Shown here one piece after another: positions 1-59,660 of a stretch of 59,660 nt of DNA (positions are counted from its first letter, which is position 1; each line of letters starts with the position of its first letter). The notes beneath the pieces were generated by a model. The model had not been told where the DNA came from, did not search any database, and saw only the letters and a program-made list of their open reading frames with translations. The DNA lies in NCBI GenBank assembly GCA_017518975.1, contig JAFWTH010000050.1, positions 1 to 59,660 of the forward strand, written 5' to 3'. This stretch comes from Clostridia bacterium (GTDB lineage Bacteria; Bacillota; Clostridia; Oscillospirales; CAG-272). Position numbers and translations under genes: made by a program.

Positions 1-121
1 AAAAAAAGAGTCGCTCGGGGGCGGGAGGAGGTTTCGCGTAGGGCTGCAGGAGCAGCCCAGCTCAAACCCTCCCTCCCCCGAAACCTCCCCCTCCCTCCCA
101 CGCGGGAGAGTTTGCTCTTTT
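1..121. repeat. GC-rich imperfect long palindrome (intergenic repeat family 2)
   Basis: aaaaaaagag (1-10) pairs with ctcttttt (113-121). gggaggaggtttcg pairs with cgaaacctcccc. Central hairpin gggctgc-agga-gcagccc at 41-58. No credible ORF. Confidence 0.5.
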
Positions 122-379
122 TTGAAGTCACTTTCGCACAGTTCCGTTTGATATGATCGTTCGCAGGCGAAAAGTTAAAGCGACCGATAAAACCGTCGGT
201 ATCTGCAACATCCGCAAAAAGGATCAGCACGAATCGCCGACACCATCTCGTCTCGCCGAAGGTCTTCGTTTGTCTTCATTGAACGCTGTACGAGAAAAAC
301 GAAGAAATAAATATATCCCACTTCGCGAAGGTGTTGATAAAAGTACGGTACCCTTGTCGCGAGGTGGGAGGGGAAGGTC

Positions 380-701
380 CTTGGGCGGGCTCGCCGAGTG
401 CCGCCGGGGGCGGATGAAACGACGGCGAGACCGGAGCAGCGGTCGAAATAGCGCGACGCGTCAGCGGAGCCTGCGATTTCGGGAACCGCAATCGGGCAGG
501 AGGTTTGTGAAGGGGCTTGCGGCTTTAATAAAGCCGCAAGCCCCTGAACAGGTCCCTCCCTCGCCCTTCTTTGCCTTGCAAAGGCAAAGAAGAACGACAT
601 CTTTTTTCGGTGAAGCATTTTTTCTCTAGAGAAAAAAGGGTTCAATAGCGCGGTAAAATTCTGCGGATGCGTCTAAAGACGGAACGCAGAATTTTATCCT
701 G
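380..701. repeat. Cluster of intergenic hairpin repeats (family 2)
   Basis: Perfect hairpins aaggggcttgcggcttta/taaagccgcaagcccctg (~521-556) and ccttctttgcc/ggcaaagaag. The unit gtaaaattctgcgg...cgcagaattttatcctg (653-701) recurs at 5473-5507. ORFs in this region are low-complexity artefacts. Confidence 0.6.
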
Positions 702-856
702 TTTGATCTGTTGCGTAGCAACAAGAGCAAACAGATTTATGCGCTTCAAGTTGCCCGCGAGGGGAAAAACCATAAACACCGCAAAACACGATCTCTGTCA
801 GAAAACAAAAATCCGCCGGGCGTTCAGACGGACGTCCGGCGGGTTTTGATTTACGT

Positions 857-2152
857 TCAGTTGAAATTCTTGAGGTATTTCTCCGCTGCCGCGATCTTGA
901 TACAGTTGCAGAGGATCTTGGAGATCGTTTTGAGCTCTGCGACCTCGGGGAACGTCGGCGCGATTCGGATATTGCTGTCGTCGGGGTCGCGCCCGTAGGG
1001 GTACGTCGCTCCGGCGGGCGTCAGCGCGACGCCGACGCTGCGGGCGAGCTGATAAACTCTCTTCGCGCATCCCTTTTCGACGTAAAGCGAGATGAAATAT
1101 CCACCGCGCGGATTCGTCCACCGCGCTATGTCAAGCCCGGAGAGATGACGGTCAAACGTGTCCTCCACCATCTCGAACTTCGGGCGGAGCATCTCCGCGA
1201 GCCGCTTCATATGCGCCTTTATGCCGTCCGCGTTTCCGAAATACTTGACGTGGCGCATCTGGTTTATCTTGTCGTAGCCGATCGTCTGCGTGGACAAGAT
1301 CGGTCGGATCTGATCGAGATTCCTCTCGCTCGCCGCCATGATCGCGAGTCCCGAGCCGGGGAACGTGATCTTCGACGTCGAGGCGAAATAGAATATGTTG
1401 TCCTCGGTGCCGTGTTTTTTCGCAAGTTCGAAAATGTCGGCAAGCTTCACTTCCTCGTCGTAAAGCTCGTGGACGGAGTACGCGTTGTCCCAGAAGATGC
1501 GGAAGTCGGGTGCCGCCGGCTTCAGCGCGGCGAACTGCTCGACGACGCGGTCGGAGTACGTGATCCCCTCGGGGTTCGAGAACTTCGGCACGCACCAGAT
1601 ACCCTTGACGGACGGGTCGGAGCAGGCGCGGTCGTAGACCTCGTCCATATCGGGCCCCTCGGGCGTCATCCTAATCGGTATCATCTCGATATCGAGCGTC
1701 TTGCAGATAGTGAAATGCCTGTCGTATCCGGGCGTCGGGCAGAGGAATTTGATACGGCCCTGCCTGAACCACGGCTCGCGCCCGCCCGCGACTCCGAAAA
1801 GCATACAGCGGACGATCGCGTCGTACATCGCGTTGAGCGAGGAGTTTCCGAGGATCATAATCATATCCTCGGGGATGCCGAGCAGTTCGGAGAAGAGGCG
1901 CTTCGCCTCCGGCAGACCGTCTAGGATGCCGTAGTTGCGGCAGTCGAGACCCGTCTCCGAGAAGCAGTCTCCCCTGTCGCTTATAACGCCGAGCATATCG
2001 GACGAGAGGTCGAGCTGCGCCTGAGACGGCTTGCCGCGCGTCAGGTTGAGCGTCAGGTTCTGTTCGCCCCACGCGTCGAGTTTAGCCCGCTGATCGGCGA
2101 GCTCCTCCTCGAGTTCTTCCTTCGTCATTTCGCGAAACGGTTTTACGGTCAT
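857..2152 (-). CDS. PLP-dependent aminotransferase (class I/II fold, Asp-aminotransferase-like family)
   Basis: 447-aa ORF. STSKITFPGSG lysine motif and overall aminotransferase-like sequence. Start moved to MTVKPF (ATG 2152), which has gaaaggg upstream. Confidence 0.75.
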   Translation of the reverse strand: MTVKPFREMTKEELEEELADQRAKLDAWGEQNLTLNLTRGKPSQAQLDLSSDMLGVISDRGDCFSETGLDCRNYGILDGLPEAKRLFSELLGIPEDMIMILGNSSLNAMYDAIVRCMLFGVAGGREPWFRQGRIKFLCPTPGYDRHFTICKTLDIEMIPIRMTPEGPDMDEVYDRACSDPSVKGIWCVPKFSNPEGITYSDRVVEQFAALKPAAPDFRIFWDNAYSVHELYDEEVKLADIFELAKKHGTEDNIFYFASTSKITFPGSGLAIMAASERNLDQIRPILSTQTIGYDKINQMRHVKYFGNADGIKAHMKRLAEMLRPKFEMVEDTFDRHLSGLDIARWTNPRGGYFISLYVEKGCAKRVYQLARSVGVALTPAGATYPYGRDPDDSNIRIAPTFPEVAELKTISKILCNCIKIAAAEKYLKNFN

Positions 2153-2346
2153 TTTATCGCGCCCTTTCATCGCCCGGGGCCCCCGGACGGGAATATTCAA
2201 AAAATATACTGTTATTTTATATTATCGCGCGGAAAAATTCAAGAGTAAAATGAAAAACGGGGAAAAAACCGCGCGTTCGCGGCCGCTTGACCTTTCCCTC
2301 CTTTTTTGCTATGATAAGACCGGATCGCCGAAAGGAGGGGATCGCC

Positions 2347-3321
2347 TTGTCGCAAAAGGACGTAAATCCGTATCCGTATTCGGATACGAACAAACGCTAT
2401 CAGACGTTCGATTACTACACTCGAAAAACGTTCGGCGGCAAATGCGCGCGCATCCCGCTTGACGCCGGTTTTTCGTGTCCGAACAAGGACGGCTCGCGCG
2501 GGACGGGCGGCTGTATCTTCTGCCTGCGGGGTTCTTCCTCAAACCGCGGGACGCTCAAAGAGCAGTACGAAGAAGCGCGACGGGTCGCTCTGCGCAAATG
2601 GCGCCTTTCCGGCTTCATCCCGTACCTTCAGGCGAACACAAACACTTACGCGCCGACGGAGACGCTCCGCCGGATATACGAAGAAACCGCCGCGCTGCCG
2701 GGCGCCGTGATGCTCTGCGTCGCGACGCGCGCGGACTGTCTTTCGGACGGCGTTATCGAAGAACTCGTCCGCATATCAGAAAAAATACCTGTGACGGTCG
2801 AACTCGGTCTTCAGACGTCGAACGACGCGACCGCGGAACGGATCAACCGCTGCCACTCGTTCGCCGAATTCCGCGACGGATACGGACGTCTGCGCGCCGC
2901 GGGCGGAGATATCTCGATCGGCTTTCATATTATAAACGGGCTCCCGGGCGAGACGCGCGAGGACATGATAAAAACTGCGCGCGACGCCGCCTCTCTGCAT
3001 CCCGATATGATGAAGATCCATCTTCTGCACGTCCTGCGCGGCACGCCGCTCGCCGATATGTACGAAAGAGGCGAATACACGCCGATGGAAAAAAACGATT
3101 ACGTCTCCGTCGTCTGCGATCAGCTCGAACTTCTGCCGCCCGACTGCGTTATCGCCCGCCTCTCCGGCGAGGCGCCCGAGGACGTCCTTCTCGCCCCCGC
3201 GTGGTGCCGGCGCAAGATCGCCGTGATGAACGACGTCGACAAGGAACTCTTCCGCCGCGATTCGTGGCAGGGGAAGATATATGCTCCGAAGGCGCAATTC
3301 ACGGAGCGTCCGGTCTCGTGA
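2347..3321 (+). CDS. Radical SAM protein, TIGR01212 (YtqA/YhcC-like) family
   Basis: CPNKDGSRGTGGCIFC cluster and a family-typical N-terminus (KRYQTFDYYTRKTFGGK). Likely TTG start at 2347, preceded by aaaggagggg; the ORF track opens at 2287. Confidence 0.8.
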   Translation: MSQKDVNPYPYSDTNKRYQTFDYYTRKTFGGKCARIPLDAGFSCPNKDGSRGTGGCIFCLRGSSSNRGTLKEQYEEARRVALRKWRLSGFIPYLQANTNTYAPTETLRRIYEETAALPGAVMLCVATRADCLSDGVIEELVRISEKIPVTVELGLQTSNDATAERINRCHSFAEFRDGYGRLRAAGGDISIGFHIINGLPGETREDMIKTARDAASLHPDMMKIHLLHVLRGTPLADMYERGEYTPMEKNDYVSVVCDQLELLPPDCVIARLSGEAPEDVLLAPAWCRRKIAVMNDVDKELFRRDSWQGKIYAPKAQFTERPVS

Positions 3322-3520
3322 ATACTCTATCCGGCAAATTCGTTAGTCTCCGATTCACGAGCTGAAATTATTTGCAAATCATTGCAAATAATTTCAGGAA
3401 GACACTTTATTTGTAAGAGCGCCGGAGGGCGAGAATTCATAAAAACGAAGCTTTCAAATTCATGAGCCCCGCGGAAAACCCGCGGGGCTCAATTCATGCG
3501 GCGCAAGCCGCAGTTCACCT
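3296..3520 (+). repeat. Hairpin array 1: variable GC hairpins joined by AATTCAT/AATTCAC
   Basis: AATTCA[TC] at 3296, 3434, 3457, 3491 and 3512. Hairpins include gagccccgcg-gaaaac-cgcggggctc (3464-3490). A separate AT hairpin gaaattatttgcaa-atc-attgcaaataatttc lies at 3364-3395. Near-identical unit at 19238-19289. Confidence 0.7.
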
Positions 3521-3561
3521 CGTTTCTTATCCGCAGCTATCTATTTTTTTCAAAAATCCCC

Positions 3562-3608
3562 TTGACAAGCCCAGACTACTGTGATAGTATAGACTACAGT
3601 AATAGTCT
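3562..3608 (+). promoter_or_regulatory. Sigma-A-type promoter with BlaI-type operator
   Basis: TTGACA (3562-3567), 17 nt, TAGTAT (3585-3590). Repeated agactac(t/a)gt half-sites (TACTGT/TACAGT) overlap the -10 region. RBS gaggtg at 3611. Confidence 0.6.
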
Positions 3609-3620
3609 GTGAGGTGTGAA

Positions 3621-3971
3621 ATGAAACTTTACGACAGCGAAATGAAGATAATGGAGCTGATATGGGAACATGAGCCCGTCAGCGCAAAGGAACTGAGCGT
3701 GCTCGCGCAGGAAGAGATCGGGTGGAACAAGAACACGACCTATACCGTGATCAAAAAAGCGATCGGGAAAGGGTACGTGAAACGTGAGGATCCCGATTTC
3801 ATCTGCACTTCTCTGATATCAAAGGAAGAAGTGAGAGGAAGCGAGACGAAAAGCCTCGTCGACCGTCTTTTCGGCGGGTCGAAAAAAGCGCTGTTTTCCG
3901 CGCTGCTCGAGGATGAAGAACTTACCGAAAAGGACATAGCGGAACTGCGAGAAATGATCGAAAAGAGGTGA
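3621..3971 (+). CDS. BlaI/MecI/CopY-family winged-helix repressor
   Basis: MKLYDSEMKIMELIWE...NTTYTVIKK is the family pattern. ATG 3621 follows the RBS; the ORF track GTG at 3609 is less likely. Confidence 0.85.
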   Translation: MKLYDSEMKIMELIWEHEPVSAKELSVLAQEEIGWNKNTTYTVIKKAIGKGYVKREDPDFICTSLISKEEVRGSETKSLVDRLFGGSKKALFSALLEDEELTEKDIAELREMIEKR

Positions 3972-3975
3972 TCCC

Positions 3976-4896
3976 GTGCTCCGCGAGGTTTTCTACTGGC
4001 TTTTCAACATGAGCGTCGCGGCGACCGTGAGCGGAGCCGTCGTTCTGCTCCTGCGCCTGATCAAAAAGATCCCGCGCCGTGTTATCGCCGTTCTTTGGGC
4101 AATCCCGTTTTTGCGGATGTGGATCCCCGTCGGGATCGGCGGGAAGTTCGGGCTCATGACTCTGCTTTCCCGTTTCACGACGAAAACCGTAACCGTTTAC
4201 GAAAGCAGACTGCTCCCCGATTTTTCCTTTACGAACAGCATTTGCGCGGCGGATTCGTATTTTCCGATCACCTATAAGGTCGATCTTGTCGGAGACGTCT
4301 TTTCCGTCGCGTCGGTGATCTGGGCAGTCGTCGCCGCGGCTCTGTTTCTGACCTTCGCGATACTGTATTTCGTCTCGATGAAGGAGATCAAGGGGGCTGA
4401 GCGTCTTTACGATAACGTCTTCGTTTCGGATAAGGTAACGTCCCCGTCCGTCTACGGCGTGTTCCACCCGAGGATCGTCATACCTTCTTCGATGAAGGAA
4501 AGCGAAGATCTTTCCTTTATCCTTCTTCACGAGAAAAAGCATATCCGGCGGCTCGACAACGTGCGGCGCATCCTCGGTTTCCTTACCGCCGCGCTGCACT
4601 GGTTCAATCCCGCCTCGTGGATCTTCCTGACTCGCTTCCTGTCAGATCTTGAGATCGCGTGCGACGAGGCGGTCCTGCAAAGGTGCGATGAGGACGAAAA
4701 GAAAAAATACGCGCTCGCGCTCGTTTCGTCGGCGTCTCAAAAAACGGTTTTTGTCTCCGCATTCGGCGGCGCGAAGATAAAAACGCGCGTGGAGAGGATC
4801 GTGTCGTACAGAAAAATGACCGTTCTGTCCGCGATCGCGTTTGCGGCGATGATCGCCGCCCTCGCCTATTTTCTGCTCACGAACGCATCGGTTTGA
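3976..4896 (+). CDS. BlaR1/MecR1-like M56 membrane metallopeptidase, short form without extracellular sensor domain
   Basis: Multi-TM N-terminus, HEKKH (HExxH) motif, translationally adjacent to the blaI-like gene. Only 306 aa, with no penicillin-binding-like C-terminal domain. Confidence 0.8.
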   Translation: MLREVFYWLFNMSVAATVSGAVVLLLRLIKKIPRRVIAVLWAIPFLRMWIPVGIGGKFGLMTLLSRFTTKTVTVYESRLLPDFSFTNSICAADSYFPITYKVDLVGDVFSVASVIWAVVAAALFLTFAILYFVSMKEIKGAERLYDNVFVSDKVTSPSVYGVFHPRIVIPSSMKESEDLSFILLHEKKHIRRLDNVRRILGFLTAALHWFNPASWIFLTRFLSDLEIACDEAVLQRCDEDEKKKYALALVSSASQKTVFVSAFGGAKIKTRVERIVSYRKMTVLSAIAFAAMIAALAYFLLTNASV

Positions 4897-4920
4897 ACGG
4901 TTTTCGGGGTCGCGTTCGTT

Positions 4921-5545
4921 TCATTCGACAAGACTCCTCGCCTCTTCCGTCATCCTGAGCGAGCTTTCGCGTTGCAAAGCAACGCGGCGCGAGCCGAAGG
5001 ATCTCCTTTCAGATTCTTCGACTTCACTCGTTTCGCTCGTTCCGCTCAGAATGACACGGAAATGAAGAGTGGCGCGTGAGTGAAGAATGACATGGTAATG
5101 AAAAAGGCCTGTCATCCTGAGCAAGCGCGGCAGCGCGCGTCGAAGGATCTGCTCCCGCCTAGCTGACAGCAAAAGCCTTCCCCTCGAGGGTAGCGAAGCG
5201 CACGGCGCGGTAGTGAATGACAGCCCGGGGGGCTGTCAGAGCCGCGCCTGACCGAACCCCGCAGGGTAGACAAGGTGGGTCCGAAGGACCCGGATGAGGT
5301 GACGCGGTAACAGTTCATTCTCACCTCAATCAGTTCGCTCTTCTTGCTCCGCAAGAAGGTCTGACAGCTTCCACCTCTTTGCGGAGCAAAGAGAGGGAAG
5401 CCTTTGGATTCTTCGACTTCGTTCACTCCGTTCACTTCGCTCAGAATGACACGGTAATGAAGAAAATGAGTCCGTAAAATTCCGCGGCTCAGCGGAATTT
5501 TATCCTGCTCGCAAAGCAAGCAGACGCTCCGCTCAGAATGACACG
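4921..5545. repeat. Dense block of intergenic repeat family 2
   Basis: gtcatcctgagc(g/a)agc at 4949 and 5111. Inverse partner cgctcagaatgacac at 5043, 5438 and 5530. ~55-nt direct repeat ggattcttcgacttc...gctcagaatgacacgg(a/t)aatgaag at 5004-5068 and 5405-5465. ggtagtgaatgacagcccggggggctgtcagagc at 5209-5242 recurs at 59582-59615. Confidence 0.75.
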
Positions 5546-5608
5546 GAAATGAAGATAAGCGCCTATATTATCGAAATGTCCGACTTTATCGGAAAAACGG
5601 AGGTATAT

Positions 5609-7366
5609 ATGAAAAGATTTATTTGTTTGTTGATCGCTTCCGTCTTCGTCCTCGGAGGGTGCGCGGGCGGTTACGTCCCGCACGGAGGGAACTATTCTTT
5701 GAGCGACGGAAGATACGTGACTTCGACCTCTATGCCGTACCTTTTGTTAGGCGAAGGCAGGTTCACCGTGGTTAAAGATATCGCCGTGTCGTATCAGCCG
5801 AGCGGGACCGTCCGTCGGGACGGCAATTCCGTCGTTCTTGAAGGCGTCTTTGCCGATGCGGATTTCCGTTATTCATTCGTCCTGACCTCCGACGACACGC
5901 TCCTCTTCGATCTCGGGGCCTCTATCCTTCCTATGAGCGCGTACAATTGGAACGACGGGATGATCTTCACGCTTGCCGACGATACGGCAAACGATACAGA
6001 CGACGGTCTCGACAGGATTGAACAGGTCGAGGGCGTCCCCCCGGAGTTTGTAAATATCGTCATGGAAAACAGATTCAAAGACGTCGCCGCCTTTTCGGAC
6101 AGATTGCTGAAAGTCGAGACGGTATCGTACAGAGAAACGCTGACCGCCGAACATAAGATTACAATGACGGACCTTTACGGCGAACCCCTCGCCGTTTATA
6201 CTGTTTCTTCAGACGACGCGTATTACGTTTCGGCTCTTACGGCGACGGAAGACGGGGGCTTCCTGTTCGTCCTCGGGTTCAACGAATACTCCGAGTCCGC
6301 GGCGAACCGCGACGAACACGCCTCAAGGATCATAAAATGCGACAAAAACGGAGACGTCGTGTTCGATACGCCGCTCAACGGCATCGGCGGCGACTCGCTC
6401 GAATACTGCTTTGAAAAATACGGTCGATATTATTTCTTCGGAGACGATTACGTGCCGGACGTGCGAAATTTCACGCAAACCGACGTGTTTATGGGCTTCG
6501 TAAACAAGGACGGCTCCGAGTTCGGGAGCGCTCGGTTCGGCGGAGGCGACTACGCTCATCTTCTGAACGTCGAGGAGACGGACGACGGTTTTCTCCTGTA
6601 CGTTGACGCGATCTCACCCTCGGGCGATTTTTCGTCAGGTGTGCCCGCCGCCACCGACTGGACGGTCGCGGTAAACTCACAGCTTGAAGTGACGGCAAAG
6701 AGCAGGGAACCCGGGCGCGACTATAATGACCGTCGGATCGGCGAAAGAGAGGGGAAGCCCGTTTTCAGGAGCGATCCCGTCTTCGACGGATTCGACGCGG
6801 GTCTCCCCACGGCGTTCATTGACTACGACGACTTTTATCTGATCGTATCGGAGCACGTCACGGGCGAATACGAAAACACCCCTCCCTATATCAGCGCGAT
6901 CTGGAATTACACCGAAACGGTTTATTCCGGGTACGACGGGGACGGAAATCTTCTGTTCCGGGCTTCCATCGACTCGTCGCCGGATTATGATTCAATGACG
7001 CCCGGGTTGCTCCAGAGAACTTATCCCGAATACTTTGGTCTCGACGCGAGCGGAGGCCTCGACGTGATCGTCTGGCAGATGAGCGAATTCCACTATTATT
7101 TCGGTCTGCTTGAGCATTCCGAAACGGAACGCGACTGGCTGGATCACGAACTGATGGATCTGAGCACGAAGGGAGTCGACGCCGCGACGATGAGGGAAAT
7201 ACTCTCGACCTATAACGTCGGCGAGGACGATATTCATATCGTCCCGTGGCAGAATCCGTTCTCAAGCTATATCCCTCTCGTTTTCATGGGCAATATGACC
7301 GAAGAGGAACGGGCGGAGATGACGGAGCGGTATATCGAAGAAATCAGAGAAATGCTGCTCGGGTGA
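5609..7366 (+). CDS. Lipoprotein of unknown function
   Basis: MKRFICLLIASVFVLGGCAGG signal peptide with a lipobox. RBS ggagg lies before ATG 5609. No recognisable catalytic motifs. Confidence 0.7.
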   Translation: MKRFICLLIASVFVLGGCAGGYVPHGGNYSLSDGRYVTSTSMPYLLLGEGRFTVVKDIAVSYQPSGTVRRDGNSVVLEGVFADADFRYSFVLTSDDTLLFDLGASILPMSAYNWNDGMIFTLADDTANDTDDGLDRIEQVEGVPPEFVNIVMENRFKDVAAFSDRLLKVETVSYRETLTAEHKITMTDLYGEPLAVYTVSSDDAYYVSALTATEDGGFLFVLGFNEYSESAANRDEHASRIIKCDKNGDVVFDTPLNGIGGDSLEYCFEKYGRYYFFGDDYVPDVRNFTQTDVFMGFVNKDGSEFGSARFGGGDYAHLLNVEETDDGFLLYVDAISPSGDFSSGVPAATDWTVAVNSQLEVTAKSREPGRDYNDRRIGEREGKPVFRSDPVFDGFDAGLPTAFIDYDDFYLIVSEHVTGEYENTPPYISAIWNYTETVYSGYDGDGNLLFRASIDSSPDYDSMTPGLLQRTYPEYFGLDASGGLDVIVWQMSEFHYYFGLLEHSETERDWLDHELMDLSTKGVDAATMREILSTYNVGEDDIHIVPWQNPFSSYIPLVFMGNMTEEERAEMTERYIEEIREMLLG

Positions 7367-7374
7367 AACGCAGC

Positions 7375-7490
7375 GTCTTGAAATGAAATGCCCCCGCGCC
7401 GCGGGAGCATGAAATACGGCTTCGCCGTATGAAATATTCTTTGAATATGAAATTCCTCCGGAGCGCGGTTGCTCCGGAGGAATGATTTTT
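7375..7490 (-). repeat. Hairpin array 3: hairpins joined by ATTTCAT (minus-strand reading)
   Basis: atgaaat on the + strand at 7383, 7409, 7429 and 7447. Hairpins are gcccccgcg/cgcgggagc, acggc-ttc-gccgt and tcctccggagc-gcggtt-gctccggagga (7454-7481, followed by a T-run). Lies between the convergent lipoprotein and gyrA genes. Confidence 0.65.
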
Positions 7491-10076
7491 TTATTCTGCG
7501 GGCGTTTCTTCAGTCTCCGGCGTCGGTTCCGTCTCGGGCGGCGTCTCGCCGCCTTCGGGGATCTCGCCTTCGGGCGTATCTTCCTCGGGAAGCTCCTCTT
7601 CCTCGGGCGCTTTTCCGGTGACGGTGAAGTTGACTATCTTTGAGTCGCCGACTCTCATTACGATGACGCCGGACGCCGTTCTGCCGTACGCGGGGATCCC
7701 GTCCGCCGACGTGCGGATGACCGTTCCGTCGTCCGTGATGATAAGGATATCCTCGCCCTCCTCGACGACGGCGATACCGACGAGCTCGCCGGTCTTCGCG
7801 CCGATCTTGTGAGCGCACATACCCTTGATCGCGCGGCCCTTGTTCTCGAACAGCGCGGTCGACATCCTCTTGCCGAAGCCCTTTTCGGTCAGCGTGATGA
7901 GCTTGTGTCCCTCCACCCATTCGGGATCGGACGACACGACCGCCGCTCCGATGATCCGGTCGCCGGGCTCGAGCTTCATCGCGCGGACGCCTCTCGCCGT
8001 CCTTCCGACCGTCGATACCCTCGCCTCGGAGAATCTCGCGAGCAAACCGGTGTTCGCCGCGACCATTATATCGCGTCCGCCGTCCGTCAGAGCGACAAAG
8101 GTGAGTTCGTCTCCCTCGTCAAGGTTGATCGCGATCTTTCCGCCCTTGCGGTTGATCGCGTATTCCTTCAGCGGCGTCTTCTTGATGACTCCGCGGCGGG
8201 TGATCATTATGAGATTTTTCTCTTCCTCGGGCGTGAGCGTGTCGGTCGCGAGCATCGCGGTCACCGATTCGCCCTCGTTGAGGTCGAGCAGATTGACGAT
8301 ATGCGATCCCTTCGCGTTGTAGCTCGCCTCGGGGATGCGGTACGGCTTCGTCGTGTAGACTCTGCCGAGGTTCGTGAACAGAAGCAGGAAATCGTGGCTC
8401 TCGCAGGCGACGACGCGCTCGACGTAGTCCTCTTCCTTCGTCGCGATCCCGCGGCGGCCCTTGCCGCCTCTCGACTGCGCGGCGTAAGCGTCCGCCTTCT
8501 GCCTCTTGATATATCCGCCGTGCGTCAGGGTGATGACGCAGCGGTGGCGTTCGATGAGATCCTCGAGCATGATCTCGTCGTGGTATTCGACGATCTCGGT
8601 GAGCCGTTCGTCGCCGTACTTGTCGCGCACGGCTATAAGCTCGTCCTTGATGATCCCCTTGAGTTTCTCGGGATCAGCGAGGATCGATCTCTTTTCGTCG
8701 ATAATCGCGTACAGCTCGACGAGCCTCTCTTCGACCTTCTGTCTTTCAAGACCGGAGAGCCGTCCGAGCGTCATAGAGACGATCGCCTGCGACTGCTCTT
8801 CCGAAAGCGAGAACCGCTCGGACAGGCGGATCTTCGCCGTCGGGGTGTCTGGCGAATTGCGGATGATCGTGATAACCTCGTCGATGTTGTCCGTCGCGAT
8901 CTTGTAGCCCTCGTTGATGTGCGCCTCGTGAAGCGCGCGGTCAAGCTCGAACTGCGTTCTGCGCCTTGTGACGTCGGTGCGGAAGTTTATGTAGTTCTGC
9001 AGGATCTGGCGGAGCGAGAGGATCCTCGGCTCGCCGTCGACGAGCGCGAGCATATTGATCGCGCACGTGTCCTGAAGCTGCGTGTATTTATAGAACTGGT
9101 TGAGGATGACCTGACCGTTCGCGTCTTTTCTGTAGTCGACCGTGATGCGGAGCCCCGCCTTGCCCGACTCGTCGCGGATATCGGTCACGCCCTCGATCTT
9201 CTTGTCGCGGACCTGCTGCGCCATCGCCTTGACGAGCTCCGACTTGTTGACCATGTACGGGATCTCGGTGATGACGATCTGTCTTTTCTCCTCGTCGACC
9301 TCCGCCTTCGCGCGGACCATTACCTTGCCTCGTCCGGTGGAGTACGCCTCGTAAATGCCCGACGTGCCGAAGATCGTCGCTTTGGTCGGGAAATCGGGTC
9401 CCTTGATGAATTCCATCAGCTCCCTGACTCCCGCGTCGGGATGATCCATCAGATAGACGGTCCCGTCGATGACCTCGGTGAGGTTGTGCGTCGGGATATT
9501 CGTCGCCATACCGACGGCGATGCCGACCGAGCCGTTCACGAGAAGGTTCGGGAATTTCGTCGGCAGAACAGACGGCTCACGCCGGCTGTTGTCGAAGTTG
9601 GGTACCCAGTCGACGACCTCCTTACCGATGTCCGCCATCAGCTCCTCGGAGATCTTCGACATCCTCGCCTCGGTGTACCTGTACGCCGCAGCTCCGTCCC
9701 CGTCTATCGAGCCGAAGTTTCCGTGGCCCTGAACGAGCGGATATCTGTACGAGAAATCCTGCGCCATACGGACCATGGTCCCGTATACCGCAGCGTCGCC
9801 GTGGGGGTGATACCGTCCGAGAACGTTACCGACGGTCGTCGCGGATTTGCGGAACGGCTTGTCGTGCGTCAGCCCGTCCTCGAACATCGCGTACATAATA
9901 CGCCGCTGTCCCGGTTTCATTCCGTCGCGCGCGTCCGGAAGGGCGCGCGAAACGATAACGGACATGGAGTACTCGAGGAAGGATTTTTTTACCTCCCTCT
10001 CCATATTCACCGGTACGATCTTCTGATCCGGGAATTCGATCGGAGTGTCGTCTCTCTTATGATTATTAAGTGCCAT
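7491..10076 (-). CDS. gyrA: DNA gyrase subunit A
   Basis: Family sequence throughout ([27 protein letters not shown]). Acidic, Pro/Glu-rich C-terminal tail. Start taken at MALNN (ATG 10076). Confidence 0.97.
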
Positions 10077-10113
10077 TTTTACCTGCCCAATCAAATATAG
10101 TTATCGGGTCCCG

Positions 10114-12577
<2,464 letters not shown>

Positions 12578-12578
<1 letters not shown>

Positions 12579-13795
12579 TATTTGTTATTAAGCCTTCTCG
12601 GCATGACTATATGAAGAAAATCGAATTTGTCTTCTTCTTTCTTTTCCTTTTTCTCTTCTCCCTCAAAGTTGAGGAAGCGGCTTCCTTCTCCGTTTTCGAT
12701 GCACACTCCCTCGACCGCCGAGTTGAGTCTGAATCTGATCCTTGATACGTTCTCGGGACACGCCTTCAGCGCCTCGAGAAGATATCTTCCGGTAAAGCCA
12801 ATCGTGAGATCCTCTCCTCCGATCGCAGCAGTTACTTTTTCAACGCTCGATCCTTCGGATGAAACGCACGATATCGTGATCTCACCGCCCGCAAATTCGA
12901 GTTTGACAATCGCTTTGTTGTTTCCTCCGAGTTTATCCTCGGAGATGATCGCCGCCCTTTCGAGAGCGTCCCTGATCTCTGCCGGATCGAAGTACGCCTC
13001 AGTCGCGTACGTCTTCGGGAATATTCTCTCGTAATCCATATAATTGCTCTCAATGAGCCGTGTGAAGAAATATATACGGTCTACCTTGAAAATAACATGC
13101 TTTCTTCCGATAATGACGGTCGTTTCGTCTTCGCTGTCTCGGAGTATCCTCATAAGTTCGCCGAGGAACTTTCCGGGAATGATTATTCCCGCCTCGTCAG
13201 CTTCTTTTTCAAGCTCGTACGACGCGAGCGAGAGACGGCTTCCGTCGCATCCGACCATCGTGAGGACGCCGTCTTTGACCTTCATATACGCACCGTTGAG
13301 GTTCGCCCTCTGATCGTTCTGTGCAACGGCGAAAATAACTCTTGAAATAAGAGTTCTGACCGCGTATTGAGGAAGCTCGTATTTTTTATCTCCGATAAAC
13401 ATAGGCATTGCCGGAAAATCGTCTGCGGGCGACACCGATATCGTGTACCTCGCCTGACCGCCCGTGATAACGGCTCTTTGTTTATCGTCGACTTCGATCG
13501 TTATCTCCCCGTCTGGAAGAACTCTCACGATCTGAAGAATGCGGGAAGCGTTGATTACGCAGTTTCCCGGCTCGTATATCCTGCACGGGACCGTCGTTCT
13601 TATTCCTTTTTCAAGGTCGTACGCCGATATTCTCGCGCATCCTTCCTCATCGTCGTTCACTTTGCCGAATTTTTCATCTGCAGGACATTCAAAAAGAAGA
13701 CCTCCTACGGTGACCATAGTATTCTTTACCTGTGAAATCGAAGAAGCAGGGATCAGAGTTGCGAGCAGTTTTTCTTTTTCAAACGAAACTTTCAT
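12578..13795 (-). CDS. dnaN: DNA polymerase III beta sliding clamp
   Basis: Three-domain clamp pattern. Ends ...HIVMPRRL. 405 aa with a Lys/Glu-rich insertion near the C-terminus. RBS aaaggag. Confidence 0.93.
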
Positions 13796-14178
13796 GATTT
13801 TTCTCCTTTCGGGGCGTTCATTGTTAATAAAAGTAAAAAAAGTAATAAAAGTATTTATTCAGAAGTATAAGAAGCAGAGGTCTTGGAAATGTTTGAAAAC
13901 CCGGGAAATCCCTTTAAAAAGGGGAAATATTTTTCAAATATTCACGATTTTTTTAAGGAAAAATTCCATCGGTTTTTATTTGAAGTTTTTTTGAAATCGT
14001 ATGGCTTATAAAATTGAATGATCATAAATCCGGGATATTCGTTTTTTAAAAAATTTTTCGTCAGGTTTCAAGCGGGTTTTCACCCGTTATACGAACGGGT
14101 TTTCAAAAACCTGTTTGCATCTGCGTTAACTGCATTGAAAACAAGAGCTGAAAACGTGACGAAATCAGGTTGAAAAGT
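13796..14178. promoter_or_regulatory. AT-rich dnaA-dnaN spacer with a cluster of GTTTTCA/TGAAAAC boxes (candidate oriC half)
   Basis: Box-like motifs at 13893, 14065, 14076 and 14099 (forward) and 14135, 14148 and 14170 (reverse). Flanking long A/T runs. Position is equivalent to the incC/DUE part of Firmicutes oriC. Confidence 0.5.
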
Positions 14179-15573
14179 TCAGGTTCTCTTGATATCATTG
14201 ATGATATCGTTTATCTCACTTTCCAACAGGGGATCGAGAGCCATCTGTCTTTCGACAGCATCGAGATTTGAGTGTACCGTGCTGTAATCTCTTTCAAAAT
14301 ATGAACCGATCTTCGGAAGAGAGAGTTGTGTGAGAGAACGGATAATATACATACAGACGTTTCTTGCGTTTTTTATCTCTTTGTTTCTCTTTCTTCCGAG
14401 AATATCCTCGGGGTCGACGTGAGTCCTTCTGGCAACGCAGGATATTATCGTGTCGACGTAGTCGTTTATTGAGAAAGTATCCCTTATGTATTCAGGTACG
14501 GTCGTCTTCACAAGATCGAGAGTGACAGGCTGACCGGTGAGAAGACTCTTTGCGGCGAGTTTCTTGATGACCCCTTCTATCTGACGGACGTTTGACTGAA
14601 GTTTTTCGGCAAGAAAATTAAGGACCTCGGGCGACAGTGACAGACCGTGATGCTCCGCTTTATTTTGAAGTATCGCGAGACGGAGCTCAAGATCCGGGGG
14701 CTGGATATCTGCGAGAAGACCGGATTCGAAACGGTTTCTGATCCTCTCCTCGAGAATGGTCAGTTCCTGCGGGGGACGGTCTGACGTTATGATTATCTGT
14801 CTGTGATCTTCATAAAGCGCTTCAAAAGTATGGAAGAATTCCGTCTGAGTCGACTGGCTCGCGCCGCTCGCGATATACTGGATATCGTCGATCAGCAGCA
14901 TATCCGCGCCGCGGAATTTTTCTCTGAACTCGACGGTTTTGCCAGTTTTGATCGAGATTATGAACTGATTCATAAAATCCTCGCCCTTGACGTAGATCAC
15001 GTTCATCGATCCGTCTCTCTCGAGGACTCTGTTCGCTATCGCGTACATCAGGTGTGTTTTTCCGAGTCCGCTGTGTCCGTATATAAAGAGAGGATTTATC
15101 AGTTTCCCGGGATTTTCCGCGACGGATACGGCGTTTGCGTGAGCCATCGCGTTCGATCTTCCGACTACGAAGTTGTCAAACGTAAAATCGGAATTGAAAG
15201 TGAGTTTTCTTTCCGAGCCCTTTTTCAACTCTCTTTCTTCAGCGGCGGGACGCGTATCAGCGGTTTCTTCATCCGCGGGAGGGTAGAAAAAAGACGGAGC
15301 GTCGTCTTCATCGGACGATACGATCGTGACGTTTTTCGGTATGAAACCGATGACGTTCTCAAGATGGCGGCAAAGATAATCAAGATATTTTGTCTCGATC
15401 ACCGATCTTTTCATCTCGGAATCGCAGACGAACACAGCGCTGTCGGCGGACAGAGAATCGAGCGTACAGGTGCCGAACCACAAAGACAGAGCGGTGCTCG
15501 GCAACTCTTTCTCTGCCTTCATCGATTCGTACATCATGCTCCAGATGGAGGCGCCGTCTTGTTTAGTATTCAT
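14179..15573 (-). CDS. dnaA: Chromosomal replication initiator protein DnaA
   Basis: AAA+ motifs (GHSGLGKTHLM, LLIDDIQ) and a C-terminal DnaA-box-binding helix region (NARNVCMYIIRSLT). Confidence 0.97.
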   Translation of the reverse strand: MNTKQDGASIWSMMYESMKAEKELPSTALSLWFGTCTLDSLSADSAVFVCDSEMKRSVIETKYLDYLCRHLENVIGFIPKNVTIVSSDEDDAPSFFYPPADEETADTRPAAEERELKKGSERKLTFNSDFTFDNFVVGRSNAMAHANAVSVAENPGKLINPLFIYGHSGLGKTHLMYAIANRVLERDGSMNVIYVKGEDFMNQFIISIKTGKTVEFREKFRGADMLLIDDIQYIASGASQSTQTEFFHTFEALYEDHRQIIITSDRPPQELTILEERIRNRFESGLLADIQPPDLELRLAILQNKAEHHGLSLSPEVLNFLAEKLQSNVRQIEGVIKKLAAKSLLTGQPVTLDLVKTTVPEYIRDTFSINDYVDTIISCVARRTHVDPEDILGRKRNKEIKNARNVCMYIIRSLTQLSLPKIGSYFERDYSTVHSNLDAVERQMALDPLLESEINDIINDIKRT

Positions 15574-15774
15574 AAACAGGATCGACCTTTCTTTCGTAAA
15601 GATGAGGCCGGGAACAACGGTAAAAAAGACGATCTGGGCGTTCCCGGCAAAACGTTTTTCAATTCGTTTCGAAATCAGCCCATTATTTACAGTTATTATA
15701 TCATATTAATATATACCTGTCAAGCGCGCGCACGCGCGCGCGTAAGAGAATATAGAAGAAAACAGAAAAAAACG
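15574..15774. promoter_or_regulatory. dnaA upstream AT-rich region with an embedded alternating GC tract
   Basis: attatttacagttattatatcatattaatatatacc is followed by gcgcgcgcacgcgcgcgcgta (15724-15744). One TTGAAAAAC-like box at ~15650-15660. Confidence 0.4.
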
Positions 15775-15976
15775 TTGACACATACCGCGCCTTATGATAA
15801 AATATTTCACCGGAAAAAGAAAAACGAGAGGATGTGAGAACAGTGAGAAACGAAATCGCCGTTTTCCCGTCCCACCTTTTCATTTTTTCCGTCTTTAAAA
15901 AGAATAAGGATGTTATCCGAAAATCAGGATCATAGGTATTTTCTTCACCCTCAGCGGTCGGGAAAATACCTTTTTT
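15775..15976 (+). promoter_or_regulatory. carB promoter and ~190-nt leader with intrinsic terminator (attenuator)
   Basis: TTGACA (15775), 17 nt, TAAAAT (15798). Terminator ggtattttc...gaaaatacc + T6 (15935-15976) lies 20 nt before the carB ATG. An upstream gaaaat can compete for attttc. acgagaggatgtgagaac resembles a PyrR binding loop. Confidence 0.55.
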
Positions 15977-15995
15977 ATTCAGAACGGAGGAAACT

Positions 15996-18900
15996 ATGTC
16001 AAAAAGAACCGATTTGAAAAAAATCCTCATCATCGGCTCGGGACCGATCGTCATCGGTCAGGCGGCGGAATTCGATTACGCGGGCACGCAGGCGTGTCTT
16101 GCGCTGAAAGAAGAGGGTTACGAGGTCGTTCTCATCAACTCCAACCCCGCGACGATAATGACGGACACGTCGATCGCCGACAAGGTATATATGGAGCCGT
16201 TGACGCTCGAATACGCCGCGAGGATCCTCCGGTACGAAAGGCCGGACGCGATCGTTCCCGGTATAGGCGGTCAGACGGGTCTCAATCTCGCCGTACAGCT
16301 TGAAAAGAAGGGCATCCTCAAAGAGTGCGGCGTCGAACTGCTCGGAACCCCCTCAAAGAGCATCGAGCGCGCCGAGGACAGAGAACTGTTCAAGGAAATG
16401 TGCGAAGCCATAGGCGAACCCGTCATCCCCTCCGAGATCACTTACAGCGTCGAGGAGGCGAAGGAAGCGGCGAAGAGGATCGGATATCCTGTCGTCCTTC
16501 GGCCTGCGTTCACGCTCGGCGGAACGGGCGGAGGGTTCGCCGACGACGAGGAAGAACTCGTGAAAGTAGCGACGATCGGTTTCAACGCTTCTCCCGTCGG
16601 TCAGGTCCTCGTCGAGAAGAGCGTCAAGGGCTACAAGGAGATCGAATACGAGGTCATGAGGGACTCCACGGACCGCACCATCACGATCTGCGGAATGGAG
16701 AACGTCGATCCGGTCGGCGTTCACACGGGCGACTCGATCGTCGTCGCGCCGATCATGTCTCTTTCAAAGGAAGAGGACGCGAAGCTTCAAAAAAGCGCGC
16801 ACAAGATACTCAGGGAACTCGGGATCGAGGGCGGCTGCAACGTCCAGTTCGCGCTTCACCCGACGACCGGCGAATACTTTCTCATTGAGATCAACCCGCG
16901 CGTCTCGCGCTCGTCCGCTCTCGCGAGCAAGGCGAGCGGATATCCTATCGCGCGCGTCACGGCGAAGGTCGCCGTCGGAATGGACCTCGACGAGATCCCC
17001 GTCGCGGGCGGGTACGCCTCGACGGAGCCGTCTCTCGACTACGTCGTCGCCAAATTCCCGCGTTTCCCGTTCGACAAGTTCCCGGACGCCCCGAACACGC
17101 TCGGAACGCAGATGAAGGCGACCGGCGAGGTCATGGGCATCGGCACGACGCTGTCCGAATGCTTCCTGAAATCGATCCGCTCCCTCGAGATCGGCGTCTG
17201 CCACGTCAGAGCAGCTAAATTCGACAGGATGACAGACGGCGAGCTCCGGGAGTATCTAAGCGAATTCCGCTCGGACAATATTTTTGCCATCGCAGAGCTC
17301 TTCCGCCGCGGGGCGGACGTCGGAGAGATCCACGCGATAACCGCGATAACTGAGCTCTTCCTCGAATGTATCCGCGATATCGTCGCTGAGGAAAAAACGC
17401 TCGCGGCGAAGCGGGGCGACGCGGACGCGCTCTTCGCCGCGAAGAAGACGGGTTTCTCCGACGCGTATATCGCGAAACTCTGGGGCATGAGCGAAAAAGA
17501 GGTCTGGGAGTTCCGTCGGTCTCTCGGGATCAAACCCGTATTCCGCATGGTCGACACGCTCCACACGGGCAAATACATCGCGTACCTTTATTCGACCTAC
17601 GCCGACCTTGAGAACCAGTCGCGATACGACGCGGGCAAAAAGCTCGTCGTCCTCGGCGCGGGACCGATCAGGATAGGTCAGGGCGTCGAATTCGACTACT
17701 CGACGGTCCACGCCGCCCAGACGATCCGCAAGGAGGGCTACGAGGCCATTATAATCAACAATAACCCCGAAACCGTATCTACGGACTATACGACTGCGGA
17801 CAAGCTCTATTTCGAGCCCCTGACGCCCGAGGACGTCATGAACGTGGTCGAATTTGAAAACCCCGACGGCGTCGTCGCGTCGCTCGGCGGTCAGACGGCG
17901 GTCAACCTCGCCGCTCCGCTCACGGAACGAGGAGTCAAAATTGCCGGAACCGACTGCGCCGCGATCGATCGCGCGGAGGACAGGGACGCGTTCGAGAAGA
18001 TCATCGAAAAACTCGGAATCCCGCAGCCGAAGGGAGTCGCCGTCACGAAGATCGAGGACGGCGTGAGAGCGGCGTCCGAGATCGGATATCCCGTCCTCGT
18101 CCGCCCGAGCTTCGTTCTCGGAGGACGCGCGATGCAGATCGTCGCGAACGAGGAGCAGCTCCGCCGGTATCTGCGCGAGGCGGTCGAGATAGACGAGGAA
18201 AAACCGGTTCTCGTGGATAAATACATAATCGGTAAAGAGGTCGAGGTCGACGCGGTCTGCGACGGGGTCGACGTGTTCGTCGCCGGGATAATGGAACTCG
18301 TCGAGCGGACGGGCGTCCACTCGGGCGATTCGATCAGCGTTTATCCGTCGTTTTCGATCTCCGACAGAGTCAAGGGGACGATCCTCCGATACGCGAAGGA
18401 GCTCGGCCTGGGGCTCGGCATCGTCGGCCTTTACAACATCCAGTTCATCGTCGACCGGGACGAGAAGGTCTATATTATAGAGGTCAACCCGCGCTCGTCG
18501 CGCACCGTTCCGTTCCTCTCGAAGGCGACGGGCTACAACCTCGCCGATATAGCGACCGAGGCGATCCTCGGCAAGACGCTCAAGGAGCAAGGGATCTTCA
18601 CGATCTACCCCGACGAAAAGAAGAGATGGTACGTAAAAGTGCCCGTCTTCTCGTTCTCGAAGATCAGGGGTCTGGACGCGTACCTGTCGCCCGAGATGAA
18701 GTCGACGGGCGAGGCGATCGGCTACGACGACGGGCTCAACCGCGCGATGTACAAGGCGCTTCAGGCGTCGGGCATGAAACTCAGGAATTACGGCACGGTC
18801 CTCGTCACCGTCGCCGACAAGGACAAGGACGAGATCCTGCCGCTTATCCGCCGGTTCTACGCTCTCGGCTTCAACATCGAGGCGACGGAGGGAACGGCGC

Positions 18901-19172
18901 GGTTCCTCAAGGAGCACGGGATCAGAACGAGGATCAAGAAGAAGATCAGCGAGGGCTCGACCGAGATCCCCGACGCGCTGCGCGGCGGGTACGTCGCGTA
19001 CGTGATCAACACGCGCGATATCGGCGAGATGAACGCCGCCACCGACGGAGCGGAGATAAGGAAACTCGCGACGGAGAACAACGTCACTCTCTTCACCGCC
19101 GCCGACACCGTTCGCATACTGCTTGACGTTCTTGAAGAAACGACGCTGACGATATCGACGATCGATTCATAA
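15996..19172 (+). CDS. carB: Carbamoyl-phosphate synthase large subunit
   Basis: 1058 aa, duplicated ATP-grasp halves plus an MGS-like C-terminus. N-terminus ILIIGSGPIVIGQAAEFDYAGTQA. Confidence 0.97.
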   Translation: MSKRTDLKKILIIGSGPIVIGQAAEFDYAGTQACLALKEEGYEVVLINSNPATIMTDTSIADKVYMEPLTLEYAARILRYERPDAIVPGIGGQTGLNLAVQLEKKGILKECGVELLGTPSKSIERAEDRELFKEMCEAIGEPVIPSEITYSVEEAKEAAKRIGYPVVLRPAFTLGGTGGGFADDEEELVKVATIGFNASPVGQVLVEKSVKGYKEIEYEVMRDSTDRTITICGMENVDPVGVHTGDSIVVAPIMSLSKEEDAKLQKSAHKILRELGIEGGCNVQFALHPTTGEYFLIEINPRVSRSSALASKASGYPIARVTAKVAVGMDLDEIPVAGGYASTEPSLDYVVAKFPRFPFDKFPDAPNTLGTQMKATGEVMGIGTTLSECFLKSIRSLEIGVCHVRAAKFDRMTDGELREYLSEFRSDNIFAIAELFRRGADVGEIHAITAITELFLECIRDIVAEEKTLAAKRGDADALFAAKKTGFSDAYIAKLWGMSEKEVWEFRRSLGIKPVFRMVDTLHTGKYIAYLYSTYADLENQSRYDAGKKLVVLGAGPIRIGQGVEFDYSTVHAAQTIRKEGYEAIIINNNPETVSTDYTTADKLYFEPLTPEDVMNVVEFENPDGVVASLGGQTAVNLAAPLTERGVKIAGTDCAAIDRAEDRDAFEKIIEKLGIPQPKGVAVTKIEDGVRAASEIGYPVLVRPSFVLGGRAMQIVANEEQLRRYLREAVEIDEEKPVLVDKYIIGKEVEVDAVCDGVDVFVAGIMELVERTGVHSGDSISVYPSFSISDRVKGTILRYAKELGLGLGIVGLYNIQFIVDRDEKVYIIEVNPRSSRTVPFLSKATGYNLADIATEAILGKTLKEQGIFTIYPDEKKRWYVKVPVFSFSKIRGLDAYLSPEMKSTGEAIGYDDGLNRAMYKALQASGMKLRNYGTVLVTVADKDKDEILPLIRRFYALGFNIEATEGTARFLKEHGIRTRIKKKISEGSTEIPDALRGGYVAYVINTRDIGEMNAATDGAEIRKLATENNVTLFTAADTVRILLDVLEETTLTISTIDS

Positions 19173-19290
19173 AAAAACGCCGTCAGGCGCAATTCACGGA
19201 GAGCCGCGGCGCATCGCGCCGCGGCTCGAGAATTCATGAGCCCCGCGACAAACTGTCGCGGGGCTCAATTCATGCGGCGCAGGCCGCAAA
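19164..19290 (+). repeat. Hairpin array 2 (AATTCAT/AATTCAC linkers)
   Basis: Linkers at 19164, 19191, 19231 and 19267. Hairpins are cgcc-gtca-ggcg, gagccgcggcg-catc-gcgccgcggctc, gagccccgcga-caaac-tgtcgcggggctc and gcggc-gcag-gccgc. Confidence 0.7.
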
Positions 19291-19320
19291 CAGCTTATCG
19301 GAACAGGGCGCCGGACGGGA

Positions 19321-20100
19321 TCAGCCGAGGCTCTCGGCGACCTTCATAACCTCTTCGCCGCTTACGCCGCCCGACTGTATACATACGGTGAAGTTTTTGT
19401 CGCCGAATTCAAGTCGGACGAATTCATGATCTTCGCCATCGTAATAATAGAAGACGTCGAACATAAGGGCGGGCATTCCGTTAACGGTCGTCTCTGCTGA
19501 CATTTCGAGCGCTTCGTCGGAATATCCGGTTTCCCGGCTTCCCTCCTGAATGTAGATCACGATATACGGAGGATGAGCAACGCCCGGCTCGCCCGGCGCG
19601 GTAACGTCGGCGGGAGTGACTATTTCGAATATACGTGTCTGATATCCCATATCAGGCCAGTATTCGGCGTCTCTGGCGCATAGAACGAGTCCTTCGGGAA
19701 CGTATCCGACGAAAAGATCGGATATGTCCTTTCCGTCAAAGAAAGAACCGTCGTCGTCAGGACCCGCAAACCTGACCCAGATGTAGTCGTTGACAACTCT
19801 GTATATCGTACCGGTCACCGCCGCTCTCACGTTTTTGTTCAGCATCAGCGCGGCGGAGGAGGCGGAGATCAAAACCAACACTATCACGGCGACGCGTCTC
19901 AAAACTTTGAGCGCCGCCGAACCGCGCTCCTTTCTCTTCGCCGCTTTGCCGTACTTCAGGCAGTCTTCCTCGCTCGGCGGGAACGCCTCGCGCAGTTCTT
20001 CGTCCGACGGAAGAGCCTCGTCTTCCCGGCGGACGTATTCCTCAAACGCCTTTCCGAGAAGGATATCGAGTTCTTCGTCTTTATTCTTTTTCCTATTCAT
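19321..20100 (-). CDS. Anti-sigma factor, single TM, extracytoplasmic DUF4367-like domain
   Basis: Start overlaps the sigma gene stop by 8 nt. Charged cytoplasmic N-terminus, TM segment VAVIVLVLISASSAALML, C-terminal VGYVPEGL...TVNGMPALMF...FGDKNFTV domain. Confidence 0.8.
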   Translation of the reverse strand: MNRKKNKDEELDILLGKAFEEYVRREDEALPSDEELREAFPPSEEDCLKYGKAAKRKERGSAALKVLRRVAVIVLVLISASSAALMLNKNVRAAVTGTIYRVVNDYIWVRFAGPDDDGSFFDGKDISDLFVGYVPEGLVLCARDAEYWPDMGYQTRIFEIVTPADVTAPGEPGVAHPPYIVIYIQEGSRETGYSDEALEMSAETTVNGMPALMFDVFYYYDGEDHEFVRLEFGDKNFTVCIQSGGVSGEEVMKVAESLG

Positions 20101-20647
20101 GATATCCCTCCTTTCTCAACGTTTCTCTGAGGAGCATCTTGCCTCTGTGGATCCTGGTGCTCGCCGTTCGCTCGGGCAGCCCGAGAAGCGACGCCACTTC
20201 CTTTTCCTTATATCCGTGCACGTATTTCAGCACGCACGCGTCGCGGTACAGCTCCGGGAGCGATCCGATCGCCCTCATGACCGTGTCGACCGTCTCGTCC
20301 GCGATCGCCGTCTGCTCCGCGGGAGGCGCAGCGTCCGGGGCCTCTTCGGGAAGCTCCGACAGGGGGACGCTGTCCCTGTCCTTTTTTCTCACCCTGTCGA
20401 GCGCGCAGTTGCGAGCGACGATACAGCATAGGTTTTTGAGCCGCTTCTTGTCGGAGGACTCGATGATACCGACGTTTTTGATGAGCTTGACCATCGCGTC
20501 GTGGACCGCGTCGTCCGCGTCCTGGCTTTCCCGCGTCAGCACTCTGCCCGCGACGAACCGCATAAGCGGATAATACTGTCGGTAGATATATTCGATTAGT
20601 TCTTTATCCGACCGTCTTTCAACAGTCAGAGCAGAAAAAACGACCAT
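20093..20647 (-). CDS. ECF-type sigma-70 family RNA polymerase sigma factor
   Basis: 184 aa. Region 2 (YRQYYPLMRFVAGRVL...DAVHDAMVKL) and region 4 HTH (KEKEVASLLGLPERTASTRIHRGK). Confidence 0.9.
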   Translation of the reverse strand: MVVFSALTVERRSDKELIEYIYRQYYPLMRFVAGRVLTRESQDADDAVHDAMVKLIKNVGIIESSDKKRLKNLCCIVARNCALDRVRKKDRDSVPLSELPEEAPDAAPPAEQTAIADETVDTVMRAIGSLPELYRDACVLKYVHGYKEKEVASLLGLPERTASTRIHRGKMLLRETLRKEGYHE

Positions 20648-20930
20648 AGGATCACCCCGAAAAGGCTTTTCATATGTTAGTACGGCTGAAGCCGTCTTTT
20701 TTTTTCAGAAATTTCAAATATTTTTGAAAGAATCCGGCTTTTCGTTCCGTATTGATAAACAGAAGGGCGTCCGGGACCGACTCCTTCCGGTTCGGGTAAG
20801 AGAGGCAAACGGAAAATGGGGTTTCCTTTTACATTTTACCAAAAAACCGCGAAGAAGTAAACCGACTCGGACGTCCTCCGGTATTATCCGGTAGCGTGGC
20901 ATTCGTCACAGAAGAAAGGAGATAAATGAA

Positions 20931-22091
20931 ATGAAGAAAATCTTAACGCTGACCGCGGCGGCGCTTGCGGCTCTCATGCTGCTTCCGCTCTCCGCGTTCG
21001 CGGCGAAGGACGGCGGCGCCCTGCCGTTTTCCGACGTCAAAAACGGAGAATGGTATTATGACGGAGTGAAAAGCGTCTATGAGTCGAACCTCATGAGGGG
21101 CACGTCCGCCACCGAGTTTAATCCCGGGGGTAAGCTGACCCGCGGAATGTGCGCCGCGATCCTGTACCGCGCTGCGAAAGAGCCCGCGGTCAAAGCCGCG
21201 GCGACGTTTGCCGACGTCGACGCCGGCGCGTACTACGCCGACGCCGTCGCCTGGGCGCAGAGCGAGAAGATCGTGATGGGCAGATCGGCGACCGAGTTCG
21301 ATCCCGACGCGAACGTCAACCGCGCCGAGTTCTCGACGATGATGTACAGATATCTTGAGGCCGGCGATCTCGAGCTTCCCGAAACACGCGACGGAGAGCC
21401 GACGGACGCCGATGATATCCCCGAATACGCCGCTGAGGCGGTCGACGCGCTCTACGACGCGGAAGTCGTCAACGGCAGAGAGAACGGCGAGTTCGATCCC
21501 GACGCGGATATCACCCGCGCCGAAGCTGCGTCCGTTCTGGATCGGTTCTTCGAGAGAGTTACCGTTAGATGGACGAAGTTCTACAGGACGTATAACGAAA
21601 CCTGGGATAACTACGCATGGGTCACCTTCGATCAGAGCCCGGACGGCGGATTTTACAAGGACGCTCGAATTGCCGACCTCACCGTCGGATATATCCCCGA
21701 AGGACTTGTTCTGTGCGATTCGGCAGACGCCGAGTATGACGAAGCTCTGGGATATCAGTTCCGTCTTTTCGTAATATGCGATCCCGCCGACGTTACCGCG
21801 CCGGGCGAACCGGGCTGCACGCATCCTCCGTATGTCGTGATCTACGTTCGGGAGGGCGACCGGGAGACCGGATACTCCGACGAAGCGCTCGCGATCTCCA
21901 AGGAGATCACGGTCAACGGAATGGCGGCGCTTATGTTCGACTTCTGCTTTGAAAGTGGGGGCGAACAGTACGAAAGCACCAGACTTGAGTTCGGCGACAA
22001 GAACTTCACGGTCTGCATGCAGGGCATGAACGTCAGCGGCGAAGACGTTTTGAAGATCGCCGAGAGCCTGACGGTAATTCCCGCAGAGTAA
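20931..22091 (+). CDS. SLH-anchored protein with C-terminal DUF4367-like domain
   Basis: Signal peptide and three SLH repeats (FSDVKNGEWYY..., FADVDAGAYYADAV..., IPEYAAEAVDAL...). The C-terminal 140 aa are ~65-70 % identical to the neighbouring anti-sigma sensor domain. Confidence 0.85.
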   Translation: MKKILTLTAAALAALMLLPLSAFAAKDGGALPFSDVKNGEWYYDGVKSVYESNLMRGTSATEFNPGGKLTRGMCAAILYRAAKEPAVKAAATFADVDAGAYYADAVAWAQSEKIVMGRSATEFDPDANVNRAEFSTMMYRYLEAGDLELPETRDGEPTDADDIPEYAAEAVDALYDAEVVNGRENGEFDPDADITRAEAASVLDRFFERVTVRWTKFYRTYNETWDNYAWVTFDQSPDGGFYKDARIADLTVGYIPEGLVLCDSADAEYDEALGYQFRLFVICDPADVTAPGEPGCTHPPYVVIYVREGDRETGYSDEALAISKEITVNGMAALMFDFCFESGGEQYESTRLEFGDKNFTVCMQGMNVSGEDVLKIAESLTVIPAE

Positions 22092-22312
22092 TTATCGAGT
22101 GAATCTCCCTTTCAGTCGGATCAAGTGACCGCGCATTTTTTACCGGATAAATCTCTGTGACTTATTCAATCCGAACGCCACGCACAGATCAAAAACGCGC
22201 GCACTTGACCGACAGCGAAGACTTCCCGGCAACGCATCGTTGCCGGGAGGTCTTTCACGCGTTTTTTGCCTGTTTCGTCACGATCCCTTCTTGAATTTTC
22301 AGGAGAAAAAAT

Positions 22313-23737
22313 ATGAAAAAAATACTGTCAATGCTCTCGCTTTGTCTGGCTGTCGTTATGTTCCTGCCCACCGCCGCCGCGGCGGGCGATATGGCGTTTT
22401 CGGACGTAAAAGCGGGGGATTGGTTTTACGGCAACGTGAAATACGTTTATGAAAACGGCATAATGAACGGCGCGTCCGCGACGAAATTCGATCCGGACGG
22501 TGCGCTCTCCCGCGGTATGTGCGCGGCGATCATCCACCGTATTGCCGGAAGCCCCGAAACCGAAACGGCAAACAAACTTGCCGACGTGAATACGGGCGAA
22601 TACTATGCGAAAGCCGTCGCGTGGGCGTACGGCAAGGGGATAGTCAACGGAAAGACTGCCACGGCGTTTGATCCGGACGGGCTCATCACCCGGGCGGAAT
22701 TCGCGACGATGCTGTACCGATATCTCTCCGCCGCGGGCCTCGTTCTTCCGGAAAGCCGGGACGGGGCGCCTGCCGACGCCGACCGCATCCCGACGTATGC
22801 CGCCGACGCGGTGACCGCCCTTTTCCGCGCCGGAGTGATAAACGGAAAAGAAAACGGCGCGTTCGATCCCGACGCTTCGGTCACGCGGGCACAGACCGCC
22901 GCGATGATCGAAAGATTTATGAAAACCGCGGAGAGCAATCCCGTCGACCTCGATCCTGATCCCGATCCTGATCCTGATCCTGACCCGTTCAACCCCGCCG
23001 TTCCGGACGACAACGCGATCGGTATCGCGTTTTTCGGTAACAGTTTTGTGTGGGTCCCGCAAACGCCCGATCATTTCAAAGCGATCGCAAAGGATAAGCA
23101 CGAGGTCAAAGTTTACAACCGCACCCACAGCGGATGGTCGCTGTTGAATCACTACAACTATTGGAGAAACAGGTCCGACGCAGCCATTGCTTATATCGCA
23201 AGAAAATGGGATATTATCGTTTTGAATGACGGTACGGACTCTGAGCAGTTAAACGATCATCGATTAAATACTTTCAATAATATGATCGACCTTCTCGGCC
23301 GTGACAAAATGTACTACAATCTCTGTATATCAAGCATCAGAAAATCAGAGGACGGTATGGAAATGTCAGAGGACGGTTTGTTGAGGCTGAGCAACAAGGT
23401 TCCCTCAAACAAGCAGTGCTTCAAATGGCGTGACCAATTGAAAGAAAGCTGCGGCGTCAACCGGATAATGCTTAACTGTGACGCCTTCGATCCTGCCATA
23501 AGATTCAAACCGACGGATTTCTGGTACGTTGATAACGGACATCCCAACAAATTATACGGATACTGCAACGCTTTGGCGCTTTACTGTACGATATTCGACG
23601 AACCGTGCGCCGAGCAGAACAACGGGATACTGAAAGACGATGACATCCCCGGTAAAACGCCCGCGGAAAAAGAGGCGTTTATGAAAATGATAAAAAACTA
23701 CGTTCAGGAACAGCTCGATTTTCAGAAAGCGGACTGA
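22313..23737 (+). CDS. SLH-anchored protein with (DP)n linker and SGNH/GDSL-like hydrolase-type domain
   Basis: Signal peptide, three SLH repeats, DPDPDPDPDPDP linker. C-terminal FFGNSF ... DNGHP blocks suggest an SGNH fold (tentative). Confidence 0.7.
   Translation: MKKILSMLSLCLAVVMFLPTAAAAGDMAFSDVKAGDWFYGNVKYVYENGIMNGASATKFDPDGALSRGMCAAIIHRIAGSPETETANKLADVNTGEYYAKAVAWAYGKGIVNGKTATAFDPDGLITRAEFATMLYRYLSAAGLVLPESRDGAPADADRIPTYAADAVTALFRAGVINGKENGAFDPDASVTRAQTAAMIERFMKTAESNPVDLDPDPDPDPDPDPFNPAVPDDNAIGIAFFGNSFVWVPQTPDHFKAIAKDKHEVKVYNRTHSGWSLLNHYNYWRNRSDAAIAYIARKWDIIVLNDGTDSEQLNDHRLNTFNNMIDLLGRDKMYYNLCISSIRKSEDGMEMSEDGLLRLSNKVPSNKQCFKWRDQLKESCGVNRIMLNCDAFDPAIRFKPTDFWYVDNGHPNKLYGYCNALALYCTIFDEPCAEQNNGILKDDDIPGKTPAEKEAFMKMIKNYVQEQLDFQKAD
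22952..22984 (+). repeat. In-frame hexanucleotide tandem repeat (GATCCT/GATCCC)n encoding (DP)n
   Basis: gatcctgatcccgatcctgatcctgatcctgac; five to six units, each containing GATC. Confidence 0.8.
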
Positions 23738-23758
23738 TGAGGCCGCGAGGGATTTAAA

Positions 23759-25753
23759 ATGAAAAAGATTATCACACTGATTTCGTTATGTCTTGCAGTA
23801 GTAACGGTCCTTTCTTTTGCTTCTTCCGCGGCGGGGACGGACGGCGATCTGCCGTTTCACGACGTTCCCCGGACGAGCTGGTTTTACGATGCCGTCAAAT
23901 CGGTGTACGACGCCGGCGCGATGAAGGGGATCGCAGACGATTCATTCGGACCGAACGATCCCATGACAAGGGCGCAGTTCGTCACTATCCTCGCCCGCAT
24001 CTCGGGCGAGGGATACGGCGGGCTCGCCGACGAAGCGACGTTCAAAGATACCGCAAAAAACGATTATTACAGCGACGCGCTCGGATGGGCTGTGAAGAAC
24101 GGCTTGATAAACGGGTATCCCGACAATTCGTTCAAGCCCGACTCTCCGATCCTGCGTCAGGAGTTCGCCGCCGTTTTCGCGCGGTATCTCTCTTACAAAA
24201 AACTTGAAATAACGGGCGACGACGTCGCGTCCGGCTTCCGGGACAGCTCGTCGTTCCCCGATTATGCGAAAGAATCCATCGAAACGCTGCGTAAGACAGG
24301 GCTCGTTAAGGGCGACAGCGCCGGGAATTATAACCCGGAGGACAATATGACCAGAGCGGAGATCGCTCAGGTCATCGCCCGTTTCCTCGAAAAGACAGCC
24401 GAAAAGAAAACTCTTGAAGAAAAAGTCACGGTTTTTCTCGACAAATATCTTTGTTCGGCGCACGGCAAGCTCGATCTGTTCTTCAACTATACCGACTCCT
24501 CTCTCACCGAGGAGAATACGGCGGCTCTGTTGAGAGGCCTGATCGGTCTTGACGGCGAAGTCACAGTAAAATTTGACGATTTCAGCGCGCTTGTCGACGG
24601 TTATTCCGGCGGAGGAGACGGCGCGGGAGACCCTGGAGCCGGGTGGTCGTGGATCGACGGGGTCAAAGTCACTTTCACCGATCCCAAGACGCAAGAGACG
24701 TATACAGCGGAGATCGACTTTTCGCTCCGCAAGGTCATCCCGACGGGCGAGCTTAACGAGTACAAAAACGGCGCGCTCGGCGTCTGCCCCGAGGACGCAA
24801 ATACGAATATGAAAAACGCATATCCGAAGTTCAACGAGGCGGCGACGGAAGACGGGGAGATATACGCGGGTTACAGCGGACGCTATAACGCGAAGGATAT
24901 AGAAACGTTCTTCCGTAAGCTCACCGGGCTGACCGACAAAAACGCATACGAGTTCATCCTCGCGGGATTCGATCCCAAAAAGCCCGGTCAACCGTTTTAT
25001 CCCATGTTCAGAGATCGGAAAAACGCGGACGGACGCCTTGACGTGATCTGGATCGAAACCGCGCTCGAGGGGACGGTCGAGCAGGTCCCTCTCGAATTCC
25101 TGGTCGAAGACTTTATCGACGAATATACTTGTTTCGCACACGGGAAGATAGATCTTTTCTTCAACTATACCGACACTTCCCTGACAGAGGATAACATGGC
25201 CGCTCTTTTGCGGGACCTTATCGGTCTTGACGACGACGTGACCGTAAAATTTGCAAATTTCAGAGAATTGCTCAACAGTTATAAGGACAGCGGCGACGGC
25301 GCGGGGGCTCCCGGGAACGGGTGGACGTGGTTCGAGGATATAAAAGTCACGTTCTCGGACCCCTCGACGAAAGAAACTTATACCGCGTATTTTGACTTTT
25401 CACTCCGCAAGGTCCTGCCGCTCGGCGAAATCGAAGAGTATAAAAACGGCGTCGCCGGTCCCTGTCCCGAGGCGTCAAACGAGGATATGAGAAACGCGTA
25501 CGGCGCGCTCAACAAGGTCGCGACGGCCGACGGGGAGATCTACGGAGGTTATACCGGCGGTTACAACGCCGACGAGATCGAGGCGTTCTTCCGCGAGTTG
25601 ACCGGACTGACCGACAAAAGCGCGTTTGAGTTCACAGCCGTGGGGTTCGATCCCGCGGTCCGCGGCAAGCCGTTTTATCCGATGTTCAGAGATCTGAACA
25701 ACGAATACGGCAAAATCGACGTGATCTGGGTCGAGACCGCTTTTGAGCCTTAA
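23759..25753 (+). CDS. SLH-anchored protein with a tandemly duplicated ~213-aa domain of unknown function
   Basis: Signal peptide and three SLH repeats. Two homologous modules at 24434-25075 and 25112-25750 (LDKYLCSAHGKLDLFFNYTDSSLTE... and IDEYTCFAHGKIDLFFNYTDTSLTE...). Confidence 0.8.
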   Translation: MKKIITLISLCLAVVTVLSFASSAAGTDGDLPFHDVPRTSWFYDAVKSVYDAGAMKGIADDSFGPNDPMTRAQFVTILARISGEGYGGLADEATFKDTAKNDYYSDALGWAVKNGLINGYPDNSFKPDSPILRQEFAAVFARYLSYKKLEITGDDVASGFRDSSSFPDYAKESIETLRKTGLVKGDSAGNYNPEDNMTRAEIAQVIARFLEKTAEKKTLEEKVTVFLDKYLCSAHGKLDLFFNYTDSSLTEENTAALLRGLIGLDGEVTVKFDDFSALVDGYSGGGDGAGDPGAGWSWIDGVKVTFTDPKTQETYTAEIDFSLRKVIPTGELNEYKNGALGVCPEDANTNMKNAYPKFNEAATEDGEIYAGYSGRYNAKDIETFFRKLTGLTDKNAYEFILAGFDPKKPGQPFYPMFRDRKNADGRLDVIWIETALEGTVEQVPLEFLVEDFIDEYTCFAHGKIDLFFNYTDTSLTEDNMAALLRDLIGLDDDVTVKFANFRELLNSYKDSGDGAGAPGNGWTWFEDIKVTFSDPSTKETYTAYFDFSLRKVLPLGEIEEYKNGVAGPCPEASNEDMRNAYGALNKVATADGEIYGGYTGGYNADEIEAFFRELTGLTDKSAFEFTAVGFDPAVRGKPFYPMFRDLNNEYGKIDVIWVETAFEP

Positions 25754-25948
25754 ACGCGGAGGATCGCCGGGAGTCAAACGCGACAAAAACGAGCCGAACT
25801 CGTCAAAGGGTAAATTTTTGTCACGGGGATGTATTGACTTGATCTCTTCCGTTATGTTTTTATTGAATCGGAATATATAATTTTAAACTATTCCGTTAAA
25901 AACCATATGGAACGACCGGAAAGGTCGTGCAAGAAAGGAGATACGAAT

Positions 25949-28015
25949 ATGGCTAAAAGGATCGTTTGCGCCGTCGCCGCGCTGGCTTTTCTCTTCATTC
26001 AGGCGGCGATGCCTTCGGCGGCGGAGGGCGCCGGGGGCGGAGGCGACGGTTTCGCCGGGTACACGGCGGTCGAGATAACCACGGCTCCCACTTGTACCGA
26101 AACGGGAACGGGTATCCGCCATCTCCCGTCCGGCGACGAGGAGTTTACCGTCGCTTCGCTCGGTCACGACTGGGGGCCCTGCAACAAAATAAGTTCCACC
26201 TCAAGCTCCGTGACTTACACCAGAACCTGCTCCCGGTGCGGCGCGACGGAAACCGCAACCGACGACGAGGTGGAGGTCACAAACTATTCCTGCAATATCA
26301 GGCAGGTCCTCCCCGAGGCGGTCAGGAAGGACGGGATCATAAGCGCGGGCGAATACGACCGCGTTTGCATTCCCGAACAGGAGATAGTGCTGGCAAACAA
26401 GGGTCCGCTTTCCGATGAAGCCAATCGGCTGCGGGCGGAGCAGATCAAAAATTCCGCAAAGTTCTATATTTCCTACGACCCGGTCAACGGGCTCAATATG
26501 GCCGCGGAATACGACTCTCCCGCGATCCTTCAGAATTACGACCCCGCGGATTATTACGGATACACGGCGCCCACCGATTCCGACCCGGAGTGGTACTACG
26601 ATTCGGACGGCAAATGGATCGGTCCGCAGGATTTCTTCATATCACAGACCGCGTTCGCTTTTGACGGGTACGATATGAACGATAAAGTCATTTATTACGT
26701 GATAGGCAGAAGCACGGAAACGGGAGAATATCTGAGGGGACACTGGTTCGGCAGATCGGAATACGGCACGCAGTACGGTTACGATCCGGATTACCGTCCG
26801 TCGGATGATGAGATGATCATTTCATATAACGGCGATCACGTCGTGATGGAGTGGTCGATACCGCTTGAGGTGCTTATCGGCACTTCCGATATAAGCGGGA
26901 TCGACGGGATGAAATACGGGATCAATTTCACGCTGACGCAGGGGACCGAGACGCACGAGGACTCGTACTCCGGCACCGTTGCGATCAAACTCGGGTCGCG
27001 CGGCGCTTTTGAGAACAAGGGAGCGAGGCCCGTAAGAAAAGCGAAAAAATTCACCGACCCGGTCAACGGCAAACTGAACGAGGCAAAGATCAACGGAAAC
27101 CTTCCGATCGTCTGCACTTTCGTAAACGACGGCACGTACGTTGCCGCAGAGACCGAACCTGTCGGGCCGGGATGCACGGCGTCGGTCAGTCTTAAAGACA
27201 GTTTTGACCTGAATATCTACGTGAACAACGTCACGGCGGAAATGATCGCAGCCGGATACGGCGTTGAGTATTCGACCGACGGCGGGGCGACGTTTACTCC
27301 GGCGGCTTTCGACGCCGAACACTCCGTCGGAGACGGAAAGTATGCGTTCACGCCGGCGTCCTTCTTCGCAAATCAGCTTACGCAGAAGGTGATCTTCAGA
27401 ATACTCGACGGCGAAGGCGGAGAAGTGAAAAGCATAACGTACAGTATCAAAGACTACTGCGAACATCAGCTTGCGAATTCGGGCGACGCAGAGCTCAGGG
27501 CGCTTTGTTCCGCCTTGATGGCGTACGGATATTATGCGCAGCTTCGGTTCCCCGAGGGATCAAGCGACGCGATAAACGCCTCCGATTACTCCGACGCGAT
27601 AAACGCGGTCCCGGCTGCCTCTCCGGATCTTTCAGCCTATACCGCGAGCGCGGTTCTCGCCGCTCCCGTCACGCGCGCAACCGCTTCTCTGGCGCTTGAG
27701 TCCCGGACGAAACTCAACTTTTATCTCACCGGCGTCGCGGACGCCGACGGAGCGACGGTCACCGTGGGCGGCGCCCCGTGGAGTGATTTTGAGATCGACC
27801 CGGTATCGTCGTCAAAATGCCGTGTGAAGATATGCGGCATCCGTACCGTCGACCTGACGGAACCGGTCACGCTGACTTACGGCGGGACCGTTATCAGTTA
27901 TTCCCCCATGGCGTACGTAAAGTACGCGGTCGATCGTGAAACGGCAAACAGCGAGGTATCGCGCGCGCTTTACCTCTTCGTCACGGCGGCGAGAAGTTAT
28001 TTCTTCGGCGAATAA
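25949..28015 (+). CDS. Secreted protein of unknown function
   Basis: RBS aaaggag precedes ATG 25949. Signal peptide MAKRIVCAVAALAFLFIQAAMPSAAEG. No SLH repeats and no recognisable catalytic motif. Confidence 0.7.
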   Translation: MAKRIVCAVAALAFLFIQAAMPSAAEGAGGGGDGFAGYTAVEITTAPTCTETGTGIRHLPSGDEEFTVASLGHDWGPCNKISSTSSSVTYTRTCSRCGATETATDDEVEVTNYSCNIRQVLPEAVRKDGIISAGEYDRVCIPEQEIVLANKGPLSDEANRLRAEQIKNSAKFYISYDPVNGLNMAAEYDSPAILQNYDPADYYGYTAPTDSDPEWYYDSDGKWIGPQDFFISQTAFAFDGYDMNDKVIYYVIGRSTETGEYLRGHWFGRSEYGTQYGYDPDYRPSDDEMIISYNGDHVVMEWSIPLEVLIGTSDISGIDGMKYGINFTLTQGTETHEDSYSGTVAIKLGSRGAFENKGARPVRKAKKFTDPVNGKLNEAKINGNLPIVCTFVNDGTYVAAETEPVGPGCTASVSLKDSFDLNIYVNNVTAEMIAAGYGVEYSTDGGATFTPAAFDAEHSVGDGKYAFTPASFFANQLTQKVIFRILDGEGGEVKSITYSIKDYCEHQLANSGDAELRALCSALMAYGYYAQLRFPEGSSDAINASDYSDAINAVPAASPDLSAYTASAVLAAPVTRATASLALESRTKLNFYLTGVADADGATVTVGGAPWSDFEIDPVSSSKCRVKICGIRTVDLTEPVTLTYGGTVISYSPMAYVKYAVDRETANSEVSRALYLFVTAARSYFFGE

Positions 28016-28042
28016 ACCGGAGAAAAGTTTTCATAACAAAGT

Positions 28043-28073
28043 GGCGGTTCTGTGTGATACACACAGAACCGCC
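28043..28073. terminator. Bidirectional stem-loop between convergent genes
   Basis: ggcggttctgtgtg-ata-cacacagaaccgcc, a 14-bp perfect stem. Confidence 0.6.
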
Positions 28074-28082
28074 CTTGACTTA

Positions 28083-28414
28083 TTAAAGATGTTTGTCAAG
28101 ATCTCTCGCTCCGTACATAATACGTATGACGTTTACGGTTTTCTTCTCTTCGTTTAGGGTAACTCCTGTTACCCTACCGTGTAGAACACGAGATAGTTCT
28201 TGACCGGAAGCTTCCGAAGTCCGCGGTTTCGCCACGGTTCATTATCAAACAGAGCGAACCGCTCGGGAAACGTTTCAAGCGAGCGCACTTCGGAAATGAT
28301 GCCGGCGCACGTTTTCCCGGCCGTCAGCGGCTCCATGAGATGAAAAGCAATATATTCGTAAATATTCGTCAGGTCATTCCGGGCAGTCTCGGAATAAAAA
28401 ACGTCATATTTCAT
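28083..28414 (-). pseudogene. RelE/ParE-family toxin gene interrupted by a 20-nt palindromic insertion
   Basis: The 81-aa ORF (28169-28414) ends ...KNYLVFYTVG*. Removing 20 nt restores ...FYTV-NEEKKTVNVIRIMYGARDLDKHL* ending at 28083, the canonical ParE/RelE C-terminus. Confidence 0.8.
28155..28176. repeat. 22-nt perfect palindrome tagggtaac-tcct-gttacccta (18-nt core flanked by TA/TA)
   Basis: Read directly from the sequence. Creates the premature TAA and a +2 frameshift in the toxin gene. Confidence 0.9.
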
Positions 28415-28716
28415 ACGTTGAACTTGCTCTTCATCTGCGCTTCGACTTCGTCTGCGGAGTACAGTTTTCCGGATTCCGCGTCGTCGATCCCCTTCCTGAT
28501 CTCGGCGTCAAACTCCTCCTTTGTCAGTTTCCCGTACTCAAGCGGACGGCGGAGCGGCAGTTTCATATCAAAAGGAATACCGTTCTGCATTACGACCTGA
28601 CGCAAAAACATACCGATGGCAGATGACATGGGGATCCCGAGTTGTTCCAGGATCTGTTCCGCCTGCTCTTTTACAATGGGATCGACTCTCGTATAAATGT
28701 TCGCCGTTCTTGCCAC
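28411..28716 (-). CDS. RelB/DinJ-family antitoxin
   Basis: VARTANIYTRVDPIVKEQAEQILEQLGIPMSSAIGMFLRQV is a DinJ-like ribbon-helix-helix pattern. GTG 28716 follows agagg. A 4-nt overlap with the toxin start. Confidence 0.8.
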   Translation of the reverse strand: MARTANIYTRVDPIVKEQAEQILEQLGIPMSSAIGMFLRQVVMQNGIPFDMKLPLRRPLEYGKLTKEEFDAEIRKGIDDAESGKLYSADEVEAQMKSKFNV

Positions 28717-28737
28717 TTTGATTACCTCTTTCGTTGA

Positions 28738-28790
28738 TTTCAATATTATTATCACACAAATGATTGCTTTTCGCAATCATTTTTACAATA
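28738..28790 (-). promoter_or_regulatory. TA promoter with palindromic operator
   Basis: Minus-strand TTGCGA, 17 nt, GATAAT. Palindrome aaatgattgc-ttttc-gcaatcattt (28759-28783) overlaps the -35. Confidence 0.55.
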
Positions 28791-28817
28791 ATTGCAGAGG
28801 TGGAAACGGCTGTTTGT

Positions 28818-28857
28818 CGGCTGATCCATAGTTCAACTATGGATCAGCCGCGTTTTT
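28818..28857 (+). terminator. Strong 14-bp hairpin followed by a T-run
   Basis: cggctgatccatag-ttcaa-ctatggatcagccg then cgttttt. No obvious + strand gene lies upstream. Confidence 0.4.
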
Positions 28858-28892
28858 GAGGTTGTCAGGCCGCGAACGGTATGCGCATGAAA

Positions 28893-28923
28893 GGGGCTGA
28901 CGCAAATTGCGTCAGCCCCTTTT
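28893..28923. terminator. Bidirectional intrinsic terminator
   Basis: ggggctgacgca-aatt-gcgtcagcccc with TTTT on the + strand and TTTC on the - strand. Downstream of the minus-strand SLH gene. Confidence 0.65.
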
Positions 28924-29056
28924 ATGACAGGGTCAGCGACAGGGTTTGGAGAAGTTTGGTGGTTGCAGTACGTATTTTTCGGAAAAAATCTCCTTTGGCC
29001 AAAAGATCGGCGCTGACCTTATCGTCCGGGTAAAACCGAAAAATCAGATCCGATGA

Positions 29057-30166
29057 TCATTCCGCGGGTGCTGCCGCAATGCTTTCGGCGATGCGCCAGA
29101 CCTCTTCGTGGCTGACGTTCATTCCGAATACGTTGACGGTAACGTCCTTATCGCCGAACATGATACCGGTAAGAATGAACTCAACGCCGCCTGATTCGCC
29201 GGAATTCTCGTAAACGTAGGCGTCCATGCCGTTGAGTTCGCCCAAGTAAACGTGTTCGTAAGTTTTATAGCCCCAGCCCGGCTTGATCTCGCTTGACGTG
29301 TAGATCTCGACCAGAACGAACGGCTGGGTAATGCTCTCCAGATCGTACGCTGTACTCAGGCGCAAGGTCCTGATATCCTCAGAGCCCGTGTCCTCAACCT
29401 CATAGAGATTCAGACCCTCCGGAACGTACCCGACGGTGACGTCGGATATCCTGCCGCCGCGGAAGAAGCCTTCCTCTGCGTCCGGAACGTCGAAATCAAC
29501 TCTTATGCCGAAACCGTCGTCGCTTGTGATCGATTTCGCTTTTTCAAGGAAACGGTCGACCATTGCCGCGGTTTCGGCGCGGGTGATATCGGCGTCGGGA
29601 TCGAACTGCCCGTTCTCTCTGCCGTTGACGACCTCTGCGCGGTACATCGTCGATACAGCGTCTCCCGCATACTCGGGGACGTCGGAGGCGTCCGTCGGTT
29701 CACCGCCGCGGACCTCGGGAAGAGCGAGATCCGCCGCGTCGAGATACCTGTACAGCATCGTCGAAAACTCGGCGCGGGTGATGTTGCCGTCGGGGTCGAA
29801 TATCGTCGCCGACTTACCCATCACGATCTTTTCGTTCTGCGCCCAGGCGACGGCGTCCGCGTAATACGCGCCGGCGTCGACGTCGGCAAACGCCGCGGCT
29901 CCTTTGACCTCCGGCTCGCCCGAAGCGCGATAGATGATCGCCGCGCACATCCCGCGGGTCAGCGTGCCTTCGGGATCGAACTCGGTGTCGGACGTACCGT
30001 TCATGAACTTTGACTCATAAACCCGCTTGACGTCGCCGTAGTACCACGCTCCGTTCTTCACGTCTGAAAACGGGAGGTCTCCGTCGTCTTTCGCGGCGAA
30101 GGATGCGAGCGGAAGCAGCATGATCGCCGCCAGAACGACCGAGATCAGCATTAAAAACTTCTTCAT
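29057..30166 (-). CDS. SLH-anchored protein with divergent DUF4367-like C-terminal domain (inverted paralogue of 20931-22091)
   Basis: The signal peptide and three SLH repeats are ~75 % identical to 20931-22091. C-terminus VGYVPEGL...LNGMDAYVYE...FGDKDVTVNVFGMNVSHEEVWRIAESI. Confidence 0.85.
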   Translation of the reverse strand: MKKFLMLISVVLAAIMLLPLASFAAKDDGDLPFSDVKNGAWYYGDVKRVYESKFMNGTSDTEFDPEGTLTRGMCAAIIYRASGEPEVKGAAAFADVDAGAYYADAVAWAQNEKIVMGKSATIFDPDGNITRAEFSTMLYRYLDAADLALPEVRGGEPTDASDVPEYAGDAVSTMYRAEVVNGRENGQFDPDADITRAETAAMVDRFLEKAKSITSDDGFGIRVDFDVPDAEEGFFRGGRISDVTVGYVPEGLNLYEVEDTGSEDIRTLRLSTAYDLESITQPFVLVEIYTSSEIKPGWGYKTYEHVYLGELNGMDAYVYENSGESGGVEFILTGIMFGDKDVTVNVFGMNVSHEEVWRIAESIAAAPAE

Positions 30167-30297
30167 TTATTTCTCTCCTTTCATAGAGTGGGGTTTGGGA
30201 TCCCTGACACCCCGCAACGATCAGGGCGCCTCCCCGAGTACATAAAACCATATCCCGGACGACGAGTCAATAGGTCGGGGCCGGAAAAAAAGCCGCT

Positions 30298-30327
30298 CTG
30301 TCGAGTTCGGCGCGTCCCTGTCGAGTT
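30298..30327 (+). promoter_or_regulatory. Direct repeat CTGTCGAGTT x2 (20-bp period), candidate LytTR binding site
   Basis: ctgtcgagtt at 30298-30307 and 30318-30327. The second copy abuts TTGACG. Lies ~120 nt upstream of the LytTR regulator gene. Confidence 0.45.
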
Positions 30328-30444
30328 TGACGTTTTCGGGCGGTTGCTAAGAGACTTGTTTTTTGATACAATTATTCTGAAGAAGTATGTTGAGAACCAG
30401 TCGGCGGGTTTACCGCATCCTTTTTTTGGCGAGGTTGCCGATAT

Positions 30445-31179
30445 ATGATAAAAATCTTTGTATGCGACGACGACGCGGTCTTCGCGGGACTGCTCGCGGA
30501 ACAGATCCGTGACGCCTTCGGCGCGCTCGGCGCGGAATGCGACGTCAGAACGTTCTCGTCATCCGTCGAGTGCGTCCGCGCCGTCCGGCACGAAAAAGAG
30601 GGCCCGGACGCGGCGTTTCTCGATATCGATATGCCCTCCGTCTCGGGCTTCGGGATCGCGGCGGAAATACGGGAAGCGAAAAGAGGCGTGTTTATCGTAT
30701 TCGTCTCCGGAAAGCAGGAGCTCGTATTCGAGAGCTTCGACTATCACCCGTTCTCGTTCGTAAGGAAGAGTTCCGGAGAAAACCTGCGCGCGTCGATCTC
30801 GAAGGTCTGTTCCTCCATTGTCTCCGCAATGAAGCAAAGCAAGCTCGTCGAGATCCTGGACGTTTATTCGGGTCCCGTTTGCGTGACGGCGGAGGATATT
30901 CTCTACGTTTCAAGCCGGGACCACTATCAGGTCTACGTTCTCGGGAACGGAAAGAAACCCGTCAAGGAGCGCGGAACGATAAGGGACGTCGAGGCGAAGC
31001 TCTCCCCGCTCGGGTTCATCCGTCCGCACAGTCGGTACGTGGTGAACGCCGCGCACGTCAGTTTCTTTTCTCCGAAGATAAACAGAATAGTCCTCGACTC
31101 GAAGGATTCGATCCCCGTCAGCAGGTCAATGGGAGGTCGCGCTCACGAGGAATATCTTAAATACAAGAGGGAGTTTTGA
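30445..31179 (+). CDS. LytTR-family response regulator
   Basis: REC domain (VCDDD...FLDIDMP) and a C-terminal LytTR domain (ILYVSSRDHYQVYV...FIRPHSRYVVN). Confidence 0.9.
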   Translation: MIKIFVCDDDAVFAGLLAEQIRDAFGALGAECDVRTFSSSVECVRAVRHEKEGPDAAFLDIDMPSVSGFGIAAEIREAKRGVFIVFVSGKQELVFESFDYHPFSFVRKSSGENLRASISKVCSSIVSAMKQSKLVEILDVYSGPVCVTAEDILYVSSRDHYQVYVLGNGKKPVKERGTIRDVEAKLSPLGFIRPHSRYVVNAAHVSFFSPKINRIVLDSKDSIPVSRSMGGRAHEEYLKYKREF

Positions 31180-31180
31180 C

Positions 31181-32575
31181 ATGGATGCTCTTACGGGCTT
31201 TATTGAACAGGAAGGCCTTTTCACCACGTTCGTCGTCATTCTGTGGGACGATATTCTGAAGGCGGCAATTCTCGCGGCGTTCATCGCCTTTGTGTCCCGC
31301 CCGAAAGAAAAACCTGTCAGACGGTTCCTTTCCGCGGTCGGAGCGGCGATCCTTATGTACGCGGCGTCCGTTTTTTTCGAGTTTTTCGTGAGCTACAATC
31401 TCTTTCTCAGAGAACTTCGCGAGGTATCTTTCATTCTGATCCTGTTTCTCGCCTCGCTCGCATGCGGGGAAAAGAGTCCCTTCCGCGCCTTGTCGTTTTC
31501 GCTCATCGCGGTGAACGTCTCCGTCGTGACGGAATCCGTTTTGATCGGATCGCTCGCCGCGCAAAGGCCGTTGACGATCCTCAGCGGCAGTATTGCACTC
31601 TCCGCTTATCAGCGCGGGATCGCAGCGTTCGCGACCGCTTTGATCCTTTTCGGCGCCGCCGTCTTTTTCAGAAAATACCGCGCGGAACTCGAACGGAAAG
31701 AAAAGATCGCTCTGCTGACGTCTCTTTCCTTCCTCACGTTGGTCGTTCTGCTGACCCGTAATATTCTCACAACGAACCTCGATTATTATTTGAGAAGGTT
31801 TTTTTCGATATATTCGACGCAAAAAACGGTCGTTTACTGCGTCGTGATCCTCGGCGCCGTCCTTCTTCTGAACGCGTCCGTATACGTCATTTTCGTAAGA
31901 ATCTCTATCCGTAACAAAGAAAAAGCGGAGCAGGCGATCCTCGCGCAAAAGTACCGGGGACAGAATGCGATCATCGAGGAGGTCTCAAAGCAGCATGAAA
32001 AAGTCTCGAGGATGAGGCACGATCTGCTCAATACGCTCGGGACGGTCGACGGGCTCATCGCCTCGGGAAGAACGGACGAGGCGAGAGAGTTCATCCGATC
32101 ACACACCGGTACTCTGTCAGCCGACGTAAGGGCGGTCAATACCGACAACGAGTACGTGAATTCGCTGATCAGCTATAAGTCGTCTCAAGCGAAGGAAAAG
32201 GGCGTGGAGATATCGGTTTACGCCACGTCGAACATCGACTTTCCCGACAACGCGGACCTGTGCAATCTCATCGGCAATATGCTCGACAACGGCATCAACG
32301 CCGCGGCAAAATGCGAAACGGAAAAAGACGTGCGTCTGGATATCACCCGGGACGGCGACGCTTATCGCATATCCGTTCTGAACAGCGTCCCGTCGCCCGT
32401 TCTGAAAACGAATCCGCAGCTTGTGACGAGCAGCCCCGACCGGCTGTCTCACGGATACGGGATGAAGATAATCAGAGAGATCGCGGAAAAATATTACGGA
32501 ACGACGGACTGCTACGATACCGACGACGGAAAGTTCTGCTGCACCGCCGTGCTGTATCCGTCAAGACCGTATTGA
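31181..32575 (+). CDS. Multi-TM GHKL sensor histidine kinase (AgrC/HPK10-like)
   Basis: About 6 TM segments, H-box SRMRHDLLNTL, N-box NLIGNMLDNGINA, G-box SHGYGMKIIREI. Confidence 0.85.
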   Translation: MDALTGFIEQEGLFTTFVVILWDDILKAAILAAFIAFVSRPKEKPVRRFLSAVGAAILMYAASVFFEFFVSYNLFLRELREVSFILILFLASLACGEKSPFRALSFSLIAVNVSVVTESVLIGSLAAQRPLTILSGSIALSAYQRGIAAFATALILFGAAVFFRKYRAELERKEKIALLTSLSFLTLVVLLTRNILTTNLDYYLRRFFSIYSTQKTVVYCVVILGAVLLLNASVYVIFVRISIRNKEKAEQAILAQKYRGQNAIIEEVSKQHEKVSRMRHDLLNTLGTVDGLIASGRTDEAREFIRSHTGTLSADVRAVNTDNEYVNSLISYKSSQAKEKGVEISVYATSNIDFPDNADLCNLIGNMLDNGINAAAKCETEKDVRLDITRDGDAYRISVLNSVPSPVLKTNPQLVTSSPDRLSHGYGMKIIREIAEKYYGTTDCYDTDDGKFCCTAVLYPSRPY

Positions 32576-32590
32576 CGGGCGGTGAGCGGA

Positions 32591-33436
32591 ATGAAGATCA
32601 AAGTTTGCGCCGCGGTTTTCGCCCTGCTTTTCCTTCTGCCCCTGTTCTGCGGGTGCGGGAAGGAGTGGGAGCGCGCGAGGTGCCCGATCGGGGAATTCGA
32701 CGTCGAGGACGTGATCGAAGAAGAAGGCGGACTCCGCGTCACGATAAAACGGAAAAGGATCAGCATTGAAGACGAGAATGCGGAACTTATCCTTATTACG
32801 AACGATACCGACAAAGCGGTGAACTTGGATTTCGTCGGATTGTTCTACGGTGAGGACGGAACGCGGGTCAAAGCGGATCAAAAGGCAGCTGAAGGTTTCC
32901 CCGCTCACTACTCGGGTTTCGTTCTCTTCAGACCGACAGTGAAATACGCGTTCTGCAAACTTATAACTACGCTTATAGAACACGAGGGGGAAACTCCGCT
33001 TCAATACGTCAGCGCGGGATATGATCTCGGCCTCGTCGTGGGTCCGACGTACGACTGGCCGCGCGGTTATAACGTTCCGATCGACGACGCTACGGTCACG
33101 GCATACAACCTCGAGTATGAAGTTTCATCATCGTCCGACAGGGCGATCCGGGTTCAGGGAATCATTATCGGGTTTGATTCGCGCGGCGACCCGTTCGTTT
33201 TCGCCAAAGACTCCTTGTGTATTTCACCGGGACGGAATTTTAGGGAATCATCCGTCTATTATTCGGACCGGATCTGGGATGACGGCGCGGAGCTGCCCGA
33301 CGTTCTCCTCGGCGATCTTTACTGTATCGCGGCGTTCGATTCCGCGGAATGGGAAGACGAATACGAAGCGAGGGAGGAAGAACTGAGACGGCAGTATCTT
33401 GAGATGATAGAAAAACAAGAAACGGGAAACGATTAA
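32591..33436 (+). CDS. Secreted/possible lipoprotein, unknown function
   Basis: MKIKVCAAVFALLFLLPLFCGCGKE signal sequence with a non-canonical lipobox. The start is either 32591 (ATG) or 32582 (GTG). Confidence 0.6.
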   Translation: MKIKVCAAVFALLFLLPLFCGCGKEWERARCPIGEFDVEDVIEEEGGLRVTIKRKRISIEDENAELILITNDTDKAVNLDFVGLFYGEDGTRVKADQKAAEGFPAHYSGFVLFRPTVKYAFCKLITTLIEHEGETPLQYVSAGYDLGLVVGPTYDWPRGYNVPIDDATVTAYNLEYEVSSSSDRAIRVQGIIIGFDSRGDPFVFAKDSLCISPGRNFRESSVYYSDRIWDDGAELPDVLLGDLYCIAAFDSAEWEDEYEAREEELRRQYLEMIEKQETGND

Positions 33437-33440
33437 CGCG

Positions 33441-33477
33441 AAACAGGGGACGGTTCAACAGAACCGTCCCCTGTTTT
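33441..33477. terminator. Bidirectional terminator
   Basis: aaacaggggacggttc-aaca-gaaccgtcccctgttt, a 16-bp stem between convergent genes. Confidence 0.75.
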
Positions 33478-33499
33478 CCGGCGAAGAGACGCGGACTTT

Positions 33500-35311
33500 T
33501 TACGCCTCGTCCTCGTACCACTGACTCTGTGAGTCGAACATCTTTTTGTATTCGCCGTTCTTCGCCATCAGCTCGTCGTGAGTGCCGGTCTCGGCGATCT
33601 TTCCGTCCTTCATCATGATTATCCGGTCGGCGAGACGGACGGATCCGAGACGGTGAGTGACGATGAACGACGTCTTGTCGCGCGAGAGTTCGGCGAATCT
33701 TCCGTATATCCTCGCCTCCTCGATCGGGTCGATCGCCGCGGTGGGCTCGTCGAGGATGATGATACTGCTGTCGCGGTAGAATCCTCGCGCTATCGAGACT
33801 CTCTGAACCTGTCCCCCGGACAGACCCACGCCGTCGTCAAATTCACGCGACAGCATAGTGTCGAACCCGTTCGGCAGCCATTCCTCGTCGGGAGAGAAGC
33901 CCGCCATGGCGCACGCTTCCCTCAGATTTTCGTCCGTACTCTCTTTTTCGTACTGACCTATGATGAGGTTTTCCCTGAGCGTCAGCGCGTAATGCGGATA
34001 ACGCTGATAGACCGCCGACAGGCGGCGGGCGACGGATGAAAACGATATCTCCCTCGTGTTCCAGCCGCAGATCTTGACGTCGCCTCCGTCGGGTCGGTAA
34101 TACCCGATGAGAAGTTTGATGAGCGTCGATTTTCCGCTTCCGTTTTCGCCGACGATTGCGACCGTCTCCTTCGGTTTCACCGAGAAGGATACGCCGTCGA
34201 CTGCGGGCGTCTCCGTATTAGGGTAAGAGAATTTCACGTCGCGCACGTCGATCCCGATATCGTACGGAAGCTCGACGTCCTCGCCGTCGTTCTCCGGGAA
34301 ATCGAGATATCTGACGTAATTCTCGATAAAGGGCAGATCTTGTGACGCCGTGGCAAACGACCCGTAGAACAACTGGTGCAGCTTATCCTCGATCATTCCG
34401 ACGGAAGTGAAGACCGCGGCGAACTCGCCTATCGTGATCCTTCCGATGAGAAGGAAGCGGAAGAGCATATAGTAAACTCCGAGCCGTCCGACGAAGGTCA
34501 GGAGCTGCGCCCCGAAGAAAAGCCACCGCTGTTTTGACTCCGTCTTTCGGTCGAGTTTCGTCAGCCTGCGCCACAGACTGCTGAACGAGCGGAAGAAATA
34601 CCAGAATCCTCCGAGCAGGCGCGTCTCCTTGAGAAATTGCTGCGAGGTGGCGCATTCGAAATAGTGGCCCGAAAGACGCCTGTCCGGCGCCGCCTTGTCC
34701 TCTTTGTCTCGATATATCTTTTTCACGAGGAACTGATACAGCAGCGTGGGTATAAAGATCATCAGAAGCGCCGCGACGAGCCAAGGATCGCGTTGTACCA
34801 GATAGACGGACGTGATAACGAAATACGGGATATGGTACAGGACGATCTGCTTGAGCGTTGAGAGCAGCGAGCGCGCAGAGTCCGCTCCGGAACCGGCTTT
34901 TTCGATATCGTCGAGCTTGTCGGTATCCTCGAACAGGATCGGCGGGATCTTCGCCATCTTGGAAAGACGCTGTTCGGTCTGCCTGTTCTCGGCGCGATAG
35001 GAGAACGCGGTATCGGTCCTGTTCGCGATCTGACTGAGGATCGCCGAAAATATGAACGTGCCGGCGTATGCCGCTATGAGAACGATGATGCCGGTCACGG
35101 GTCCGCCGCCGTTTTCATAAACGGTTGTCACCCCGTTGAAAACGCCTTCGAGAACGTAGATCTGCGCGGCCTGAAGGATCGCCTGAACGACGATTATGAT
35201 ACAGCCGATCGAGAAAAGCCCGGGCGCCGCGCCGATTATTACGGGCAGCGTCTTTTTTACGCACTTGAAGAAACCGACGCGCGGCTTCTTATCTTTGTTG
35301 TTCTTCTTCAC
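33500..35311 (-). CDS. ABC exporter, fused permease-ATPase (heterodimer partner B)
   Basis: Six-TM N-terminal half, Walker A GENGSGKST, signature LSGGQVQR, Walker B IIILDE. Confidence 0.9.
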   Translation of the reverse strand: MKKNNKDKKPRVGFFKCVKKTLPVIIGAAPGLFSIGCIIIVVQAILQAAQIYVLEGVFNGVTTVYENGGGPVTGIIVLIAAYAGTFIFSAILSQIANRTDTAFSYRAENRQTEQRLSKMAKIPPILFEDTDKLDDIEKAGSGADSARSLLSTLKQIVLYHIPYFVITSVYLVQRDPWLVAALLMIFIPTLLYQFLVKKIYRDKEDKAAPDRRLSGHYFECATSQQFLKETRLLGGFWYFFRSFSSLWRRLTKLDRKTESKQRWLFFGAQLLTFVGRLGVYYMLFRFLLIGRITIGEFAAVFTSVGMIEDKLHQLFYGSFATASQDLPFIENYVRYLDFPENDGEDVELPYDIGIDVRDVKFSYPNTETPAVDGVSFSVKPKETVAIVGENGSGKSTLIKLLIGYYRPDGGDVKICGWNTREISFSSVARRLSAVYQRYPHYALTLRENLIIGQYEKESTDENLREACAMAGFSPDEEWLPNGFDTMLSREFDDGVGLSGGQVQRVSIARGFYRDSSIIILDEPTAAIDPIEEARIYGRFAELSRDKTSFIVTHRLGSVRLADRIIMMKDGKIAETGTHDELMAKNGEYKKMFDSQSQWYEDEA

Positions 35312-37143
35312 GAGATCGCCTCCTCTCCGGGGGCGTCCTCGTACCAGCTCTTCTGAGTCGAGAACATCTCGGCGTAAATGCCGCCCGCCTTCACGAGCTC
35401 GTCGTGCGAGCCCGATTCCGCGACGGCTCCGCCGTCGATGACGAGGATCCGGTCGGCGATGCGAGCCGCGCCGAGTCGGTGGGTGATGAAGACCGCGCTC
35501 TTGCCCTCCGTCACTTTCTTGAACAGAGCGTAGACGGCGCTCTCAGCGATCGGATCGAGCGCGGCGGTCGGTTCGTCAAGGATCGACACGGGACGATTGC
35601 CGTATAAAGCGCGCGCGATGGCGACCCTCTGCCACTCCCCGCCGGAAAGATCGACGCCGTCCGTCGCCGCCTTTCCGAGCGGAGTGTTGACGCCGGAGTG
35701 GAGTTTTTCAAGCGCTTCGGTGAGGCCGATCTCCTCGGTCACGCGCAGGACGTCCTCGTCGCTGTCTCTGTTCACGTCGCCCAGCTTGATCGCGTCGCCG
35801 TAAGGGATCTGATATTTTGCGAAATCCTGAAAAACGACGGAGAACAACCCCTTTATCTCGGCGTACGTGAAGTCGCGCAGGTTTTTCCCGCCGATCAGAA
35901 TATCGCCCTCGTATTCGTCGTACAGACCGGTGAGCAGCTTTGTGATCGTCGTCTTACCCGCGCCGTTCACACCGACGAAGGCGCAGTGTTCACCCTCGTT
36001 TATAGTGAACGAGCAGTTTTTGAGTATGTAGCGGTCCGTGCCGGGATACTTGAAGGAAACGTCTCGGAACTCGATCTTGCCGAAATTGAATCCGCTCATA
36101 TCGGCGGGCGGATCGAGCGCGCCCTCCTGCTCCTCAAGCTGAGAGAATTCCGACAGGTCTCCGAGGTTCTTTGTCGCCTGAGCCATCCATCTGACGTCCC
36201 ACGGGATGCCGCCCCCGACTATTCCCACCGCGCGAAGCAGAAGATTGGCGAAGCCGACGAAGAAGCCGGCGGAGAGTTCACCTCGTCCGACGGCGAACAC
36301 AAGAGCCGTCATTATCGCGGCGTACATCACCCACGAGAGGGACCGTATAAAATTGTCTCTTCTCGAGTTTCTGACCGTGTTTTTCAGATTCTTCCGGTCC
36401 ATTTCGAGCTTCGTTTTTTTCCATTTTCCGAATATGAAAGGAGCGTACCCGAACGTCGAGCGTTCCTCAAGATAGTCCTTTGCCGAGAGGAAAGCCTGAT
36501 ACTTGCCGGCGTATCTTCCGTCTTTTTCAACGTTGAAAAACGTCTCGTAATCCTGAAGACCCGATCTTACGGCGAGAAAAACGGCGGGAATAACGATACC
36601 GACCGCGATGAGTCCGCCCCACCATACCTTGAGAAACACGGAGGAGATCGTAATGACGAGAAACACCCATCGATAGGCGATCCATATTACCCGTCCTCCT
36701 CTCTCGAGCATCTTGCCCGCCGGTTCGCTGCACGCGCGGCCTATGAGGTCGTACGTTTTGCTGTCCTCAACGTAACGGTACTTGATGCTTGCCTGTTTTA
36801 TCAGAAAGACCTCTTTCGTGACCGAATAAACTTTCTCTCGCAAACGGGCAAACGTGATATCTTCAAACTGATAAACGGCTGAATTCAAGAAGAACGTGGC
36901 GAACATGAAGACGAGAGGCATGATGATCGCCGATTCCGGCGCTTCGCCCCGAATGACCGAAAGAGCGGTATCAACAAACGACGCCGTGGTAAAAAGTTGA
37001 AGATACGGGTACACGGTCTCGAGCACGTTGGCAAGCAGATCGAGGGCGGTCCAGAGCGGAGTGACACGGAACAGGAAAAGGAAGCAGTCGATCAGCCGCC
37101 ATTTGCCCCGTTTGAGCTCAGGCAGCTTTTTTTCTTTTTTCAA
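35308..37143 (-). CDS. ABC exporter, fused permease-ATPase (heterodimer partner A)
   Basis: Walker A GVNGAGKTT, signature LSGGEWQR, Walker B VSILDE. TTG start after aaaggag. A 4-nt overlap with the downstream partner. Confidence 0.88.
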   Translation of the reverse strand: MKKEKKLPELKRGKWRLIDCFLFLFRVTPLWTALDLLANVLETVYPYLQLFTTASFVDTALSVIRGEAPESAIIMPLVFMFATFFLNSAVYQFEDITFARLREKVYSVTKEVFLIKQASIKYRYVEDSKTYDLIGRACSEPAGKMLERGGRVIWIAYRWVFLVITISSVFLKVWWGGLIAVGIVIPAVFLAVRSGLQDYETFFNVEKDGRYAGKYQAFLSAKDYLEERSTFGYAPFIFGKWKKTKLEMDRKNLKNTVRNSRRDNFIRSLSWVMYAAIMTALVFAVGRGELSAGFFVGFANLLLRAVGIVGGGIPWDVRWMAQATKNLGDLSEFSQLEEQEGALDPPADMSGFNFGKIEFRDVSFKYPGTDRYILKNCSFTINEGEHCAFVGVNGAGKTTITKLLTGLYDEYEGDILIGGKNLRDFTYAEIKGLFSVVFQDFAKYQIPYGDAIKLGDVNRDSDEDVLRVTEEIGLTEALEKLHSGVNTPLGKAATDGVDLSGGEWQRVAIARALYGNRPVSILDEPTAALDPIAESAVYALFKKVTEGKSAVFITHRLGAARIADRILVIDGGAVAESGSHDELVKAGGIYAEMFSTQKSWYEDAPGEEAIS

Positions 37144-37245
37144 GCGGTATTCTCCTTTCTGGGTTTTCCGAGTCCGCCGCGCCGGGAGAAGTCGGCAAAG
37201 ACACGCGCTACACAGGACGCGCGCGCTCCGGCGGAGCTCATCTTT

Positions 37246-37273
37246 ATTTTATCTGCGAGAAGAACTTTGTCAA
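37246..37273 (-). promoter_or_regulatory. Candidate promoter of the ABC exporter operon
   Basis: Minus-strand TTGACA (37273-37268), 16 nt, TAAAAT (37251-37246). Confidence 0.5.
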
Positions 37274-37334
37274 TAAAGCGTTGGTTGAGTCCTTGTATAC
37301 GATCCGGGTTAGAAGGCCGAACCAATGAATAAAC

Positions 37335-37563
37335 AAAAAAAGTGCGCAGCGTGAGCCGCGCACCGAAAAACGCACAACTCCTATTGCTGCGACACAATTT
37401 TCAAGGTGGGGTAACAGGAGCTTCCCGAACCCGCCCGGAGCGGCGCCTATACGGCATATTTTCGTTTCTCGTCCTTGCCTTATCTATGTAAGCGTTGAAA
37501 CGGAGCCTGCATTTTACCAAAGTAAAAAGCACGCTTACAAATCCAAATATGAAATTGTGCCGC
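37335..37563 (-). ncRNA. Structured RNA element B (paralogue of the leader at 52479-52633)
   Basis: Own promoter TTGAAT (37598-37593), 17 nt, TATAAT (37575-37570). Closing helix tgcggcacaattt/aaattgtgtcgca. Inner helix gtaagcgt/acgcttac. Hairpin ttttac-tttg-gtaaaa. Terminator gtgcgcggctcacgctgcgcac + U7 (37363-37335). The 3' ~55 nt are nearly identical to element A. Confidence 0.6.
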
Positions 37564-37623
37564 AACCACATTATAACACGCAGCCGTCTTTTATTCAATA
37601 GCGGGATACGCGTCGGGTCAAAG

Positions 37624-37647
37624 AAAAAGCGCCGTACGGCGCTTTTT
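37624..37647. terminator. Bidirectional terminator
   Basis: aaaaagcgccg-ta-cggcgcttttt, a perfect palindrome with A/T runs on both sides. Confidence 0.75.
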
Positions 37648-37696
37648 CAAAAATAAAAACACAGCGAAACGAGTGAAAAGCAGACTTACCCCTCAG

Positions 37697-38017
37697 TTAC
37701 GACCCGACAGCCGTAATGATGCCGGATTTCAGAGGGAAAGAAGGGTCGCTCTGAGTCATCGACAACAGTCTGCACGCGGCTCCCTCGGGATGATTTCTTC
37801 CCGCTTCCCACGCCTCGACGGTCTTTACCGAAACGCCCAGATATCTGGCAAATAATACTTGTGTAAGCCCCGTGCTGTTCCGGATTTTTTTGATCTCATC
37901 CGGCGTAAAGGACTCTACCGGCTCGATTGAAAGCGTAACGGTTTTTGCGTTCAGCTTTCCTTTTTCAAATTCGATCGCCTGATTCAGTCCGGTTTTGATA
38001 TCGTCAAACACGCCCAT
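37697..38017 (-). CDS. higA: HigA-type XRE-family HTH antitoxin
   Basis: FTPDEIKKIRNSTGLTQVLFARYLGVSVKTVEAWEAGRNHP is an HTH pattern. Lies downstream of the toxin gene (HigBA gene order). Confidence 0.8.
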   Translation of the reverse strand: MGVFDDIKTGLNQAIEFEKGKLNAKTVTLSIEPVESFTPDEIKKIRNSTGLTQVLFARYLGVSVKTVEAWEAGRNHPEGAACRLLSMTQSDPSFPLKSGIITAVGS

Positions 38018-38029
38018 TGTTTTCCTCCT

Positions 38030-38374
38030 TTACTTGTTTTCCTTCAACTGCTGTTCGAGCAGTTTGATAAGGTGTTTTATCTCGTTCTTTTCCGAATCGC
38101 TTAAATTGTCTTTTTCGTCTTTAGTATATGCCGTGATTAAAAAGATTTTTTCATAGATTTCAAAATCGACGTATATCACCCTGACGCTTCCGCTTTTGCC
38201 GCGGTGTTCGAATGCGAAGCGCATCTTCCGGACGCCGCCGGTTCCGCGCATAACCGCTCCGACCTGCGGGTCGGCAAGAAGTTCCTCTTGAAGACGAAGT
38301 AAATCGTTATCGTCAAGCCCCATGGCTTTCCATCTTGTTCTGAAAATCGGCAGTTCAACAAACGTCCTTGTCAT
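38030..38374 (-). CDS. higB: HigB-2/RelE-like toxin
   Basis: 114 aa, ...GTGGVRKMRFAFEHRGKSGSVRVIYVDF...LITAYTKDEKDNLS is the family pattern. Confidence 0.75.
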   Translation of the reverse strand: MTRTFVELPIFRTRWKAMGLDDNDLLRLQEELLADPQVGAVMRGTGGVRKMRFAFEHRGKSGSVRVIYVDFEIYEKIFLITAYTKDEKDNLSDSEKNEIKHLIKLLEQQLKENK

Positions 38375-38400
38375 ATAAAGATCCTCCTTGTCGCAACATT

Positions 38401-38429
38401 ATTATACCCTATTAAATAGGGTATGTCAA
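38401..38429 (-). promoter_or_regulatory. higBA promoter with perfect 21-nt palindromic operator in the spacer
   Basis: Minus-strand TTGACA (38429-38424), 17 nt, TATAAT (38406-38401). Palindrome ataccctatt-a-aatagggtat at 38404-38424. Confidence 0.75.
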
Positions 38430-38554
38430 CAGATTTTCAATTATTTCACGCTGTGGTCTATAACTAAAAATCCGAAAAAAATAGAGTTTTTGTTATCAAT
38501 AACACAAAAATTGTTTTTTCGGAGTTTTTGTCATATGTCTCGGCGAGAGATCGT

Positions 38555-38640
38555 GAGAATGAATTACGTCCTCAGGGCGCATGAATTGACCCTCCGCGCC
38601 ATTCGGCGCGGAGGGTCGTTCATATACGGTATACCGAAAT
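38555..38640 (-). repeat. Hairpin array 4 (AATTCAT linkers, minus-strand reading)
   Basis: atgaatt on the + strand at 38559 and 38581. Hairpins are gaccctccgcgcc-attc-ggcgcggagggtc (38588-38617) and acgtcc-tca-gggcgc. Directly downstream of the peptidase gene. Confidence 0.6.
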
Positions 38641-38643
38641 ATC

Positions 38644-41600
38644 TTATTTCACGTTCGCCCTGTAAAGGAACGTGACGATCTGCGCTCTGGTGCAGAAGGC
38701 GTAGGGCGAGAACGCGGTATCGGACGTACCCTTCGTTATCTCTTCTCCGACCGCCCAGAGTACCGCTTTGTAGAAGTAATCGTCCTCGCTCACGTCTCCG
38801 AACGGGTTGACGGGTCCTTCTTCCTCGTATTCGCCCGGGTCGGCATCCCATCCGTCGTCGAAGACGTCTTCGGTTTCCCCGTCGCCGGGGCGGCCCGCCG
38901 CGCGCCACAGGAACGTGACGATCTGCGCTCTCGTGCAAACGTTGTCGGGCGAGAAGGCGTCGGCCGCGGTACCGGTGGTTATCTCCTTTTCGACCGCCCA
39001 GAGTACCGCTTTGTAGAAGTAATCGCTTTCGCTCACGTCGCCGAACGGGTTTTCGGTGAGGGTCGGTTCGGGTGAACCGGCGGCGCGCCACAGGAACGTG
39101 ACCGCCTGCGCTCTCGTGCACTCGTCGTCGGGCGAGAAGGTATCCGCGCCGGTCCCCGTTGTGATGCCGCCGGAGACCGCCCACGCCACGGGTCTCGCAA
39201 AATATGCGTCGGCGGGAACGTCGGAGAACGATCTCGGCGCTTTTGCCGTCGCCGTGACGGTATCGCTCGTCTGCCCGTAATTGATCGGGTCAAAATACCA
39301 CGGTGAGCCGTCGGGGACTTCGGTGTAGCCCGACGCCCTCAGTTCGTACTTTCCTTCATCGAGTCCGAATACGACCGCTTCGGTCACGGGGCCCGCGAAG
39401 CGCGCTTCGCGCCATTCTTCCTCGCCCTCGGCGCGGTATTCGATCCGATAGCCGGAAAGACCGCACTCGGACTGATCGCGGAGCTTGACGGTCAGTTTGC
39501 CCTCGCCTTCCTCGACGCTCTCGATCACCGCTTTTTGCGGTACGATAACGAAAGTTGCGAATACATCGGGGCTGACGGATACGCGGTCGCTGACTTGTCC
39601 GATTTTTACGGTCGCGAGGCCGCATTTTACGTTATCTTCGTAAACGAAGCTGAAGTCCTCGTCTTTGACGAGGGCCTGAACGAGGCAGTCCACGTTTTCC
39701 GCGGGGGCGATCTCCTCGCCCGTGTACTCGTATACGACGCGCTGTTTTCCCGTAGAAAAGTCCGTCTGTAGGAAGATACCCGTTATGACCGATTTATACA
39801 CGTGGACGTAGAACGGGATCGTTCCGACCCCTTTCACGGTGACGTAAGCGATCGCTTTCTCTCCTTCGACGTTGTTCGCGGTGAACACGGCTCTAAGGCC
39901 GTTCGCTCCCGGAGAGAGCGTGACGACTCTGTCGCCTCCTTCCTCCAATCCCCACGAGACGTCTTCCTCTGCGAAGACGGGCACGTTGGCCTCGGTCGCG
40001 TGGAAGCCGATGCGCATGACCGAGCTTCCTCTCGTATCCGTCTTATAGTATAGGAAGGTATTGCCGTTCAAGGCCGGGATGAAGTCTTTTTCAAGCTGTC
40101 GGCAATATCCCTTTATCGGGAAATTGTCGTACGTCAGATCCTCCGAAACGGTGCCGTTGCCGAGGATGCCCAGCTCCGTCGCCATTTCATCTCTGAAGTC
40201 CTGCTCCTGCGCGTAGTCGCACCACGCGCCGTCCCTCAGGAAGAAGCTTTCCCCATTGTTGATTATCCCTTTGAACGATTGGATGCCGCTGTCCTCATAG
40301 AAGGAGTACTGGAAATTGACCGCGTATTTGCCCTCGGCGCTCTTTTGAGTGACCACGATCGAATAGGGCTGATACTTCGTCAGCAGGATCCTGCCGGAGC
40401 CGTCGCCCGCGACGTCGAACAGAACGTCGAAATCCTTGAGGGATTCAAGGTGATATCCCCCGTACCGGTACGTCGTCTCCATTTCGGCGACTTTCAGCCC
40501 CTCTTCCGGGGCTTTCGAGTAGCCGTCGAGCAGATAGATCTCGTATTTTACGGTCATGCCGGGCTCGGACGTGAAGCAGGATACCTCCTCAAGCTCCTCA
40601 CAGTGAGACGCCGTGAAGATATTGCCCATCTTCATCTCGTCCTCGGAGAAGAAGGACAGAGCGTCGCCCACCGGCATATAGTCGTGCTGATCGGTTATGT
40701 TTACCCCCTCGTCGTTCTCTTCGACGACGTAGCTGACGGGTCCGGAGGCCGTCTGATCGTAGTAGGACAGCCAAAACAGCCCCGTGTGGTTCCCGCTTTC
40801 GTCGACGATGCCCCACGTGCCCGAGCCCTCGCTCGGGAAACCGGAGCCGCCCGCTCCCCAGCTGTTCTTCACGAGCCACGCGCCGTCCGCGGGGGGCGCC
40901 TTGTCGATCGTGACCGTCGTTCCGTCTGTCAGGACCGCCTCGACGGTCCCCTGGATAAAGTTGTCGCGGGAATAACCGTCGTCCCAGCCGATGATCGTCA
41001 CCGCGTGGTTGGAACCGATGGGCATATAAGTGTAGTGAGCCCAGTTGTCGCTGATGAACTGCGCGCCGCCTTCCTGCCCCGGCACGGAGGTGTCGGCGCA
41101 GAAGTTGATTTGAACGGCGCGGCGGGCGAGGAGCTCTTCCTTGATCGCCTTCGTGGCGGCGGGATTGTAAACGTAATGACCGTCCTCGTCGGGGTTTGAC
41201 GGATTCGGAAGGAAGCGCGCTTCTTTGACGGTGTACGACTTCATGAAGCGGTACGCTGACGGGATCGTCCAGTCGTCAGAGGCGCTGTACGAATACTTTT
41301 TGAGTTCCCCGGACAGCCATTCGTAATTGATAACGGCACCTTTTCCGTGATATTCGAAGATCGGGTCGACGCTCTCATGCACCGGACCGATGCCCTGCGC
41401 GAGCGCACCGGCGGAGAACACCTCGTTCCCTCCCCGGTTCATAAACTCCGTGAGTCCGTCCTCCGAGATGAAGTCGGCGATGAACTGACCCTCTCCGTTC
41501 TGTGGGTTTCCGGGTTCGTTCAGCGGAGTGGCGGAGAACCACGCGAGCTGTTTTTCGGACAGATCGAGAGTTTCGGGCGTCGCTGGCGCCCCGTCCGCAC

Positions 41601-41865
41601 CGTCAAGACCCGCGCCGAGGATACTGCTTTCCAGGGCGGCGATCGTCGCGAAGGACCAGCAAGTTCCGAAAGGCGCCTGCGATCTCACGGGAGTCGTATA
41701 ACACTTCCCGTCCACGTCGCGCAGATCGAACGACGACGGCAAAACGGGGACCTCGTCCGTTTCCACGTCCCCGGGACCGGCGTAAACGGCAGACGTTGAG
41801 AGTGCCGAGAACGTGGGAATGAGAAGACAGAGCGCAAGGATGATCGAAAGCGTTCTTTTTTTCAT
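38644..41865 (-). CDS. Secreted C1 (papain-like) cysteine peptidase with Ig-like middle region and three C-terminal SLH repeats
   Basis: Signal peptide MKKRTLSIILALCLLIPTFSALSTSAVYA. Active-site Cys context SQAPFGTCWSFATIAALES. C-terminal FSDVPADAYF.../FGDVSESDYFY.../FGDVSEDDYFY... repeats. Confidence 0.85.
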   Translation of the reverse strand: MKKRTLSIILALCLLIPTFSALSTSAVYAGPGDVETDEVPVLPSSFDLRDVDGKCYTTPVRSQAPFGTCWSFATIAALESSILGAGLDGADGAPATPETLDLSEKQLAWFSATPLNEPGNPQNGEGQFIADFISEDGLTEFMNRGGNEVFSAGALAQGIGPVHESVDPIFEYHGKGAVINYEWLSGELKKYSYSASDDWTIPSAYRFMKSYTVKEARFLPNPSNPDEDGHYVYNPAATKAIKEELLARRAVQINFCADTSVPGQEGGAQFISDNWAHYTYMPIGSNHAVTIIGWDDGYSRDNFIQGTVEAVLTDGTTVTIDKAPPADGAWLVKNSWGAGGSGFPSEGSGTWGIVDESGNHTGLFWLSYYDQTASGPVSYVVEENDEGVNITDQHDYMPVGDALSFFSEDEMKMGNIFTASHCEELEEVSCFTSEPGMTVKYEIYLLDGYSKAPEEGLKVAEMETTYRYGGYHLESLKDFDVLFDVAGDGSGRILLTKYQPYSIVVTQKSAEGKYAVNFQYSFYEDSGIQSFKGIINNGESFFLRDGAWCDYAQEQDFRDEMATELGILGNGTVSEDLTYDNFPIKGYCRQLEKDFIPALNGNTFLYYKTDTRGSSVMRIGFHATEANVPVFAEEDVSWGLEEGGDRVVTLSPGANGLRAVFTANNVEGEKAIAYVTVKGVGTIPFYVHVYKSVITGIFLQTDFSTGKQRVVYEYTGEEIAPAENVDCLVQALVKDEDFSFVYEDNVKCGLATVKIGQVSDRVSVSPDVFATFVIVPQKAVIESVEEGEGKLTVKLRDQSECGLSGYRIEYRAEGEEEWREARFAGPVTEAVVFGLDEGKYELRASGYTEVPDGSPWYFDPINYGQTSDTVTATAKAPRSFSDVPADAYFARPVAWAVSGGITTGTGADTFSPDDECTRAQAVTFLWRAAGSPEPTLTENPFGDVSESDYFYKAVLWAVEKEITTGTAADAFSPDNVCTRAQIVTFLWRAAGRPGDGETEDVFDDGWDADPGEYEEEGPVNPFGDVSEDDYFYKAVLWAVGEEITKGTSDTAFSPYAFCTRAQIVTFLYRANVK

Positions 41866-41945
41866 TGTTTGCCCGTGCGGAGCGATTCGGAGCCCCGCTT
41901 TTCCTTTCTTGTCCTTTTTTTGTAAAGAAACCGATCTACTGCGTA

Positions 41946-43373
41946 TCAATAACCGCTGTTTACGGTCTCGACCTTGATTATGTTCGTGTTTCCGGGCGTG
42001 TCGAGCGGGATGCCGCCGACGATGACGACGCGGTCGCCGTCAGACACGAGGTCGATCTGCTTCGCGCAGTCGATCGCGTGACGGAACAAACTGTCGAAAT
42101 CGTCCTGATTTCGCGCGAGGACGGGATAAACGCCCCAAGAGAGCGCGAGCTGGTGGAACGTTTTGACGTTCGGCGTCGCCGCCACGATCGGCGTGGAGGG
42201 ACGGAATTTCGACATTCTTCTCGCGCTGCGGCCCGTCATCGTCAGGGCGACGATGGCGTCCGCCTTGAGATCGCGCGCCGTCGTGCACGCCGCGTCGCAC
42301 ACGGCGTTCGTTATGTCCTCGGAGTCCATCACGTAGCTGCCCGCCGCGCCCTTCATCGAGAACGAGTCGCGTTCCGCCTGCTCGGCGACCTTCGCCATGA
42401 CCCCGATCGCGCGGAGCGGATATTCGCCCACGGCGGTCTCGCCGGAGAGCATGACGGCGGACGTGCCGTCGAAGACGGCGTTCGCAACGTCGGTGATCTC
42501 CGCTCTCGTCGGCGTCGGATGACTTATCATGGATTCGAGCATCTGCGTCGCCGTGATGACCATCTTGCCGGAGCGGTAGCATTCTTTTATAAACCGTTTC
42601 TGCAGGCCGGGAAGGCGCTCGAACGGTATCTCGACGCCCATATCGCCTCGGGCGACCATGATGCCGTCCGACCTCGCGAGGATCTCGCTGAAGTTGCGGA
42701 CTCCCTCGCTGTTCTCGATCTTCGAGATGATCCTGATCGCGTGGCCGCCGTTGTAATCGATGAATTTTCTCATGTTCGTCACGTCCTCCGCCGAGCGGAC
42801 GAAGGAAGCGGCGACGAAATCGATATCGTTTTCTATGCCGAAAAGCAGGTCGTCGCGGTCGCGGTCGGAAAGATGGGGTATGTCGAGATGGACGTTCGGA
42901 ACGTTGACGCCCTTCCCCGATTTGATAATGCCGCCCGAAGTGACCGTCGTGACGATCTCATCGTTCCCGGCGGACTTGACGGTGAGTTCTATGTTTCCGT
43001 CGTCGAGAAGAATCCTCGTTCCCTCCGACATCTGCGCGGGAAGACCCGCGAACGTGATCCGGGCGCCCTTCTCGTCGCCTTCGGCGTCGCGCGCGGTGAG
43101 AGTGAACTCCGAGCCGGTCTCAAGCGTCGCCGAGCCGCCGCGGAACGTGCCGAGGCGGATCTCCGGGCCTTTCGTGTCGAGCATTATCGCCACGGGGACG
43201 CCGAGCTTGTCTCTCGCCGCCTTGACGGCGTCGATCTTCGCCTTGTGTTCCTCGTGCGTGCCGTGGGAGAAGTTCAGACGGGCGACGTTCATCCCCGCCT
43301 TTATCATCTCGGTGATCTTCTCTTCGGTGTCCGTCGCCGGACCGAGCGTACAAACTATTTTGGTTTTCAGCAT
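41946..43373 (-). CDS. pyk: Pyruvate kinase
   Basis: KIVCTLGPAT...NVARLNFSHG...MLDTKGPEIR...MVARGDMGVEIP motifs. Confidence 0.96.
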   Translation of the reverse strand: MLKTKIVCTLGPATDTEEKITEMIKAGMNVARLNFSHGTHEEHKAKIDAVKAARDKLGVPVAIMLDTKGPEIRLGTFRGGSATLETGSEFTLTARDAEGDEKGARITFAGLPAQMSEGTRILLDDGNIELTVKSAGNDEIVTTVTSGGIIKSGKGVNVPNVHLDIPHLSDRDRDDLLFGIENDIDFVAASFVRSAEDVTNMRKFIDYNGGHAIRIISKIENSEGVRNFSEILARSDGIMVARGDMGVEIPFERLPGLQKRFIKECYRSGKMVITATQMLESMISHPTPTRAEITDVANAVFDGTSAVMLSGETAVGEYPLRAIGVMAKVAEQAERDSFSMKGAAGSYVMDSEDITNAVCDAACTTARDLKADAIVALTMTGRSARRMSKFRPSTPIVAATPNVKTFHQLALSWGVYPVLARNQDDFDSLFRHAIDCAKQIDLVSDGDRVVIVGGIPLDTPGNTNIIKVETVNSGY

Positions 43374-43491
43374 TTTTTGCAGGCTTCCTTTTTATGTATT
43401 TGAAATCCGGGGATCTGTTTTCCCGGATCTTTTTTGCGGACTTTTGACGTTTTTCGGATTCGGGCGTGAAAACACAGCCCGGGAACGCGCG

Positions 43492-44358
43492 TCAGTTCCC
43501 GCCGTCGGCGTCAGTCGGGGTCGAAACGTCCGACGTCGGGGAGGAGTCGGAATCCGTCCTGACGATGACCCCGTTCTCAAAATATCCGTCGTATACCCTT
43601 CCTCCCGGGAAGGTGTAAACGCCCTTTCCGTTCATGAGGTTTCCGCGGAATTCGCCTTCGTACTTTTCCCCGTTCGCCCAGAGATACGTACCCGTTCCTT
43701 CTCTCATATCTCCCTTGAAGTCGCCGGTATAGCGGTCGCCGTTCGCAAAGACGATCTCGCCTTTGCCCTCCCGCATATCCGAAACGAACGATCCCGTGTA
43801 AACGGTGCCGTCGGAGTATGTGAAAACGCCCTCGCCGTCGAGCTTGCCGTCCTTGAACGAGCCGTTATATACGGAACCGTCGGAGCAGGTCAGCGTTCCG
43901 CTCCCGTTTTCCTTTCCGTCCCTGAACGAGCCCTCGTAGACGTCGCCGTTAGAATAAACGTATTTCCCCGCGCCCTCGAACACGTCGTTCCGGAACCATC
44001 CGGTATATACGTCGCCGTTTTTGTGAGTGAGCGTACCCTCGCCGTTTTTAAGCATATCGGATAAAGCGCCCTCGTAGACGTCGCCGTTCGAGTACTCGAG
44101 CTTTCCCGTCGACGCGTCGTATTTCGCCGTCATTCCGTTCGAGTAGCGGATCACTCCGCGTGCCGGCGCGCCGTCTTTGTCGACGATGCCGAAGAATTTG
44201 ACGGAAAGACCGTTTCCCGCCGTTGACGACACGTATCTGACGCCGACGAAGTAAAGGATCGCGACCGCTAAAACGAGCACGATCACCGCGGCTATCACGA
44301 TCCTGAGCATTATGGAGCCGAACGATCTCTGTTTTTTTACATACGGGTTTCCCGCCAT
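43492..44358 (-). CDS. Membrane-anchored MORN-repeat protein
   Basis: N-terminal TM segment and about 8 tandem YxNGDxYxGxFxxGxxxGxG repeats. Confidence 0.8.
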   Translation of the reverse strand: MAGNPYVKKQRSFGSIMLRIVIAAVIVLVLAVAILYFVGVRYVSSTAGNGLSVKFFGIVDKDGAPARGVIRYSNGMTAKYDASTGKLEYSNGDVYEGALSDMLKNGEGTLTHKNGDVYTGWFRNDVFEGAGKYVYSNGDVYEGSFRDGKENGSGTLTCSDGSVYNGSFKDGKLDGEGVFTYSDGTVYTGSFVSDMREGKGEIVFANGDRYTGDFKGDMREGTGTYLWANGEKYEGEFRGNLMNGKGVYTFPGGRVYDGYFENGVIVRTDSDSSPTSDVSTPTDADGGN

Positions 44359-44374
44359 TTCGTTCTCCCGCCTT

Positions 44375-44824
44375 TCAATTGAATAATGATAAGATCCAGG
44401 GCACCGCGATCACCGCGCCCTCCGTCGCCGCGGCGAGGAGGATCGTTCCGACGATCCACGCGACGGGCGAATTCCGTTTTACGTATCTGATCTCGGCTTC
44501 CGCCGCCTTTTCTTCCGGGATGTAGAAGCGCTTTTCGCCGTCCCCGTTCTCCGAAAGCTCCGTCGCCGCCACTGTCTTGCGGAGGGTCGATCTGTCGCGG
44601 AGCGCGAAACGGAAGACGCCTCCCGCGCCGATCTCAGCGGCGTTTTTCGCCGTGTCGCGCGACAACGCATCGCCGTCGATGAGCCTCTTTACGATCTTTC
44701 TGTTCGCCGCCGTCACGAAGAAGGCGAAAAGCGACGCGAGGACCAGGCCGTATCCGATACAGCGGATCGCCGCGACGAGTGGAGTCGCAGAAATAAAATA
44801 TCCAATTATATCCATTTCTTCCAT
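44375..44824 (-). CDS. Small membrane protein, unknown function
   Basis: TM segments at both ends. Start overlaps the parB stop (TAATG). Confidence 0.55.
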   Translation of the reverse strand: MEEMDIIGYFISATPLVAAIRCIGYGLVLASLFAFFVTAANRKIVKRLIDGDALSRDTAKNAAEIGAGGVFRFALRDRSTLRKTVAATELSENGDGEKRFYIPEEKAAEAEIRYVKRNSPVAWIVGTILLAAATEGAVIAVPWILSLFN

Positions 44825-45699
44825 TAATCCTCCACAGGCGGCTTCCCGCAGATCGCAGTCAGCAGCGCGTCAAGATCGTCGGCGTCCGAGTAATCGAGCG
44901 ATACCGTTCTTTTTCCCGGTCTCTGCGAAATGCGGCACCGTCTTCCGAGGATCTCCGTCACGCGCCTTTCGAGATCGCCGATATAATCGACGCCGGGCGT
45001 GTGTATTCTCGTGACCGAGGAGATCTTCTCGGAGTTGTTTTCCTTCTTTACCGCAGCCTCCGCGTCCCGGACGCTCATGTTTCTGAGTGAGATCCTTTCC
45101 GCGAGCGGGAGGATCCTCTTTTTGTCGCGCAGGCCGAGCAGCGCTCTGCCGTGACCCGCGGAGAGCTTTTTGTCCGCTATCATTTCGAGCACTTCGTCCG
45201 GAAGGTCGAGAAGACGGAGAGAGTTTGCCACCGCGCTTCGCGATTTCCCGATCCCTGCGGCGATCTCCTCCTGTGTGAGATCGTATTTCTTCATCAGTTC
45301 GCTGTAGCCTTTCGCTTCCTCGCACGGATTGAGATCCTCGCGCTGAAGGTTTTCGATCATCGCTATCTTTGAGGCGGTAAATTCATCGATCTCCATTACG
45401 ATCGCGGGGATATCGGACAGTCCCGCCATCTTCGACGCTCTCCAGCGGCGCTCCCCGGCGATGATCGAATACGTCCCCGTACCGGTCTCCCTGACGAGGA
45501 TCGGCTGGAGCACTCCGTTTGCGGCTATTGATTCCGCAAGCCCGGTCAGCGCTTCCTTATCGAATGTTTTTCTCGGCTGGTCGCCTCTCGGCTCGATATC
45601 TGATATTCTGAGTTTCGTCGCCGCATCGGCGCTCTGTCCTATCGAATTGTCGCTGAAAATTGCGTCAAGACCTCTTCCCAATCCTTTGTTCTTAGCCAT
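44824..45699 (-). CDS. parB: Chromosome partitioning protein ParB/Spo0J
   Basis: GLGRGLDAIF, GERRWRA CTP-binding box, HTH region, C-terminal dimerisation region. Confidence 0.95.
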   Translation of the reverse strand: MAKNKGLGRGLDAIFSDNSIGQSADAATKLRISDIEPRGDQPRKTFDKEALTGLAESIAANGVLQPILVRETGTGTYSIIAGERRWRASKMAGLSDIPAIVMEIDEFTASKIAMIENLQREDLNPCEEAKGYSELMKKYDLTQEEIAAGIGKSRSAVANSLRLLDLPDEVLEMIADKKLSAGHGRALLGLRDKKRILPLAERISLRNMSVRDAEAAVKKENNSEKISSVTRIHTPGVDYIGDLERRVTEILGRRCRISQRPGKRTVSLDYSDADDLDALLTAICGKPPVED

Positions 45700-45810
45700 T
45701 GAGCAATTCCTTTCTTTTTTCGCTTTTATAATATATTGTATCAGTATTCCCTCTTTTTAACGCCTGACGTGCGCGGATCGTCGCCCGGCAGGGCGTCAAT
45801 GACGGTCCGT

Positions 45811-46584
45811 TCAGACGGGACATCTTTCGATGAGCTCCCGGGCCGCTTCCATATAAGCCCGCGCGCCTTTCGAATACCTGTCGTGATAGTTTATCGGCGT
45901 TCCGAAGCCCGGCGCCTCCGAAAGAGTCACGTTTCGCGGTATTACGACGGAAAACAGTTTGTCGGCGTAGTATTTCTTTATTTCCGCCAGCACCTGCGAC
46001 GAGAGATTGAGGCGTCCGTTGTACATCGTTATGAGGATGCCCGCGACCGTGAGGCGCGGGTTATACAGCTGTTTTACTTTTTTTATCGAGAGCATCAGCT
46101 GCGTAAGCCCTTCGAGCGCGTAATATTCGCACTGCATCGGGATTACGACCGAGTCGGCGGCTGTCAGCGCGTTTACCGTCAGCATTCCGAGCGACGGCGG
46201 GCAGTCGATCATTACGTAATCGTAACCCGTCACTTTTGCTATGAAATCGGAAAGACGTCTCTCGCGTCCGTCTTCCGAGATCAGCTCGAACTCCGCGCCG
46301 GCGAGTTCAATCGTTGCCGGCACGACGGATAAACGGTCGAATTTCGTACTTGCGACACATGTTTCCGGACCTTCTCCGTCCGTCAGAGCGTTGTATGTAG
46401 TGTGACGAAGGGTTTTTTTGTTGATCCCGAGACCGCTCGTCGTATTTCCCTGCGGATCGCAGTCGATCATGAGGACTTTTTTCCCCAGTTCCGCTGTTGA
46501 AGATGCGAGGCTTATCGCCGAGGTCGTTTTTCCGACGCCGCCCTTCTGGTTGGCGAACGCGATGACGTACGGGGATCCGTTCAT
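45811..46584 (-). CDS. parA: ParA/Soj partition ATPase
   Basis: Deviant Walker A KGGVGKTT. Start taken at MNGSPYVIAF (ATG 46584). Confidence 0.95.
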   Translation of the reverse strand: MNGSPYVIAFANQKGGVGKTTSAISLASSTAELGKKVLMIDCDPQGNTTSGLGINKKTLRHTTYNALTDGEGPETCVASTKFDRLSVVPATIELAGAEFELISEDGRERRLSDFIAKVTGYDYVMIDCPPSLGMLTVNALTAADSVVIPMQCEYYALEGLTQLMLSIKKVKQLYNPRLTVAGILITMYNGRLNLSSQVLAEIKKYYADKLFSVVIPRNVTLSEAPGFGTPINYHDRYSKGARAYMEAARELIERCPV

Positions 46585-46779
46585 CTTTTGCCACGTCCTT
46601 TCATCCGCCGTGCGCGACGCGTTTTCGGTCTTTGACACGGTGTTTTGCTTCAATTGTTTATATTTTACCACTATTTGACGGAGTGTTCAACAATTTTCGG
46701 AAAGTTTTGTTCTTTCCCGGGCAATATATAACGCCGTCTTCGCGGCACGAGGGCGCAGACGGCGTTTTGTATGTCGGAA

Positions 46780-46795
46780 TGTTTCACGTGAAACA
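46780..46795. promoter_or_regulatory. parS centromere site, perfect consensus
   Basis: TGTTTCACGTGAAACA, read directly. Ends 1 nt before the stop codon of the ParB-like gene. Confidence 0.9.
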
Positions 46796-46796
46796 A

Positions 46797-47459
46797 TTAC
46801 TCGGATCGTCCGTTTTTAAGGGTTATTGTGATCACCACGCCGCAGTCCGTTCGGACGCGTGTCGAAGAAACGTCGAATCCGCACGATCTGACGGATTCCA
46901 CCGCGTGATCGATCGAGTTATAGAATATCCTCATGTCGCGGAGGAGCAGACGCCGTTTAAACTCGGTTTCAAACTTCCCTGTTCCGGGGCGATTTCCAGC
47001 GCATGGAGTTTCGTCCGAAAACGGGAGCGGATCTCCGGAGCAAAGGAGAGCTTCGACGTATTCCTCGGCGGAAGCGACGTTCATCTTCTTATTTATCATC
47101 TCGCGGAGCGCGGATATTCGTTTCGATGCGTCGGAAAAGCGAAGTGCGGCGCGCGCGTGGCGCTCGGTGAGCGCGGAAGAGAGGATAAGGTTTCTCTCTT
47201 CCGAGGAGAAGCGCAGAAGGCGAAGCTTGTTGGCGACGTAGGACTGACTGCACGAAAGGCGTTTTGCGACTTTTTCCTGCGTTAGCCCGCACGAGTCGAC
47301 AAGAGATCTGATAGCTTCAGCTTCTTCAAACATGTTCAGTTCTCCTCGGCGGGCGGGAAGCGGCACGCAGGGGGTCGCATCGGGAATCCGGTCGGCAACA
47401 GAACGCGTATTTTCGGCTGTGCCGAACGGTATACGGTCCGGGATAAGAAGTTCGTTCAT
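46797..47459 (-). CDS. ParB/Noc-like HTH protein lacking the N-terminal ParB/Srx CTPase domain
   Basis: LNMFEEAEAIRSLVDSCGLTQEKVAKRLSCSQSYVANKLRLLRF aligns with the ParB HTH region. Only ~40 aa precede it and there is no GERRxRA box. ATG 47459 follows aaaggaa. Confidence 0.7.
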   Translation of the reverse strand: MNELLIPDRIPFGTAENTRSVADRIPDATPCVPLPARRGELNMFEEAEAIRSLVDSCGLTQEKVAKRLSCSQSYVANKLRLLRFSSEERNLILSSALTERHARAALRFSDASKRISALREMINKKMNVASAEEYVEALLCSGDPLPFSDETPCAGNRPGTGKFETEFKRRLLLRDMRIFYNSIDHAVESVRSCGFDVSSTRVRTDCGVVITITLKNGRSE

Positions 47460-47752
47460 GTTAGTTTCCTTTCGGGAGCGGGATTCTGTTTGAAAGTATA
47501 CCGCGAACGGCGCGCAAAAACGCGCGGACGCGGTCGGTGTTTTATAAATTGTTTTGGGGCGCGGAGTCGTCGGAACGGACAAATTGTCGCTGAAACGGAG
47601 GAAGAAACGGGCGGCAGAACACCTGTTCATAAATACGAAAATATATTCACAAATAAGTCACAAATTGTTATTAAGTTTCATTGCTATAGGGGGAAATGCA
47701 CAAAAACGACGAAAAACGACGCAGGCGGCAGAACGCTTGGAATCGGATTTCA

Positions 47753-47864
47753 GTTTTCAACGAAAGTTTTCAACAGGTCTTTGAAAAAAACGAAAAAAAA
47801 GGGATAATTGGCGTTCTTGAGGGGGACTTTTTCCCCATTTTCAACAGTCTAAACTGTTGAAAAC
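47753..47864. promoter_or_regulatory. Cluster of GTTTTCAAC boxes in an AT-rich divergent intergenic region
   Basis: gttttcaac at 47753 and 47766. attttcaacag at 47837 and its inverted copy ctgttgaaaac at 47854 form the palindrome ttttcaacag-tctaaa-ctgttgaaaa. Confidence 0.5.
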
Positions 47865-48086
47865 TCGAAAATGAGTCGAACCGATTCTATTTTTTCAAGT
47901 GCCTAAATGGAGAAATTAGGTAATTTTCCGATAAAAAATATCAAAAAACGGGGAAAAAACAAATAAAGCGATTTTTTAACAAGAAACCGTTTGACGGGCT
48001 GCCGGATCGGCGGAAAGTCGTAATAAAACGGGACGGAGAAGCGTATCGTGTTCTCGAATAAAACGTATTCGGCGAGGGGGCGGAAA

Positions 48087-49439
48087 ATGAGATCAATGTT
48101 AAAACGTATGCTCGTCTCTGTTTTGTTTTTAGCGTTCCTGACTGCGTGTTCGGGCGCGCAGACGAGGGGAGGGATCGCGCGGGATCACGAAACAACGCGG
48201 GAAGATCCCGAGGCACAAATCCCGCAGCCCGCTGTTCGGGACGGATTTGAGTTTACAGTTGTCAGATCCGGAAGGGAGGGACGGGAATCGCTCGAACGCG
48301 CCGTCCGCCTCCGCGATATGGCGGCGAAAGAACAGAGCGGTGTTTCAGTAAAGTACGTCGACGCCGCGGACGACGCCGCCGCGCAGATTGCCGCCGCGGC
48401 GGACTATCTGTCGGGAGAGCACGGGTACTGCGCGGCGGAAGGATCGTTTTCGCATCTTGCGGCGCCGCTTCTCGCGAAGGGCGCGCTGTGCCCGGCGGAG
48501 GATTTCTGCGGCGCGCTCGGGGAGGACAGTCTGAACGCATCCCTTAAAACGAAAAACGGGACGTACTTCATAACTGGTCCGATCGTTCCGCGTTCGCTTG
48601 GTGACGTATCGTGTATCGCGGCCAATCTTGAGACGGCGCGTCGCTTCAGCGTCAGACTTCCCGACGAGACGACTCTTGCGGGTCCCGGCGGATGGGACGC
48701 GCTGACGGCGTCGGCGTCACCCGTCCCGCGCGGCGTCGGGATCTACAGATACGGAGTGACCGACAGGTCGGTCGGGATCGCCGTTCTCGGAGCGTCGGGC
48801 GTTTCCGTCACCGCGAAAAACGAAGACGAAGTCCCGCTGGTCCCGGCGCTCTCGAGGGAGACGGCGGAAGCGCTCAAAAAGGCCGCGTCGCTGTTCGGCG
48901 ACGGATCGACGGCGTACCGCCCGGACGAACGGATGCCGCGGGAGGAGCGGGAGCACGCCGCAGTCGCCACGTTCTCGGATCCCGGGGTCTTATATCTGTT
49001 TTGTAAAACAAAGGATATCCCGGAGCTGCGCGATAAAGGAAACGACATACGCATCCTCCCGTATCCCGGAGGGGCGAGCCGCGCGGACAGTACGGGAGGC
49101 ACGACGGCGGTGATCCTGAAAGGGGGAGACGACTCGGGCGTTGCGGCGGCGCTCGGAACGCTTGAAGAACTGTCCCTCAGATATACGCTCCCGGAGGCGT
49201 ACGACGCGTTCCTTTCGGGGAGAACGCGTTACGACTCCGACTCCCGAGACGCCGTCGCGGGCATGCTTTCGGCGCCCGTGTACGAACTCGCGCTCGCAGT
49301 CGCGGGAGAGGACGGAGAGCGGGCGTCCGATATGGCGTCCGACGCGGCGCTGGGCGATCCCGACGCGCTTATCGGATGGGATCTGAAAGCCGCGCTTATC
49401 AAGCCCGGGGTCGAGAAGATCTTCGCGGAGGATCCCTGA
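48087..49439 (+). CDS. Lipoprotein, unknown function
   Basis: MRSMLKRMLVSVLFLAFLTACSG has a canonical lipobox. RBS gaggggg. Confidence 0.7.
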   Translation: MRSMLKRMLVSVLFLAFLTACSGAQTRGGIARDHETTREDPEAQIPQPAVRDGFEFTVVRSGREGRESLERAVRLRDMAAKEQSGVSVKYVDAADDAAAQIAAAADYLSGEHGYCAAEGSFSHLAAPLLAKGALCPAEDFCGALGEDSLNASLKTKNGTYFITGPIVPRSLGDVSCIAANLETARRFSVRLPDETTLAGPGGWDALTASASPVPRGVGIYRYGVTDRSVGIAVLGASGVSVTAKNEDEVPLVPALSRETAEALKKAASLFGDGSTAYRPDERMPREEREHAAVATFSDPGVLYLFCKTKDIPELRDKGNDIRILPYPGGASRADSTGGTTAVILKGGDDSGVAAALGTLEELSLRYTLPEAYDAFLSGRTRYDSDSRDAVAGMLSAPVYELALAVAGEDGERASDMASDAALGDPDALIGWDLKAALIKPGVEKIFAEDP

Positions 49440-49520
49440 CGGAAACACGGCGCACGCGCTTCTTTTTCAGCCGGCGCGGGAATAGAATGAACAGAAGTAT
49501 ACTCCCCGGAGGAGAGAAAA

Positions 49521-52238
49521 ATGAACGACGGTATATCTTTCGGAAAAAGAGAGGAAAGGCGGAGCCCGGATCGCACGGCGTTCGCGCCGCGCACGGGAGG
49601 TCTGACGGAAGCCGAGGCGGAGGAGTCTCGCCGTCTTTGGGGCAGAAACGAACTGACCCGTAAGAAAAAGCCGTCGCTTGCCGCTGACTTCTTCCGCAAT
49701 CTTTCCGACCCGATAATAAGGATTCTCCTTTGCGCCATGGGAATTAACGCGGCGCTCACTTTCAGAAATATCAACTGGGTCGAGATGGGCGGGATCGCGT
49801 TTACCGTGCTCACCGCCACGCTCGTTTCAACGATATCCGAACACTCGTCTTCTGCGGCGTTCGAAAAACTGGAGCGGGAGACGAAAACGGCGGAATTCAC
49901 CGTGATACGGGACGGAGAGTCAAGGCGCGTACCGTCCGGCGACGTCGTAAAAGGGGATCTGATCGTCCTCGCCGCCGGGCAGGTCGTGCCGTGCGACGGA
50001 GTGGTCGTCGACGGCGTCGTGAAGGTCGATCAGTCCTCTCTGACCGGCGAATCCCGTCCCGCGGAGAAAAAGCCGTCCGCCTCGCCCGGAGAAAAGATCA
50101 AGGCGGGCGGAGGGGACGCCGCCGATCCCGGACTCGTGCTCGCGGGATCGAGCGTCGTTTACGGGGAATGCCGCGCCGTCGCCGTCGCCGTCGGAGACGC
50201 GACGGCATACGGGAAGATCGCATCGGAGCTTCAGGTGCGCGAGGAGCCCAGCCCGCTCAAGGAAAGACTGAAAAAACTCGCCGTTTCGATCAGCAAAATC
50301 GGATACGCGGCGGCGGCGGTCGTCGCCCTCGCGTATATTTTCAACGAGTTCGTGATCGGCGCGGGATTCGATCCCGCCGTGATAGGCGCGCGCTTGTCGG
50401 ACTTGCGGTTTCTCTCGTCGACTCTTCTCCGCGCGCTTACGGTAGCCGTTTCGGTCGTAGTCGTCGCCGTTCCCGAGGGACTTCCGATGATGATAACGGT
50501 CGTGCTTTCCGCAAATATGAAAAAGATGATGAAAAACGGCGTCATCGTGAAAAAACTTGTGGGGATCGAGACGGCGGGAAATATGAGTCTGCTTTTTACA
50601 GACAAGACGGGGACTCTGACGACCGGGAGGATGACCGCAGAACGCGTTCTCACGGGAGACGGATCGTTCACGCCCGGGGAGGTAAAAAGACAGGCGGGGG
50701 TATTCCGGTATATCGCCGCCGCGGCGGCGTTCTGCTCCCCGCCGGACGGCGGGAACGCGACGGGGAGGGCGGCGGACTCCGTGGCGGGAGCCGCTCGCCC
50801 GTCGGGAATGAGGGGGATATCCCGCCTGCCGTTCGATTCCGCCCGGAAATACGCCGCCGCGCTCGTTTACGACGAAAAGGCGGGAGAAGCCAGGACGCTC
50901 ATACGGGGCGCTCCGGAACTCGTCATTCCGCGCTGTTCATCGTTTACCGCGGCGGACGGGACGTCCCTGCCTCTGCGCGAAAAGGGTTCCGCGGCGATCG
51001 CCTCGGAGATAGCCGGGGAGGAGGGGGACGCGGTGCGAGTTCTCGCTCAGGCGACCGGACCCGCCGACGCATATGAAAAACTCACGCGTGGTGAGATCCC
51101 GGGCGGCCTGTGCTTCACGTGCGCCTTTTTTATAAAGGACGAGATAAGAAAAACGATCCGCGCCTCGGCGGACGAGTGCCGAGAAGCGGGGATCAAGGTT
51201 ATAATGATAACGGGGGACGGAAAAAACACCGCCTGCGCGGTCGCGGAAGCGGCGGGCCTTCTCCCGAGACGGCGGCGGGACGACTCCGCGGTGCTGTCGT
51301 CCGTACAAATCGGGGCGATGAGCGACGAGGCGCTTGCCGCCGCGCTTCCGGGGATATCGGTCATATACCGCGTCACGCCCGGGGACAAAAGCCGTCTCGT
51401 CAGAGCGGCGCGTCTCGCGGGTCACGTAGTCGGGATGACGGGCGACGGGGTGAACGACGCCCCCGCGCTCCGCGCGGCGGACGTCGGATTCGCTATGGGG
51501 AGCGGAGCGGAAGTTGCCAAAGAGGCGGGCGACGTCGTGATCTCGGACGACGATTTTTCGTCGATCACACGCGCCGTTCTTTACGGCAGGACGATCTTCG
51601 AGAGCATACGGAAATTCATAACCTTTCAGCTCATAATGAACCTCTGCGCGGTCGGCGTCTCGGTGATCGGACCGCTGATCGGAGTCAAGACGCCAATCAC
51701 GATCCCGCAGATGCTGTGGATCAACGTAATAATGGACACGCTCGGTTCTCTCGCTTTCGCGGGAGAAGCTCCGAGGAAGTCCTTCATGAAGCGCGCGCCG
51801 CGCAGACGGGAGGAACCGATCCTCTCCCGGGACACGGTCAGGACGATCGTCTCGCGCGGGCTTTATTCTCTCTCTTTTTTCGTGTGGTTCCTGACTTCTC
51901 ACTTCACAAAGGAGCGTTTCGGGGACGGGGATAAGGAATTTCTCACGGCGTTTTTCGCGCTGTTCGTCTTTTTCGGGATCGCGAACGCGATGATCGCCCG
52001 GTGCGACAGGATAAATATCCTTGCGGGGATGTTTTCGAACGCGCCGTTTGTCCTCATAATGGCGCTCGTCGCGACGGTCCAGCTTTTGCTGATCGGATTC
52101 GGCGGAGAGGCGTTCCGTACCGTTCCGCTGTCCCGGGGCGATCTTTTGCTCACCGCCGCCTTCGCCGTCACCGTCTTTCCGGCGGATCTTGTTTTCAAAC
52201 TGTTCCGTATGCGCCGAAGGCGCAAAAATACGGCGTAA
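49521..52238 (+). CDS. Cation-transporting P-type ATPase (P2, Ca2+-type)
   Basis: DKTGTLT, TGDGKNTA, MTGDGVNDAPAL motifs and a cation-ATPase N-terminal domain. Confidence 0.92.
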   Translation: MNDGISFGKREERRSPDRTAFAPRTGGLTEAEAEESRRLWGRNELTRKKKPSLAADFFRNLSDPIIRILLCAMGINAALTFRNINWVEMGGIAFTVLTATLVSTISEHSSSAAFEKLERETKTAEFTVIRDGESRRVPSGDVVKGDLIVLAAGQVVPCDGVVVDGVVKVDQSSLTGESRPAEKKPSASPGEKIKAGGGDAADPGLVLAGSSVVYGECRAVAVAVGDATAYGKIASELQVREEPSPLKERLKKLAVSISKIGYAAAAVVALAYIFNEFVIGAGFDPAVIGARLSDLRFLSSTLLRALTVAVSVVVVAVPEGLPMMITVVLSANMKKMMKNGVIVKKLVGIETAGNMSLLFTDKTGTLTTGRMTAERVLTGDGSFTPGEVKRQAGVFRYIAAAAAFCSPPDGGNATGRAADSVAGAARPSGMRGISRLPFDSARKYAAALVYDEKAGEARTLIRGAPELVIPRCSSFTAADGTSLPLREKGSAAIASEIAGEEGDAVRVLAQATGPADAYEKLTRGEIPGGLCFTCAFFIKDEIRKTIRASADECREAGIKVIMITGDGKNTACAVAEAAGLLPRRRRDDSAVLSSVQIGAMSDEALAAALPGISVIYRVTPGDKSRLVRAARLAGHVVGMTGDGVNDAPALRAADVGFAMGSGAEVAKEAGDVVISDDDFSSITRAVLYGRTIFESIRKFITFQLIMNLCAVGVSVIGPLIGVKTPITIPQMLWINVIMDTLGSLAFAGEAPRKSFMKRAPRRREEPILSRDTVRTIVSRGLYSLSFFVWFLTSHFTKERFGDGDKEFLTAFFALFVFFGIANAMIARCDRINILAGMFSNAPFVLIMALVATVQLLLIGFGGEAFRTVPLSRGDLLLTAAFAVTVFPADLVFKLFRMRRRRKNTA

Positions 52239-52380
52239 GCCGTATATCATACCGTGCGGAGCGCGGTATATCATTCGCCGTCAGGCGTATATCATGCCCG
52301 CCCATTTCGGGGGCGGGTATATCATTTTTCGGTTTCTTCATCAACGCCGCCGTAGGGAGGCATCCCTTTGATGCCTCCGT
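52231..52380 (+). repeat. Hairpin array 5 (TATATCAT linkers), left inverted repeat of the AMP-ligase islet
   Basis: tatatcat at 52244, 52268, 52289 and 52319. Hairpins are acggc-gtaa-gccgt, accgtgc-gga-gcgcggt, cgcc-gtca-ggcg, cccgccc-atttc-gggggcggg and ggaggcatc-ccttt-gatgcctcc (52357-52379). Confidence 0.75.
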
Positions 52381-52445
52381 GAAAGATATGCGGTATCGTT
52401 ATTTACGGTCTGTAGGGTTGCCTCTCAGGCAACCGCAAATTACTG

Positions 52446-52651
52446 TTGATTTTTCTCGCACGATATGCTAAACTGAACCTGCGACACAAACGAATATTTC
52501 TTTGCGTAAGTGTGTATTTTTACTAACGGTAAAAATGCATGCTCCTTATGCATACTTATGCAAAGGAATCGTTTGTGTCGCAGCAACGAAGCAATGCATT
52601 TTTCGGTGCGTGGCTTCGGCTGCGCACTTTTTTATTGTGAGGAAAGAAAAA
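52446..52651 (+). promoter_or_regulatory. Promoter plus structured leader element A with terminator (attenuator/riboswitch-like)
   Basis: TTGATT (52446), 17 nt, TAAACT (52469). 15-bp helix 52479-52493/52569-52583. Inner helix 52500-52510/52555-52565. Hairpins at 52516-52536 and 52535-52553. UUCG-loop terminator 52606-52627 + U6. RBS gaggaaag at 52639. Confidence 0.65.
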
Positions 52652-54391
52652 ATGGCAGAAAACATTATGAAAGAAGTAAAATTTATAGACTACTATAACG
52701 GAGCGATAGAAAAAAGCGATTCTTTACCCAAAGGGAACGAATATGATTTTTTGCTTGAGAGAAATAAATCTCATATGCGCGAAACGGCATTAACCTTCGG
52801 GAAAAAGAATATTTCTTTTGAAGAGTTACACGAAAAGATTGACGAGTACGCCAGAGCTCTTTATCATTACGGGGTTAGAAAGGGAGACTATATCGGCGTA
52901 TGTGTTGCCAATACTCCCGAATCCGTCTACTTGGTTTACGCTCTTAACAAATTAGGCGCTGTAATGGTGGGCTTGAGTCCATTGAATAACGAATACAAAA
53001 TGGTTCGAGATATCGAATTGACGCAACCGAAAATGATTTTTACATTGGATTTTATGTATTCAACAATCAAGAAAGCATGTGCAGAATACAGTATAAAACC
53101 AATTCTTTACTCGCCGTTGCTTTCAATTAAGAATCCAATTATAAAGGGACTATATAATTTTAAGCAACACAAAGAAGGTAACCTCCTTTCATCAAAAGAA
53201 AACCGACTGGATAAAATCATCAAAAGCGACAAGTTATCAAACGTTGAGTATTCAAAACATATTAACGGAACATGTACTAACATAATGTTTACCGGCGGAA
53301 GCAGCGGAGTGCATAAAGGAGTTATGCTCGACGGCAACGGCCTGAATTGTGTCGTAAAAGCACTCGACCATGTTTTGGTTTTAGAACCTGGAATGGTTCA
53401 TCTGGGAAATATCCCTTTCGGACATATGTGTTTCGGAAGATTGGTGTTGCATTACGTTCTATGTAAAAACGCTACATATGCATTAACACTCAAAGCAATG
53501 CCTCAAGATTTTTTAGATGAAATGATAAGAGTTCATGCAAACGGCGCAATGGGAGGACCGGTGCATTGGGAAGCACTTATTGATAATCCAAAATTGAAAA
53601 AAGGGTGCTTGGGTGAATTGATCCAGCCTTTATCCGGGGGCGAATTGTTTAAACCTCAGAGACTTAAACAAGCAAATGAAGCAATTAAACATGCAGGTTG
53701 CAAAGCAGAGATCGGTAACGGTCTTGGATCTACCGAAATGTGGGCTCCGACACATGTATGCGTTGGAGGACGAAATACCTCCGGGACCATAGGATATGAA
53801 TTACCTTTTGTCCATTCAAAAATTGTTGATCCAATAACATTTGAAGAAGTTCACGACGGGGAAAACGGATTACTGCTTGTCAACGGTCCGGGAATGATGT
53901 TGGGATATTTTAAAAACGAGAAAGAAACAGAATCGGTTTTTTGTTTTGACGAAAGCGGAACAAAATGGTATAACACAAAGGATATCGTGAGAAAGCTACC
54001 GACCGATGAATATGAGTACATAGGTCGTATAAAAAGGAACTTCGTTTCAGGCGTTGACAATATTTACCCAGAACAAATAGAACAACTGTTAATACAGATA
54101 CCTGAAATTCGAGAAGTTGCAGTTACGCCGATTCCTGATGAGAATGAACAGCATTTGCCTAAATATCATATCAGATTGTCTGAGGAGAATTGCGATAAAG
54201 CGAAAACTGAAGCAAGTATTGTTTCGATAGTTGAATCAACTTTGGGAAGAACGGCTGTGCCTGGTTATATTGAATACTATGATAAACCATTGCCTCGAAC
54301 AGATAACGGAAAACTAGATGTTACATTGCTTAGCCAAAAAGATATAGACTCTATCCAGGATAAAGACCGGTATAGAACTGCTTTCAGATGA
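52652..54391 (+). CDS. ANL-superfamily adenylate-forming enzyme (AMP-dependent synthetase/ligase)
   Basis: FTGGSSGVHKGV (AMP-binding core motif), GNGLGSTEM, YNTKD...GRIKR. About 35 % GC versus ~58 % in the flanks. Confidence 0.85.
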   Translation: MAENIMKEVKFIDYYNGAIEKSDSLPKGNEYDFLLERNKSHMRETALTFGKKNISFEELHEKIDEYARALYHYGVRKGDYIGVCVANTPESVYLVYALNKLGAVMVGLSPLNNEYKMVRDIELTQPKMIFTLDFMYSTIKKACAEYSIKPILYSPLLSIKNPIIKGLYNFKQHKEGNLLSSKENRLDKIIKSDKLSNVEYSKHINGTCTNIMFTGGSSGVHKGVMLDGNGLNCVVKALDHVLVLEPGMVHLGNIPFGHMCFGRLVLHYVLCKNATYALTLKAMPQDFLDEMIRVHANGAMGGPVHWEALIDNPKLKKGCLGELIQPLSGGELFKPQRLKQANEAIKHAGCKAEIGNGLGSTEMWAPTHVCVGGRNTSGTIGYELPFVHSKIVDPITFEEVHDGENGLLLVNGPGMMLGYFKNEKETESVFCFDESGTKWYNTKDIVRKLPTDEYEYIGRIKRNFVSGVDNIYPEQIEQLLIQIPEIREVAVTPIPDENEQHLPKYHIRLSEENCDKAKTEASIVSIVESTLGRTAVPGYIEYYDKPLPRTDNGKLDVTLLSQKDIDSIQDKDRYRTAFR

Positions 54392-54464
54392 TTCCAAAAA
54401 ACAATTATTCGGTTTGGGTAAGATCGTACGGCAAAGCAAGTCACAAAAGCAATTCCCATTTTGA

Positions 54465-54495
54465 AGTTGCGTCATTTCCGGCGCAACTTTTTATT
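54465..54495 (+). terminator. Intrinsic terminator of the AMP-ligase gene
   Basis: agttgcg-(10-nt loop)-cgcaact followed by tttttatttt. Confidence 0.6.
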
Positions 54496-54581
54496 TTACG
54501 CCCTTTATAATTACGAAAGGGTTTTAAGTGCCTAAGACAATTAAGATGCGGAGGGCTGAGAGCCCTCCCCCTATAGGCTCA

Positions 54582-54776
54582 AATGAAGAAACCGGACCTT
54601 TGGAGACGGAGGCATCAAAGGGATGCCTCCCTACGGCGGTATCAATAAAGATCCCGCCAAAATGATATACCCGCCCCCGAAAGGGGCGGGTATGGTATCC
54701 CGCTTGGGCGGGATGATATACTCCTTCGGAGTATGATATACCGCTGACGCGGTATGAGATACTGCCTGCGGCAGTA
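54582..54776 (-). repeat. Hairpin array 6 (TATATCAT linkers, minus-strand reading), right inverted repeat of the islet
   Basis: atgatata on the + strand at 54662, 54713 and 54733, with variants at 54754. ggaggcatc-aaagg-gatgcctcc at 54609-54631. cccgccccc-gaaa-ggggcggg. Inverted copy of 52296-52380. Confidence 0.75.
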
Positions 54777-57404
54777 TTATTCTCCCAGCGCCGCGAGCGC
54801 GGCGGTGATGCCGTCCTTCTTTTCGGTGAACTTCGCAAGCTTGACGCGCTCCGCGTCGACGACGGCGGCGGGCGCTTTCTCGGTGAAGCCCTTATTGGAC
54901 AGTTTGCCTTCGACGCGGGCGATCTCGGCGTTCACTTTATCGAGTTCCGCGCGCAGACGCGCCTTCTCCTCTTCCGGATCGACGAGATCCGTCATGGGGA
55001 TGAAGACCGTCGCGCTGTCGGTGACGATGCGGACGGAGCCGGACTCCGAGTGATCGCTCACGATATCAAGCGAGGACGCTCCGGCTAGACGTTTGAAGAA
55101 TTCTTCCGTTCCCTCGAACGCCTTCGGGTACTTCGTTGCGATGAAGAGCGACGTTCTGCGCGACGGCTTGACGCCCATCTCCGCGCGGCGCTGTCTGATC
55201 GCGCCGATGGCGGCGATCACGCGCTCCATATCCTCCGCCTCGGAGGGGAACGACGGGATGTTTCCCGCGACGGGGTAATCCTTCACCATGATATATCCTT
55301 CCTCGCCCGGAAGACCCGAATAGATCTCTTCGGTGATGAAGGGCATGAACGGATGAAGGAGCTTCAGCGTCTCGCGCAGTACGTACGCCAGCACGTTCTG
55401 CGCGGTCTGTGATCTTTCCTTATCCTCTCCGGAGACCGATTTCTTCGACAACTCGATGTACCAGTCGCAGTATTCGTCCCAGATGAAGTCGTAGATCGCC
55501 GAGAGCGCGACGCCGATCTCGTAGTTTTCGAGGTTGCTCTCTGCGGCAGCGGCGGCAGCGGACAGTTTCGTGAGGATCCACTTGTCCTCCGGCGCAAGTT
55601 TTTCGGCGTCGGGCAGTTCGATCCGGTCGATATCGAGGTTCATCATCACGAAGCGCGCCGCGTTCCACAGCTTGTTCGCGAAGTTGCGCGCCGCCTCGAT
55701 CTTCTCGTCCGAGAAGCGCATATCGTTTCCGGGGCTGTTGCCCGTGGCGAGAGCGAAGCGGAGGGCGTCCGCGCCGTATTTGTCGATGATCTCGAGCGGG
55801 TCGATGCCGTTGCCGAGCGATTTCGACATCTTTCTGCCCTGCGCGTCGCGCACGAGACCGTGGATCAGTACGGTGTCGAACGGGATCCTGCCCGTGTACT
55901 CAAGCGAGGAGAAGATCATACGGGAGACCCAGAAGGTGATGATATCGTAGCCCGTGACGAGCGTGTTCGTTGGAAAGAACCGTTTGAGATCGGCGGCTTC
56001 CGTATCCGGCCAGCCCATCGTCGAGAAGGGCCAGAGAGCGGATGAGAACCAGGTGTCGAGCGTATCGGGGTCCTGATGCATCGAGCCGCCGCAGTCGGGA
56101 CAGCGGTCGGGAGCGGTCTTCGATACGACCGTCTTTCCGCACTTGTCGCAGTAGTAGGCGGGGATCCTGTGACCCCACCAGAGCTGTCGGGAGATACACC
56201 AGTCGCGGATATTCTCCATCCAGTGGAAGTAGTTCTTTGAGAAGCGTTCGGGGACGAATCTGATCTCACCTGAGCGGACCGCCTCGATCGCCGGGCCGGC
56301 GAGGGGCGCCATTTTGACGAACCACTGCAGAGACGCGCGCGGTTCGACCGTCGTTCCGCAGCGGTAGCAGGTGCCGACGTTGTGGACGTGATCCTCGACG
56401 GAGACGAGGAAGCCGCCCGCCTCGAGATCGCGCACGATTGCTTTGCGCGCCTCGTAGCGGTCCATTCCGGCGTACGCCGGGTAGTCGTCCGTGATCTTCG
56501 CGTCGGGCGTCATAACGTTGACGATCGGCAGATCGTGGCGACGGCCGACCTCAAAGTCGTTCGGGTCGTGCGCGGGCGTGATCTTGACGACGCCTGTACC
56601 GAATTCGATATCGACGTAATTGTCGGCGACGACGGGGATCCGTCTGCCGACGAGCGGCAGGATCAGCGTTTTGCCGACGAGATCCTTATATCTCTCGTCG
56701 TTCGGGTTCACCGCGACCGCCGTGTCGCCCAGAAGCGTCTCCGGGCGGGTCGTCGCGAGTTCGACGAAGCCGGAACCGTCCTCGAACGGGTAGCGCAGAT
56801 GCCAGAAATGACCGGGCTGTTCCTCGTATTCGACCTCCGCGTCGGAGATCGAGGTGAGGCAGTGCGGGCACCAGTTGATTATGCGCTCGCCGCGGTAGAT
56901 GAGGCCCTTGTCGTAAAGACGGGTGAAGACCTCGAGGACCGCCTCGGAGCAGCCCTCGTCGAGGGTGAAGCGCTCGCGCGACCAGTCGCAGGAAGAGCCC
57001 ATCTTCTTGAGCTGTTCGATTATCCTGCCGCCGTATTTACGGCGCCATTCCCACGCGCGCTCGAGGAATCCGTCTCTGCCTACGTCGTCCTTCGTCAGTC
57101 CCTCTTTTTTCATTGCCTCGACGATCTTCGCCTCCGTCGCGATCGACGCGTGGTCGGTGCCCGGGAGCCAGAGGGTGGATATCCCTTTCATCCTCTTGTG
57201 GCGGATGAGGATATCCTGAAGCGTGTTGTCGAGGGCGTGACCCATGTGGAGCTGACCCGTGATGTTCGGCGGCGGGATGACGATCGAATAGTGACCCTTC
57301 GACATGTCGTCCGACGGGGCGAAAAGGCCCTTTTCCGACCACTCAGAGTATATCCTGTCCTCGAACGAGGCGGGGTCGTATGTCTTCGGAAGTTCTTTTT
57401 TCAT
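54777..57404 (-). CDS. valS: Valine--tRNA ligase
   Basis: 875 aa, HMGH (PNITGQLHMGHAL) and KMSKS motifs, C-terminal coiled coil. Confidence 0.97.
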   Translation of the reverse strand: MKKELPKTYDPASFEDRIYSEWSEKGLFAPSDDMSKGHYSIVIPPPNITGQLHMGHALDNTLQDILIRHKRMKGISTLWLPGTDHASIATEAKIVEAMKKEGLTKDDVGRDGFLERAWEWRRKYGGRIIEQLKKMGSSCDWSRERFTLDEGCSEAVLEVFTRLYDKGLIYRGERIINWCPHCLTSISDAEVEYEEQPGHFWHLRYPFEDGSGFVELATTRPETLLGDTAVAVNPNDERYKDLVGKTLILPLVGRRIPVVADNYVDIEFGTGVVKITPAHDPNDFEVGRRHDLPIVNVMTPDAKITDDYPAYAGMDRYEARKAIVRDLEAGGFLVSVEDHVHNVGTCYRCGTTVEPRASLQWFVKMAPLAGPAIEAVRSGEIRFVPERFSKNYFHWMENIRDWCISRQLWWGHRIPAYYCDKCGKTVVSKTAPDRCPDCGGSMHQDPDTLDTWFSSALWPFSTMGWPDTEAADLKRFFPTNTLVTGYDIITFWVSRMIFSSLEYTGRIPFDTVLIHGLVRDAQGRKMSKSLGNGIDPLEIIDKYGADALRFALATGNSPGNDMRFSDEKIEAARNFANKLWNAARFVMMNLDIDRIELPDAEKLAPEDKWILTKLSAAAAAAESNLENYEIGVALSAIYDFIWDEYCDWYIELSKKSVSGEDKERSQTAQNVLAYVLRETLKLLHPFMPFITEEIYSGLPGEEGYIMVKDYPVAGNIPSFPSEAEDMERVIAAIGAIRQRRAEMGVKPSRRTSLFIATKYPKAFEGTEEFFKRLAGASSLDIVSDHSESGSVRIVTDSATVFIPMTDLVDPEEEKARLRAELDKVNAEIARVEGKLSNKGFTEKAPAAVVDAERVKLAKFTEKKDGITAALAALGE

Positions 57405-57430
57405 AATAATCTCCCTTCATATTTTCAAAT

Positions 57431-57700
57431 AAAAAAGCGTCCGGATCGGAAGATCAGGACGCGAAAACGCGCGGTACCACCTGAATTCGCTCTTCCCAGA
57501 GGGGAAAAACGCGGCTTTACTGTCTGTAACGAGGGCTGTCGGCGGAAACTGAGGGCGCAAGCCCGTTCATCCCCGCGGCTCCCGGGCGACATCCCGCGGC
57601 CTCCTCTGCGGCGATCGCACCGTCCGCCGCTCTCTTGGAGAGGATCCTGCCGTGAAAACTCCCGTTCAACGCCGTTAAAAAATAAAAGGCGGAACAAACC
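57431..57700 (-). promoter_or_regulatory. T-box leader of valS
   Basis: Minus-strand AGAGAG / GGTGCGA stem I elements. T-box sequence aattcaGGTGGTACCGCGcg (57465-57484). Terminator gcgtcc...ggacgc + U6 (57462-57431). Confidence 0.85.
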
Positions 57701-57718
57701 ACCGTAGTTGAATTATAA

Positions 57719-57794
57719 GGGTGAATGATGGGGCTCGAACCCACGACCTCCAGGGCCACAACCTGGCGCTCTAGCCAACTGAGCTACATCCACC
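57719..57794 (-). tRNA. tRNA-His (GTG)
   Basis: Cloverleaf folded by hand. Extra G-1 paired with C73. Anticodon loop TTGTGGC. Confidence 0.9.
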
Positions 57795-57829
57795 ATGGGT
57801 CGAGGAGCTCGGATCGCGATCTCCCCGGA

Positions 57830-57903
57830 CGTACCTTGGGGGATTCGAACCCTCGACCTACTGCTTAGAAGGCAGTTGCTCTATCCTGCTGAGCTAAAGG
57901 TAC
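57830..57903 (-). tRNA. tRNA-Arg (TCT)
   Basis: Acceptor GTACCTT/AAGGTAC. Anticodon stem ACTGC/GCAGT, loop CTTCTAA. One A-C mismatch in the T stem. Confidence 0.85.
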
Positions 57904-57977
57904 TGGAGCGGGTGATGGGAATCGAACCCACATGACCAGCTTGGAAGGCTGGTGTTCTACCACTGAACTACACCCGC
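57904..57977 (-). tRNA. tRNA-Gly (TCC), CCA encoded
   Basis: Acceptor GCGGGTG/CACCCGC, anticodon loop CTTCCAA, T-loop TTCGATT. Abuts tRNA-Arg with no spacer. Confidence 0.9.
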
Positions 57978-57991
57978 GTGCCGTGCATTAT

Positions 57992-58020
57992 ATGATAACA
58001 TCCCTTTTTTTGTTTGTCAA
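57992..58020 (-). promoter_or_regulatory. Promoter of the tRNA Gly-Arg-His cluster
   Basis: Minus-strand TTGACA (58020-58015), 17 nt, TATCAT (57997-57992). Confidence 0.6.
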
Positions 58021-58049
58021 GAGAAAAAATCAAAAAAATCGGCCGCGTG

Positions 58050-59156
58050 TTACCGTTTTGCTTTACGGATCGCGTCTGCCTCGGCTTTGAAAACTCCCTT
58101 CTTCATCGAGAGCAAGACACGGTAAAATGGAAGGACGGGAAGAAGTATTTTGTTTTTGTAAAAGAACGGGTACGATGCGGCAAAAGCGACGTACCGACCG
58201 TTTTTTTTGCTGAACGGAACGGAAAAACGGCTTATCATATACCCAAACTTAGTCTGGTTTTTCTTTTTGAGAGTATTCCTGACGCGGTTGTCCACGGTCC
58301 CGTAGGTGCCGGACGAAACGATATAGTCGAGCATTTCCCGGTCGTTTTCCGTAATTTTTCCGTCCCCGAAGAGATGCAGCGCCAGAGAGCGGTTCTTTTC
58401 TTCGAATTCGCCGATCCCGAGTTTTTCCGTCTCAGCGACGACGTAATCGCGGTCGAGACAGGCGTTGCGGAGCAGAACGTATGTGTCGAGAAGAGAACGA
58501 ATTCCCGTTCCGGCGTTTGAAAAGTGTTTGTATTCGTGTGCGATGAAATAAACATAGAAATCTTCCGGAGTGAACCGTTTTTCGCACCCATCCCCGACAA
58601 GCCGGTCGAAAACCGAGGAATAGTATTCGCGGAAAGCCTCGTCGTGTTCGGATCCGAAGAGGGCGGTATGGATCTCAAAATTGAGCAGAGGGCGCCTGTA
58701 GTATACGTCCTGATTGCTGACTCCGAACGATTTGGTTTCAAATCCGAGGGATTCCATGATCGTCTTGACGTCGTCGGCCCGAGACGGATCGATCAGCACG
58801 TCATAATCTGCGAATTCCCGCATTCCGTACTTTGGATATAGGTGTTTCAGAACGGCGCCCTTAAGAGGCATAAACCGGATATTATTTTCCTCGAGTTTCG
58901 TTTTCAGTTCGGAGAGAGCAGCGTCAAAAATCGTGTTTTTCCTCACGGACGACATGATTGCCGCTGAGGTCTTTTCGTTCCCGAGACCTGCGCTTTCAAG
59001 TGAGACGGAGACGATTGCCGATATCATATGACGCGACGAGACGGCAATAACTTTGTCCCGATCGATCTGCTCCGCGTACGTTTTGTCAGGCGAGACGCCG
59101 TTTATCGCCGCGCGGCACAGGAATATCATATCGTCAACGGTCTGTGAATGATCCAT
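58050..59156 (-). CDS. Uncharacterised nucleotidyltransferase family protein (NTP_transf_5-like)
   Basis: 368 aa. FMPLKGAVLKHLYP...REFADYDVLIDP is the family pattern. GC content is lower than the flanks. Confidence 0.65.
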   Translation of the reverse strand: MDHSQTVDDMIFLCRAAINGVSPDKTYAEQIDRDKVIAVSSRHMISAIVSVSLESAGLGNEKTSAAIMSSVRKNTIFDAALSELKTKLEENNIRFMPLKGAVLKHLYPKYGMREFADYDVLIDPSRADDVKTIMESLGFETKSFGVSNQDVYYRRPLLNFEIHTALFGSEHDEAFREYYSSVFDRLVGDGCEKRFTPEDFYVYFIAHEYKHFSNAGTGIRSLLDTYVLLRNACLDRDYVVAETEKLGIGEFEEKNRSLALHLFGDGKITENDREMLDYIVSSGTYGTVDNRVRNTLKKKNQTKFGYMISRFSVPFSKKNGRYVAFAASYPFFYKNKILLPVLPFYRVLLSMKKGVFKAEADAIRKAKR

Positions 59157-59391
59157 AATTCTCTCCTAAGAATTGTTTCTTGTCTTCGCGGAATATGTTT
59201 TGCCGTGCAGTTTTTTCTACATTTCTATTCTACAATAAACGGACTTTTTTTGTCAATGGGATGAAAGGGAGAAGATTCTTATCCGCAGAGACAAGATGCG
59301 GGACGGTCGTCGCGAATGTCTGAACCGCGGTTTTTTATCACAAAAAAAGGGAGCGCCGTTTTCCGTGAGATTAAAGAAATTTCCGCAGGGG

Positions 59392-59420
59392 TTGATTTTC
59401 CGCGCCCTTTGTGATAAAAT
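59392..59420 (+). promoter_or_regulatory. Promoter of tRNA-Val
   Basis: TTGATT (59392), 17 nt, TAAAAT (59415). Confidence 0.6.
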
Positions 59421-59447
59421 ATATCCCGTCCTTGAAAAAGAATACGC

Positions 59448-59521
59448 GGAGGCGTAGCTCAGCTGGTCAGAGCGTTCGGTTCACATCCGAGAGGTCATGG
59501 GTTCGAGCCCCCTCGTCTCCA
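59448..59521 (+). tRNA. tRNA-Val (CAC)
   Basis: Acceptor GGAGGCG/CGTCTCC. Anticodon stem TTCGG/CCGAG, loop TTCACAT. No encoded CCA. Confidence 0.88.
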
Positions 59522-59525
59522 AAAA

Positions 59526-59560
59526 CGAGAGATGTCGCAACGCGACATCTCTCGTTTTTT
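59526..59560 (+). terminator. Intrinsic terminator
   Basis: cgagagatgtcgc-aac-gcgacatctctcg + T6. Confidence 0.85.
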
Positions 59561-59660
59561 CGAGGGGGCTCGAAGGGCCCCGGTAGTGAATGACAGCCCG
59601 GGGGGCTGTCAGAGCAGGGGCTGACCGAGCCCGCAGGCGAGACTCGAGCCCTCCCGCGTC
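59561..59660. repeat. Intergenic repeat family 2 copy
   Basis: 59582-59645 matches 5209-5275 (ggtagtgaatgacagcccggggggctgtcagagc...ctgaccga.cccgcagg). Runs to the window edge. Confidence 0.7.

Follow-up and report, generated by a model that had tools for sequence, protein, structure and literature searches.

ECF sigma/anti-sigma pairs are major signalling devices of bacteria, and the locus described here raises the question of why a wall protein should carry the same domain that the neighbouring anti-sigma factor exposes outside the membrane. The window, by which we mean the whole stretch of DNA analyzed (59,660 nucleotides of contig JAFWTH010000050.1 in the Clostridia bacterium assembly GCA_017518975.1), contains an ECF sigma gene, a putative anti-sigma gene and a divergently transcribed gene for an SLH-domain protein, designated SLH-A. 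Related loci are referred to by L numbers, and features of the window are listed in Table 1.

Table 1. Position, strand and supporting evidence of features in the window.
Feature	Position	Strand	Evidence
Anti-sigma factor, 259 aa	19321-20100	-	8-nt overlap with sigma gene; AlphaFold model
Domain copy 1, anti-sigma ectodomain, divergent DUF4367-like beta domain	19324-19815	-	BLASTP, AlphaFold model, domain HMM
Juxtamembrane motif V-R-A-A-V (aa 91-95), candidate signal-peptidase-type site-1 cleavage site	19816-19830	-	Invariant columns
ECF sigma factor, 184 aa	20093-20647	-	Pfam Sigma70_r2, Sigma70_r4_2, Sigma70_ECF; NCBIfam sigma70-ECF superfamily
Sigma-side ECF-type promoter motif, GAAAA-N17-CGTACTAA	20677-20706	-	Exact pattern match
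SLH-side ECF-type promoter motif, GAAAG-N17-CGTATTGA	20726-20755	+	Exact pattern match
Long 5' leader of SLH-A, conserved blocks including GCGTGGCATTCGTCACAGAAGAAAGGAG just before the start codon	20756-20930	+	
SLH-A, 386 aa: signal peptide aa 1-24 (AFA/AK), three SLH repeats about aa 30-205, C-terminal ectodomain copy	20931-22091	+	Pfam SLH x3; BLASTP
Domain copy 2 on SLH-A (aa 226-381)	21606-22073	+	Domain HMM E 1.6e-60; 63% aa identity to copy 1
Three genes downstream of SLH-A: two SLH proteins and a 702-aa protein	22313-28015	+	Same strand as SLH-A
Second SLH-domain protein, 369 aa, with domain copy 3 at about 29075-29506	29057-30166	-	Pfam SLH and DUF4367

The open reading frames lie where the first-pass annotation of this DNA had placed them, and the coupling that it had described for the sigma and anti-sigma genes is borne out by an overlap of 8 nt between the sigma stop and the anti-sigma start (ATGAATAG), with GGAGGG located 7 nt upstream of the anti-sigma ATG; as read from the sequence, the two genes are translationally coupled. 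The sigma protein was matched by the Pfam models Sigma70_r2 (E 8e-11), Sigma70_r4_2 (E 2e-13) and Sigma70_ECF and by TIGR02937 (87.5 bits against a cut-off of 42.9), and no equivalog-level match was found in NCBIfam. Having sigma-2 and sigma-4 regions alone within its short length, it is assigned to the ECF (group IV) sigma-70 factors. In the anti-sigma factor, a short cytoplasmic N-terminus (aa 1-65) is followed by one transmembrane (TM) helix (aa 66-87) and, at aa 96-259, by an extracytoplasmic domain; in its AlphaFold model the TM helix spans 61-87 and the ectodomain is rich in beta structure (pLDDT 85-95). The gene overlap and the single TM helix are those of a co-transcribed membrane anti-sigma factor, for which binding to the sigma factor is predicted. 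This pairing has been kept in all loci examined.

BLASTP aligned the anti-sigma factor with SLH-A over 188 aa at 57% identity (E 7e-66). Because the homology begins where the anti-sigma factor exits the membrane, the entire ectodomain has been duplicated onto a secreted protein with three SLH repeats. In the 135-codon core, identity is 67.4% for amino acids and 73.6% for nucleotides, with dN/dS of 0.40 and dS of 0.63. These values agree with the identity of about 65-70% over about 135 aa given in the first-pass annotation; the pairwise alignment and dN/dS calculation that it had proposed, run here for copies 1 and 2, confirmed the homology, and its gap of 283 bp before the divergent SLH gene (20648-20930) is also correct. 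Its mention of near-identical nucleotide stretches was upheld in part: an exact run of 27 nt (TCCCGCCGACGTTACCGCGCCGGGCGA), the longest between copies 1 and 2, is present but does not go beyond codon-shuffled controls (P about 0.06), and this run alone was not accepted as a recent gene-conversion tract in the window. A search of the window with the domain HMM found exactly three copies, on the anti-sigma factor, on SLH-A and on the protein encoded at 29057-30166. The third, already recognized as the more divergent one, shares 32% identity with the domain of the anti-sigma factor and 42% with that of SLH-A, and a word-indexed protein search with it gave three matches only. Its gene, transcribed divergently from a LytTR two-component system, adjoins no sigma/anti-sigma pair; no ECF motif was found upstream of it.

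SLH-A has an N-terminal signal peptide (MKKILTLTAAALAALMLLPLSAFA, followed by AK) and three PF00395 repeats (E 1.3e-31), the features of an SLH-anchored wall protein, and binding to the wall is predicted. The leader of the SLH gene ranges from 112 to 296 nt across modules; the SLH-A leader had no match in Rfam, and nothing credible was found in 19000-31000. The three downstream genes may be co-transcribed with SLH-A, and no strong terminator was found downstream of SLH-A before about 28000. Their synteny is confined to the clade of the window, and they are missing in other modules such as L011. On visual inspection, the SLH protein at 22313-23737 looked like an SGNH esterase in its C-terminal part, a guess that was dropped for want of support from Pfam.

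The 283-bp gap provides information on how the wall protein is expressed. Both divergent promoters carry the motif TGAAA-N17-CGTAYTRA, which was searched for as GAAA-N18-CGTAYTRA. Exact matches in 59.6 kb number two against 0.04 expected, and both fall in the gap, each pointing at its own gene; no such motif was found upstream of other SLH genes. With its GAAC-like -35 and CGT-containing -10 elements, the motif is presumably of the ECF type. On the sigma side, the motif (TGAAAA-N17-CGTACTAA) has a -10 element that ends 28 nt before the sigma ATG, and the same distance is found in seven of the nine tabulated modules and in L016, the exceptions on this side being L009a (117 nt) and the modules L010 and L014, which have the variant GGTATAAAT. 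This conserved position of an ECF-like promoter upstream of the sigma gene points to autoregulation. In modules with the sigma type of the window, the -35 and -10 hexamers and the 17-nt spacing have been kept on both sides, and the spacers differ. Because the two promoters share one ECF-type motif at a frequency far above expectation, SLH-A very probably belongs to the genes that the sigma factor controls, as the first-pass annotation had suggested. That the SLH gene is outside the control of this sigma factor, with the motif belonging to another regulator or serving the sigma-side promoter only, is very unlikely, since the hexamers and spacing are kept on both sides in all modules of the same sigma type with diverged spacers, and since these are the only two exact matches in the window. 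This alternative draws on a possible housekeeping-type -10 element about 45 nt upstream of the SLH start (TGGTATAAT in L010 and L014, GGTATTAT in the window). Because of this element and the long leader, the sigma factor is possibly not the sole driver of the SLH gene.

The combination of three genes is not peculiar to the window. An SLH-domain gene adjoins the sigma/anti-sigma pair in the window and in L005, L006, L007, L008, L009 (two tandem modules on one contig), L010, L011, L014, L016 and L032, usually in divergent orientation. In one lineage with a different ECF sigma factor (27% identical; L018 and L019), the SLH-domain gene is co-directional, i.e., downstream on the same strand, and in L001 the SLH-side promoter is present before the contig ends. 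The first-pass annotation had named a lack of enrichment of SLH-domain genes beside such pairs as a refutation, and this refutation failed: every related module with enough flanking DNA has the SLH-domain gene, covering about six independent lineages of rumen Clostridia, and the conserved modules include deep paralogous ones. The trio has been kept as a unit across divergent lineages. No SLH-domain neighbour is present in L020 and L021, nor in L022, L024, L027 and L031, which represent more distant anti-sigma families and have sigma factors that are 29-37% identical. Because of these loci, the SLH association is confined to a sub-family and does not extend to DUF4367-type anti-sigma factors as a whole. 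More distant representatives (P0032 and P0047) lie on contigs of 1-2 kb, for which the gene context is uninformative.

The two domain copies have changed together in these modules. The domains group by module lineage, not by protein type, and identity within an anti-sigma/SLH pair is 83% in L009a, 71% in L014, 68% in L011 and 66% in L016, but only 35-36% in L010 and L019. The exact tracts reach significant length in L009a (103 nt, P<0.0005), L011 and L016, and the anti-sigma factor of L008 bears a domain of the SLH type, 78% identical to that of SLH-A in the window. Between the window and L005, dN in alignment codons 46-100 is 0.37-0.38 in both proteins, against 0.03-0.07 in the flanks; in L005 this central patch is not alike in the two copies. 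Both copies are under purifying selection (dN/dS 0.16-0.40). The gene-conversion tracts and the shared hypervariable patch demonstrate repeated homogenisation of the copies, which have a fast-evolving central patch in common. The segments that encode the domains form inverted repeats at a distance of about 1.9 kb. Homogenisation between close inverted repeats can be mechanistic and neutral.

These data should be weighed against an explanation in which SLH-A is a regulon member with a role of its own, the similarity coming from one old domain shuffling and neutral conversion with no functional coupling of the domains. Inverted repeats at this distance are an ideal substrate for conversion or inversion, orthology prevails in the clade of the window (54 orthology sites vs 12 concerted sites), the 27-nt run is not significant, and pair identity goes down to 35% in L010 and L019. 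We consider this explanation quite unlikely: retention of the trio over about six lineages with two gene orders and two sigma types is hard to understand unless the combination is itself selected, the two copies are each subject to purifying selection, and divergence in both peaks in the same central patch.

The family to which the domain belongs gives limited information on its function. Against the Pfam gathering cut-off of 22.1 bits for DUF4367 (PF14285), copy 3 (23.8 bits) is the sole copy in the window to pass; the window anti-sigma factor scores 13 bits, and SLH-A has no match at E<=0.01. Among the 19 anti-sigma family members, 14 match DUF4367 at E<=1 (best E 2.8e-10), and these scores place the anti-sigma domain family as a divergent branch of DUF4367. 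DUF4367 is, we assume, a member of the LolA clan. Other family members have tandem domain copies, from two to four per anti-sigma chain. Foldseek comparison of the AlphaFold model with PDB gave weak and mixed matches (BT_1490, LpqN, Apa, MucB, Tsi3, PsbP and DcrB; best E 1.8e-3, TM-scores 0.2-0.5), including a weak one to the MucB-MucA complex (6in9 and 6jau; E 8e-3, TM about 0.24), and for this reason we do not commit to a fold class. A family-profile sequence search of PDB found no relative, and urocanate hydratase (E 0.61) was set aside as a chance match.

Just outside the membrane, V91, R92, A93, A94 and V95 are invariant in the alignment of the 19 members. Signal peptidase is the site-1 protease of RsiV and RsiP (PMC6066255, PMC8844934), and the motif is possibly a site-1 cleavage site of this type. 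In the wider family, (V/I)-x-A-(A/S) is located about five residues past the TM helix in 92 of 131 representatives. Because the remainder, about 30%, have VRDA, VRSA or VRGA in violation of the AxA rule, cleavage by signal peptidase is uncertain and the motif was not accepted as a universal site.

We tentatively prefer a model, to which we give somewhat less than an even chance, in which the wall copy, by binding the ligand of the sensor, serves as an inducible sink that provides feedback. An extracellular ligand would be bound by the beta-rich ectodomain of the membrane sensor, and this binding would lead to proteolysis of the anti-sigma factor, possibly at VRA/AV in the manner of RsiV and RsiP, and then to a cut within the membrane. 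The freed sigma factor would transcribe its own operon and the divergent SLH gene, an assignment taken from motif conservation only. The induced wall copy, having the same binding patch, would then catch the ligand in the wall before it arrives at the membrane, which would protect the cell or handle the ligand and also damp the signal by negative feedback. The design would be to sense with a copy of what is deployed, as for RsgI6/Xyn10D. Identical ligand specificity fits poorly in L010 and L019, because the copies there are only 35-36% identical; the differing patch of L005 and the weak fold assignment also count against the sink.

A direct partner role resembling that of RseB/MucB, in which the wall copy attaches to the anti-sigma ectodomain in a heterodimer that evolved from a homodimer, is somewhat unlikely in itself and still nearly as likely as the sink. 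The partner may shield the ectodomain from the site-1 cut as negative feedback, or may tether it to the wall, in which case anti-sigma cleavage would follow when the wall is damaged or the ligand causes dissociation. Repeatedly homogenised paralogues are typical of a retained homotypic interface, the tandem domains of other chains seem to cooperate (they also fit multivalent ligand binding), and the Foldseek matches include, weakly, MucB-MucA. The LolA-like protein GerS forms a strand-swapped dimer (preprint 10.1101/2025.01.13.632879). Contact between the two copies is not guaranteed, as SLH-A is held in the wall with a linker of only about 20 aa and the domain of its partner is about 10 residues from the membrane; moreover, the common fast-evolving patch more closely resembles a ligand surface that faces an external partner. 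It is unlikely, in our estimate, that the membrane and wall copies form a wall-to-membrane bridge as a paralogue heterodimer. If they did, the module would monitor the condition of the wall or S-layer, or pass on a ligand captured in the wall, as opposed to sensing a freely diffusing molecule, a counterpart of RseA/RseB would exist in Gram-positive bacteria from one duplicated domain, and specificity cassettes would be swapped between the genes by recombination across the inverted repeats.

The rseB gene is part of an operon controlled by sigma-E. The resemblance of the module to RpoE-RseA-RseB and AlgU-MucA-MucB lies in one autoregulated unit that encodes a third envelope protein beside the ECF sigma factor and its single-pass anti-sigma factor, together with the weak likeness of the ectodomain to the MucB fold; in the known systems the third protein modulates anti-sigma cleavage. 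RseB differs in being soluble, not anchored to the wall, in being no paralogue of the periplasmic domain of RseA, and in belonging to Gram-negative systems. No Pfam match to MucB_RseB was obtained, and the module is not placed in that family. To our knowledge, no wall-anchored paralogue of RsiV has been described. SigV-RsiV and SigP-RsiP also have a single-pass anti-sigma factor acting as the direct receptor, with a signal-anchor-like TM helix and then a small-x-small motif, and sensing by the SigP system involves a separate protein. In RsiV, the cleavage site is within DUF4179, surrounded by amphipathic helices, and the C-terminal domain that binds lysozyme is unrelated to the sensor domain of the window. 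DUF4179 was not found in any of the 19 anti-sigma family members at E<=1, so that only the AxA-like motif after the TM helix is common to them and RsiV.

The closest functional precedent is sigma-I6/RsgI6/Xyn10D of Clostridium thermocellum, in which the extracellular module of the anti-sigma factor is paralogous to a module of a secreted protein (57% identity between the RsgI6 sensor module and Xyn10D) and the cognate autoregulated sigma-I6 activates the Xyn10D promoter (PMC4711584); for the window, such activation is predicted from the motif. Several paralogous modules per genome, in plant-fibre-degrading Clostridia, are a further likeness. There are also clear differences. The sigma-I-C domain of sigma-I stands in place of sigma-4, whereas the window sigma factor has a canonical region 4, and neither RsgI_N nor the autoproteolytic SEAL-type domain of RsgI (PMC10328401, PMC10556640) was detected in the window anti-sigma factor. 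In the absence of a Pfam match to RsgI_N, the pair is not assigned to sigma-I/RsgI. The common domain is DUF4367-like, not a CBM or GH, and the paralogue is SLH-anchored, always the immediate neighbour, and in concerted evolution with the sensor. The resemblance to sigma-I/RsgI is thus one of logic only. SsdC of B. subtilis has an extra domain from the same Pfam family (PF14285), described as an add-on to a LolA-like lipoprotein in the one paper that the search found for DUF4367. The main text of the 2021 ECF reclassification (PMC7826278) mentions neither DUF4367 nor SLH, and in the literature searched we found no description of DUF4367 in the role of an anti-sigma sensor with an SLH-borne counterpart. 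The first-pass annotation did not know the arrangement as a described ECF group, which is consistent with this search but should be qualified by the sigma-I precedent.

With 1538 clusters at E<=1e-3 (about 1,500 at 50% identity), the anti-sigma family is a large one; it is found in mostly uncultured rumen Clostridia and has no solved structure. The C-terminal domain of SLH-A is a soluble, secreted version of the sensor and offers a handle for finding the ligand. The module brings an ECF case to a logic hitherto documented in the sigma-I/RsgI biomass sensors, and, being compact and recurrent, presents a testable principle in which a sensor is combined with an inducible wall-anchored copy of itself.

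The sensor domain of the anti-sigma factor is duplicated on SLH-A, the SLH-domain protein encoded divergently from the sigma gene; because the homology starts directly after the transmembrane (TM) helix of the anti-sigma factor, the whole ectodomain is involved. The two proteins are 57% identical over 188 aa (BLASTP, E 7e-66), and a 135-codon core has 67% protein and 74% DNA identity (dN/dS 0.40, dS 0.63), confirming what the first-pass annotation had observed and supporting its structural interpretation. The near-identical DNA stretch quoted there is the longest exact run in the core, but at 27 nt it does not significantly exceed what codon shuffling yields (P about 0.06). Searched with an HMM of the domain, the window shows three copies and no more. 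The third, on the 369-aa SLH protein, is indeed more divergent, with 32% identity to the anti-sigma domain and 42% to that of SLH-A; since the two SLH proteins share 73% identity in their SLH parts, SLH-A is a mosaic.

Features of the window in and around the module
Feature	Position	Strand	Remark
Anti-sigma factor, 259 aa	19321-20100	-	ATG overlaps sigma stop by 8 nt
ECF sigma factor, 184 aa	20093-20647	-	Pfam sigma regions 2 and 4
Sigma-side promoter motif	20677-20706	-	Exact GAAA-N18-CGTAYTRA match
Terminator-like hairpin, then nine T's	20682-20704	+	Inside sigma-side promoter spacer
SLH-side promoter motif	20726-20755	+	Exact GAAA-N18-CGTAYTRA match
SLH-A, 386 aa	20931-22091	+	Three SLH repeats (Pfam); divergent, 283 bp upstream of sigma gene
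Two further SLH proteins and a 702-aa protein	22313-28015	+	Downstream of SLH-A
14-bp hairpin	28043-28073		About 45 nt after degenerate motif match
Degenerate third motif match	28117-28146	-	GAAGAA-N17-CGTATTAT
ParE toxin/RelB antitoxin pair	28169-28776	-	Pfam E 1.9e-8, 1.3e-10; between SLH gene cluster and third SLH-domain gene
Third-copy SLH protein, 369 aa	29057-30166	-	Three SLH repeats and DUF4367 (Pfam)
LytTR response regulator	30445-31179		Divergent from third SLH-domain gene
Histidine kinase	31181-32575		Beside LytTR response regulator

Among the relevant ORFs of the window, Pfam DUF4367 is above threshold solely in the 369-aa protein, and the anti-sigma factor has no Pfam match at standard thresholds. 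DUF4367 is matched by 14 of 19 members of the anti-sigma family (best E 2.8e-10), and in the AlphaFold model one TM helix (61-87) lies between a short helical N-terminus, modelled with low confidence, and a beta-rich C-terminal domain (pLDDT 85-95); on these grounds the protein is an anti-sigma factor that crosses the membrane once and has its sensor domain outside. The sigma factor falls within the ECF definition. Translational coupling of the two genes is plausible, since they overlap (ATGAATAG) and GGAGGG lies 7 nt ahead of the anti-sigma ATG.

The closest genomes are MAGs of rumen Clostridia, namely RGIG5957 (sheep omasum, 98%), RGIG2706 (goat) and an 'uncultured Ruminococcus'. Just 26 relatives of the anti-sigma factor were obtained by a word-indexed search, and 1538 clusters at E<=1e-3 (302 at E<=1e-10) by an exhaustive profile search, most members being 225-260-aa proteins matched end to end. 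Some chains hold two, three or four tandem domain copies (family representatives P0034, P0037, P0038-40 and P0055; locus L021, 905-2713); some lineages thus have extra copies in cis, and others have them in trans, on an SLH protein. A PDB sequence search found no solved structure among the relatives, and Foldseek of the AlphaFold model gave weak, mixed matches including MucB bound to MucA, LpqN, DcrB, Tsi3 and PsbP.

Genomic context was surveyed for every relative-encoding locus with enough flanking DNA, ORFs being scored by BLAST and HMM. A divergent SLH-domain gene adjoins the sigma/anti-sigma pair in the window and in loci L005, L006, L007, L008, L010, L011, L014, L016 and L032, and the L009 contig (8087-13557) holds two full modules of SLH-domain, sigma and anti-sigma genes arranged head to tail, with a mutual identity of only about 30%. 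L001 stops short of the SLH gene, yet has the SLH-side promoter and leader. In L019 and L018, the ECF sigma factor is of another type (27% identical) and the SLH-domain gene is downstream on the same strand, that of L018 being cut by the contig end. Once close relatives are collapsed, about six independent lineages have the module, in two gene orders and with two types of sigma factor; the first-pass annotation, which had named a lack of enrichment of SLH-domain genes beside such pairs as a refuting result, is not refuted by this survey. Since no SLH-domain neighbour was detected in L020 and L021, nor in L022, L024, L027 and L031 (more distant anti-sigma families; sigma 29-37% identical), the association marks a sub-family and not all DUF4367-type anti-sigma factors.

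The third copy, present also in L007, is the clear exception among the SLH-domain genes in having no adjoining sigma/anti-sigma pair, and no ECF motif was found upstream of it. Its closest domain relative (51%) is the SLH protein of L019, whose gene follows, on its downstream side, an ECF sigma/anti-sigma pair of a different kind. When L007 (RGIG5957, 9103-10780) is compared with window 19321-20930, the anti-sigma factors are 97-98% identical, the sigma factors just 93%, and the L007 intergenic region matches the L005 type exactly, which indicates strain-level mosaicism across the module. The gene set downstream of SLH-A is syntenic in L005, L006 and L008 only and has no strong terminator between its genes; its 702-aa product has no Pfam domain other than SLH, and a 664-aa product has an internal duplication of about 190 aa.

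In modules with the window's sigma type, the intergenic regions share two oppositely oriented elements: TGAAAA-N17-CGTAYTAA on the sigma side, which in most such modules ends exactly 28 nt upstream of the sigma ATG, and (T/C)GAAA(G/C)-N17-CGTATTAAT on the SLH side. The shared motif, which we take to be ECF-type with a GAAA(C)-like -35 and a CGT-containing -10, has two exact matches in the window against 0.04 expected (two were reached in 0 of 100 shuffles), and paired divergent matches recur in L005-L009, L011, L016, L017 and L032. Because spacers vary between sides and between modules while the hexamers and 17-nt spacing alone are kept, this looks like two promoters read by one sigma factor and not a plain inverted repeat. 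We infer that both the sigma operon and the divergent SLH gene are transcribed with this sigma factor, which upholds, at the sequence level, the earlier suggestion that the SLH gene is a target of the factor. The stem of the hairpin in the sigma-side spacer varies between modules with pairing kept, as judged by eye. The degenerate third match, with counterparts apparently in the corresponding place in L005, L006 and L007, could reflect a small sigma-dependent transcript or chance.

The predicted SLH transcript leader is 112-296 nt long, has no Rfam family match and carries conserved blocks CAGAAGGGCGTCCGG, ATTTTACCAnAAA, GTAAAC and GCGTGGCATTCGTCACAGAAGAAAGGAG (window 20756-20930; L005, L008, L009, L010, L011, L014, L016 and L032); a segment of about 68 nt in L005, L007 and L008 is missing from the window. 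RNAalifold predicts pairing of the ribosome-binding site with a CUCCUU close to the leader's 5' end, with weak support from six sequences. Closer to the SLH gene there is a -10 element of housekeeping type (TGGTATAAT in L010 and L014), so control of this gene may be dual.

Both an identity matrix and an NJ tree place the domains together according to module lineage rather than protein type. Within modules, the anti-sigma and SLH-protein copies are 83% (L009a) and 58% (L009b) identical in the two modules of L009, 71% in L014, 69% in L008, 68% in L011, 66% in L016, 63% in the window, 36% in L010 and 35% in L019 (amino acids); between lineages, domain identity is 25-40%. Exact tracts are far longer than codon shuffling would predict in three modules, L009a (103 nt, P<0.0005), L011 (P 0.0005) and L016 (P 0.001); those of L008, L014 and L010 are marginal, and significance is not reached in the window, L005, L009b and L019. 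The L008 anti-sigma factor bears an SLH-type domain 78% identical to SLH-A of the window, and concerted sites exceed orthologous ones (26 and 13) between the deeper modules L009b and L011; within the window's clade orthology dominates (54 against 12 concerted informative sites, window versus L005). Judging from the module clustering, long tracts, L008 domain and L009b/L011 sites, the two copies are homogenised from time to time, and the inverted-repeat placement of the coding segments flanking the promoter region fits this. A neutral reading, in which the SLH gene is simply an output gene and conversion keeps the similarity, loses weight because the trio persists across lineages, gene orders and sigma types.

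Selection on the two copies is purifying overall (dN/dS 0.16-0.40). In both proteins divergence peaks in a central patch (alignment codons 46-100, with PADVTAPGEPG in the window), where the comparison of the window with L005 gives dN 0.37-0.38 and dS 0.95-1.6, as against 0.03-0.07 and 0.2-0.4 in the sigma gene, anti-sigma N-terminus and SLH repeats. In the window patch, paralogues are closer (dN 0.28) than orthologues.

Since the domains that define the RsiV, RseB/MucB and sigma-I/RsgI families are absent from it, the window module is not a member of these families, although it resembles each in one aspect of logic. No description of the arrangement, which the first-pass annotation did not know as a described ECF group, was found in full-text literature, of which coverage is partial, so that absence is not proof. 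The literature found concerned GerS/SsdC for DUF4367, GerS/CwlD for anti-sigma factor and LolA-like combined, and cellulosome regulation or metagenomics for anti-sigma, S-layer homology and ECF combined.

Beyond the gene structure, duplication, conserved trio, shared motif and co-evolution, we infer the mechanism as follows. In the anti-sigma factor, an n-h-c layout like that of a signal anchor precedes an invariant N-V-R-A-A-V; (V/I)-x-A-(A/S) lies about five residues past the TM helix in 92 of 131 wider family representatives, the others having VRDA, VRSA or VRGA. In RsiV and RsiP, the ligand-dependent site-1 cut is made by signal peptidase (PMC6066255, PMC4183432, PMC8844934), and by analogy this may, with moderate uncertainty, also apply here. 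A role of the wall copy as a direct, RseB-like partner of the sensor is almost as likely as binding of the same ligand, given that other family members have tandem repeats in cis and that homogenised paralogues tend to keep homotypic contacts. We favour the same-ligand model on the strength of the hypervariable patch that both proteins show in parallel, of spatial logic and of a precedent, in which the RsgI6 sensor module shares 57% identity with a domain of the secreted enzyme Xyn10D, whose promoter sigma-I6 activates (PMC4711584). Under the same-ligand model, the induced SLH protein would display the binding surface of the sensor in the wall, and this wall copy would capture ligand ahead of the membrane and so damp the signal.

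Follow-up and report, generated by a model that had tools for sequence, protein, structure and literature searches.

The window analysed here is a 59,660-nt stretch of DNA from Clostridia bacterium (contig JAFWTH010000050.1). In it, a gene for an acyl-CoA (AMP-binding) ligase and an operon for two ABC exporter half-transporters each lie downstream of a copy of one RNA architecture; we refer to these copies as A and B, respectively, and their coordinates, parts and neighbouring genes are collected in Table 1. They are the only two convincing copies in the window according to R1, a covariance model built on copies from other species, with which A scores 139.7 bits (E 1e-29) and B 90.6 bits (E 1e-18), a likeness well above anything expected by chance. 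The distance to the next gene differs: the ribosome-binding site and ATG of the ligase gene follow A closely, the start being 24 nt past segment f of the terminator stem, whereas B is separated from the exporter ORF by 198 nt with a promoter in between.

Table 1. Features of the two leader copies and of the genes next to them, with positions in the window.
Feature	Coordinates	Strand	Remarks
Two ABC exporter half-transporter genes, 611 and 603 aa, MsbA-like	33500..37143	-	198 nt downstream of B
Separate ABC operon promoter, TTGACA-16-TAAAAT	37246..37273	-	promoter scan
Copy B leader RNA	37335..37566	-	232 nt, longest of the 122 family members listed
B intrinsic terminator: e GGUGCGCGGC, loop UCAC, f GCUGCGCAC, U7	37335..37364	-	
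B segment d AGGAGUUGUGCG	37371..37382	-	partner b (pseudoknot) or e (antiterminator)
B P1 3' strand AAAUUGUGUCGCA	37388..37400	-	
B-specific insertion	37401..37487	-	87 nt, GC-rich, two additional b-like GCUCC motifs
B segment c AACGCUUAC	37488..37496	-	
B segment b UGCAGGCUCC	37502..37511	-	pseudoknot strand holding the GCUCC motif
B P3 hairpin UUUUUAC-UUU-GGUAAAA	37512..37528	-	
B segment a GUAAGCGUGC	37529..37538	-	partner c (stop) or b (read-through)
B P1 5' strand UGCGGCACAAUUU	37552..37564	-	pairs with 37400-37388, 13 bp including one G-U
B promoter TTGAAT-17-TATAAT with TG extension	37570..37598	-	promoter scan
Bidirectional terminator-like hairpin AAAAAGCGCCGUACGGCGCUUUUU	37620..37650	.	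ends HTH_3 gene
Copy A leader RNA	52478..52633	+	156 nt, typical of the family
A helix P1	52479-52493 / 52569-52583	+	
A segment a	52506-52516	+	
A hairpin P3	52517-52535	+	
A segment b	52536-52545	+	
A segment c	52550-52559	+	
A segment d	52587-52598	+	
A segment e	52605-52617	+	
A segment f	52619-52627	+	A terminator found by terminator scan
A U tract, U6	52628-52633	+	
Acyl-CoA (AMP-binding) ligase gene	52652..54391	+	

An earlier note, made from the letters of the DNA alone, had assigned to B a promoter of its own (TTGAAT-17-TATAAT) and an intrinsic terminator, and both are found where the note placed them, the former with a TG extension as well and the latter, in a terminator scan, as the string GGTGCGCGGCTCACGCTGCGCACT followed by T7 at 37364-37335(-). 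The near-identity that it reported between the 3' parts of the two copies holds for the 3' ~75 nt of B against 52570-52633(+); when A and B are aligned, their 5' ~100 nt can also be superimposed, at a lower identity than the 3' part. The compensatory changes in the closing helix (ACGA/TCGT in A, TTT/AAA in B) and the single A-U to G-U change are real, and the GTAAG/CTTAC inner helix, the UUUUAC/GGUAAAA hairpin and a GCUCC motif are common to both copies. This last motif had been described as single-stranded, which is only part of the picture: it pairs with a GGAG(C/U) located just 3' of the closing helix, forming a covarying pseudoknot. The additional domain of B, estimated at ~85 nt in the note, measures 87 nt (37487-37401); it pairs with B segment d at -15.3 kcal/mol, and L137 and L138 carry it too. 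When B is folded by minimum energy alone, the fold of the family does not appear; constrained folding recovers it for an additional 1.8 kcal/mol. The insertion has added two decoy b-like motifs to B, which is a derived copy. The hairpin on the far side of its promoter (Table 1) shields that promoter against transcription from upstream.

The note had also inferred a real RNA family from these two copies, and had proposed to search for it in Rfam and in related Clostridia genomes. A scan of the whole window with Rfam 15 (4227 models) at gathering thresholds returned only tRNAs and Gut-1, and no family matched either copy. Gut-1 (RF01706) itself occurs twice in the window. Scans of A, B and L017 (the top-scoring family member among those listed) at permissive E-values produced nothing but noise, with 13-29 bits against thresholds of 36.8-245. 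The conserved strings of the leader had no match in the literature searched, keyword searches (BspA, LRR, riboswitch, Oscillospiraceae, structured RNAs) led to no relevant literature, and nothing relevant came up when three large RNA-discovery papers were searched by term. We could find no catalogue entry for the large RNA family of A and B, although its presence among the unnamed entries of large catalogues remains possible.

As for the genomes, at least 119 contigs carry the family in one pattern scan, whose matches score 70-157 bits with R1; those listed come from ~115 species-level MAGs of uncultured Clostridia that inhabit gut and rumen, Oscillospiraceae, Acutalibacteraceae and Ruminococcus among them. 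Since compensatory changes maintain the 5' helices in over 100 species-level genomes, the similarity is not that of a generic terminator with unconserved 5' helices, the case that would have refuted the inference. Two qualifications apply to this collection. The search pattern held 22 nt constant, in the P1 3' strand and segment f, and the invariance of these two elements is therefore partly a selection bias; an alternative motif that leaves P1 free is GTGCGYRGY-N(3-20)-GCTGCGCACTTTT, on which none of the counts given here rest. Furthermore, the members listed all derive from uncultured MAGs, for none of which are there data on transcripts, 3' ends or reporters. A scan of 2.9 million viral contigs gave 9 pattern matches, only 1 of which is a true copy, and a phage or moron origin was rejected on this basis.

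A typical unit consists of a sigma-70-type promoter followed by a 156-170-nt RNA, in which one recognizes the closing helix P1, a helix P2 that is variable but always paired, an AU-rich hairpin P3, and six segments, a to f, linked by a chain of helices that exclude one another. These helices, their exclusivity and the covariation that supports each of them were observed in a MAFFT alignment of 69 sequences, which was not fitted to any structure. P1 is paired in 95.3% of cells, with UA (25), CG (16), AU (14) and GC (9) in its extension columns, and the e:f terminator helix in 99.8%. The two alternative helices of segment a have very similar levels of pairing, 81.6% of cells for a:c (6 of 7 pairs changed on both sides) and 81.8% for a:b (7 of 8 pairs). 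The corresponding values are 88.2% for the b:d pseudoknot, with both sides changed in 9 of its 10 pairs, and 92.3% for the d:e antiterminator, with 5 of 11. In a control in which the partner was shifted by 1-3 columns, pairing dropped to 30-60% of cells. P2 provides a different kind of support: the columns of its 5' strand show a mere 40% identity between sequences, yet this strand pairs with its own 3' strand at a mean of -11.6 kcal/mol, versus -3.75 with the strands of other sequences, and the helix forms in 67 of 69 single-sequence folds. Covariation in P1 is also seen in divergent copies outside the search pattern (UGCUACACAA/UUGUGUAGCA, GCCAAACAA/UUGUUUGGC, GUCAAACAAAAC/GUUUUGUUUGAC). A pairing between the P1 3' strand and segment f, present in 10 of 69 folds, is not kept where P1 diverges and was rejected as incidental.

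Conserved residues that remain unpaired are few; those in loops are AAUA, GAAA and the GG of GGUAAAA, and the AAA of the latter is invariant in the 69 sequences. Conservation peaks instead in segments d to f, which constitute the expression platform. Compared to that of a classical riboswitch, this platform is unusually conserved. There are also many conserved G-U pairs, which occur only on the leader strand and thus indicate a structure of RNA rather than DNA.

The geometry of promoter, terminator and ORF can likewise be read directly from the loci. Of the 121 family members listed, 120 have a -10-like hexamer in the 22 nt before P1. A same-strand ORF with ribosome-binding site and start codon is found no more than 40 nt downstream in 84 of the 112 cases listed (median 27 nt), and for this last reason the family, taken as a whole, clearly consists of cis leaders. 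Tandem copies occur, each with its own promoter. The downstream genes, which were recorded for the related genomes, are heterogeneous and mostly code for surface or exported proteins: among the matches listed, 62% have signal-peptide-like N-termini and 25 of 109 encode BspA-type LRR proteins, the Pfam families encountered being LRR_5, zinc ribbons, SLH, HTH_3 and AMP-binding. Clustering of 761 ORFs revealed no conserved regulator gene near the loci, but only the LRR family and an ABC-like cluster.

On this point the earlier note, which had suggested that the RNA may co-regulate an adenylating enzyme and an exporter, needs to be refined: the family is specific to neither and precedes very diverse genes. 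Homologues of the ligase (58-69% identity) have no leader; what precedes them is either a short spacer rich in AT or a divergent HTH_3 gene, and the leader RNA is therefore not tied to acyl-CoA ligase. The separate candidate promoter that the note had recognized before the ABC gene (TTGACA-16-TAAAAT, 37273-37246) is present, and the ~190 nt that the note gave between B and the exporter become 198 nt when measured. Orthologues keep this promoter whether or not they carry the leader. The closest ABC orthologue among those compared (95% protein identity) has its own promoter and 5' UTR and no leader, and for this reason the link between B and the exporter is weak; B would feed the operon only conditionally, if at all. 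The note had left it undecided whether B is a read-through leader or a free-standing sRNA, which was a fair reservation: the family consists of cis leaders, but B itself is an outlier.

We consider it probable, although with considerable reserve, that A and B are members of a family of 5' leader RNAs acting in cis as transcription attenuators, with an effector that is unidentified. The 3' part that is nearly identical in the two copies is a terminator/antiterminator switch. That termination and read-through actually occur, and the polarity of the switch, are inferences. According to our model, transcription would start at the foot of P1 from a strong housekeeping-type promoter, and the RNA would then adopt one of two mutually exclusive folds. 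In the stop fold, the a:c helix, stacked on P2 and P1, would free segment b (UGCAUGCUCU), which with segment d (GGAGCUAUGCG) would form a pseudoknot of ~10 bp just after P1; segment e would be left for f, and the resulting intrinsic terminator would release an RNA of ~160 nt. In the read-through fold, an a:b helix would extend hairpin P3 and leave d free to form the d:e antiterminator, allowing RNA polymerase to go on into the gene, whose ribosome-binding site directly follows the U tract. Adding up the segment energies gives -38 kcal/mol for the stop fold versus -20 for read-through, without the loop and topology costs of the pseudoknot, and nested minimum-energy folds contain the terminator in 39 cases and the antiterminator in 30. 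Since the stop state is favoured in these crude thermodynamic terms, read-through is expected to need an input that holds b off d, possibly a protein or RNA acting in trans, a small ligand or rapid elongation.

The alternative next in likelihood is that of a riboswitch for a small molecule or second messenger, in which the P1-P2-P3 junction and the b:d pseudoknot would be the aptamer and the ligand would stabilize either the pseudoknot (OFF) or d:e (ON). A pseudoknotted, covarying domain with the conserved loop residues described above, an expression platform of the terminator type, tandem copies as in some riboswitches, and a surface-protein regulon resembling that of the c-di-GMP riboswitches of Clostridia are all features that such an RNA would have; nonetheless we regard it as rather unlikely, because the downstream genes offer no metabolic clue, conserved unpaired residues are scarce, conservation is strongest in the expression platform and not in a binding pocket, and no Rfam riboswitch model matches.

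Lower in our estimation, and improbable for the family as a whole, is a multicopy trans-acting sRNA, of which the ~160-nt terminated product would be the functional form, by protein titration or mRNA pairing, with downstream expression incidental. Every unit, those in tandem arrays included, does have its own promoter and terminator, the stop state is the one favoured by thermodynamics, B and a few other copies are more than 110 nt from the next ORF, and the sequences are very highly conserved (88% in columns 121-182). Against this, a ribosome-binding site and start codon within 40 nt in 75% of the cases listed leave no space for a second promoter, and a conserved, covarying d:e antiterminator would be purposeless in a pure sRNA. 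A free-standing sRNA remains possible where B is concerned, and likewise for the upstream units of tandem arrays.

A repeat acting at the DNA level (a mobile cassette of promoter and terminator, an inverted-repeat element, or a recombination site serving surface-protein genes) would explain the multiple copies, the long inverted repeat inside each, and the association with variable surface-protein genes, LRR genes being found both upstream and downstream of leader copies. We give it very little credit, because helices are kept through G-U pairs that would be A-C mismatches on the opposite strand, P2 covaries without sequence conservation, orientation and spacing relative to the ORFs are fixed, the element is conserved across bacterial families, and only one in nine viral-contig matches proved real. 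Finally, a leader-peptide (ribosome-mediated) attenuator using the AUG inside GGUAAAAAUGCAUGC, to which one might be led by the likeness of the helix chain to the 1:2, 2:3 and 3:4 segments of trp-type attenuators and by an AUG in copy A (52535) in frame with the ligase gene, is effectively refuted by the 69 members, in which AUG, GUG or UUG occurs in just 52 and a non-start codon in 17, a Shine-Dalgarno-like sequence precedes the codon in none, stop positions are scattered, and variation at this site tracks base-pairing with segment d.

These results, and the attenuator reading that we prefer, bear on a group of bacteria, the Oscillospirales, that are abundant in gut and rumen and mostly uncultured; to our knowledge, almost nothing is known about the control of their surface proteins. 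That one highly conserved leader stands before exported-protein genes of dozens of kinds, and does so in over 100 species, points to a single regulatory signal, which would govern the appearance of these bacteria to host, phage and neighbours. As a means of finding that signal, the leader RNA offers an easily made handle for ligand screens and protein pull-downs, and it could serve as a regulon marker in metatranscriptomes. In the relay formed by a:b or a:c, b:d, d:e and e:f, there are two alternative partners for almost every conserved segment, which makes it a clean natural case of multi-step strand exchange and would account for an expression platform conserved as highly as an aptamer. As a more specific conjecture, which we offer tentatively and do not hold to be the likelier outcome, the family may be a class of orphan riboswitches, or else the RNA component of a dedicated antitermination system, that senses a global signal (for example, a cyclic dinucleotide) and, by means of an unusual four-helix relay with the pseudoknot as anti-antiterminator, switches on the variable surface proteome (BspA-type LRR proteins, lipoproteins, zinc-ribbon membrane proteins and XRE regulators) in Oscillospirales of gut and rumen that have not been cultured.

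The family can finally be compared to known systems. With the orphan motifs Gut-1 (RF01706) and Clostridiales-1 it shares the habitat, the uncultured Clostridia and an unknown function, but its structure is unrelated to theirs, its cis-regulatory geometry is clear, and it is absent from Rfam 15. The riboswitches for c-di-GMP-I and -II (RF01051, RF01786), whose regulon in Clostridia comprises surface proteins, are also multicopy leaders with intrinsic terminators and heterogeneous targets (surface proteins, adhesins, regulators), and class II uses a pseudoknot as well; in our family, by contrast, the conserved core lies in the expression platform and there is no evidence for a ligand, and the GEMM-I and c-di-GMP-II models do not match A, B or L017 even at E-values up to 10. 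Protein-dependent attenuators (PyrR sites, TRAP, BglG/LicT RAT, ANTAR targets) follow the same regulon logic, in that one RNA element, read by one trans factor, overlaps the terminators of many operons; no candidate protein was identified for our leaders, in which no GAG/UAG repeats, paired hexaloop hairpins or RAT sequence were seen. Inspection by eye, which provides a lead only and not a formal test, revealed no K-turn, T-box, RAT or ANTAR motif.

Two further parallels are of a structural kind. In T-box leaders (RF00230), as here, a long 5' hairpin domain precedes antiterminator and terminator helices that compete with each other, the antiterminator region is the part most conserved in sequence across many unrelated genes of one genome, and tandem copies are found. 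They differ from our family, which has no specifier loop, T-box sequence or UGGN bulge, does not precede aminoacyl-tRNA synthetase or amino-acid genes, and is not matched by the RF00230 model either in the window scan or in the permissive scans of A, B and L017; moreover, it is the b:d pseudoknot and not the acceptor end of a tRNA that competes for the antiterminator strand. With trp-type attenuators the family shares a chain of segments, each able to pair with either neighbour, in which the terminator comes last; its distinguishing traits are that the chain operates without a leader peptide and that one of its links is a long-range pseudoknot.

Pairwise alignment of the two leader RNAs of the window, copy A before the gene of an AMP-binding acyl-CoA ligase and copy B before an ABC exporter operon, bears out most of what an earlier note had read in them. 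Their last ~75 nt are nearly identical, including the 3' hairpin, which in A is followed 24 nt further on by the ligase ATG; the first ~100 nt also align, with less identity. In the closing helix A has ACGA/TCGT where B has TTT/AAA, a compensatory change by which pairing is maintained, and the extra domain claimed for B (~85 nt) corresponds to an insertion without counterpart in A. The promoter and the terminator proposed for B, as well as the separate promoter proposed for the ABC genes, were likewise located, and their positions are collected in the table. Neither copy was matched by any of the 4227 models of Rfam 15, at the curated thresholds or with E up to 10.

Coordinates of the leader RNAs and of other features (positions without prefix are those of the window; L-numbers are loci from other genomes)
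Feature	Position	Strand	Remarks
Copy A leader RNA	52478-52633	+	156 nt
Copy B leader RNA	37566-37335	-	sequence reading and alignment with A
Copy B promoter-like site	37598-37570	-	TTGAAT-17-TATAAT, TG extension
Copy B insertion	37487-37401	-	87 nt, GC-rich, between segment c and P1 3' strand
Copy B terminator-like hairpin	37364-37335	-	GGTGCGCGGCTCACGCTGCGCACT, then seven T; terminator scan
ABC-operon promoter	37273-37246	-	good; TTGACA-16-TAAAAT, between B and the genes
ABC-operon promoter with 5' UTR	37143-37273	-	UTR ~100 nt, GC-rich
RelE-like (114 aa) and HTH_3 (106 aa) genes	37697-38374	-	toxin-antitoxin-like pair, directly upstream of B
Bidirectional terminator-like hairpin	37620-37650		end of the RelE-like/HTH_3 pair
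Surface protein gene	38644-41949	-	1101 aa; peptidase C1, lectin-like, three SLH domains; upstream of the toxin-antitoxin pair
65-aa ORF over leader B	37401-37598	-	ORF-finder artefact of the RNA
In-frame TTG extension of ligase gene through leader A	52502-54391	+	ORF-finder artefact of the RNA
Gut-1 RNA motif (RF01706, orphan)	7381-7458	+	60.1 bits
Second Gut-1 copy	54690-54765	+	53.3 bits; between ligase and valyl-tRNA synthetase genes
LytTR response regulator and GHKL histidine kinase	30445-32575	+	ordinary
Three-tRNA cluster	57720-57977	-	ordinary
Further tRNA gene	59448-59521	+	ordinary
Tandem leaders, three	L027:4746-5371	+	before small XRE/HTH_3 regulator gene
Tandem leaders, two	L119:1153-1596	+	before small XRE/HTH_3 regulator gene
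Tandem leaders, two	L070:6458-6830	-	
Tandem leaders, two	L113:7657-8000	-	
Tandem leaders, two	L089:1-300	+	

A scan of one genome per species with the pattern TGTGTCGCAGCAA-N(22-48)-GCTGCGCAC matched at least 119 contigs, and with helices supported by compensatory changes the suspicion of a real RNA family proved justified. Among the matches listed (L007-L125) there is no cultured isolate: all carriers are uncultured MAGs from human, rabbit, ruminant and other guts, labelled Oscillospiraceae, Acutalibacteraceae, Ruminococcus, Ruminiclostridium, Eubacteriales or Clostridia, and only four of them contribute two contigs each. This may perhaps be why the family is missing from Rfam. Phage cargo was ruled out, only one of nine pattern matches from viral contigs being a true copy. 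R1, a covariance model made from 69 non-redundant members, gives A 139.7 bits, B 90.6 bits and other members 70-157 bits; in the window it finds no convincing third copy, and none adjoining the surface protein gene of the table, a gene type that the family usually precedes. Elsewhere it finds additional copies that the search pattern had missed; several stand in tandem, with a promoter and a terminator for each. Leaders are usually 156-170 nt long, so that A is typical; of the 122 listed, none is longer than B (232 nt). When translated, the conserved RNA yields a recurring pseudo-peptide, CVAAIG...FGCALF, present in L119 too. The leader also precedes an orthologue of the ligase gene at 88% identity (L002), where closing and inner helices show more compensatory changes. 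Ligase homologues with 58-69% identity (L003, L005, L006) are without it, and in these loci the enzyme seems to be controlled by protein instead. A divergent HTH_3 gene precedes the homologue in L003 and L005, and a hybrid HisKA/response-regulator kinase gene follows it in all three.

In the consensus, a -10 hexamer, TG-extended in many members, ends a few nt ahead of the RNA, which begins with the 5' strand of P1 (UGCGACACAA plus 3-4 variable pairs), an AAUA internal loop and the variable 5' strand of P2. There follow segment a (AAGUGUGUA), hairpin P3 (UUUUUAY...GGUAAAAA), segment b (UGCAUGCUCU), a UUUUC spacer, segment c (GCAUACUU), the variable 3' strand of P2, a GAAA internal loop and the 3' strand of P1 (UUGUGUCGCA). 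A GCAAU linker leads to segment d (CGGAGCUAUGCG), the loop UUUUUCG and segment e (GUGCGUAGCUUC); segment f (GGCUGCGCAC) and a U5-7 tract precede the ribosome-binding site and start codon.

The family shows two complete, mutually exclusive sets of helices. Pairing was counted in a MAFFT alignment of the 69 members, without fitting to any structure. The first set comprises a:c (81.6% of cells paired, both sides changed in 6 of 7 pairs), the pseudoknot b:d (88.2%, 9 of 10) and the terminator e:f (99.8%); the second comprises a:b (81.8%, 7 of 8) and the antiterminator d:e (92.3%, 5 of 11). With the partner slid by 1-3 columns only 30-60% of cells pair, and no column shuffle scored as high as the observed covariation. 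The exchanges between b and d can be recognized by eye (CCUC/GAGG in L023, GCCUC/GAGGC in L097, GCCC/GGGC in L096 and L106); the GCUCC motif, which the earlier note took to be single-stranded, therefore makes up the 3' half of segment b, covarying with GGAG(C/U) of segment d. P1, which belongs to the first set, pairs in 95.3% of cells (extension columns UA 25, CG 16, AU 14, GC 9). Since its 3' strand and segment f were fixed by the search pattern, this invariance is partly selection; in off-pattern copies P1 covaries (UGCUACACAA/UUGUGUAGCA, GCCAAACAA/UUGUUUGGC, GUCAAACAAAAC/GUUUUGUUUGAC, GCGACGUAAAAUUU/AAAUUUUACGUCGC), with segments d to f still conserved. The P2 5'-strand columns have a sequence identity of only 40%; its own strands pair with an average of -11.6 kcal/mol versus -3.75 kcal/mol with the strands of other members, and just 2.2% of cross pairs match the stability of the own pair. 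Single-sequence folds contain P1 in 68 and P2 (median 12 bp) in 67 of the 69 members. With both 5' helices kept by covariation in homologues, the likeness is not that of a generic terminator alone, a risk the earlier note had raised itself.

Of the 121 listed members, 120 have a -10-like hexamer no more than 22 nt upstream of P1, TG-extended in half of them, and from this we predict that the RNA starts at P1. In 84 of 112 listed cases a same-strand ORF with a Shine-Dalgarno-like sequence begins 40 nt or less beyond the terminator stem (median 27 nt); this leaves no space for a second promoter, so that these 84 genes are inferred to depend on read-through, both inferences being made without expression data. 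Segments a, b, d and e have two alternative partners each. For a stop, a would pair with c, leaving b free for d and e for f, and the terminator would form; for read-through, a would pair with b and d with e, and with f unpaired there would be no terminator. The decision would thus lie in whether or not b pairs with d. Crude duplex energies (kcal/mol) are -8.2 for a:c, -11.9 for b:d, -18.2 for e:f, -6.9 for a:b and -12.8 for d:e, with sums of approximately -38 for the stop and -20 for the read-through state; because these favour the former, we infer that transcription stops by default and that an input is required for read-through. Nested minimum-energy folds, in which the pseudoknot cannot be included, give the terminator in 39 members and the antiterminator in 30. 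Pairwise identity in columns 121-182 is 88%, and the double pairing constraint on most of the conserved segments offers a simple reason for the conservation of this expression platform. We regard the leader as probably a cis-acting transcription attenuator decided by b:d pairing, a reading held with some reserve; its effector is unidentified, and neither this nor the default state is supported by transcript measurements. A sensor working purely kinetically, by the rate of elongation, would be a variant of this model, and we cannot tell the two apart here.

Copy B, with 198 nt between it and the ABC exporter genes downstream, retains all core segments, with P2 almost vestigial. Its insertion carries two more GCUCC motifs, one of which can pair with d at a strength similar to that of b (-15.3 vs -12.0 kcal/mol). 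An orthologous operon with 95% protein identity (from a MAG) has the same promoter; its 5' UTR is related, with less similarity than that of a 79% orthologue, and its locus contains neither leader nor HTH_3 gene. In the locus of the more distant 79% orthologue, the HTH_3 gene, a long leader of the same B type and the operon stand together. From this comparison and the operon's own promoter we infer that B is a conserved but accessory unit, which adds at most conditional transcription; it could equally be an orphan yielding mainly a short RNA. Orthologues conserve the promoter/5' UTR region of the operon whether or not they have leader B, and this region may be a second regulatory element, distinct from B. 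In L137 and L138 the HTH_3 gene accompanies a leader of the B type.

The genes downstream of the family are strikingly heterogeneous. BspA-type LRR_5 proteins account for 25 of 109 listed; double zinc ribbons, SLH, collagen-like repeats, Big_2, Listeria-Bacteroides repeats, and Ltp lipoprotein and superinfection-immunity domains also occur, besides HTH_3 regulators (three times), AMP-binding enzymes (three times) and an ABC ATPase (once). By a crude regular-expression estimate 69 of 112 listed have a signal-peptide-like N-terminus, 38 of these with a lipobox-like motif. No regulator gene is consistently near the listed loci, the sole large neighbour cluster being the LRR family itself. Considering the inferred default stop, the functional heterogeneity of the genes and the conservation peak in the antiterminator, we lean slightly towards an effector that promotes read-through, either a macromolecule acting in trans or a small signal of global reach. 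A classical riboswitch, binding a ligand itself, is possible but unlikely; the tested leaders matched no T-box, c-di-GMP-I/II or other family among the Rfam 15 models. That the copies act in trans as a multicopy sRNA we consider more doubtful still. A repeat at the level of DNA is very improbable, since the many conserved G-U pairs are limited to this strand and argue for RNA structure. A leader-peptide attenuator was rejected: at the internal AUG only 52 of the 69 members have a start codon, none has a Shine-Dalgarno-like sequence ahead of it, and its variation follows that of its pairing partner.

The conserved leader strings occur in no paper searched in the open literature; an unnamed catalogue entry is still possible. 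Nothing on the family came from keyword searches or from three large papers on RNA discovery. Within the searchable literature the family appears undescribed, and so do its relay of four helices, mediated by a pseudoknot, and its surface-protein regulon in uncultured Oscillospirales. Leaders with a terminator and an antiterminator are a well-known kind of element, and the attenuator favoured here shares its conservation peak in the antiterminator with the T-box, RAT and PyrR systems.

What the first reader, a model, noticed from the sequence alone, without database searches (positions are those of the whole stretch)
52296..54690. A ~35 % GC single-gene islet (AMP-ligase plus its leader) bracketed by inverted copies of a hairpin-array repeat
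GC content drops from ~58 % to ~35 % between about 52400 and 54520. The low-GC segment holds one promoter, one leader, one ANL-family adenylating enzyme gene and one terminator. It is flanked by imperfect inverted repeats of ~85 bp or more. The left copy at 52296-52380 reads gcccgccc.tttcgggggcgggtatatcatttt ... gccgccgtagggaggcatccctttgatgcctccgt. The right copy at 54606-54690 is the reverse complement, and ggtttcttcat (52331) also matches 54582 in reverse complement. No transposase or integrase is present. Either the cassette was captured between two copies of the host repeat, or the repeats themselves mediate insertion or inversion.
Basis: seen in the sequence. Interest (0 to 1): 0.65.

Follow-up and report, generated by a model that had tools for sequence, protein, structure and literature searches.

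The report
Foreign ligase gene between host repeats
A rumen Clostridia lineage long ago acquired one acyl-CoA-ligase-type gene from low-GC Bacilli; it sits between two convergent housekeeping genes, and the mirrored repeats around it are copies of the host's own REP and 'Gut-1' hairpin repeats, not the ends of a mobile cassette.

Summary
A 2,112-bp segment (52437-54548) has 38.5 % GC against 61 % in its flanks. It holds one promoter-like site, one leader, one ANL (AMP-binding) gene and one terminator, and mirrored repeats bracket it.

The repeats are not cassette ends. Each flank consists of five 'Gut-1'-type mini-hairpins (Rfam RF01706) plus two REP elements (unpaired GTAG head, covarying stem). 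This REP family has about 60 copies in the genome. A RAYT-like transposase gene, itself flanked by REPs, lies on another contig.

The gene is foreign but not recent:
- Only 2 of 20 genomes of the genus carry it, at the same site.
- It has diverged in step with its neighbour (dS 0.73 against 0.78) under purifying selection (dN/dS 0.08).
- Its nearest outside relatives (63-72 % aa) lie in 25-28 % GC Bacilli/RF39-like genomes. There the context is HTH - ligase - hybrid kinase, with no such leader or repeats.

One sister species has no islet and no repeats at the site. A sheep-gut strain has deleted most of the gene by microhomology, not through the repeats. No inversion was seen, but the available data cannot exclude one.

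Verdict: an old, partly ameliorated single-gene islet inside a REP/BIME-like cluster. This is ordinary, with one modestly interesting side result: REP clusters are enriched at islet borders.

The parts
49521..52238 (+). P-type cation ATPase (905 aa), the left convergent host gene. Its last codons and its stop codon lie inside the first array hairpins.
   Evidence: Pfam E1-E2_ATPase, Cation_ATPase_C/N and Hydrolase; ORF listing.
52210..52328 (-). Left Gut-1-type hairpin array: five GC mini-hairpins joined by the linker TATATCAT (TGATATA on the - strand). The last hairpin (52294-52320) plus a T-run is terminator-like for the ATPase.
   Evidence: Rfam RF01706 match at 52223-52297 (-), 33.7 bits, below the gathering score of 50. 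Folds as five hairpins, z = -5.5. Terminator-like site.
52330..52380 (+). TTCTTCAT motif followed by REP element 'B' (CCGTAGGGAGGCATCCCTTTGATGCCTCCGT); GTAG head distal to the islet.
   Evidence: REP census; perfect 34-nt inverted match to 54606-54639.
52410..52436 (+). Second REP element, same orientation (CTGTAGGGTTGCCTCTCAGGCAACCG).
   Evidence: the orthologous copy in G003 reads GTAGGGATGCCTCTCAGGCATCCG.
52446..52474 (+). Promoter-like site TTGATT-17 nt-TAAACT.
   Evidence: Read in the sequence; conserved in G003; below the threshold of the consensus scan.
52475..52651 (+). Leader: long hairpin (arms 52479-52493 / 52569-52583), then an intrinsic terminator at 52605-52636. Its 3' module is multi-copy in this genome.
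   Evidence: BLAST hits of 52573-52636 to C101, C128, C58, C24 and C31:37336-37370. k-mer depth 3-7 times that of the flanks in metagenome contigs. No real Rfam family. Absent from donor-type loci.
52652..54391 (+). ANL-superfamily adenylating enzyme (acyl-CoA-ligase-like), 579 aa, GC 38.6 %, GC3 0.352.
   Evidence: Pfam. NCBIfam best hits are fatty-acid-CoA ligase models, all far below their cut-offs. PDB 3g7s FadD-1, 1e-25. 576 homologues at E<=1e-30.
54463..54495 (+). Intrinsic terminator of the ligase gene.
   Evidence: conserved in form in G003.
54549..54577 (-). REP element 'E' with a mutated head (CCTATAGGGGGAGGGCTCTCAGCCCTCCG). It is intact, with a GTAG head, in G003.
54583..54639 (-). 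TTCTTCAT motif (54583-54594) and REP element 'B', the inverted twin of 52347-52380; head distal to the islet.
54660..54777 (+). Right Gut-1-type hairpin array: five hairpins with linker TGATATA. The first hairpin (54667-54693), read on the - strand, is terminator-like for valS.
   Evidence: Rfam RF01706 match at 54690-54765 (+), 53.3 bits, above the gathering score of 50. Folds as five hairpins, z = -9.4. Terminator-like site.
54777..57404 (-). Valyl-tRNA synthetase (875 aa), the right convergent host gene.
   Evidence: Pfam tRNA-synt_1, Anticodon_1 and Val_tRNA-synt_C.

Best explanation
The low-GC segment is an old, horizontally acquired single gene: an ANL-family acyl-CoA-ligase-like enzyme that came from low-GC Bacilli (RF39/Erysipelotrichales-like gut bacteria).

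Shown:
- The gene lies at the junction of two convergent housekeeping genes in an uncultured ruminant-gut Clostridia lineage.
- It was already there before species G000 and G003 split. It has since been inherited vertically under purifying selection and is partly ameliorated.
- It is driven by a promoter and attenuator leader that have other copies in the host genome and are absent from the donor-type loci.
- The mirrored sequences around it are two host repeat families. One is Gut-1-type arrays of mini-hairpins, whose innermost hairpin looks like the terminator of the ATPase on one side and of valS on the other. The other is REP elements (unpaired GTAG head plus covarying stem). A RAYT-like Y1 transposase gene encoded elsewhere in the genome is flanked by REPs of the same family.
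- The flanks are inverted because each follows the 3' end of one of two convergent genes, and because REPs in this genome habitually occur as inverted doublets.

Inferred:
- The foreign DNA most likely integrated by illegitimate recombination into the AT-rich spacer of a pre-existing tail-to-tail REP doublet, inside a BIME-like cluster.
- The repeats now act, at most, as terminators or insulators.
- The islet is not mobile on its own.
For: Foreign origin:
- GC 38.5 % against 61 %, GC3 0.35 against 0.74/0.82, tetranucleotide distance at the 98.6th percentile.
- An ortholog in only 1 of 19 other genomes of the genus.
- The nearest outside homologues (63-72 % aa) lie in 25-28 % GC contigs, where the gene has native composition (GC3 0.13-0.17). 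Their conserved context is HTH_3 <- ligase -> hybrid histidine kinase -> response regulator.
- The record titles read uncultured Bacilli, Tenericutes, Erysipelotrichaceae and Clostridium sp. CAG:609.
- A Bacteroidales MAG carries the gene in a separate low-GC islet.

Old and functional:
- G003 (a goat-omasum Clostridia MAG) has the same order, ATPase -> ligase -> valS.
- Ligase dS is 0.726 and dN/dS 0.084; the neighbouring ATPase has dS 0.784.

Leader and flanks belong to the host lineage:
- They have no similarity to any donor-type locus.
- The leader's 3' module has at least six other copies in the genome.

The repeats are host families:
- Rfam Gut-1 matches both flanks, and there are 14 matches in the genome at E<=10, three of them above the gathering score.
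- GTAGG is followed by a hairpin in 77 of 1,240 cases, against about 1 % for seven of eight control heads.
- The strict REP pattern occurs 29 times in G000 and 14 times in G001, and not at all in G003, in 22 further relatives or in the reversed control.
- Stem positions 4-8 show two to three alternative Watson-Crick pair types beside an invariant head.
- The RAYT-like ORF C56:131-592 is flanked by REPs. Its best NCBIfam hit is REP_Tyr_transpos (66.6 bits) and its best PDB hit is 4er8, TnpA-REP (8e-9). G001 also has a RAYT homologue, with a five-REP cluster next to it.

Bracketing is ordinary:
- Contig C37, which carries recA, is bounded by inverted REPs in the same heads-out arrangement.
- Tail-to-tail doublets with 44-65-nt spacers occur on C44, C93 and C69.

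The repeats are not used in rearrangement:
- The sheep-gut contig in run X9 joins 52463 to 54266 (1,802 bp lost, 3-nt overlap) and keeps all the repeats.

Not an assembly artefact:
- The same structure is seen in G003, in ENA contig L044 and in runs X5, X6 and X9.
Against: - No genome shows the presumed pre-insertion state, a REP cluster without the islet.
- The only site without the islet (G001) also lacks every repeat and is probably a secondary loss or replacement. G001 appears to be the sister of G000 (96 % against 84 % nt over 4.8 kb), with mosaic identity towards the ATPase.
- The order of events, repeats first or gene first, is therefore inferred only.
- The composite junction shared by both flanks (last array hairpin + TATATCATTTT + about 23 nt + REP-B, 88 % over 85 nt) was found nowhere else next to a Gut-1 array. 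The two flanks are therefore true paralogues from an inverted duplication or gene conversion whose cause is unknown.
- The RAYT-like gene lies on a 1.8-kb contig of a MAG and scores below NCBIfam's cut-off (66.6 against 80 bits).
- The terminator or insulator function of the flanks rests on sequence form alone.
Confidence: 0.65

Rival explanations
1. Gene first, repeats later. The foreign gene integrated into a plain convergent junction like that of G001. The two new intergenic spacers were then colonised by Gut-1-type arrays and REPs, and the flanks were made alike by gene conversion between the inverted copies.
For: - G001's junction is about 45 bp with one bidirectional terminator and no repeats, so such a plain state does exist in the clade.
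- The repeat flanks turn over quickly. G003's right array has a different linker (AATTCAT) and different hairpins, and its left flank has an extra REP doublet.
- REP clusters lie at GC steps more often than terminator-like hairpins do: 6/21 against 6/108, p = 0.0045, and 2/8 in G001. A preference of REPs for new AT-rich spacers would also produce this.
Against: - It needs the same unusual composite (array-end hairpin + linker + REP-B) to arise twice in mirror image, or a conversion tract of at least 85 nt.
- All four REPs were already present in the common ancestor of G000 and G003, so colonisation would have had to be early and complete.
- G001's plain site is probably derived rather than ancestral.
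Confidence: 0.2
2. The whole unit is a non-autonomous mobile cassette. The inverted REP-containing ends serve as terminal repeats, and the RAYT or another enzyme mobilises them in trans. Alternatively the 34-bp inverted copies drive inversion as a switch.
For: - A perfect 34-nt inverted core and 88 % identity over 85 nt.
- A RAYT-like gene is present in the genome.
- The k=31 contigs break exactly at the repeat copies, so an alternative orientation cannot be excluded from these data.
Against: - The unit was found at only one chromosomal site, in two species.
- All 60-72 % homologues examined lack the ends.
- The REP heads point outward, the opposite of the heads-in arrangement around the RAYT gene itself.
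- G003 keeps the gene, in the same orientation, with a truncated right REP and no RAYT.
- The X9 contig crosses both REPs in the reference orientation, and its deletion does not use them.
- No target-site duplication can be defined.
- No integron integrase: best hit 53.6 bits against a cut-off of 265.
Confidence: 0.07
3. The gene is native to the lineage and is kept AT-rich by selection, or the segment is a metagenomic mis-assembly joined at shared repeats.
For: - The gene is under purifying selection and has co-diverged with its neighbours.
- Contig graphs are ambiguous at the repeats.
Against: - Present in 2 of 20 genomes of the genus.
- The closest relatives are in another class, where the gene has native composition.
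- The same join is seen in independent MAGs and samples, including a contig that spans both junctions.
Confidence: 0.04

Closest known systems
REP/BIME elements and their RAYT (TnpA-REP) transposases. GTAG-tagged REPs are described mainly in Proteobacteria (PMC3733652, PMC3116915, PMC3479197).
   Same: - A 24-28-nt palindrome with an unpaired 5' GTAG head.
- Dozens of extragenic copies.
- Covarying stems that define subfamilies.
- Inverted doublets and mosaic clusters.
- A Y1/HUH transposase gene, one copy detected in this assembly, flanked by REPs.
- Degenerate copies at this locus in a relative in which no RAYT homologue was found (G003).
   Different: - The host is an uncultured ruminant-gut Clostridia bacterium; the 2013 GTAG survey does not mention Firmicutes.
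- The REPs usually carry a TTCTTCAT motif 8-10 nt upstream.
- At this locus they abut Gut-1-type arrays.
- The RAYT scores below NCBIfam's cut-off.
- No activity was tested.
Gut-1 RNA motif (Rfam RF01706; Weinberg et al. 2010, PMC2864571)
   Same: Three or more small GC hairpins joined by a constant UGAAAU-like linker. The right flank passes Rfam's gathering score.
   Different: - The linker is UGAUAU(A).
- Each array has five hairpins.
- The left copy is below the threshold.
- The arrays behave as dispersed, fast-changing DNA repeats at gene 3' ends, in either orientation, rather than as a stand-alone non-coding RNA gene.
Horizontally acquired genomic islets undergoing amelioration (general concept; stated from my own knowledge)
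   Same: Atypical GC, GC3 and tetranucleotide use; patchy distribution; location at a variable intergenic junction; composition partly shifted towards that of the host.
   Different: A single gene with no integrase, tRNA target or direct repeats. It has acquired a host-type regulatory leader.
Composite transposons, MITEs with cargo, and integron gene cassettes
   Same: A short segment bracketed by inverted repeats and lacking its own recombinase.
   Different: - The ends do not travel with the cargo.
- There is no target-site duplication.
- There is no integron integrase.
- The unit has its own promoter.
- The repeats occur genome-wide around ordinary genes.
FadD-type acyl-CoA synthetases of the ANL superfamily (e.g. 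PDB 3g7s)
   Same: AMP-binding and AMP-binding_C domains; a Lys in a PRTDNGK motif at the expected A10 position near the C-terminus.
   Different: About 25-28 % identity to characterised enzymes. It scores far below every NCBIfam equivalog cut-off and the substrate is unknown. In the donor lineages the gene is linked to an HTH regulator and a hybrid histidine kinase.

Membership tests
REP / RAYT system | Short imperfect palindrome with a conserved unpaired GTAG (or GTGG) tetranucleotide at one end | tested here: met
   GTAGGGA(S)SSnTC...GAnSSSTCCG. GTAGG is followed by a matching hairpin in 77 of 1,240 cases, against about 1 % for seven of eight control heads (CTAGG 6 of 100). The head and the first three pairs are invariant; pairs 4-8 covary.
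REP / RAYT system | High copy number, extragenic, often in inverted pairs or mosaic clusters (BIME/REPIN) | tested here: met
   64 copies at 44 loci in a fragmented MAG. 16 of 360 contig ends carry the signature, against 2.9 expected. Head-to-head and tail-to-tail doublets occur.
REP / RAYT system | A Y1 (HUH) transposase of the RAYT type, flanked by REPs | tested here: met
   C56:131-592, 154 aa, has the motifs HVH and Y. It is flanked by REPs. Its best NCBIfam hit is REP_Tyr_transpos, 2e-18, but at 66.6 bits it is below the 80-bit cut-off. Its best PDB hit is 4er8, TnpA-REP, 8e-9. G001 has a homologue next to a five-REP cluster.
REP / RAYT system | RAYT cleaves and mobilises its REPs | not testable with these tools
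   Indirect evidence only: G003 has no RAYT homologue and no strict REP, and the REPs at its copy of this locus are degenerate or truncated.
Gut-1 RNA (RF01706) | Covariance-model score at or above Rfam's gathering score (50 bits) | tested here: met
   The right flank, 54690-54765 (+), scores 53.3 bits. The left flank, 52223-52297 (-), scores 33.7 bits and is not met. Three sites in the genome are above the cut-off.
Mobile cassette with terminal inverted repeats (composite transposon / MITE with cargo) | The same ends accompany the cargo at different genomic sites | tested here: not met
   The unit is found at one site only, in G000 and in G003/L044. Seven donor-type loci have no similarity to the leader or flanks.
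Mobile cassette with terminal inverted repeats (composite transposon / MITE with cargo) | Target-site duplication outside the ends | tested here: inconclusive
   No direct repeat at the outer edges other than array units. The arrays run into the stop codons of both flanking genes, so the ends cannot be defined.
Integron gene cassette | Integron integrase and attC-bounded promoterless cassettes in an array | tested here: not met
   TIGR02249: best hit 53.6 bits against a cut-off of 265. There is a single unit with its own promoter, leader and terminator.
ANL superfamily adenylating enzyme | AMP-binding N-domain plus C-terminal domain, above Pfam thresholds | tested here: met
   PF00501 156.3 bits; PF13193 38.1 bits.
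Horizontally acquired islet | Atypical composition plus patchy distribution plus closest relatives in a distant taxon | tested here: met

The most novel reading that the evidence does not exclude
REP/BIME-like clusters, here fused to Gut-1-type hairpin arrays, at the 3' ends of convergent genes may be preferred landing pads for foreign single genes in these gut Clostridia, and may then serve as ready-made transcriptional insulators. The hairpin-rich, AT-spaced doublets would be where incoming DNA is joined by illegitimate recombination. That would explain why REP clusters sit at GC steps about 4-5 times more often than ordinary terminator hairpins in two genomes. This locus, five array hairpins and two REPs on each side of the islet in mirror image, would be the clearest example.
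Probability: 0.2. Interest if true: 0.6.

Novelty: new member of a known kind. Interest (0 to 1): 0.33.

Why it matters
The result mainly tidies up the finding. What looked like a transposase-less cassette with terminal inverted repeats is an ordinary, old horizontal acquisition lying inside host repeats.

Three by-products may be useful:
- It documents a GTAG-type REP family with a RAYT-like gene in uncultured ruminant-gut Clostridia. One sister species lacks both the RAYT and strict REPs, and the REPs at its copy of this locus are degenerate.
- It shows the function-unknown Gut-1 motif behaving as a fast-changing DNA repeat at gene 3' ends, physically joined to REPs at this locus.
- It gives a small but replicated signal that REP clusters mark the borders of foreign islets. 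Larger genome sets could test this.

It also shows a foreign ORF placed under a leader family that has other copies in the host genome, which is a tidy case of regulatory domestication.

Tried and rejected
- Rfam on the leader gave only spurious microRNA-family hits, far below their thresholds.
- The consensus promoter scan did not list the TTGATT/TAAACT promoter, which matches 8 of 12 positions. The hits it did list inside the ORF are at the level expected from shuffles.
- I looked for other states of the ATPase-valS junction in JGI/ENA metagenome contigs. An exact valS 3'-end pattern found nothing, and a valS C-terminal protein search found nothing closer than 54 %.
- Inversion or excision in sequencing runs: all 22 runs are held only as k=31 contigs, which break at the 34-bp repeat. 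Inversion is therefore untestable, and no joint of that kind was seen. Runs X1-X3 give virtually identical contigs and may not be independent.
- Integron reading: rejected.
- Assembly-chimera reading: rejected, because the structure recurs in G003, L044 and runs X5, X6 and X9.
- The 'empty site' in G001 as the pre-insertion state: I first read it that way and then withdrew it. G001 appears closer to G000 than G003 is, which makes a loss or a recombinational replacement in G001 more likely.
- My first terminator regex for the null set failed, finding one hit. I rewrote it.
- Other low-GC islets that border REPs (C16, C91, C119) have REP clusters on one side only. Two-sided bracketing is therefore not a general rule.
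Full report
**1. The observation**

GC in 200-nt windows is 0.55-0.70 in the flanks and 0.32-0.46 between about 52400 and 54520. The segment between the innermost repeats (52437-54548, 2,112 bp) is 38.5 % GC. The 2 kb on either side are 61.0 % and 61.3 %. Only 1.6 % of 2.1-kb windows of the 2.51-Mb genome (mean 53.5 %) are as low, and the tetranucleotide distance of the segment from the genome is at the 98.6th percentile.

The segment holds one real ORF, 52652-54391 (+), 579 aa, with Pfam AMP-binding and AMP-binding_C. Upstream are a promoter-like TTGATT-17-TAAACT (52446-52474) and a leader. The leader has a long hairpin with perfect 15-bp arms and a terminator at 52605-52628; a second terminator lies at 54463-54490.

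The inverted repeats are real. They are 81-84 % complementary over 63 + 56 nt and 88 % over 85 nt by BLAST (E 1e-16), with a perfect 34-nt core.

**2. What the repeats are**

Each flank folds into five small GC hairpins plus two larger ones (z = -4.3 to -9.4).

The outer five are arrays of variable hairpins joined by the linker TATATCAT.
- They match the Rfam family Gut-1 (RF01706). The right array scores 53.3 bits, above the gathering score of 50; the left scores 33.7 bits.
- The genome has 14 matches at E<=10, and three are above the cut-off.
- Gut-1 was described only from human-gut metagenomes, as a presumed non-coding RNA of unknown function (PMC2864571).
- The innermost array hairpin on each side (CCCGCCC...GGGCGGG followed by ATCATTTTT) is terminator-like in the direction of the adjacent host gene.

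The inner two hairpins on each side are REP elements.
- They have an unpaired GTAG head followed by a stem. The first three pairs are invariant and pairs 4-8 covary between subfamilies.
- GTAGG is followed by a matching hairpin in 77 of 1,240 occurrences, against about 1 % for seven of eight control pentamers (CTAGG 6 of 100).
- The strict pattern occurs 29 times in this genome and 14 times in the sister species G001. It does not occur in G003, in 22 further relatives or in the reversed control.
- REPs are usually preceded by TTCTTCAT and form head-to-head or tail-to-tail doublets and clusters.
- They interrupt the assembly: 16 of 360 contig ends carry the signature, against 2.9 expected.

A 154-aa ORF on contig C56 has HUH and Tyr motifs and is flanked by REPs.
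- Its best NCBIfam hit is 'REP-associated tyrosine transposase' (2e-18; 66.6 bits, below the 80-bit cut-off).
- Its best PDB hit is E. coli TnpA-REP, 4er8 (8e-9).
- G001 has a homologue followed directly by a five-REP cluster.
- G003 has neither a RAYT homologue nor strict REPs, and the REPs at its copy of this locus are degenerate or truncated.

This matches GTAG-tagged REP/RAYT systems as described in the literature (PMC3733652, PMC3116915, PMC3479197). The 2013 survey does not mention Firmicutes.

**3. What the gene is and where it came from**

The protein is a generic ANL adenylating enzyme. Its best NCBIfam models are fatty-acid-CoA ligases, all far below their cut-offs, and its best PDB hit is FadD-1, 3g7s.

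Among 40 relatives, only G003 has an ortholog (89 % aa); the others have paralogues of 28 % identity or less.

Outside the genus there is a large family, with 576 proteins at E<=1e-30.
- The closest members (63-72 % aa) lie in contigs of 25-28 % GC, where the gene has native composition (GC about 29 %, GC3 0.13-0.17).
- There it sits in a conserved arrangement: HTH_3 regulator (divergent), ligase, hybrid histidine kinase, response regulator.
- The record titles name uncultured Bacilli, Tenericutes, Erysipelotrichaceae and Clostridium sp. CAG:609.
- A Bacteroidales MAG (53 % GC) carries the gene in its own low-GC islet.
- None of these loci has any similarity to the leader or the flanks seen here.

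The 3' module of the leader has at least six other copies in this genome, and its k-mer depth in gut metagenomes is 3-7 times that of the flanks. Earlier notes of this scan (e1-4655409, e1-4655410) describe it as a family of attenuator leaders in gut and rumen Clostridia. I used that only as a lead. The ORF is therefore foreign, and its control region has other copies in the host genome.

**4. How old it is**

G003 (goat omasum MAG RGIG2706) has ATPase -> ligase -> valS in the same order and orientation, with ligase GC of 39.5 %.

Between G000 and G003 the ligase has dN 0.061, dS 0.726 and dN/dS 0.084. The adjacent ATPase has dS 0.784. The gene was therefore present before these species split and is maintained by selection. 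Its GC3 (0.35-0.39) lies between the donor-type values (0.13-0.17) and the host values (0.74-0.82), which is what partial amelioration predicts.

It is not met for 'foreign', because the composition is still atypical in both species.

**5. The state of the site in relatives**

- **G001.** The site has about 45 bp with one bidirectional terminator, and no islet, arrays or REPs.
- **G014.** It has a 957-aa SLH-domain gene of host-like GC (61 %) in the interval.
- **Polarity.** G001 is probably the sister of G000. It is 96 % against 84 % identical over window 38580-43380, and valS dS is 0.31 against 0.43. Its identity to G000 falls to 79 % and then 69 % towards the ATPase. G001's plain site is therefore more likely a secondary loss or a recombinational replacement than the pre-insertion state. 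I leave the polarity open.
- **Sheep-gut strain (run X9).** It is nearly identical in the flanks. It has lost 52463-54266, that is, the leader and most of the ORF. The joint has a 3-nt overlap and all the repeats are kept. This contig also crosses both REPs in the reference orientation.
- **Ancestral repeats.** In G003 all four REPs can be recognised at the same positions, so they date from the common ancestor. The right REP-B is cut off after 9 nt and followed by unrelated sequence and an array with a different linker (AATTCAT). The left flank has an extra REP doublet. The flanks therefore turn over much faster than the gene.

**6. Do the repeats bracket the gene for a reason?**

Arguments against a cassette:
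- There is one site only.
- The donor-type loci lack the ends.
- The REP heads point outward, the reverse of the arrangement around the RAYT gene.
- recA on contig C37 is bracketed in the same way.
- There is no integron integrase.
- The one deletion variant ignores the repeats.

Arguments for more than coincidence:
- The two flanks share a composite (last array hairpin, linker, about 23 nt, REP-B) that I found next to no other Gut-1 array. They are therefore paralogous.
- REP clusters lie at GC steps of 0.12 or more in 6 of 21 evaluable loci, against 6 of 108 terminator-like hairpins (Fisher p = 0.0045; p = 0.014 if this locus is counted once).
- G001 gives 2 of 8 as a small replicate.
- The other islets have REPs on one side only.

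Tail-to-tail REP doublets with 44-65-nt AT-rich spacers exist elsewhere in the genome. The most economical model is that the foreign DNA was joined into such a spacer within a BIME-like cluster at the convergent junction. This step is inferred, not shown.

**7. Limits**

- Only k=31 contigs of the runs were available, and they break at the 34-bp repeat, so inversion cannot be tested.
- The genome is a 180-contig MAG. The RAYT contig is short, and REP counts are lower bounds.
- Terminator and promoter functions are read from sequence form.

**8. Verdict**

This is an old, partly ameliorated, single-gene horizontal acquisition embedded in host REP and Gut-1 repeats: a new member of known kinds. 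The REP-at-islet-border signal is the one lead worth testing at scale.

Noticed in passing
G000 contig C56:1-700 (locus L015): A RAYT-like Y1 transposase ORF (131-592, 154 aa) is flanked by REPs of the same GTAG family: 73-96 on the - strand upstream, and about 600-625 on the + strand plus a partial copy downstream. It is the only copy detected in this assembly.
   Followed up: yes
G001:C127 (locus L085/L078), just downstream of its RAYT homologue: A BIME-like cluster of five REPs in alternating orientation follows the RAYT stop codon. G003 has no RAYT homologue and no strict REPs, and the REPs at its copy of the ATPase-valS locus are degenerate. This fits REP decay after RAYT loss.
   Followed up: partly
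G000 genome-wide; G001 loci L080, L081: REP clusters sit at GC steps (borders of low-GC islets) more often than terminator-like hairpins: 6/21 against 6/108 in G000, and 2/8 in G001. Examples are C16:2071, C91:10938-11099 and C119:1624-1706.
   Followed up: partly
window 52463 / 54266 (run X9, sheep gut, contig of 675 nt): A natural deletion variant lacks 1,802 bp (the -10 region, the leader and all but the last 126 nt of the ligase gene). The joint has a 3-nt overlap. The variant also has a 9-nt deletion in the loop of the right REP-B (54613-54623).
   Followed up: yes
loci L036, L038, L040, L043 and the record of P0002: In low-GC Bacilli-type genomes the ligase family sits in a conserved module: a small divergent HTH_3 regulator, the ligase, a 578-609-aa hybrid histidine kinase and a response regulator. 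This suggests a role linked to signalling. Here only the ligase ORF is present.
   Followed up: partly
locus L030 (G014:C69), interval between valS and the ATPase: A third state of the same convergent junction: a 957-aa SLH-domain protein gene of host-like GC (61 %). The junction is a variable spot in the genus.
   Followed up: partly
window 38000-52238 compared with G001: Identity to G001 is mosaic: 96 % (38580-43380), 79 % (43554-46959), 69 % (46840-50000), ATPase 80 %, then valS 92 %. This suggests a recombination tract that ends at the ATPase-valS junction.
   Followed up: partly
G000 contigs C8, C37, C54, C61, C71, C84, C109, C121, C173 (ends): An approximately 150-nt composite repeat recurs at many contig ends: hairpin CCTTCCCCTCAAGGGGAAGG, then TTCTTCAT, then REP-A, then a conserved tail. 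It evidently breaks the assembly. The 2.1-kb contig C37, which carries recA, is bounded by inverted copies.
   Followed up: partly
window 7381-7458; G000 C17:42501-42575, C119:43251-43330, C132:3950-4040, C125:42332-42449: Other Gut-1-type arrays lie between a stop codon and a T-run terminator, with the linker TGAWAT in the sense of the upstream gene. That is the opposite linker orientation to the two arrays at this locus. Array orientation relative to the upstream gene is therefore not fixed genome-wide. Identical hairpin units are shared between arrays at different loci (C35, C132).
   Followed up: partly
locus L029 (G003) 6420-6740: At the orthologous position the array next to valS uses a different linker (ATGAATT) and entirely different hairpins from those in G000. 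The arrays were replaced, not merely mutated, since the species split.
   Followed up: no
They may be the same data deposited more than once.
   Followed up: no

Follow-up and report, generated by a model that had tools for sequence, protein, structure and literature searches.

A previously undescribed family of candidate transcription-attenuation leader RNAs in gut and rumen Clostridia

Comparison with homologous sequences indicates that the leader upstream of an AMP-ligase gene in a 59.7-kb stretch of clostridial DNA (the window, meaning the whole stretch that was analysed) is a genuine member of a previously undescribed leader-RNA family of gut and rumen Clostridia. Members of this family share one plan, namely a sigma-A promoter, a long 5′ hairpin, a conserved tail, an intrinsic terminator and then a co-oriented gene. 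The RNA probably acts in cis, as a 5′ leader that governs read-through of its own intrinsic terminator by means of mutually exclusive helices. The family was found neither in Rfam 15 nor by a limited literature search, while its kind, the transcription-attenuation leader, is already known. The window copy and its downstream gene consist of the following parts.

52446–52474, plus strand: sigma-A type promoter, with −35 element TTGATT (52446–51), 17-nt spacer, extended −10 TG (52466–67) and −10 element TAAACT (52469–74)
52479–52493, plus strand: 5′ strand of P1, CTGCGACACAAACGA, 100% complementary to its partner at 52569–52583
52494–52499, plus strand: 5′ bulge or internal loop ATATTT, facing GAA at 52566–68 and conserved in the family alignments
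52500–52510, plus strand: 5′ strand of the variable inner helix P2, CTTTGCGTAAG, with its partner at 52555–52565
52512–52523, plus strand: X, the 5′ strand of apical hairpin P3, GTGTATTTTTAC, from the minimum free energy (MFE) fold; P3 is 94% paired in the family
52529–52540, plus strand: Y, the 3′ strand of P3, GTAAAAATGCAT, able to pair with X or X′; alignment column 212 covaries with both
52541–52549, plus strand: J, the 3′ bulge GCTCCTTAT, with CUCC at 52542–45, complementary to the purine block of the tail (alignments)
52555–52565, plus strand: 3′ strand of P2, CTTATGCAAAG, from sequence and MFE fold
52569–52583, plus strand: 3′ strand of P1, TCGTTTGTGTCGCAG, from inverted-repeat analysis
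52584–52603, plus strand: tail (switching strand), with purine block GAAGC at 52588–92 and X′, ATGCATTTTT, at 52594–603
52588–52617, plus strand: antiterminator hairpin, in which GAAGCAATGCAT (52588–99) pairs with GTGCGTGGCTTC (52606–17) around a loop at 52600–05
52605–52633, plus strand: intrinsic terminator, with stem 52605–14/52619–28, TTCG loop and U-run at 52628–33
52639–52654, plus strand: Shine-Dalgarno (SD) sequence GAGGAAAG (52639–46) and ATG (52652) of the downstream gene
52652–54391, plus strand: candidate regulated gene, AMP-binding (acyl-CoA-ligase-like), 579 aa, PF00501 and PF13193

Many of these parts had been described in an earlier note made from the sequence alone, and the promoter, the 15-bp closing helix P1, the 11-bp helix P2 with its one G–U pair, the first apical hairpin (GTATTTTTAC at 52514–23 with GTAAAAATGC at 52529–38) and the terminator (10 pairs, T6 at 52628–33) are all present where it placed them. 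Since only 8 of 12 positions of the promoter agree with the sigma-70 consensus, a generic promoter scan does not list it. The leader folds with an MFE of −75.1 kcal/mol (z = −8.3 against dinucleotide shuffles), and none of 200 shuffles is as stable. The alternative pairing that had drawn attention to the leader, between ATGCATTTTT at 52594–603 and AAAAATGCAT at 52531–40, is an exact complement, and shuffling the downstream segment gives a complement of at least 10 nt to the hairpin in 0.86% of 5000 shuffles. Two further proposals fared less well. The second apical hairpin, ATGCAT at 52535–40 and 52548–53 around GCTCCTT, does exist but is peculiar to the window copy, since the rest of the family has an unpaired 3′ bulge at this place. 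The complementarity of the CUCCUU loop to the SD is weak (five pairs including one wobble) and generic, and sequestration of the SD was dropped as an explanation because the conserved partner of CUCC is the GGAG of the tail. This purine block is GGAG in most members and GAAGC in the window copy.

A homologue search, which the earlier note had envisaged, yielded 31 distinct homologues with covarying helices, which score 73–154 bits under covariance model (CM) R1. They come from metagenomes of gut and rumen and from MAGs of Oscillospiraceae, Acutalibacteraceae and other Clostridia. Most of them (27 of 31) were found with a DNA pattern that fixes Y and X′, so the invariance of these two segments is partly ascertainment; the four pattern-free members are the second copy in the window (CM), L089 (protein homology), and L097 and L098 (BLAST). 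Chance pattern matches, numbering 5 of 18 in genomes and 40 of 58 in metagenomes, were discarded by inspection and CM, and the two matches of a pattern scan of IMG/VR were both chance matches inside coding DNA. The plasmid collection searched for the family gave no match, and in phage records just two virome contigs, unverified, match it. The description of the element as a leader holds at every checkable locus: a promoter comes shortly before it, and the gene that follows has an SD and runs in the same direction. An equivalent promoter lies 4–8 nt 5′ of P1 in nearly all homologues, mostly with TGn; the gene usually starts 12–25 nt past the U-run, and the SD lies 5–15 nt beyond the U-run in most loci.

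The fold is as widely shared as the plan, and the term structured, used of the leader from the start, is borne out by covariation of P1, the inner helix and the terminator across the 31 homologues. In the family alignment, 10 of the 12 pairs of P1 and 6 of the 10 pairs of the terminator are changed on both sides, with 99% of cells paired in each; for all helices together 97% of cells are paired, and none of 500 shuffles reaches the observed values. P2 differs wholly in sequence between members and always keeps its pairing (native −15.2 vs swapped −6.6 kcal/mol in a partner-swap test, 0 of 2000 permutations); between the window copy and L009, for example, the inner helix is fully replaced yet still self-complementary. 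Sequence itself is conserved in P1 (GCGACACAA/UUGUGUCGC), in J, in the P3 loop and in the 5′ bulge, whose consensus is N-AAUAU. CM scores are 16–41 bits on the reverse strand vs 115–154 bits on the transcribed strand, which together with the many G–U pairs shows that it is the transcribed strand that matters. The strands of P1 also resemble the arms of the terminator. A link between P1 and the terminator was considered and rejected: they do not covary, and L022 and L025 have the same P1 with different terminators.

One helix had escaped the first reading of the sequence. The tail (GGAG...GCAU) can pair with the 5′ arm and loop of the terminator, and this antiterminator is part of the MFE fold in the window copy and in roughly half of the members. 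In the window copy its energy is −15.2 vs −14.1 kcal/mol for the terminator, and family-wide the two structures are nearly isoenergetic (mean difference 2.4 kcal/mol). Paired bases occupy 91% of cells, four pairs show double changes, and the 12 double-changed cells are attained in only 12 of 500 shuffles. Native partners pair better than swapped ones (−13.5 vs −11.6 kcal/mol, 0 of 2000), and compensations can be read directly in L021 (GUGAGGCU/AGUCUCAC), L008 (UUAU/AUAA), L013 (GGGGC/GCUCC) and the window copy (GAAGC/GCUUC). On these comparisons, the antiterminator pairing is partner-specific.

The alternative pairing of the earlier note now appears, from its place among the other helices, to be an anti-antiterminator that captures the tail strand of the antiterminator. 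The switch-like character claimed for it stands in that the pairing is conserved in all members, with the correction that it acts on the tail and makes no contact with the terminator itself. The pairing of Y plus J with the tail amounts to −13 to −19 kcal/mol in every member, with 91% of cells paired. In L089 and L098, Y carries a U-to-C change and both X and X′ carry A-to-G changes, a three-way compensatory change that supports the pairing; it is seen in two sequences and possibly reflects one shared ancestral event. Columns 64 and 212 of the alignment hold A–U in 19 members, G–U in 6 and G–C in 2, and columns 212 and 288 hold U–A in 28 and C–G in 2. The partner-swap test for this helix is not significant (220 of 2000). 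The computed cost of opening P3 is about 7 kcal/mol and the anti-antiterminator gives back about 16, figures that exclude the cost of bending or melting the pseudoknot. As long as P1 and P2 stay paired, this helix is a pseudoknot that reaches about 25–30 bp up the hairpin on a 5–9-nt linker, and such a Y/J:tail pseudoknot needs a sharp bend or partial melting. A U–A–U triple helix of X, Y and X′ was also considered and set aside, the CUCC:GGAG polarity, antiparallel to Y, being apparently unfit for a Hoogsteen strand.

How could these helices make a decision? Transcription would start a few nucleotides 5′ of P1, and the first fold would be the long hairpin, built of P1, the N-AAUAU bulge, the variable P2, the 3′ bulge J with its CUCC and the apical P3 formed by X and Y. 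The conserved tail, (GGAG)-N-(A/G)UGCAUUUUU, would then have two mutually exclusive partners. Paired with the terminator 5′ arm and loop (GUGYGUAGCUUC) it would form the antiterminator, so that the terminator is blocked and polymerase enters the gene 12–25 nt downstream; paired with Y plus J (AAAAAUGCAU..GCUCC) it would form the anti-antiterminator and leave the terminator free to form. Capture of the tail by Y/J would demand the displacement of X from Y, with the single-stranded CUCC as a toehold. As the tail has two rival partners and one of them lies inside the sensor hairpin, the decision would be made at the P3/J module. We infer a default state in which P3 is intact, the antiterminator is formed and the gene is ON, and an OFF state brought about by whatever exposes Y/J or stabilises the J/Y:tail pseudoknot. 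If there is an effector, both a small ligand and an RNA-binding factor are possible. Three features of an attenuation leader are found here: a promoter followed by an intrinsic terminator ahead of a co-oriented gene, a conserved, partner-specific helix exclusive with the terminator, and a sensor-linked helix competing with the antiterminator, this last being subject to ascertainment bias and to a swap test that is not significant.

The genes behind the leaders are heterogeneous. They encode AMP-ligases of three unrelated subfamilies (at most 33% identity to one another), lipoproteins, Zn-ribbon proteins, small proteins and an ABC exporter pair, a mixture that points to no particular ligand. 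The 579-aa ligase of the window falls under every NCBIfam cutoff, with fatty-acid--CoA ligases as its best matches, and its close homologue P0001 is also 579 aa long and aligns over 100% of the query. At ligase homologues of at most 72% identity (L003, L005, L006, L007 and P0002) the CM search detected no leader, and the ligase there lies beside a divergent HTH_3 gene or other genes; leader and ligase are therefore not passed on together. Orthologous ligases elsewhere adjoin PlsC-type acyltransferases and DegV. At 37–42% GC, the leader-ligase cassette stands out from its genome (about 60%), and inverted repeats of 150 nt border it. Gut-1 RNA (RF01706) has matches at 54690–54765 and 7381–7458 and a sub-threshold one at 52223–52297; copies of it flank the cassette, and no match lies over 52446–52651. 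A leader peptide was considered as well, because a TTG at 52502 shares the ligase reading frame; since P2 varies in length and sequence and no start is conserved among members, this in-frame reading was rejected.

The window holds a second copy of the leader, strongly diverged from the first.

37336–37598, minus strand: second copy of the leader family (RNA 37336–37566), CM R1 73.5 bits, E = 4e-14
37598–37570, minus strand: its promoter, TTGAAT, 17-nt spacer, TATAAT
37336–37566, minus strand: its hairpin with an insertion of about 80 nt, tail AGGAGTTGTGCGTTTTT and terminator
35308–37143 and 33500–35311, minus strand: two ABC exporter genes (Pfam), about 190 nt downstream

Two readings would place the function of the element outside the gene that follows it. 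The 105-nt near-perfect inverted repeat, in its low-GC cassette (37–42% vs about 60%) between 150-nt inverted repeats, might be a quasi-palindrome acting at the DNA level, such as a MITE, recombination site or cruciform, perfected by template-switch repair in a horizontally acquired cassette; the wholesale swap of the inner helix between the window copy and L009, with self-complementarity kept, would suit such an origin. Many G–U pairs, however, would be A–C on the opposite strand, CM scores drop by about 100 bits on the reverse strand, and conservation extends beyond the palindrome to promoter, tail, antiterminator and terminator. Nor does the element show target-site duplications or an identical multi-copy spread: the window has only two copies, which are very different, the inner helix differs between close relatives, G–U pairs and CM scores are strand-specific, plasmids give zero matches and phage records yield just the two unverified virome contigs. 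A DNA-level origin is therefore extremely improbable. The promoter and the efficient-looking terminator also enclose a unit of about 155 nt that could be a stand-alone small RNA gene, its CUCCUU acting in trans on the SDs of other mRNAs and its genomic position incidental. The next gene starts 90–260 nt past the terminator in L013, L014, L018 and L020, and at a distance within this range in the second copy of the window, and any SD is complementary to CUCC. Against this, the next gene is co-oriented at every locus checked and in most its SD follows 5–15 nt after the U-run, a conserved partner-specific antiterminator would be purposeless in an RNA meant simply to terminate, and CUCC already has a conserved partner in cis, so that a small RNA is very unlikely.

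The remaining readings accept a cis-acting switch and differ in what would trigger it. As an effector-specific version of the leader switch, the RNA is possibly, and we hold this tentatively, a true small-molecule riboswitch, in which a metabolite bound at P3/J or at the J/Y:tail pseudoknot shifts the balance between antiterminator and anti-antiterminator. The terminator/antiterminator/anti-antiterminator platform is typical of Firmicutes riboswitches, at least two copies lie in one 60-kb window ahead of unrelated genes, and the sequences of J and of the P3 loop are conserved; in addition, the leader is common to three AMP-ligase subfamilies of at most 33% identity, and the PlsC-type acyltransferases and DegV near ligase orthologues hint at a lipid-related signal. 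However, a multi-helix junction and an obvious binding pocket are both missing from the hairpin 'aptamer', few of its unpaired nucleotides are conserved, and the switching helices already explain most of the conserved nucleotides. Lipoproteins, Zn-ribbon proteins, an ABC exporter and small proteins share no pathway, and the protein regulators HTH_3 or WYL control orthologous ligases in other genomes. A macromolecular trigger of the same RNA switch is likewise a possible but doubtful reading: an RNA-binding protein at P1 and its bulge or at P3/J (PyrR-like), an sRNA or tRNA, or a 30S subunit on the tail GGAG. The conserved P1 and the regular long hairpin with one conserved N-AAUAU bulge resemble a protein site more than an aptamer, CUCCUU mimics an anti-SD and GGAG an SD, and a heterogeneous regulon is compatible with a global factor. 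On the other side, no candidate regulator gene accompanies the motif consistently at the loci examined and no known protein-binding motif was recognised: a K-turn at the bulge was rejected because its GA/AG consensus is not conserved, and T-box, RAT and PyrR sites have no match in Rfam.

The cis-acting leader can be set beside known systems. S-box (SAM-I) leaders of Firmicutes have a terminator/antiterminator/anti-antiterminator arrangement, and the present family resembles them in its own promoter, its intrinsic terminator just before the gene, an antiterminator built on the 5′ arm of the terminator, a sensor-domain helix that captures the 5′ strand of the antiterminator, and multiple copies per genome before different genes. 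In contrast to the S-box, it has no sequence or structure similarity (SAM-I, RF00162, turns up in none of the Rfam scans, E-value mode included), its sensor is a single long hairpin instead of a four-way junction, and its anti-antiterminator is a pseudoknot made by strand exchange in the apical hairpin. In the pyr attenuators of Bacillus, PyrR stabilises an anti-antiterminator hairpin; the leader family shares the three competing structures, termination upon stabilisation of the anti-antiterminator and a bulged or looped hairpin as a possible protein site, but has no PyrR binding-loop consensus, no pyrimidine genes downstream and no linked regulator gene. The preQ1, ZTP, fluoride and SAM-II riboswitches are pseudoknot-coupled, their tail pairing with a loop. 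Here too the 3′ tail finds its partner in an unpaired stretch of the hairpin that precedes it (CUCC:GGAG plus Y:X′), in competition with the expression platform; the differences are that there is no Rfam match, that the partner sits high on a hairpin of about 100 nt and that the pairing overlaps P3. Like the T-box, the leader opens with an extended 5′ hairpin that is bulged close to its base and carries an internal loop on its 3′ side, followed by competing terminator and antiterminator, whereas it contains no T-box sequence, UGGN bulge, 7-nt antiterminator bulge, specifier loop or S-turn, matches no T-box model in Rfam and precedes no aminoacyl-tRNA synthetase or amino-acid genes.

The label unclassified has also held in database searches. 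No Rfam 15 family reaches its gathering score in the window or at 13 homologous loci, and in E-value mode 52300–52750 and eight other members give nothing beyond sub-threshold matches to eukaryotic miRNA-hairpin models and some unrelated noise, with no recurring family. Gut-1 RNA, which consists of three short hairpins with UGAAAU/UGAUAU spacers (RF01706; Weinberg et al. 2010, PMC2864571), occurs in the same genome and the same environment, but the leader is a separate, non-overlapping element and does not belong to it. Motif strings of the family were not found in literature searches of limited extent, and they are absent from the first 200 of the 408 supplementary files of Fremin & Bhatt 2021.

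What the family means depends on its effector. It is conceivable, although unlikely, that the sequences represent a new riboswitch class for a signal outside known riboswitches, for example a metabolite of a lipid pathway or of the envelope (fatty acid, acyl-CoA or acyl-AMP), a reading that fits the recurrence before three unrelated acyl-CoA-ligase-like subfamilies, lipoproteins and the MsbA-like ABC exporter pair. If so, its readout would be toehold-mediated strand exchange within the apical hairpin; a leader that proved to have no effector would be one more orphan attenuator motif. With about 155 nt, a plainly organised expression platform, four competing strands and obvious compensatory mutants, the leader should lend itself readily to termination assays in vitro. 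In gut and rumen, Oscillospiraceae, Acutalibacteraceae and related Clostridia are numerous yet have received little experimental study, and to our knowledge few regulatory RNAs have been described from them. In these bacteria the leader seems to behave as a portable promoter-leader module placed before different, sometimes horizontally acquired, genes, and it marks a candidate regulon of acyl-CoA-ligase-like enzymes, lipoproteins, Zn-ribbon membrane proteins and an ABC exporter. Its effector, once found, could expose a new signal or regulator in the Clostridia concerned.

The earlier note had placed a structured leader with switch-like alternative pairing in front of the AMP-ligase gene, and a reading of positions 52200-52900 bore out every element that it listed (forward strand throughout):

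52446-51 (TTGATT), 17 nt, 52469-74 (TAAACT): promoter, with TG two bases 5' of the -10
52479-93 / 52569-83: perfect 15-bp helix
52500-10 / 52555-65: 11-bp helix with one G-U pair
GTATTTTTAC / GTAAAAATGC: apical hairpin
ATGCAT/ATGCAT enclosing GCTCCTT: small hairpin
52605-28: terminator of 10 pairs with a TTCG loop, then T6
52639-46: Shine-Dalgarno sequence (SD)
52652: ATG of the ligase gene, which codes for a 579-aa AMP-binding enzyme

The 180-nt RNA has a minimum free energy (MFE) of -75.1 kcal/mol (z = -8.3 against dinucleotide shuffles), and 52594-603 forms an exact alternative pairing with 52531-40. A complement of at least 10 nt between the hairpin and the shuffled downstream segment arises in 0.86% of shuffles; read from the window copy alone, the alternative pairing is suggestive, not decisive. 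Just 5' of the leader promoter, a further hairpin (GGGTTGCC-TCTC-AGGCAACC, 52413-52434) is kept at the homologous locus L002/L009 with a compensatory T:A to A:T change (GGGATGCC...GGCATCC). An open frame that starts at TTG 52502 and crosses the leader (52502-52651) shares the reading frame of the ligase ATG (52652); it is not kept in homologues and was taken as coincidence.

The leader also proved to be unclassified, as claimed, since Rfam 15 places no family on it. At gathering thresholds the window returned only tRNAs and two Gut-1 RNAs, and in E-value mode the leader region matched only eukaryotic miRNA-hairpin models, far under thresholds. Thirteen homologous loci and eight further members likewise matched no known Rfam family, and the motif strings had no relevant-context occurrence in the literature searched for them.

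Homologues of the leader do exist elsewhere. A search pattern made of the segments shared by the window and L002 gave 18 matches in species-representative genomes; 13 are clear homologues, from Oscillospiraceae, Acutalibacteraceae and unclassified Clostridia MAGs of human gut, rumen and deer gut. A slightly relaxed pattern added 18 homologues among 58 metagenome matches, and a scan of IMG/VR gave chance matches only. On the metagenome contig L067, a TPP riboswitch (2078-2190, 58.4 bits) lies ~1 kb from the family member. R1, a covariance model (CM) built on 27 non-redundant members, scores the pattern-found members at 83-154 bits (all except L028 at least 118) and reverse strands at 16-41 bits. 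R1 also finds a second copy in the window (37566-37336, minus strand; 73.5 bits, E = 4e-14), which lies outside the search pattern and has its own promoter (TTGAAT-17-TATAAT), an ~80-nt insertion, and two ABC exporter genes ~190 nt downstream; with filters off, R1 found no further family copies in the window. Members found independently of the pattern are L089, upstream of a ligase reached through protein homology, and two BLAST matches in human-faecal contigs labelled 'UNVERIFIED: Bacteriophage sp.', L097 (MT835845.1 2074-2231) and L098 (MT837627.1 2901-3060). The L097 record is probably bacterial DNA, given the housekeeping genes that surround the leader there (YicC, methionine gamma-lyase, an MBL-fold protein); in L098 a tyrosine integrase lies upstream.

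One layout, from promoter to U-run, is common to all members:

promoter: sigma-A, mostly with an extended -10, 4-8 nt 5' of P1
P1, outer helix: 11-16 bp, closes the hairpin
5' bulge: N-AAUAU, after the P1 5' strand
P2, inner helix: variable, after the 5' bulge
P3, apical helix: GYAUUUUUAY (5' strand, X) paired with GGUAAAAAUGCA (3' strand, Y)
J, 3' bulge: YNCUCCWYUUUG
tail, the switching strand (purine block plus X'): AGCAA-N-GGAG-N3-4-GCAUUUUUC
terminator (arms T5 and T3): GC-rich, usually with a CUUCGG loop, then the U-run

The second window copy has four A's in Y, and its X' is GCGUUUUU. In the CM alignment, both-sides changes occur in 10 of 12 P1 pairs and 6 of 10 terminator pairs (99% of cells paired in each), and P3 pairs are mostly invariant or changed one-sidedly (94%). 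Taking the 34 pairs together, pairing holds in 97% of cells and falls to 28-63% once partners are shifted by 1-3 columns; none of 500 shuffles reached the observed values. Because P2 is impossible to align by column, it was tested by exchanging partners among members: the mean pairing energy is -15.2 kcal/mol for native segments (5' with 3') and -6.6 for cross-member ones (0/2000 permutations). The P1 strands of the window (52479-93 / 52569-83) look like its terminator arms (52605-28), and L010 has GCUACACA in the P1 5' strand and again in the terminator 3' arm; across members, P1 and terminator showed no covariation.

Per-sequence MFEs revealed a helix that the earlier note had missed, between the tail (GGAGYURUGCAU) and the terminator 5' arm plus loop (GUGYGUAGCUUC). 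This pairing excludes the terminator and is therefore an antiterminator. In the window (52588-99 with 52606-17) it reaches -15.2 kcal/mol, versus -14.1 for the terminator. Across members it is 91% paired and partner-specific (native -13.5, swapped -11.6 kcal/mol; 0/2000), with compensation in the window (GAAGC/GCUUC), L013 (GGGGC/GCUCC), L008 (UUAU/AUAA) and L021 (GUGAGGCU/AGUCUCAC).

In every member the tail is also complementary to Y + J (AAAAAUGCAU..GCUCC), with energies of -13 to -19 kcal/mol, a pairing that requires the release of Y from X. This is the switch-like pairing noted earlier, with one refinement: it leaves the terminator untouched, and Y + J competes for the tail, therefore acting as an anti-antiterminator. 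Its partner-swap test was not significant (220/2000; most members were selected by a pattern fixing Y and X'), and the invariance of Y and X' is uninformative for the same reason. The pattern-independent members give a clearer answer on this pairing. L089 and L098 change the U of AAAAAUGC to C, and exactly these two have A to G in both partners (X pair AU:19, GU:6, GC:2; X' pair UA:28, CG:2); in L097 an A of Y is replaced by G, opposite U in both partners, and in the second window copy the X' pair is a G-U.

Four pairings that exclude one another, all of them conserved (X:Y, Y + J:tail, tail:T5 and T5:T3), occupy a promoter-proximal leader that is followed by a gene. In the proposed switch, the hairpin would fold first. 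With P3 closed, the tail would make the local antiterminator before the terminator 3' arm emerges, and polymerase would read through; were the tail captured by J, as a toehold, and Y, the terminator would form. Nearest-neighbour sums, which ignore any pseudoknot penalty, put the states no more than a few kcal/mol apart: the terminator is favoured over the antiterminator by 2.4 kcal/mol on average, opening P3 costs ~7 kcal/mol, and the anti-antiterminator returns ~16. With P1 and P2 intact, J stands ~25-30 bp up the stem and the linker is 5-9 nt, so that the tail could reach J only if the stem bent sharply at the conserved bulge or melted in part.

Could the element be something other than a leader? 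A stand-alone sRNA is unlikely, as the gene downstream is invariably co-oriented and near, and a covarying antiterminator would be without a role in an RNA meant simply to terminate. Nor is a DNA palindrome or a mobile element likely: G-U pairs and CM scores depend on the strand, and the conserved features reach past the palindrome. The original observation is confirmed, and its interpretation is supported and sharpened: the family is new and its kind is already known, namely a transcription-attenuation leader and orphan riboswitch candidate, whose effector may be a small molecule or a macromolecule.

The leader and ligase (~52400-54600) have 37-42% GC, against roughly 56-67% in the surrounding DNA, and are flanked by a P-type ATPase gene and valS. 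Inverted repeats of ~150 nt lie either side of this cassette (52223-52380 and 54606-54765, 80-84% complementary), each arm being a Gut-1-like hairpin array with UGAUAU punctuation plus a GGAGGCATC...GATGCCTCC hairpin; at 53.3 bits (+ strand) the right arm passes the Gut-1 threshold of Rfam, and the left is sub-threshold (33.7 bits, minus strand). The cassette looks horizontally acquired, or as if it had inserted into a Gut-1 element lying between convergent genes. A third Gut-1 RNA (7381-7458, 60.1 bits) lies between the convergent genes 5549-7366 (+) and 7491-10094 (-). Gut-1 was originally described from human-gut metagenomes only, with its host not known (PMC2864571); the host here is a Clostridia genome of about 60% GC. 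Downstream of valS are a three-tRNA cluster (57720-57977, -), shared with L009, and a fourth tRNA (59448-59521, +).

The nearest ligase homologue, L002/L009 from a goat-omasum Clostridia MAG, has 88% identity; synteny is conserved, and a homologue of the leader stands there too. Its promoter, tail, terminator and SD hardly differ from those of the window, changes in its P1 are compensatory, and its inner helix has a wholly different sequence with pairing retained. At 72% identity and below, ligase homologues lie next to a divergent HTH_3 gene or to other genes, and no leader was found at their loci; the leader was therefore not simply inherited with the ligase gene. Of the leaderless orthologues (L003, L005, L007, L090-L096), some adjoin a divergent regulator gene of the HTH_3 or WYL type, and others share an operon with DegV, a conserved ~200-aa protein (194-204 aa) and a PlsC-type acyltransferase (PF01553); the acyltransferase and DegV hint weakly that these ligases act in fatty-acid or lipid metabolism.

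Under the leader stand three AMP-ligase subfamilies of at most 33% identity (window/L009; L022/L077; L044/L061/L073), lipoproteins or secreted proteins (L010, L015, L017, L025, L031, L034, L097), Zn-ribbon proteins (L048, L082, L098), a protein with a similar Cys-rich N-terminus and no Pfam match (L067), the ABC exporter pair and small proteins. The leaders of L073 (296-520) and L077 (4060-4258, minus) are almost identical, and the first 17 codons downstream (MAEEKKLTGFPSIDKPW) are the same in both, but their ligases share only 31% identity. Promoter, leader and 5' end behave like a portable unit that has been recombined onto different genes.
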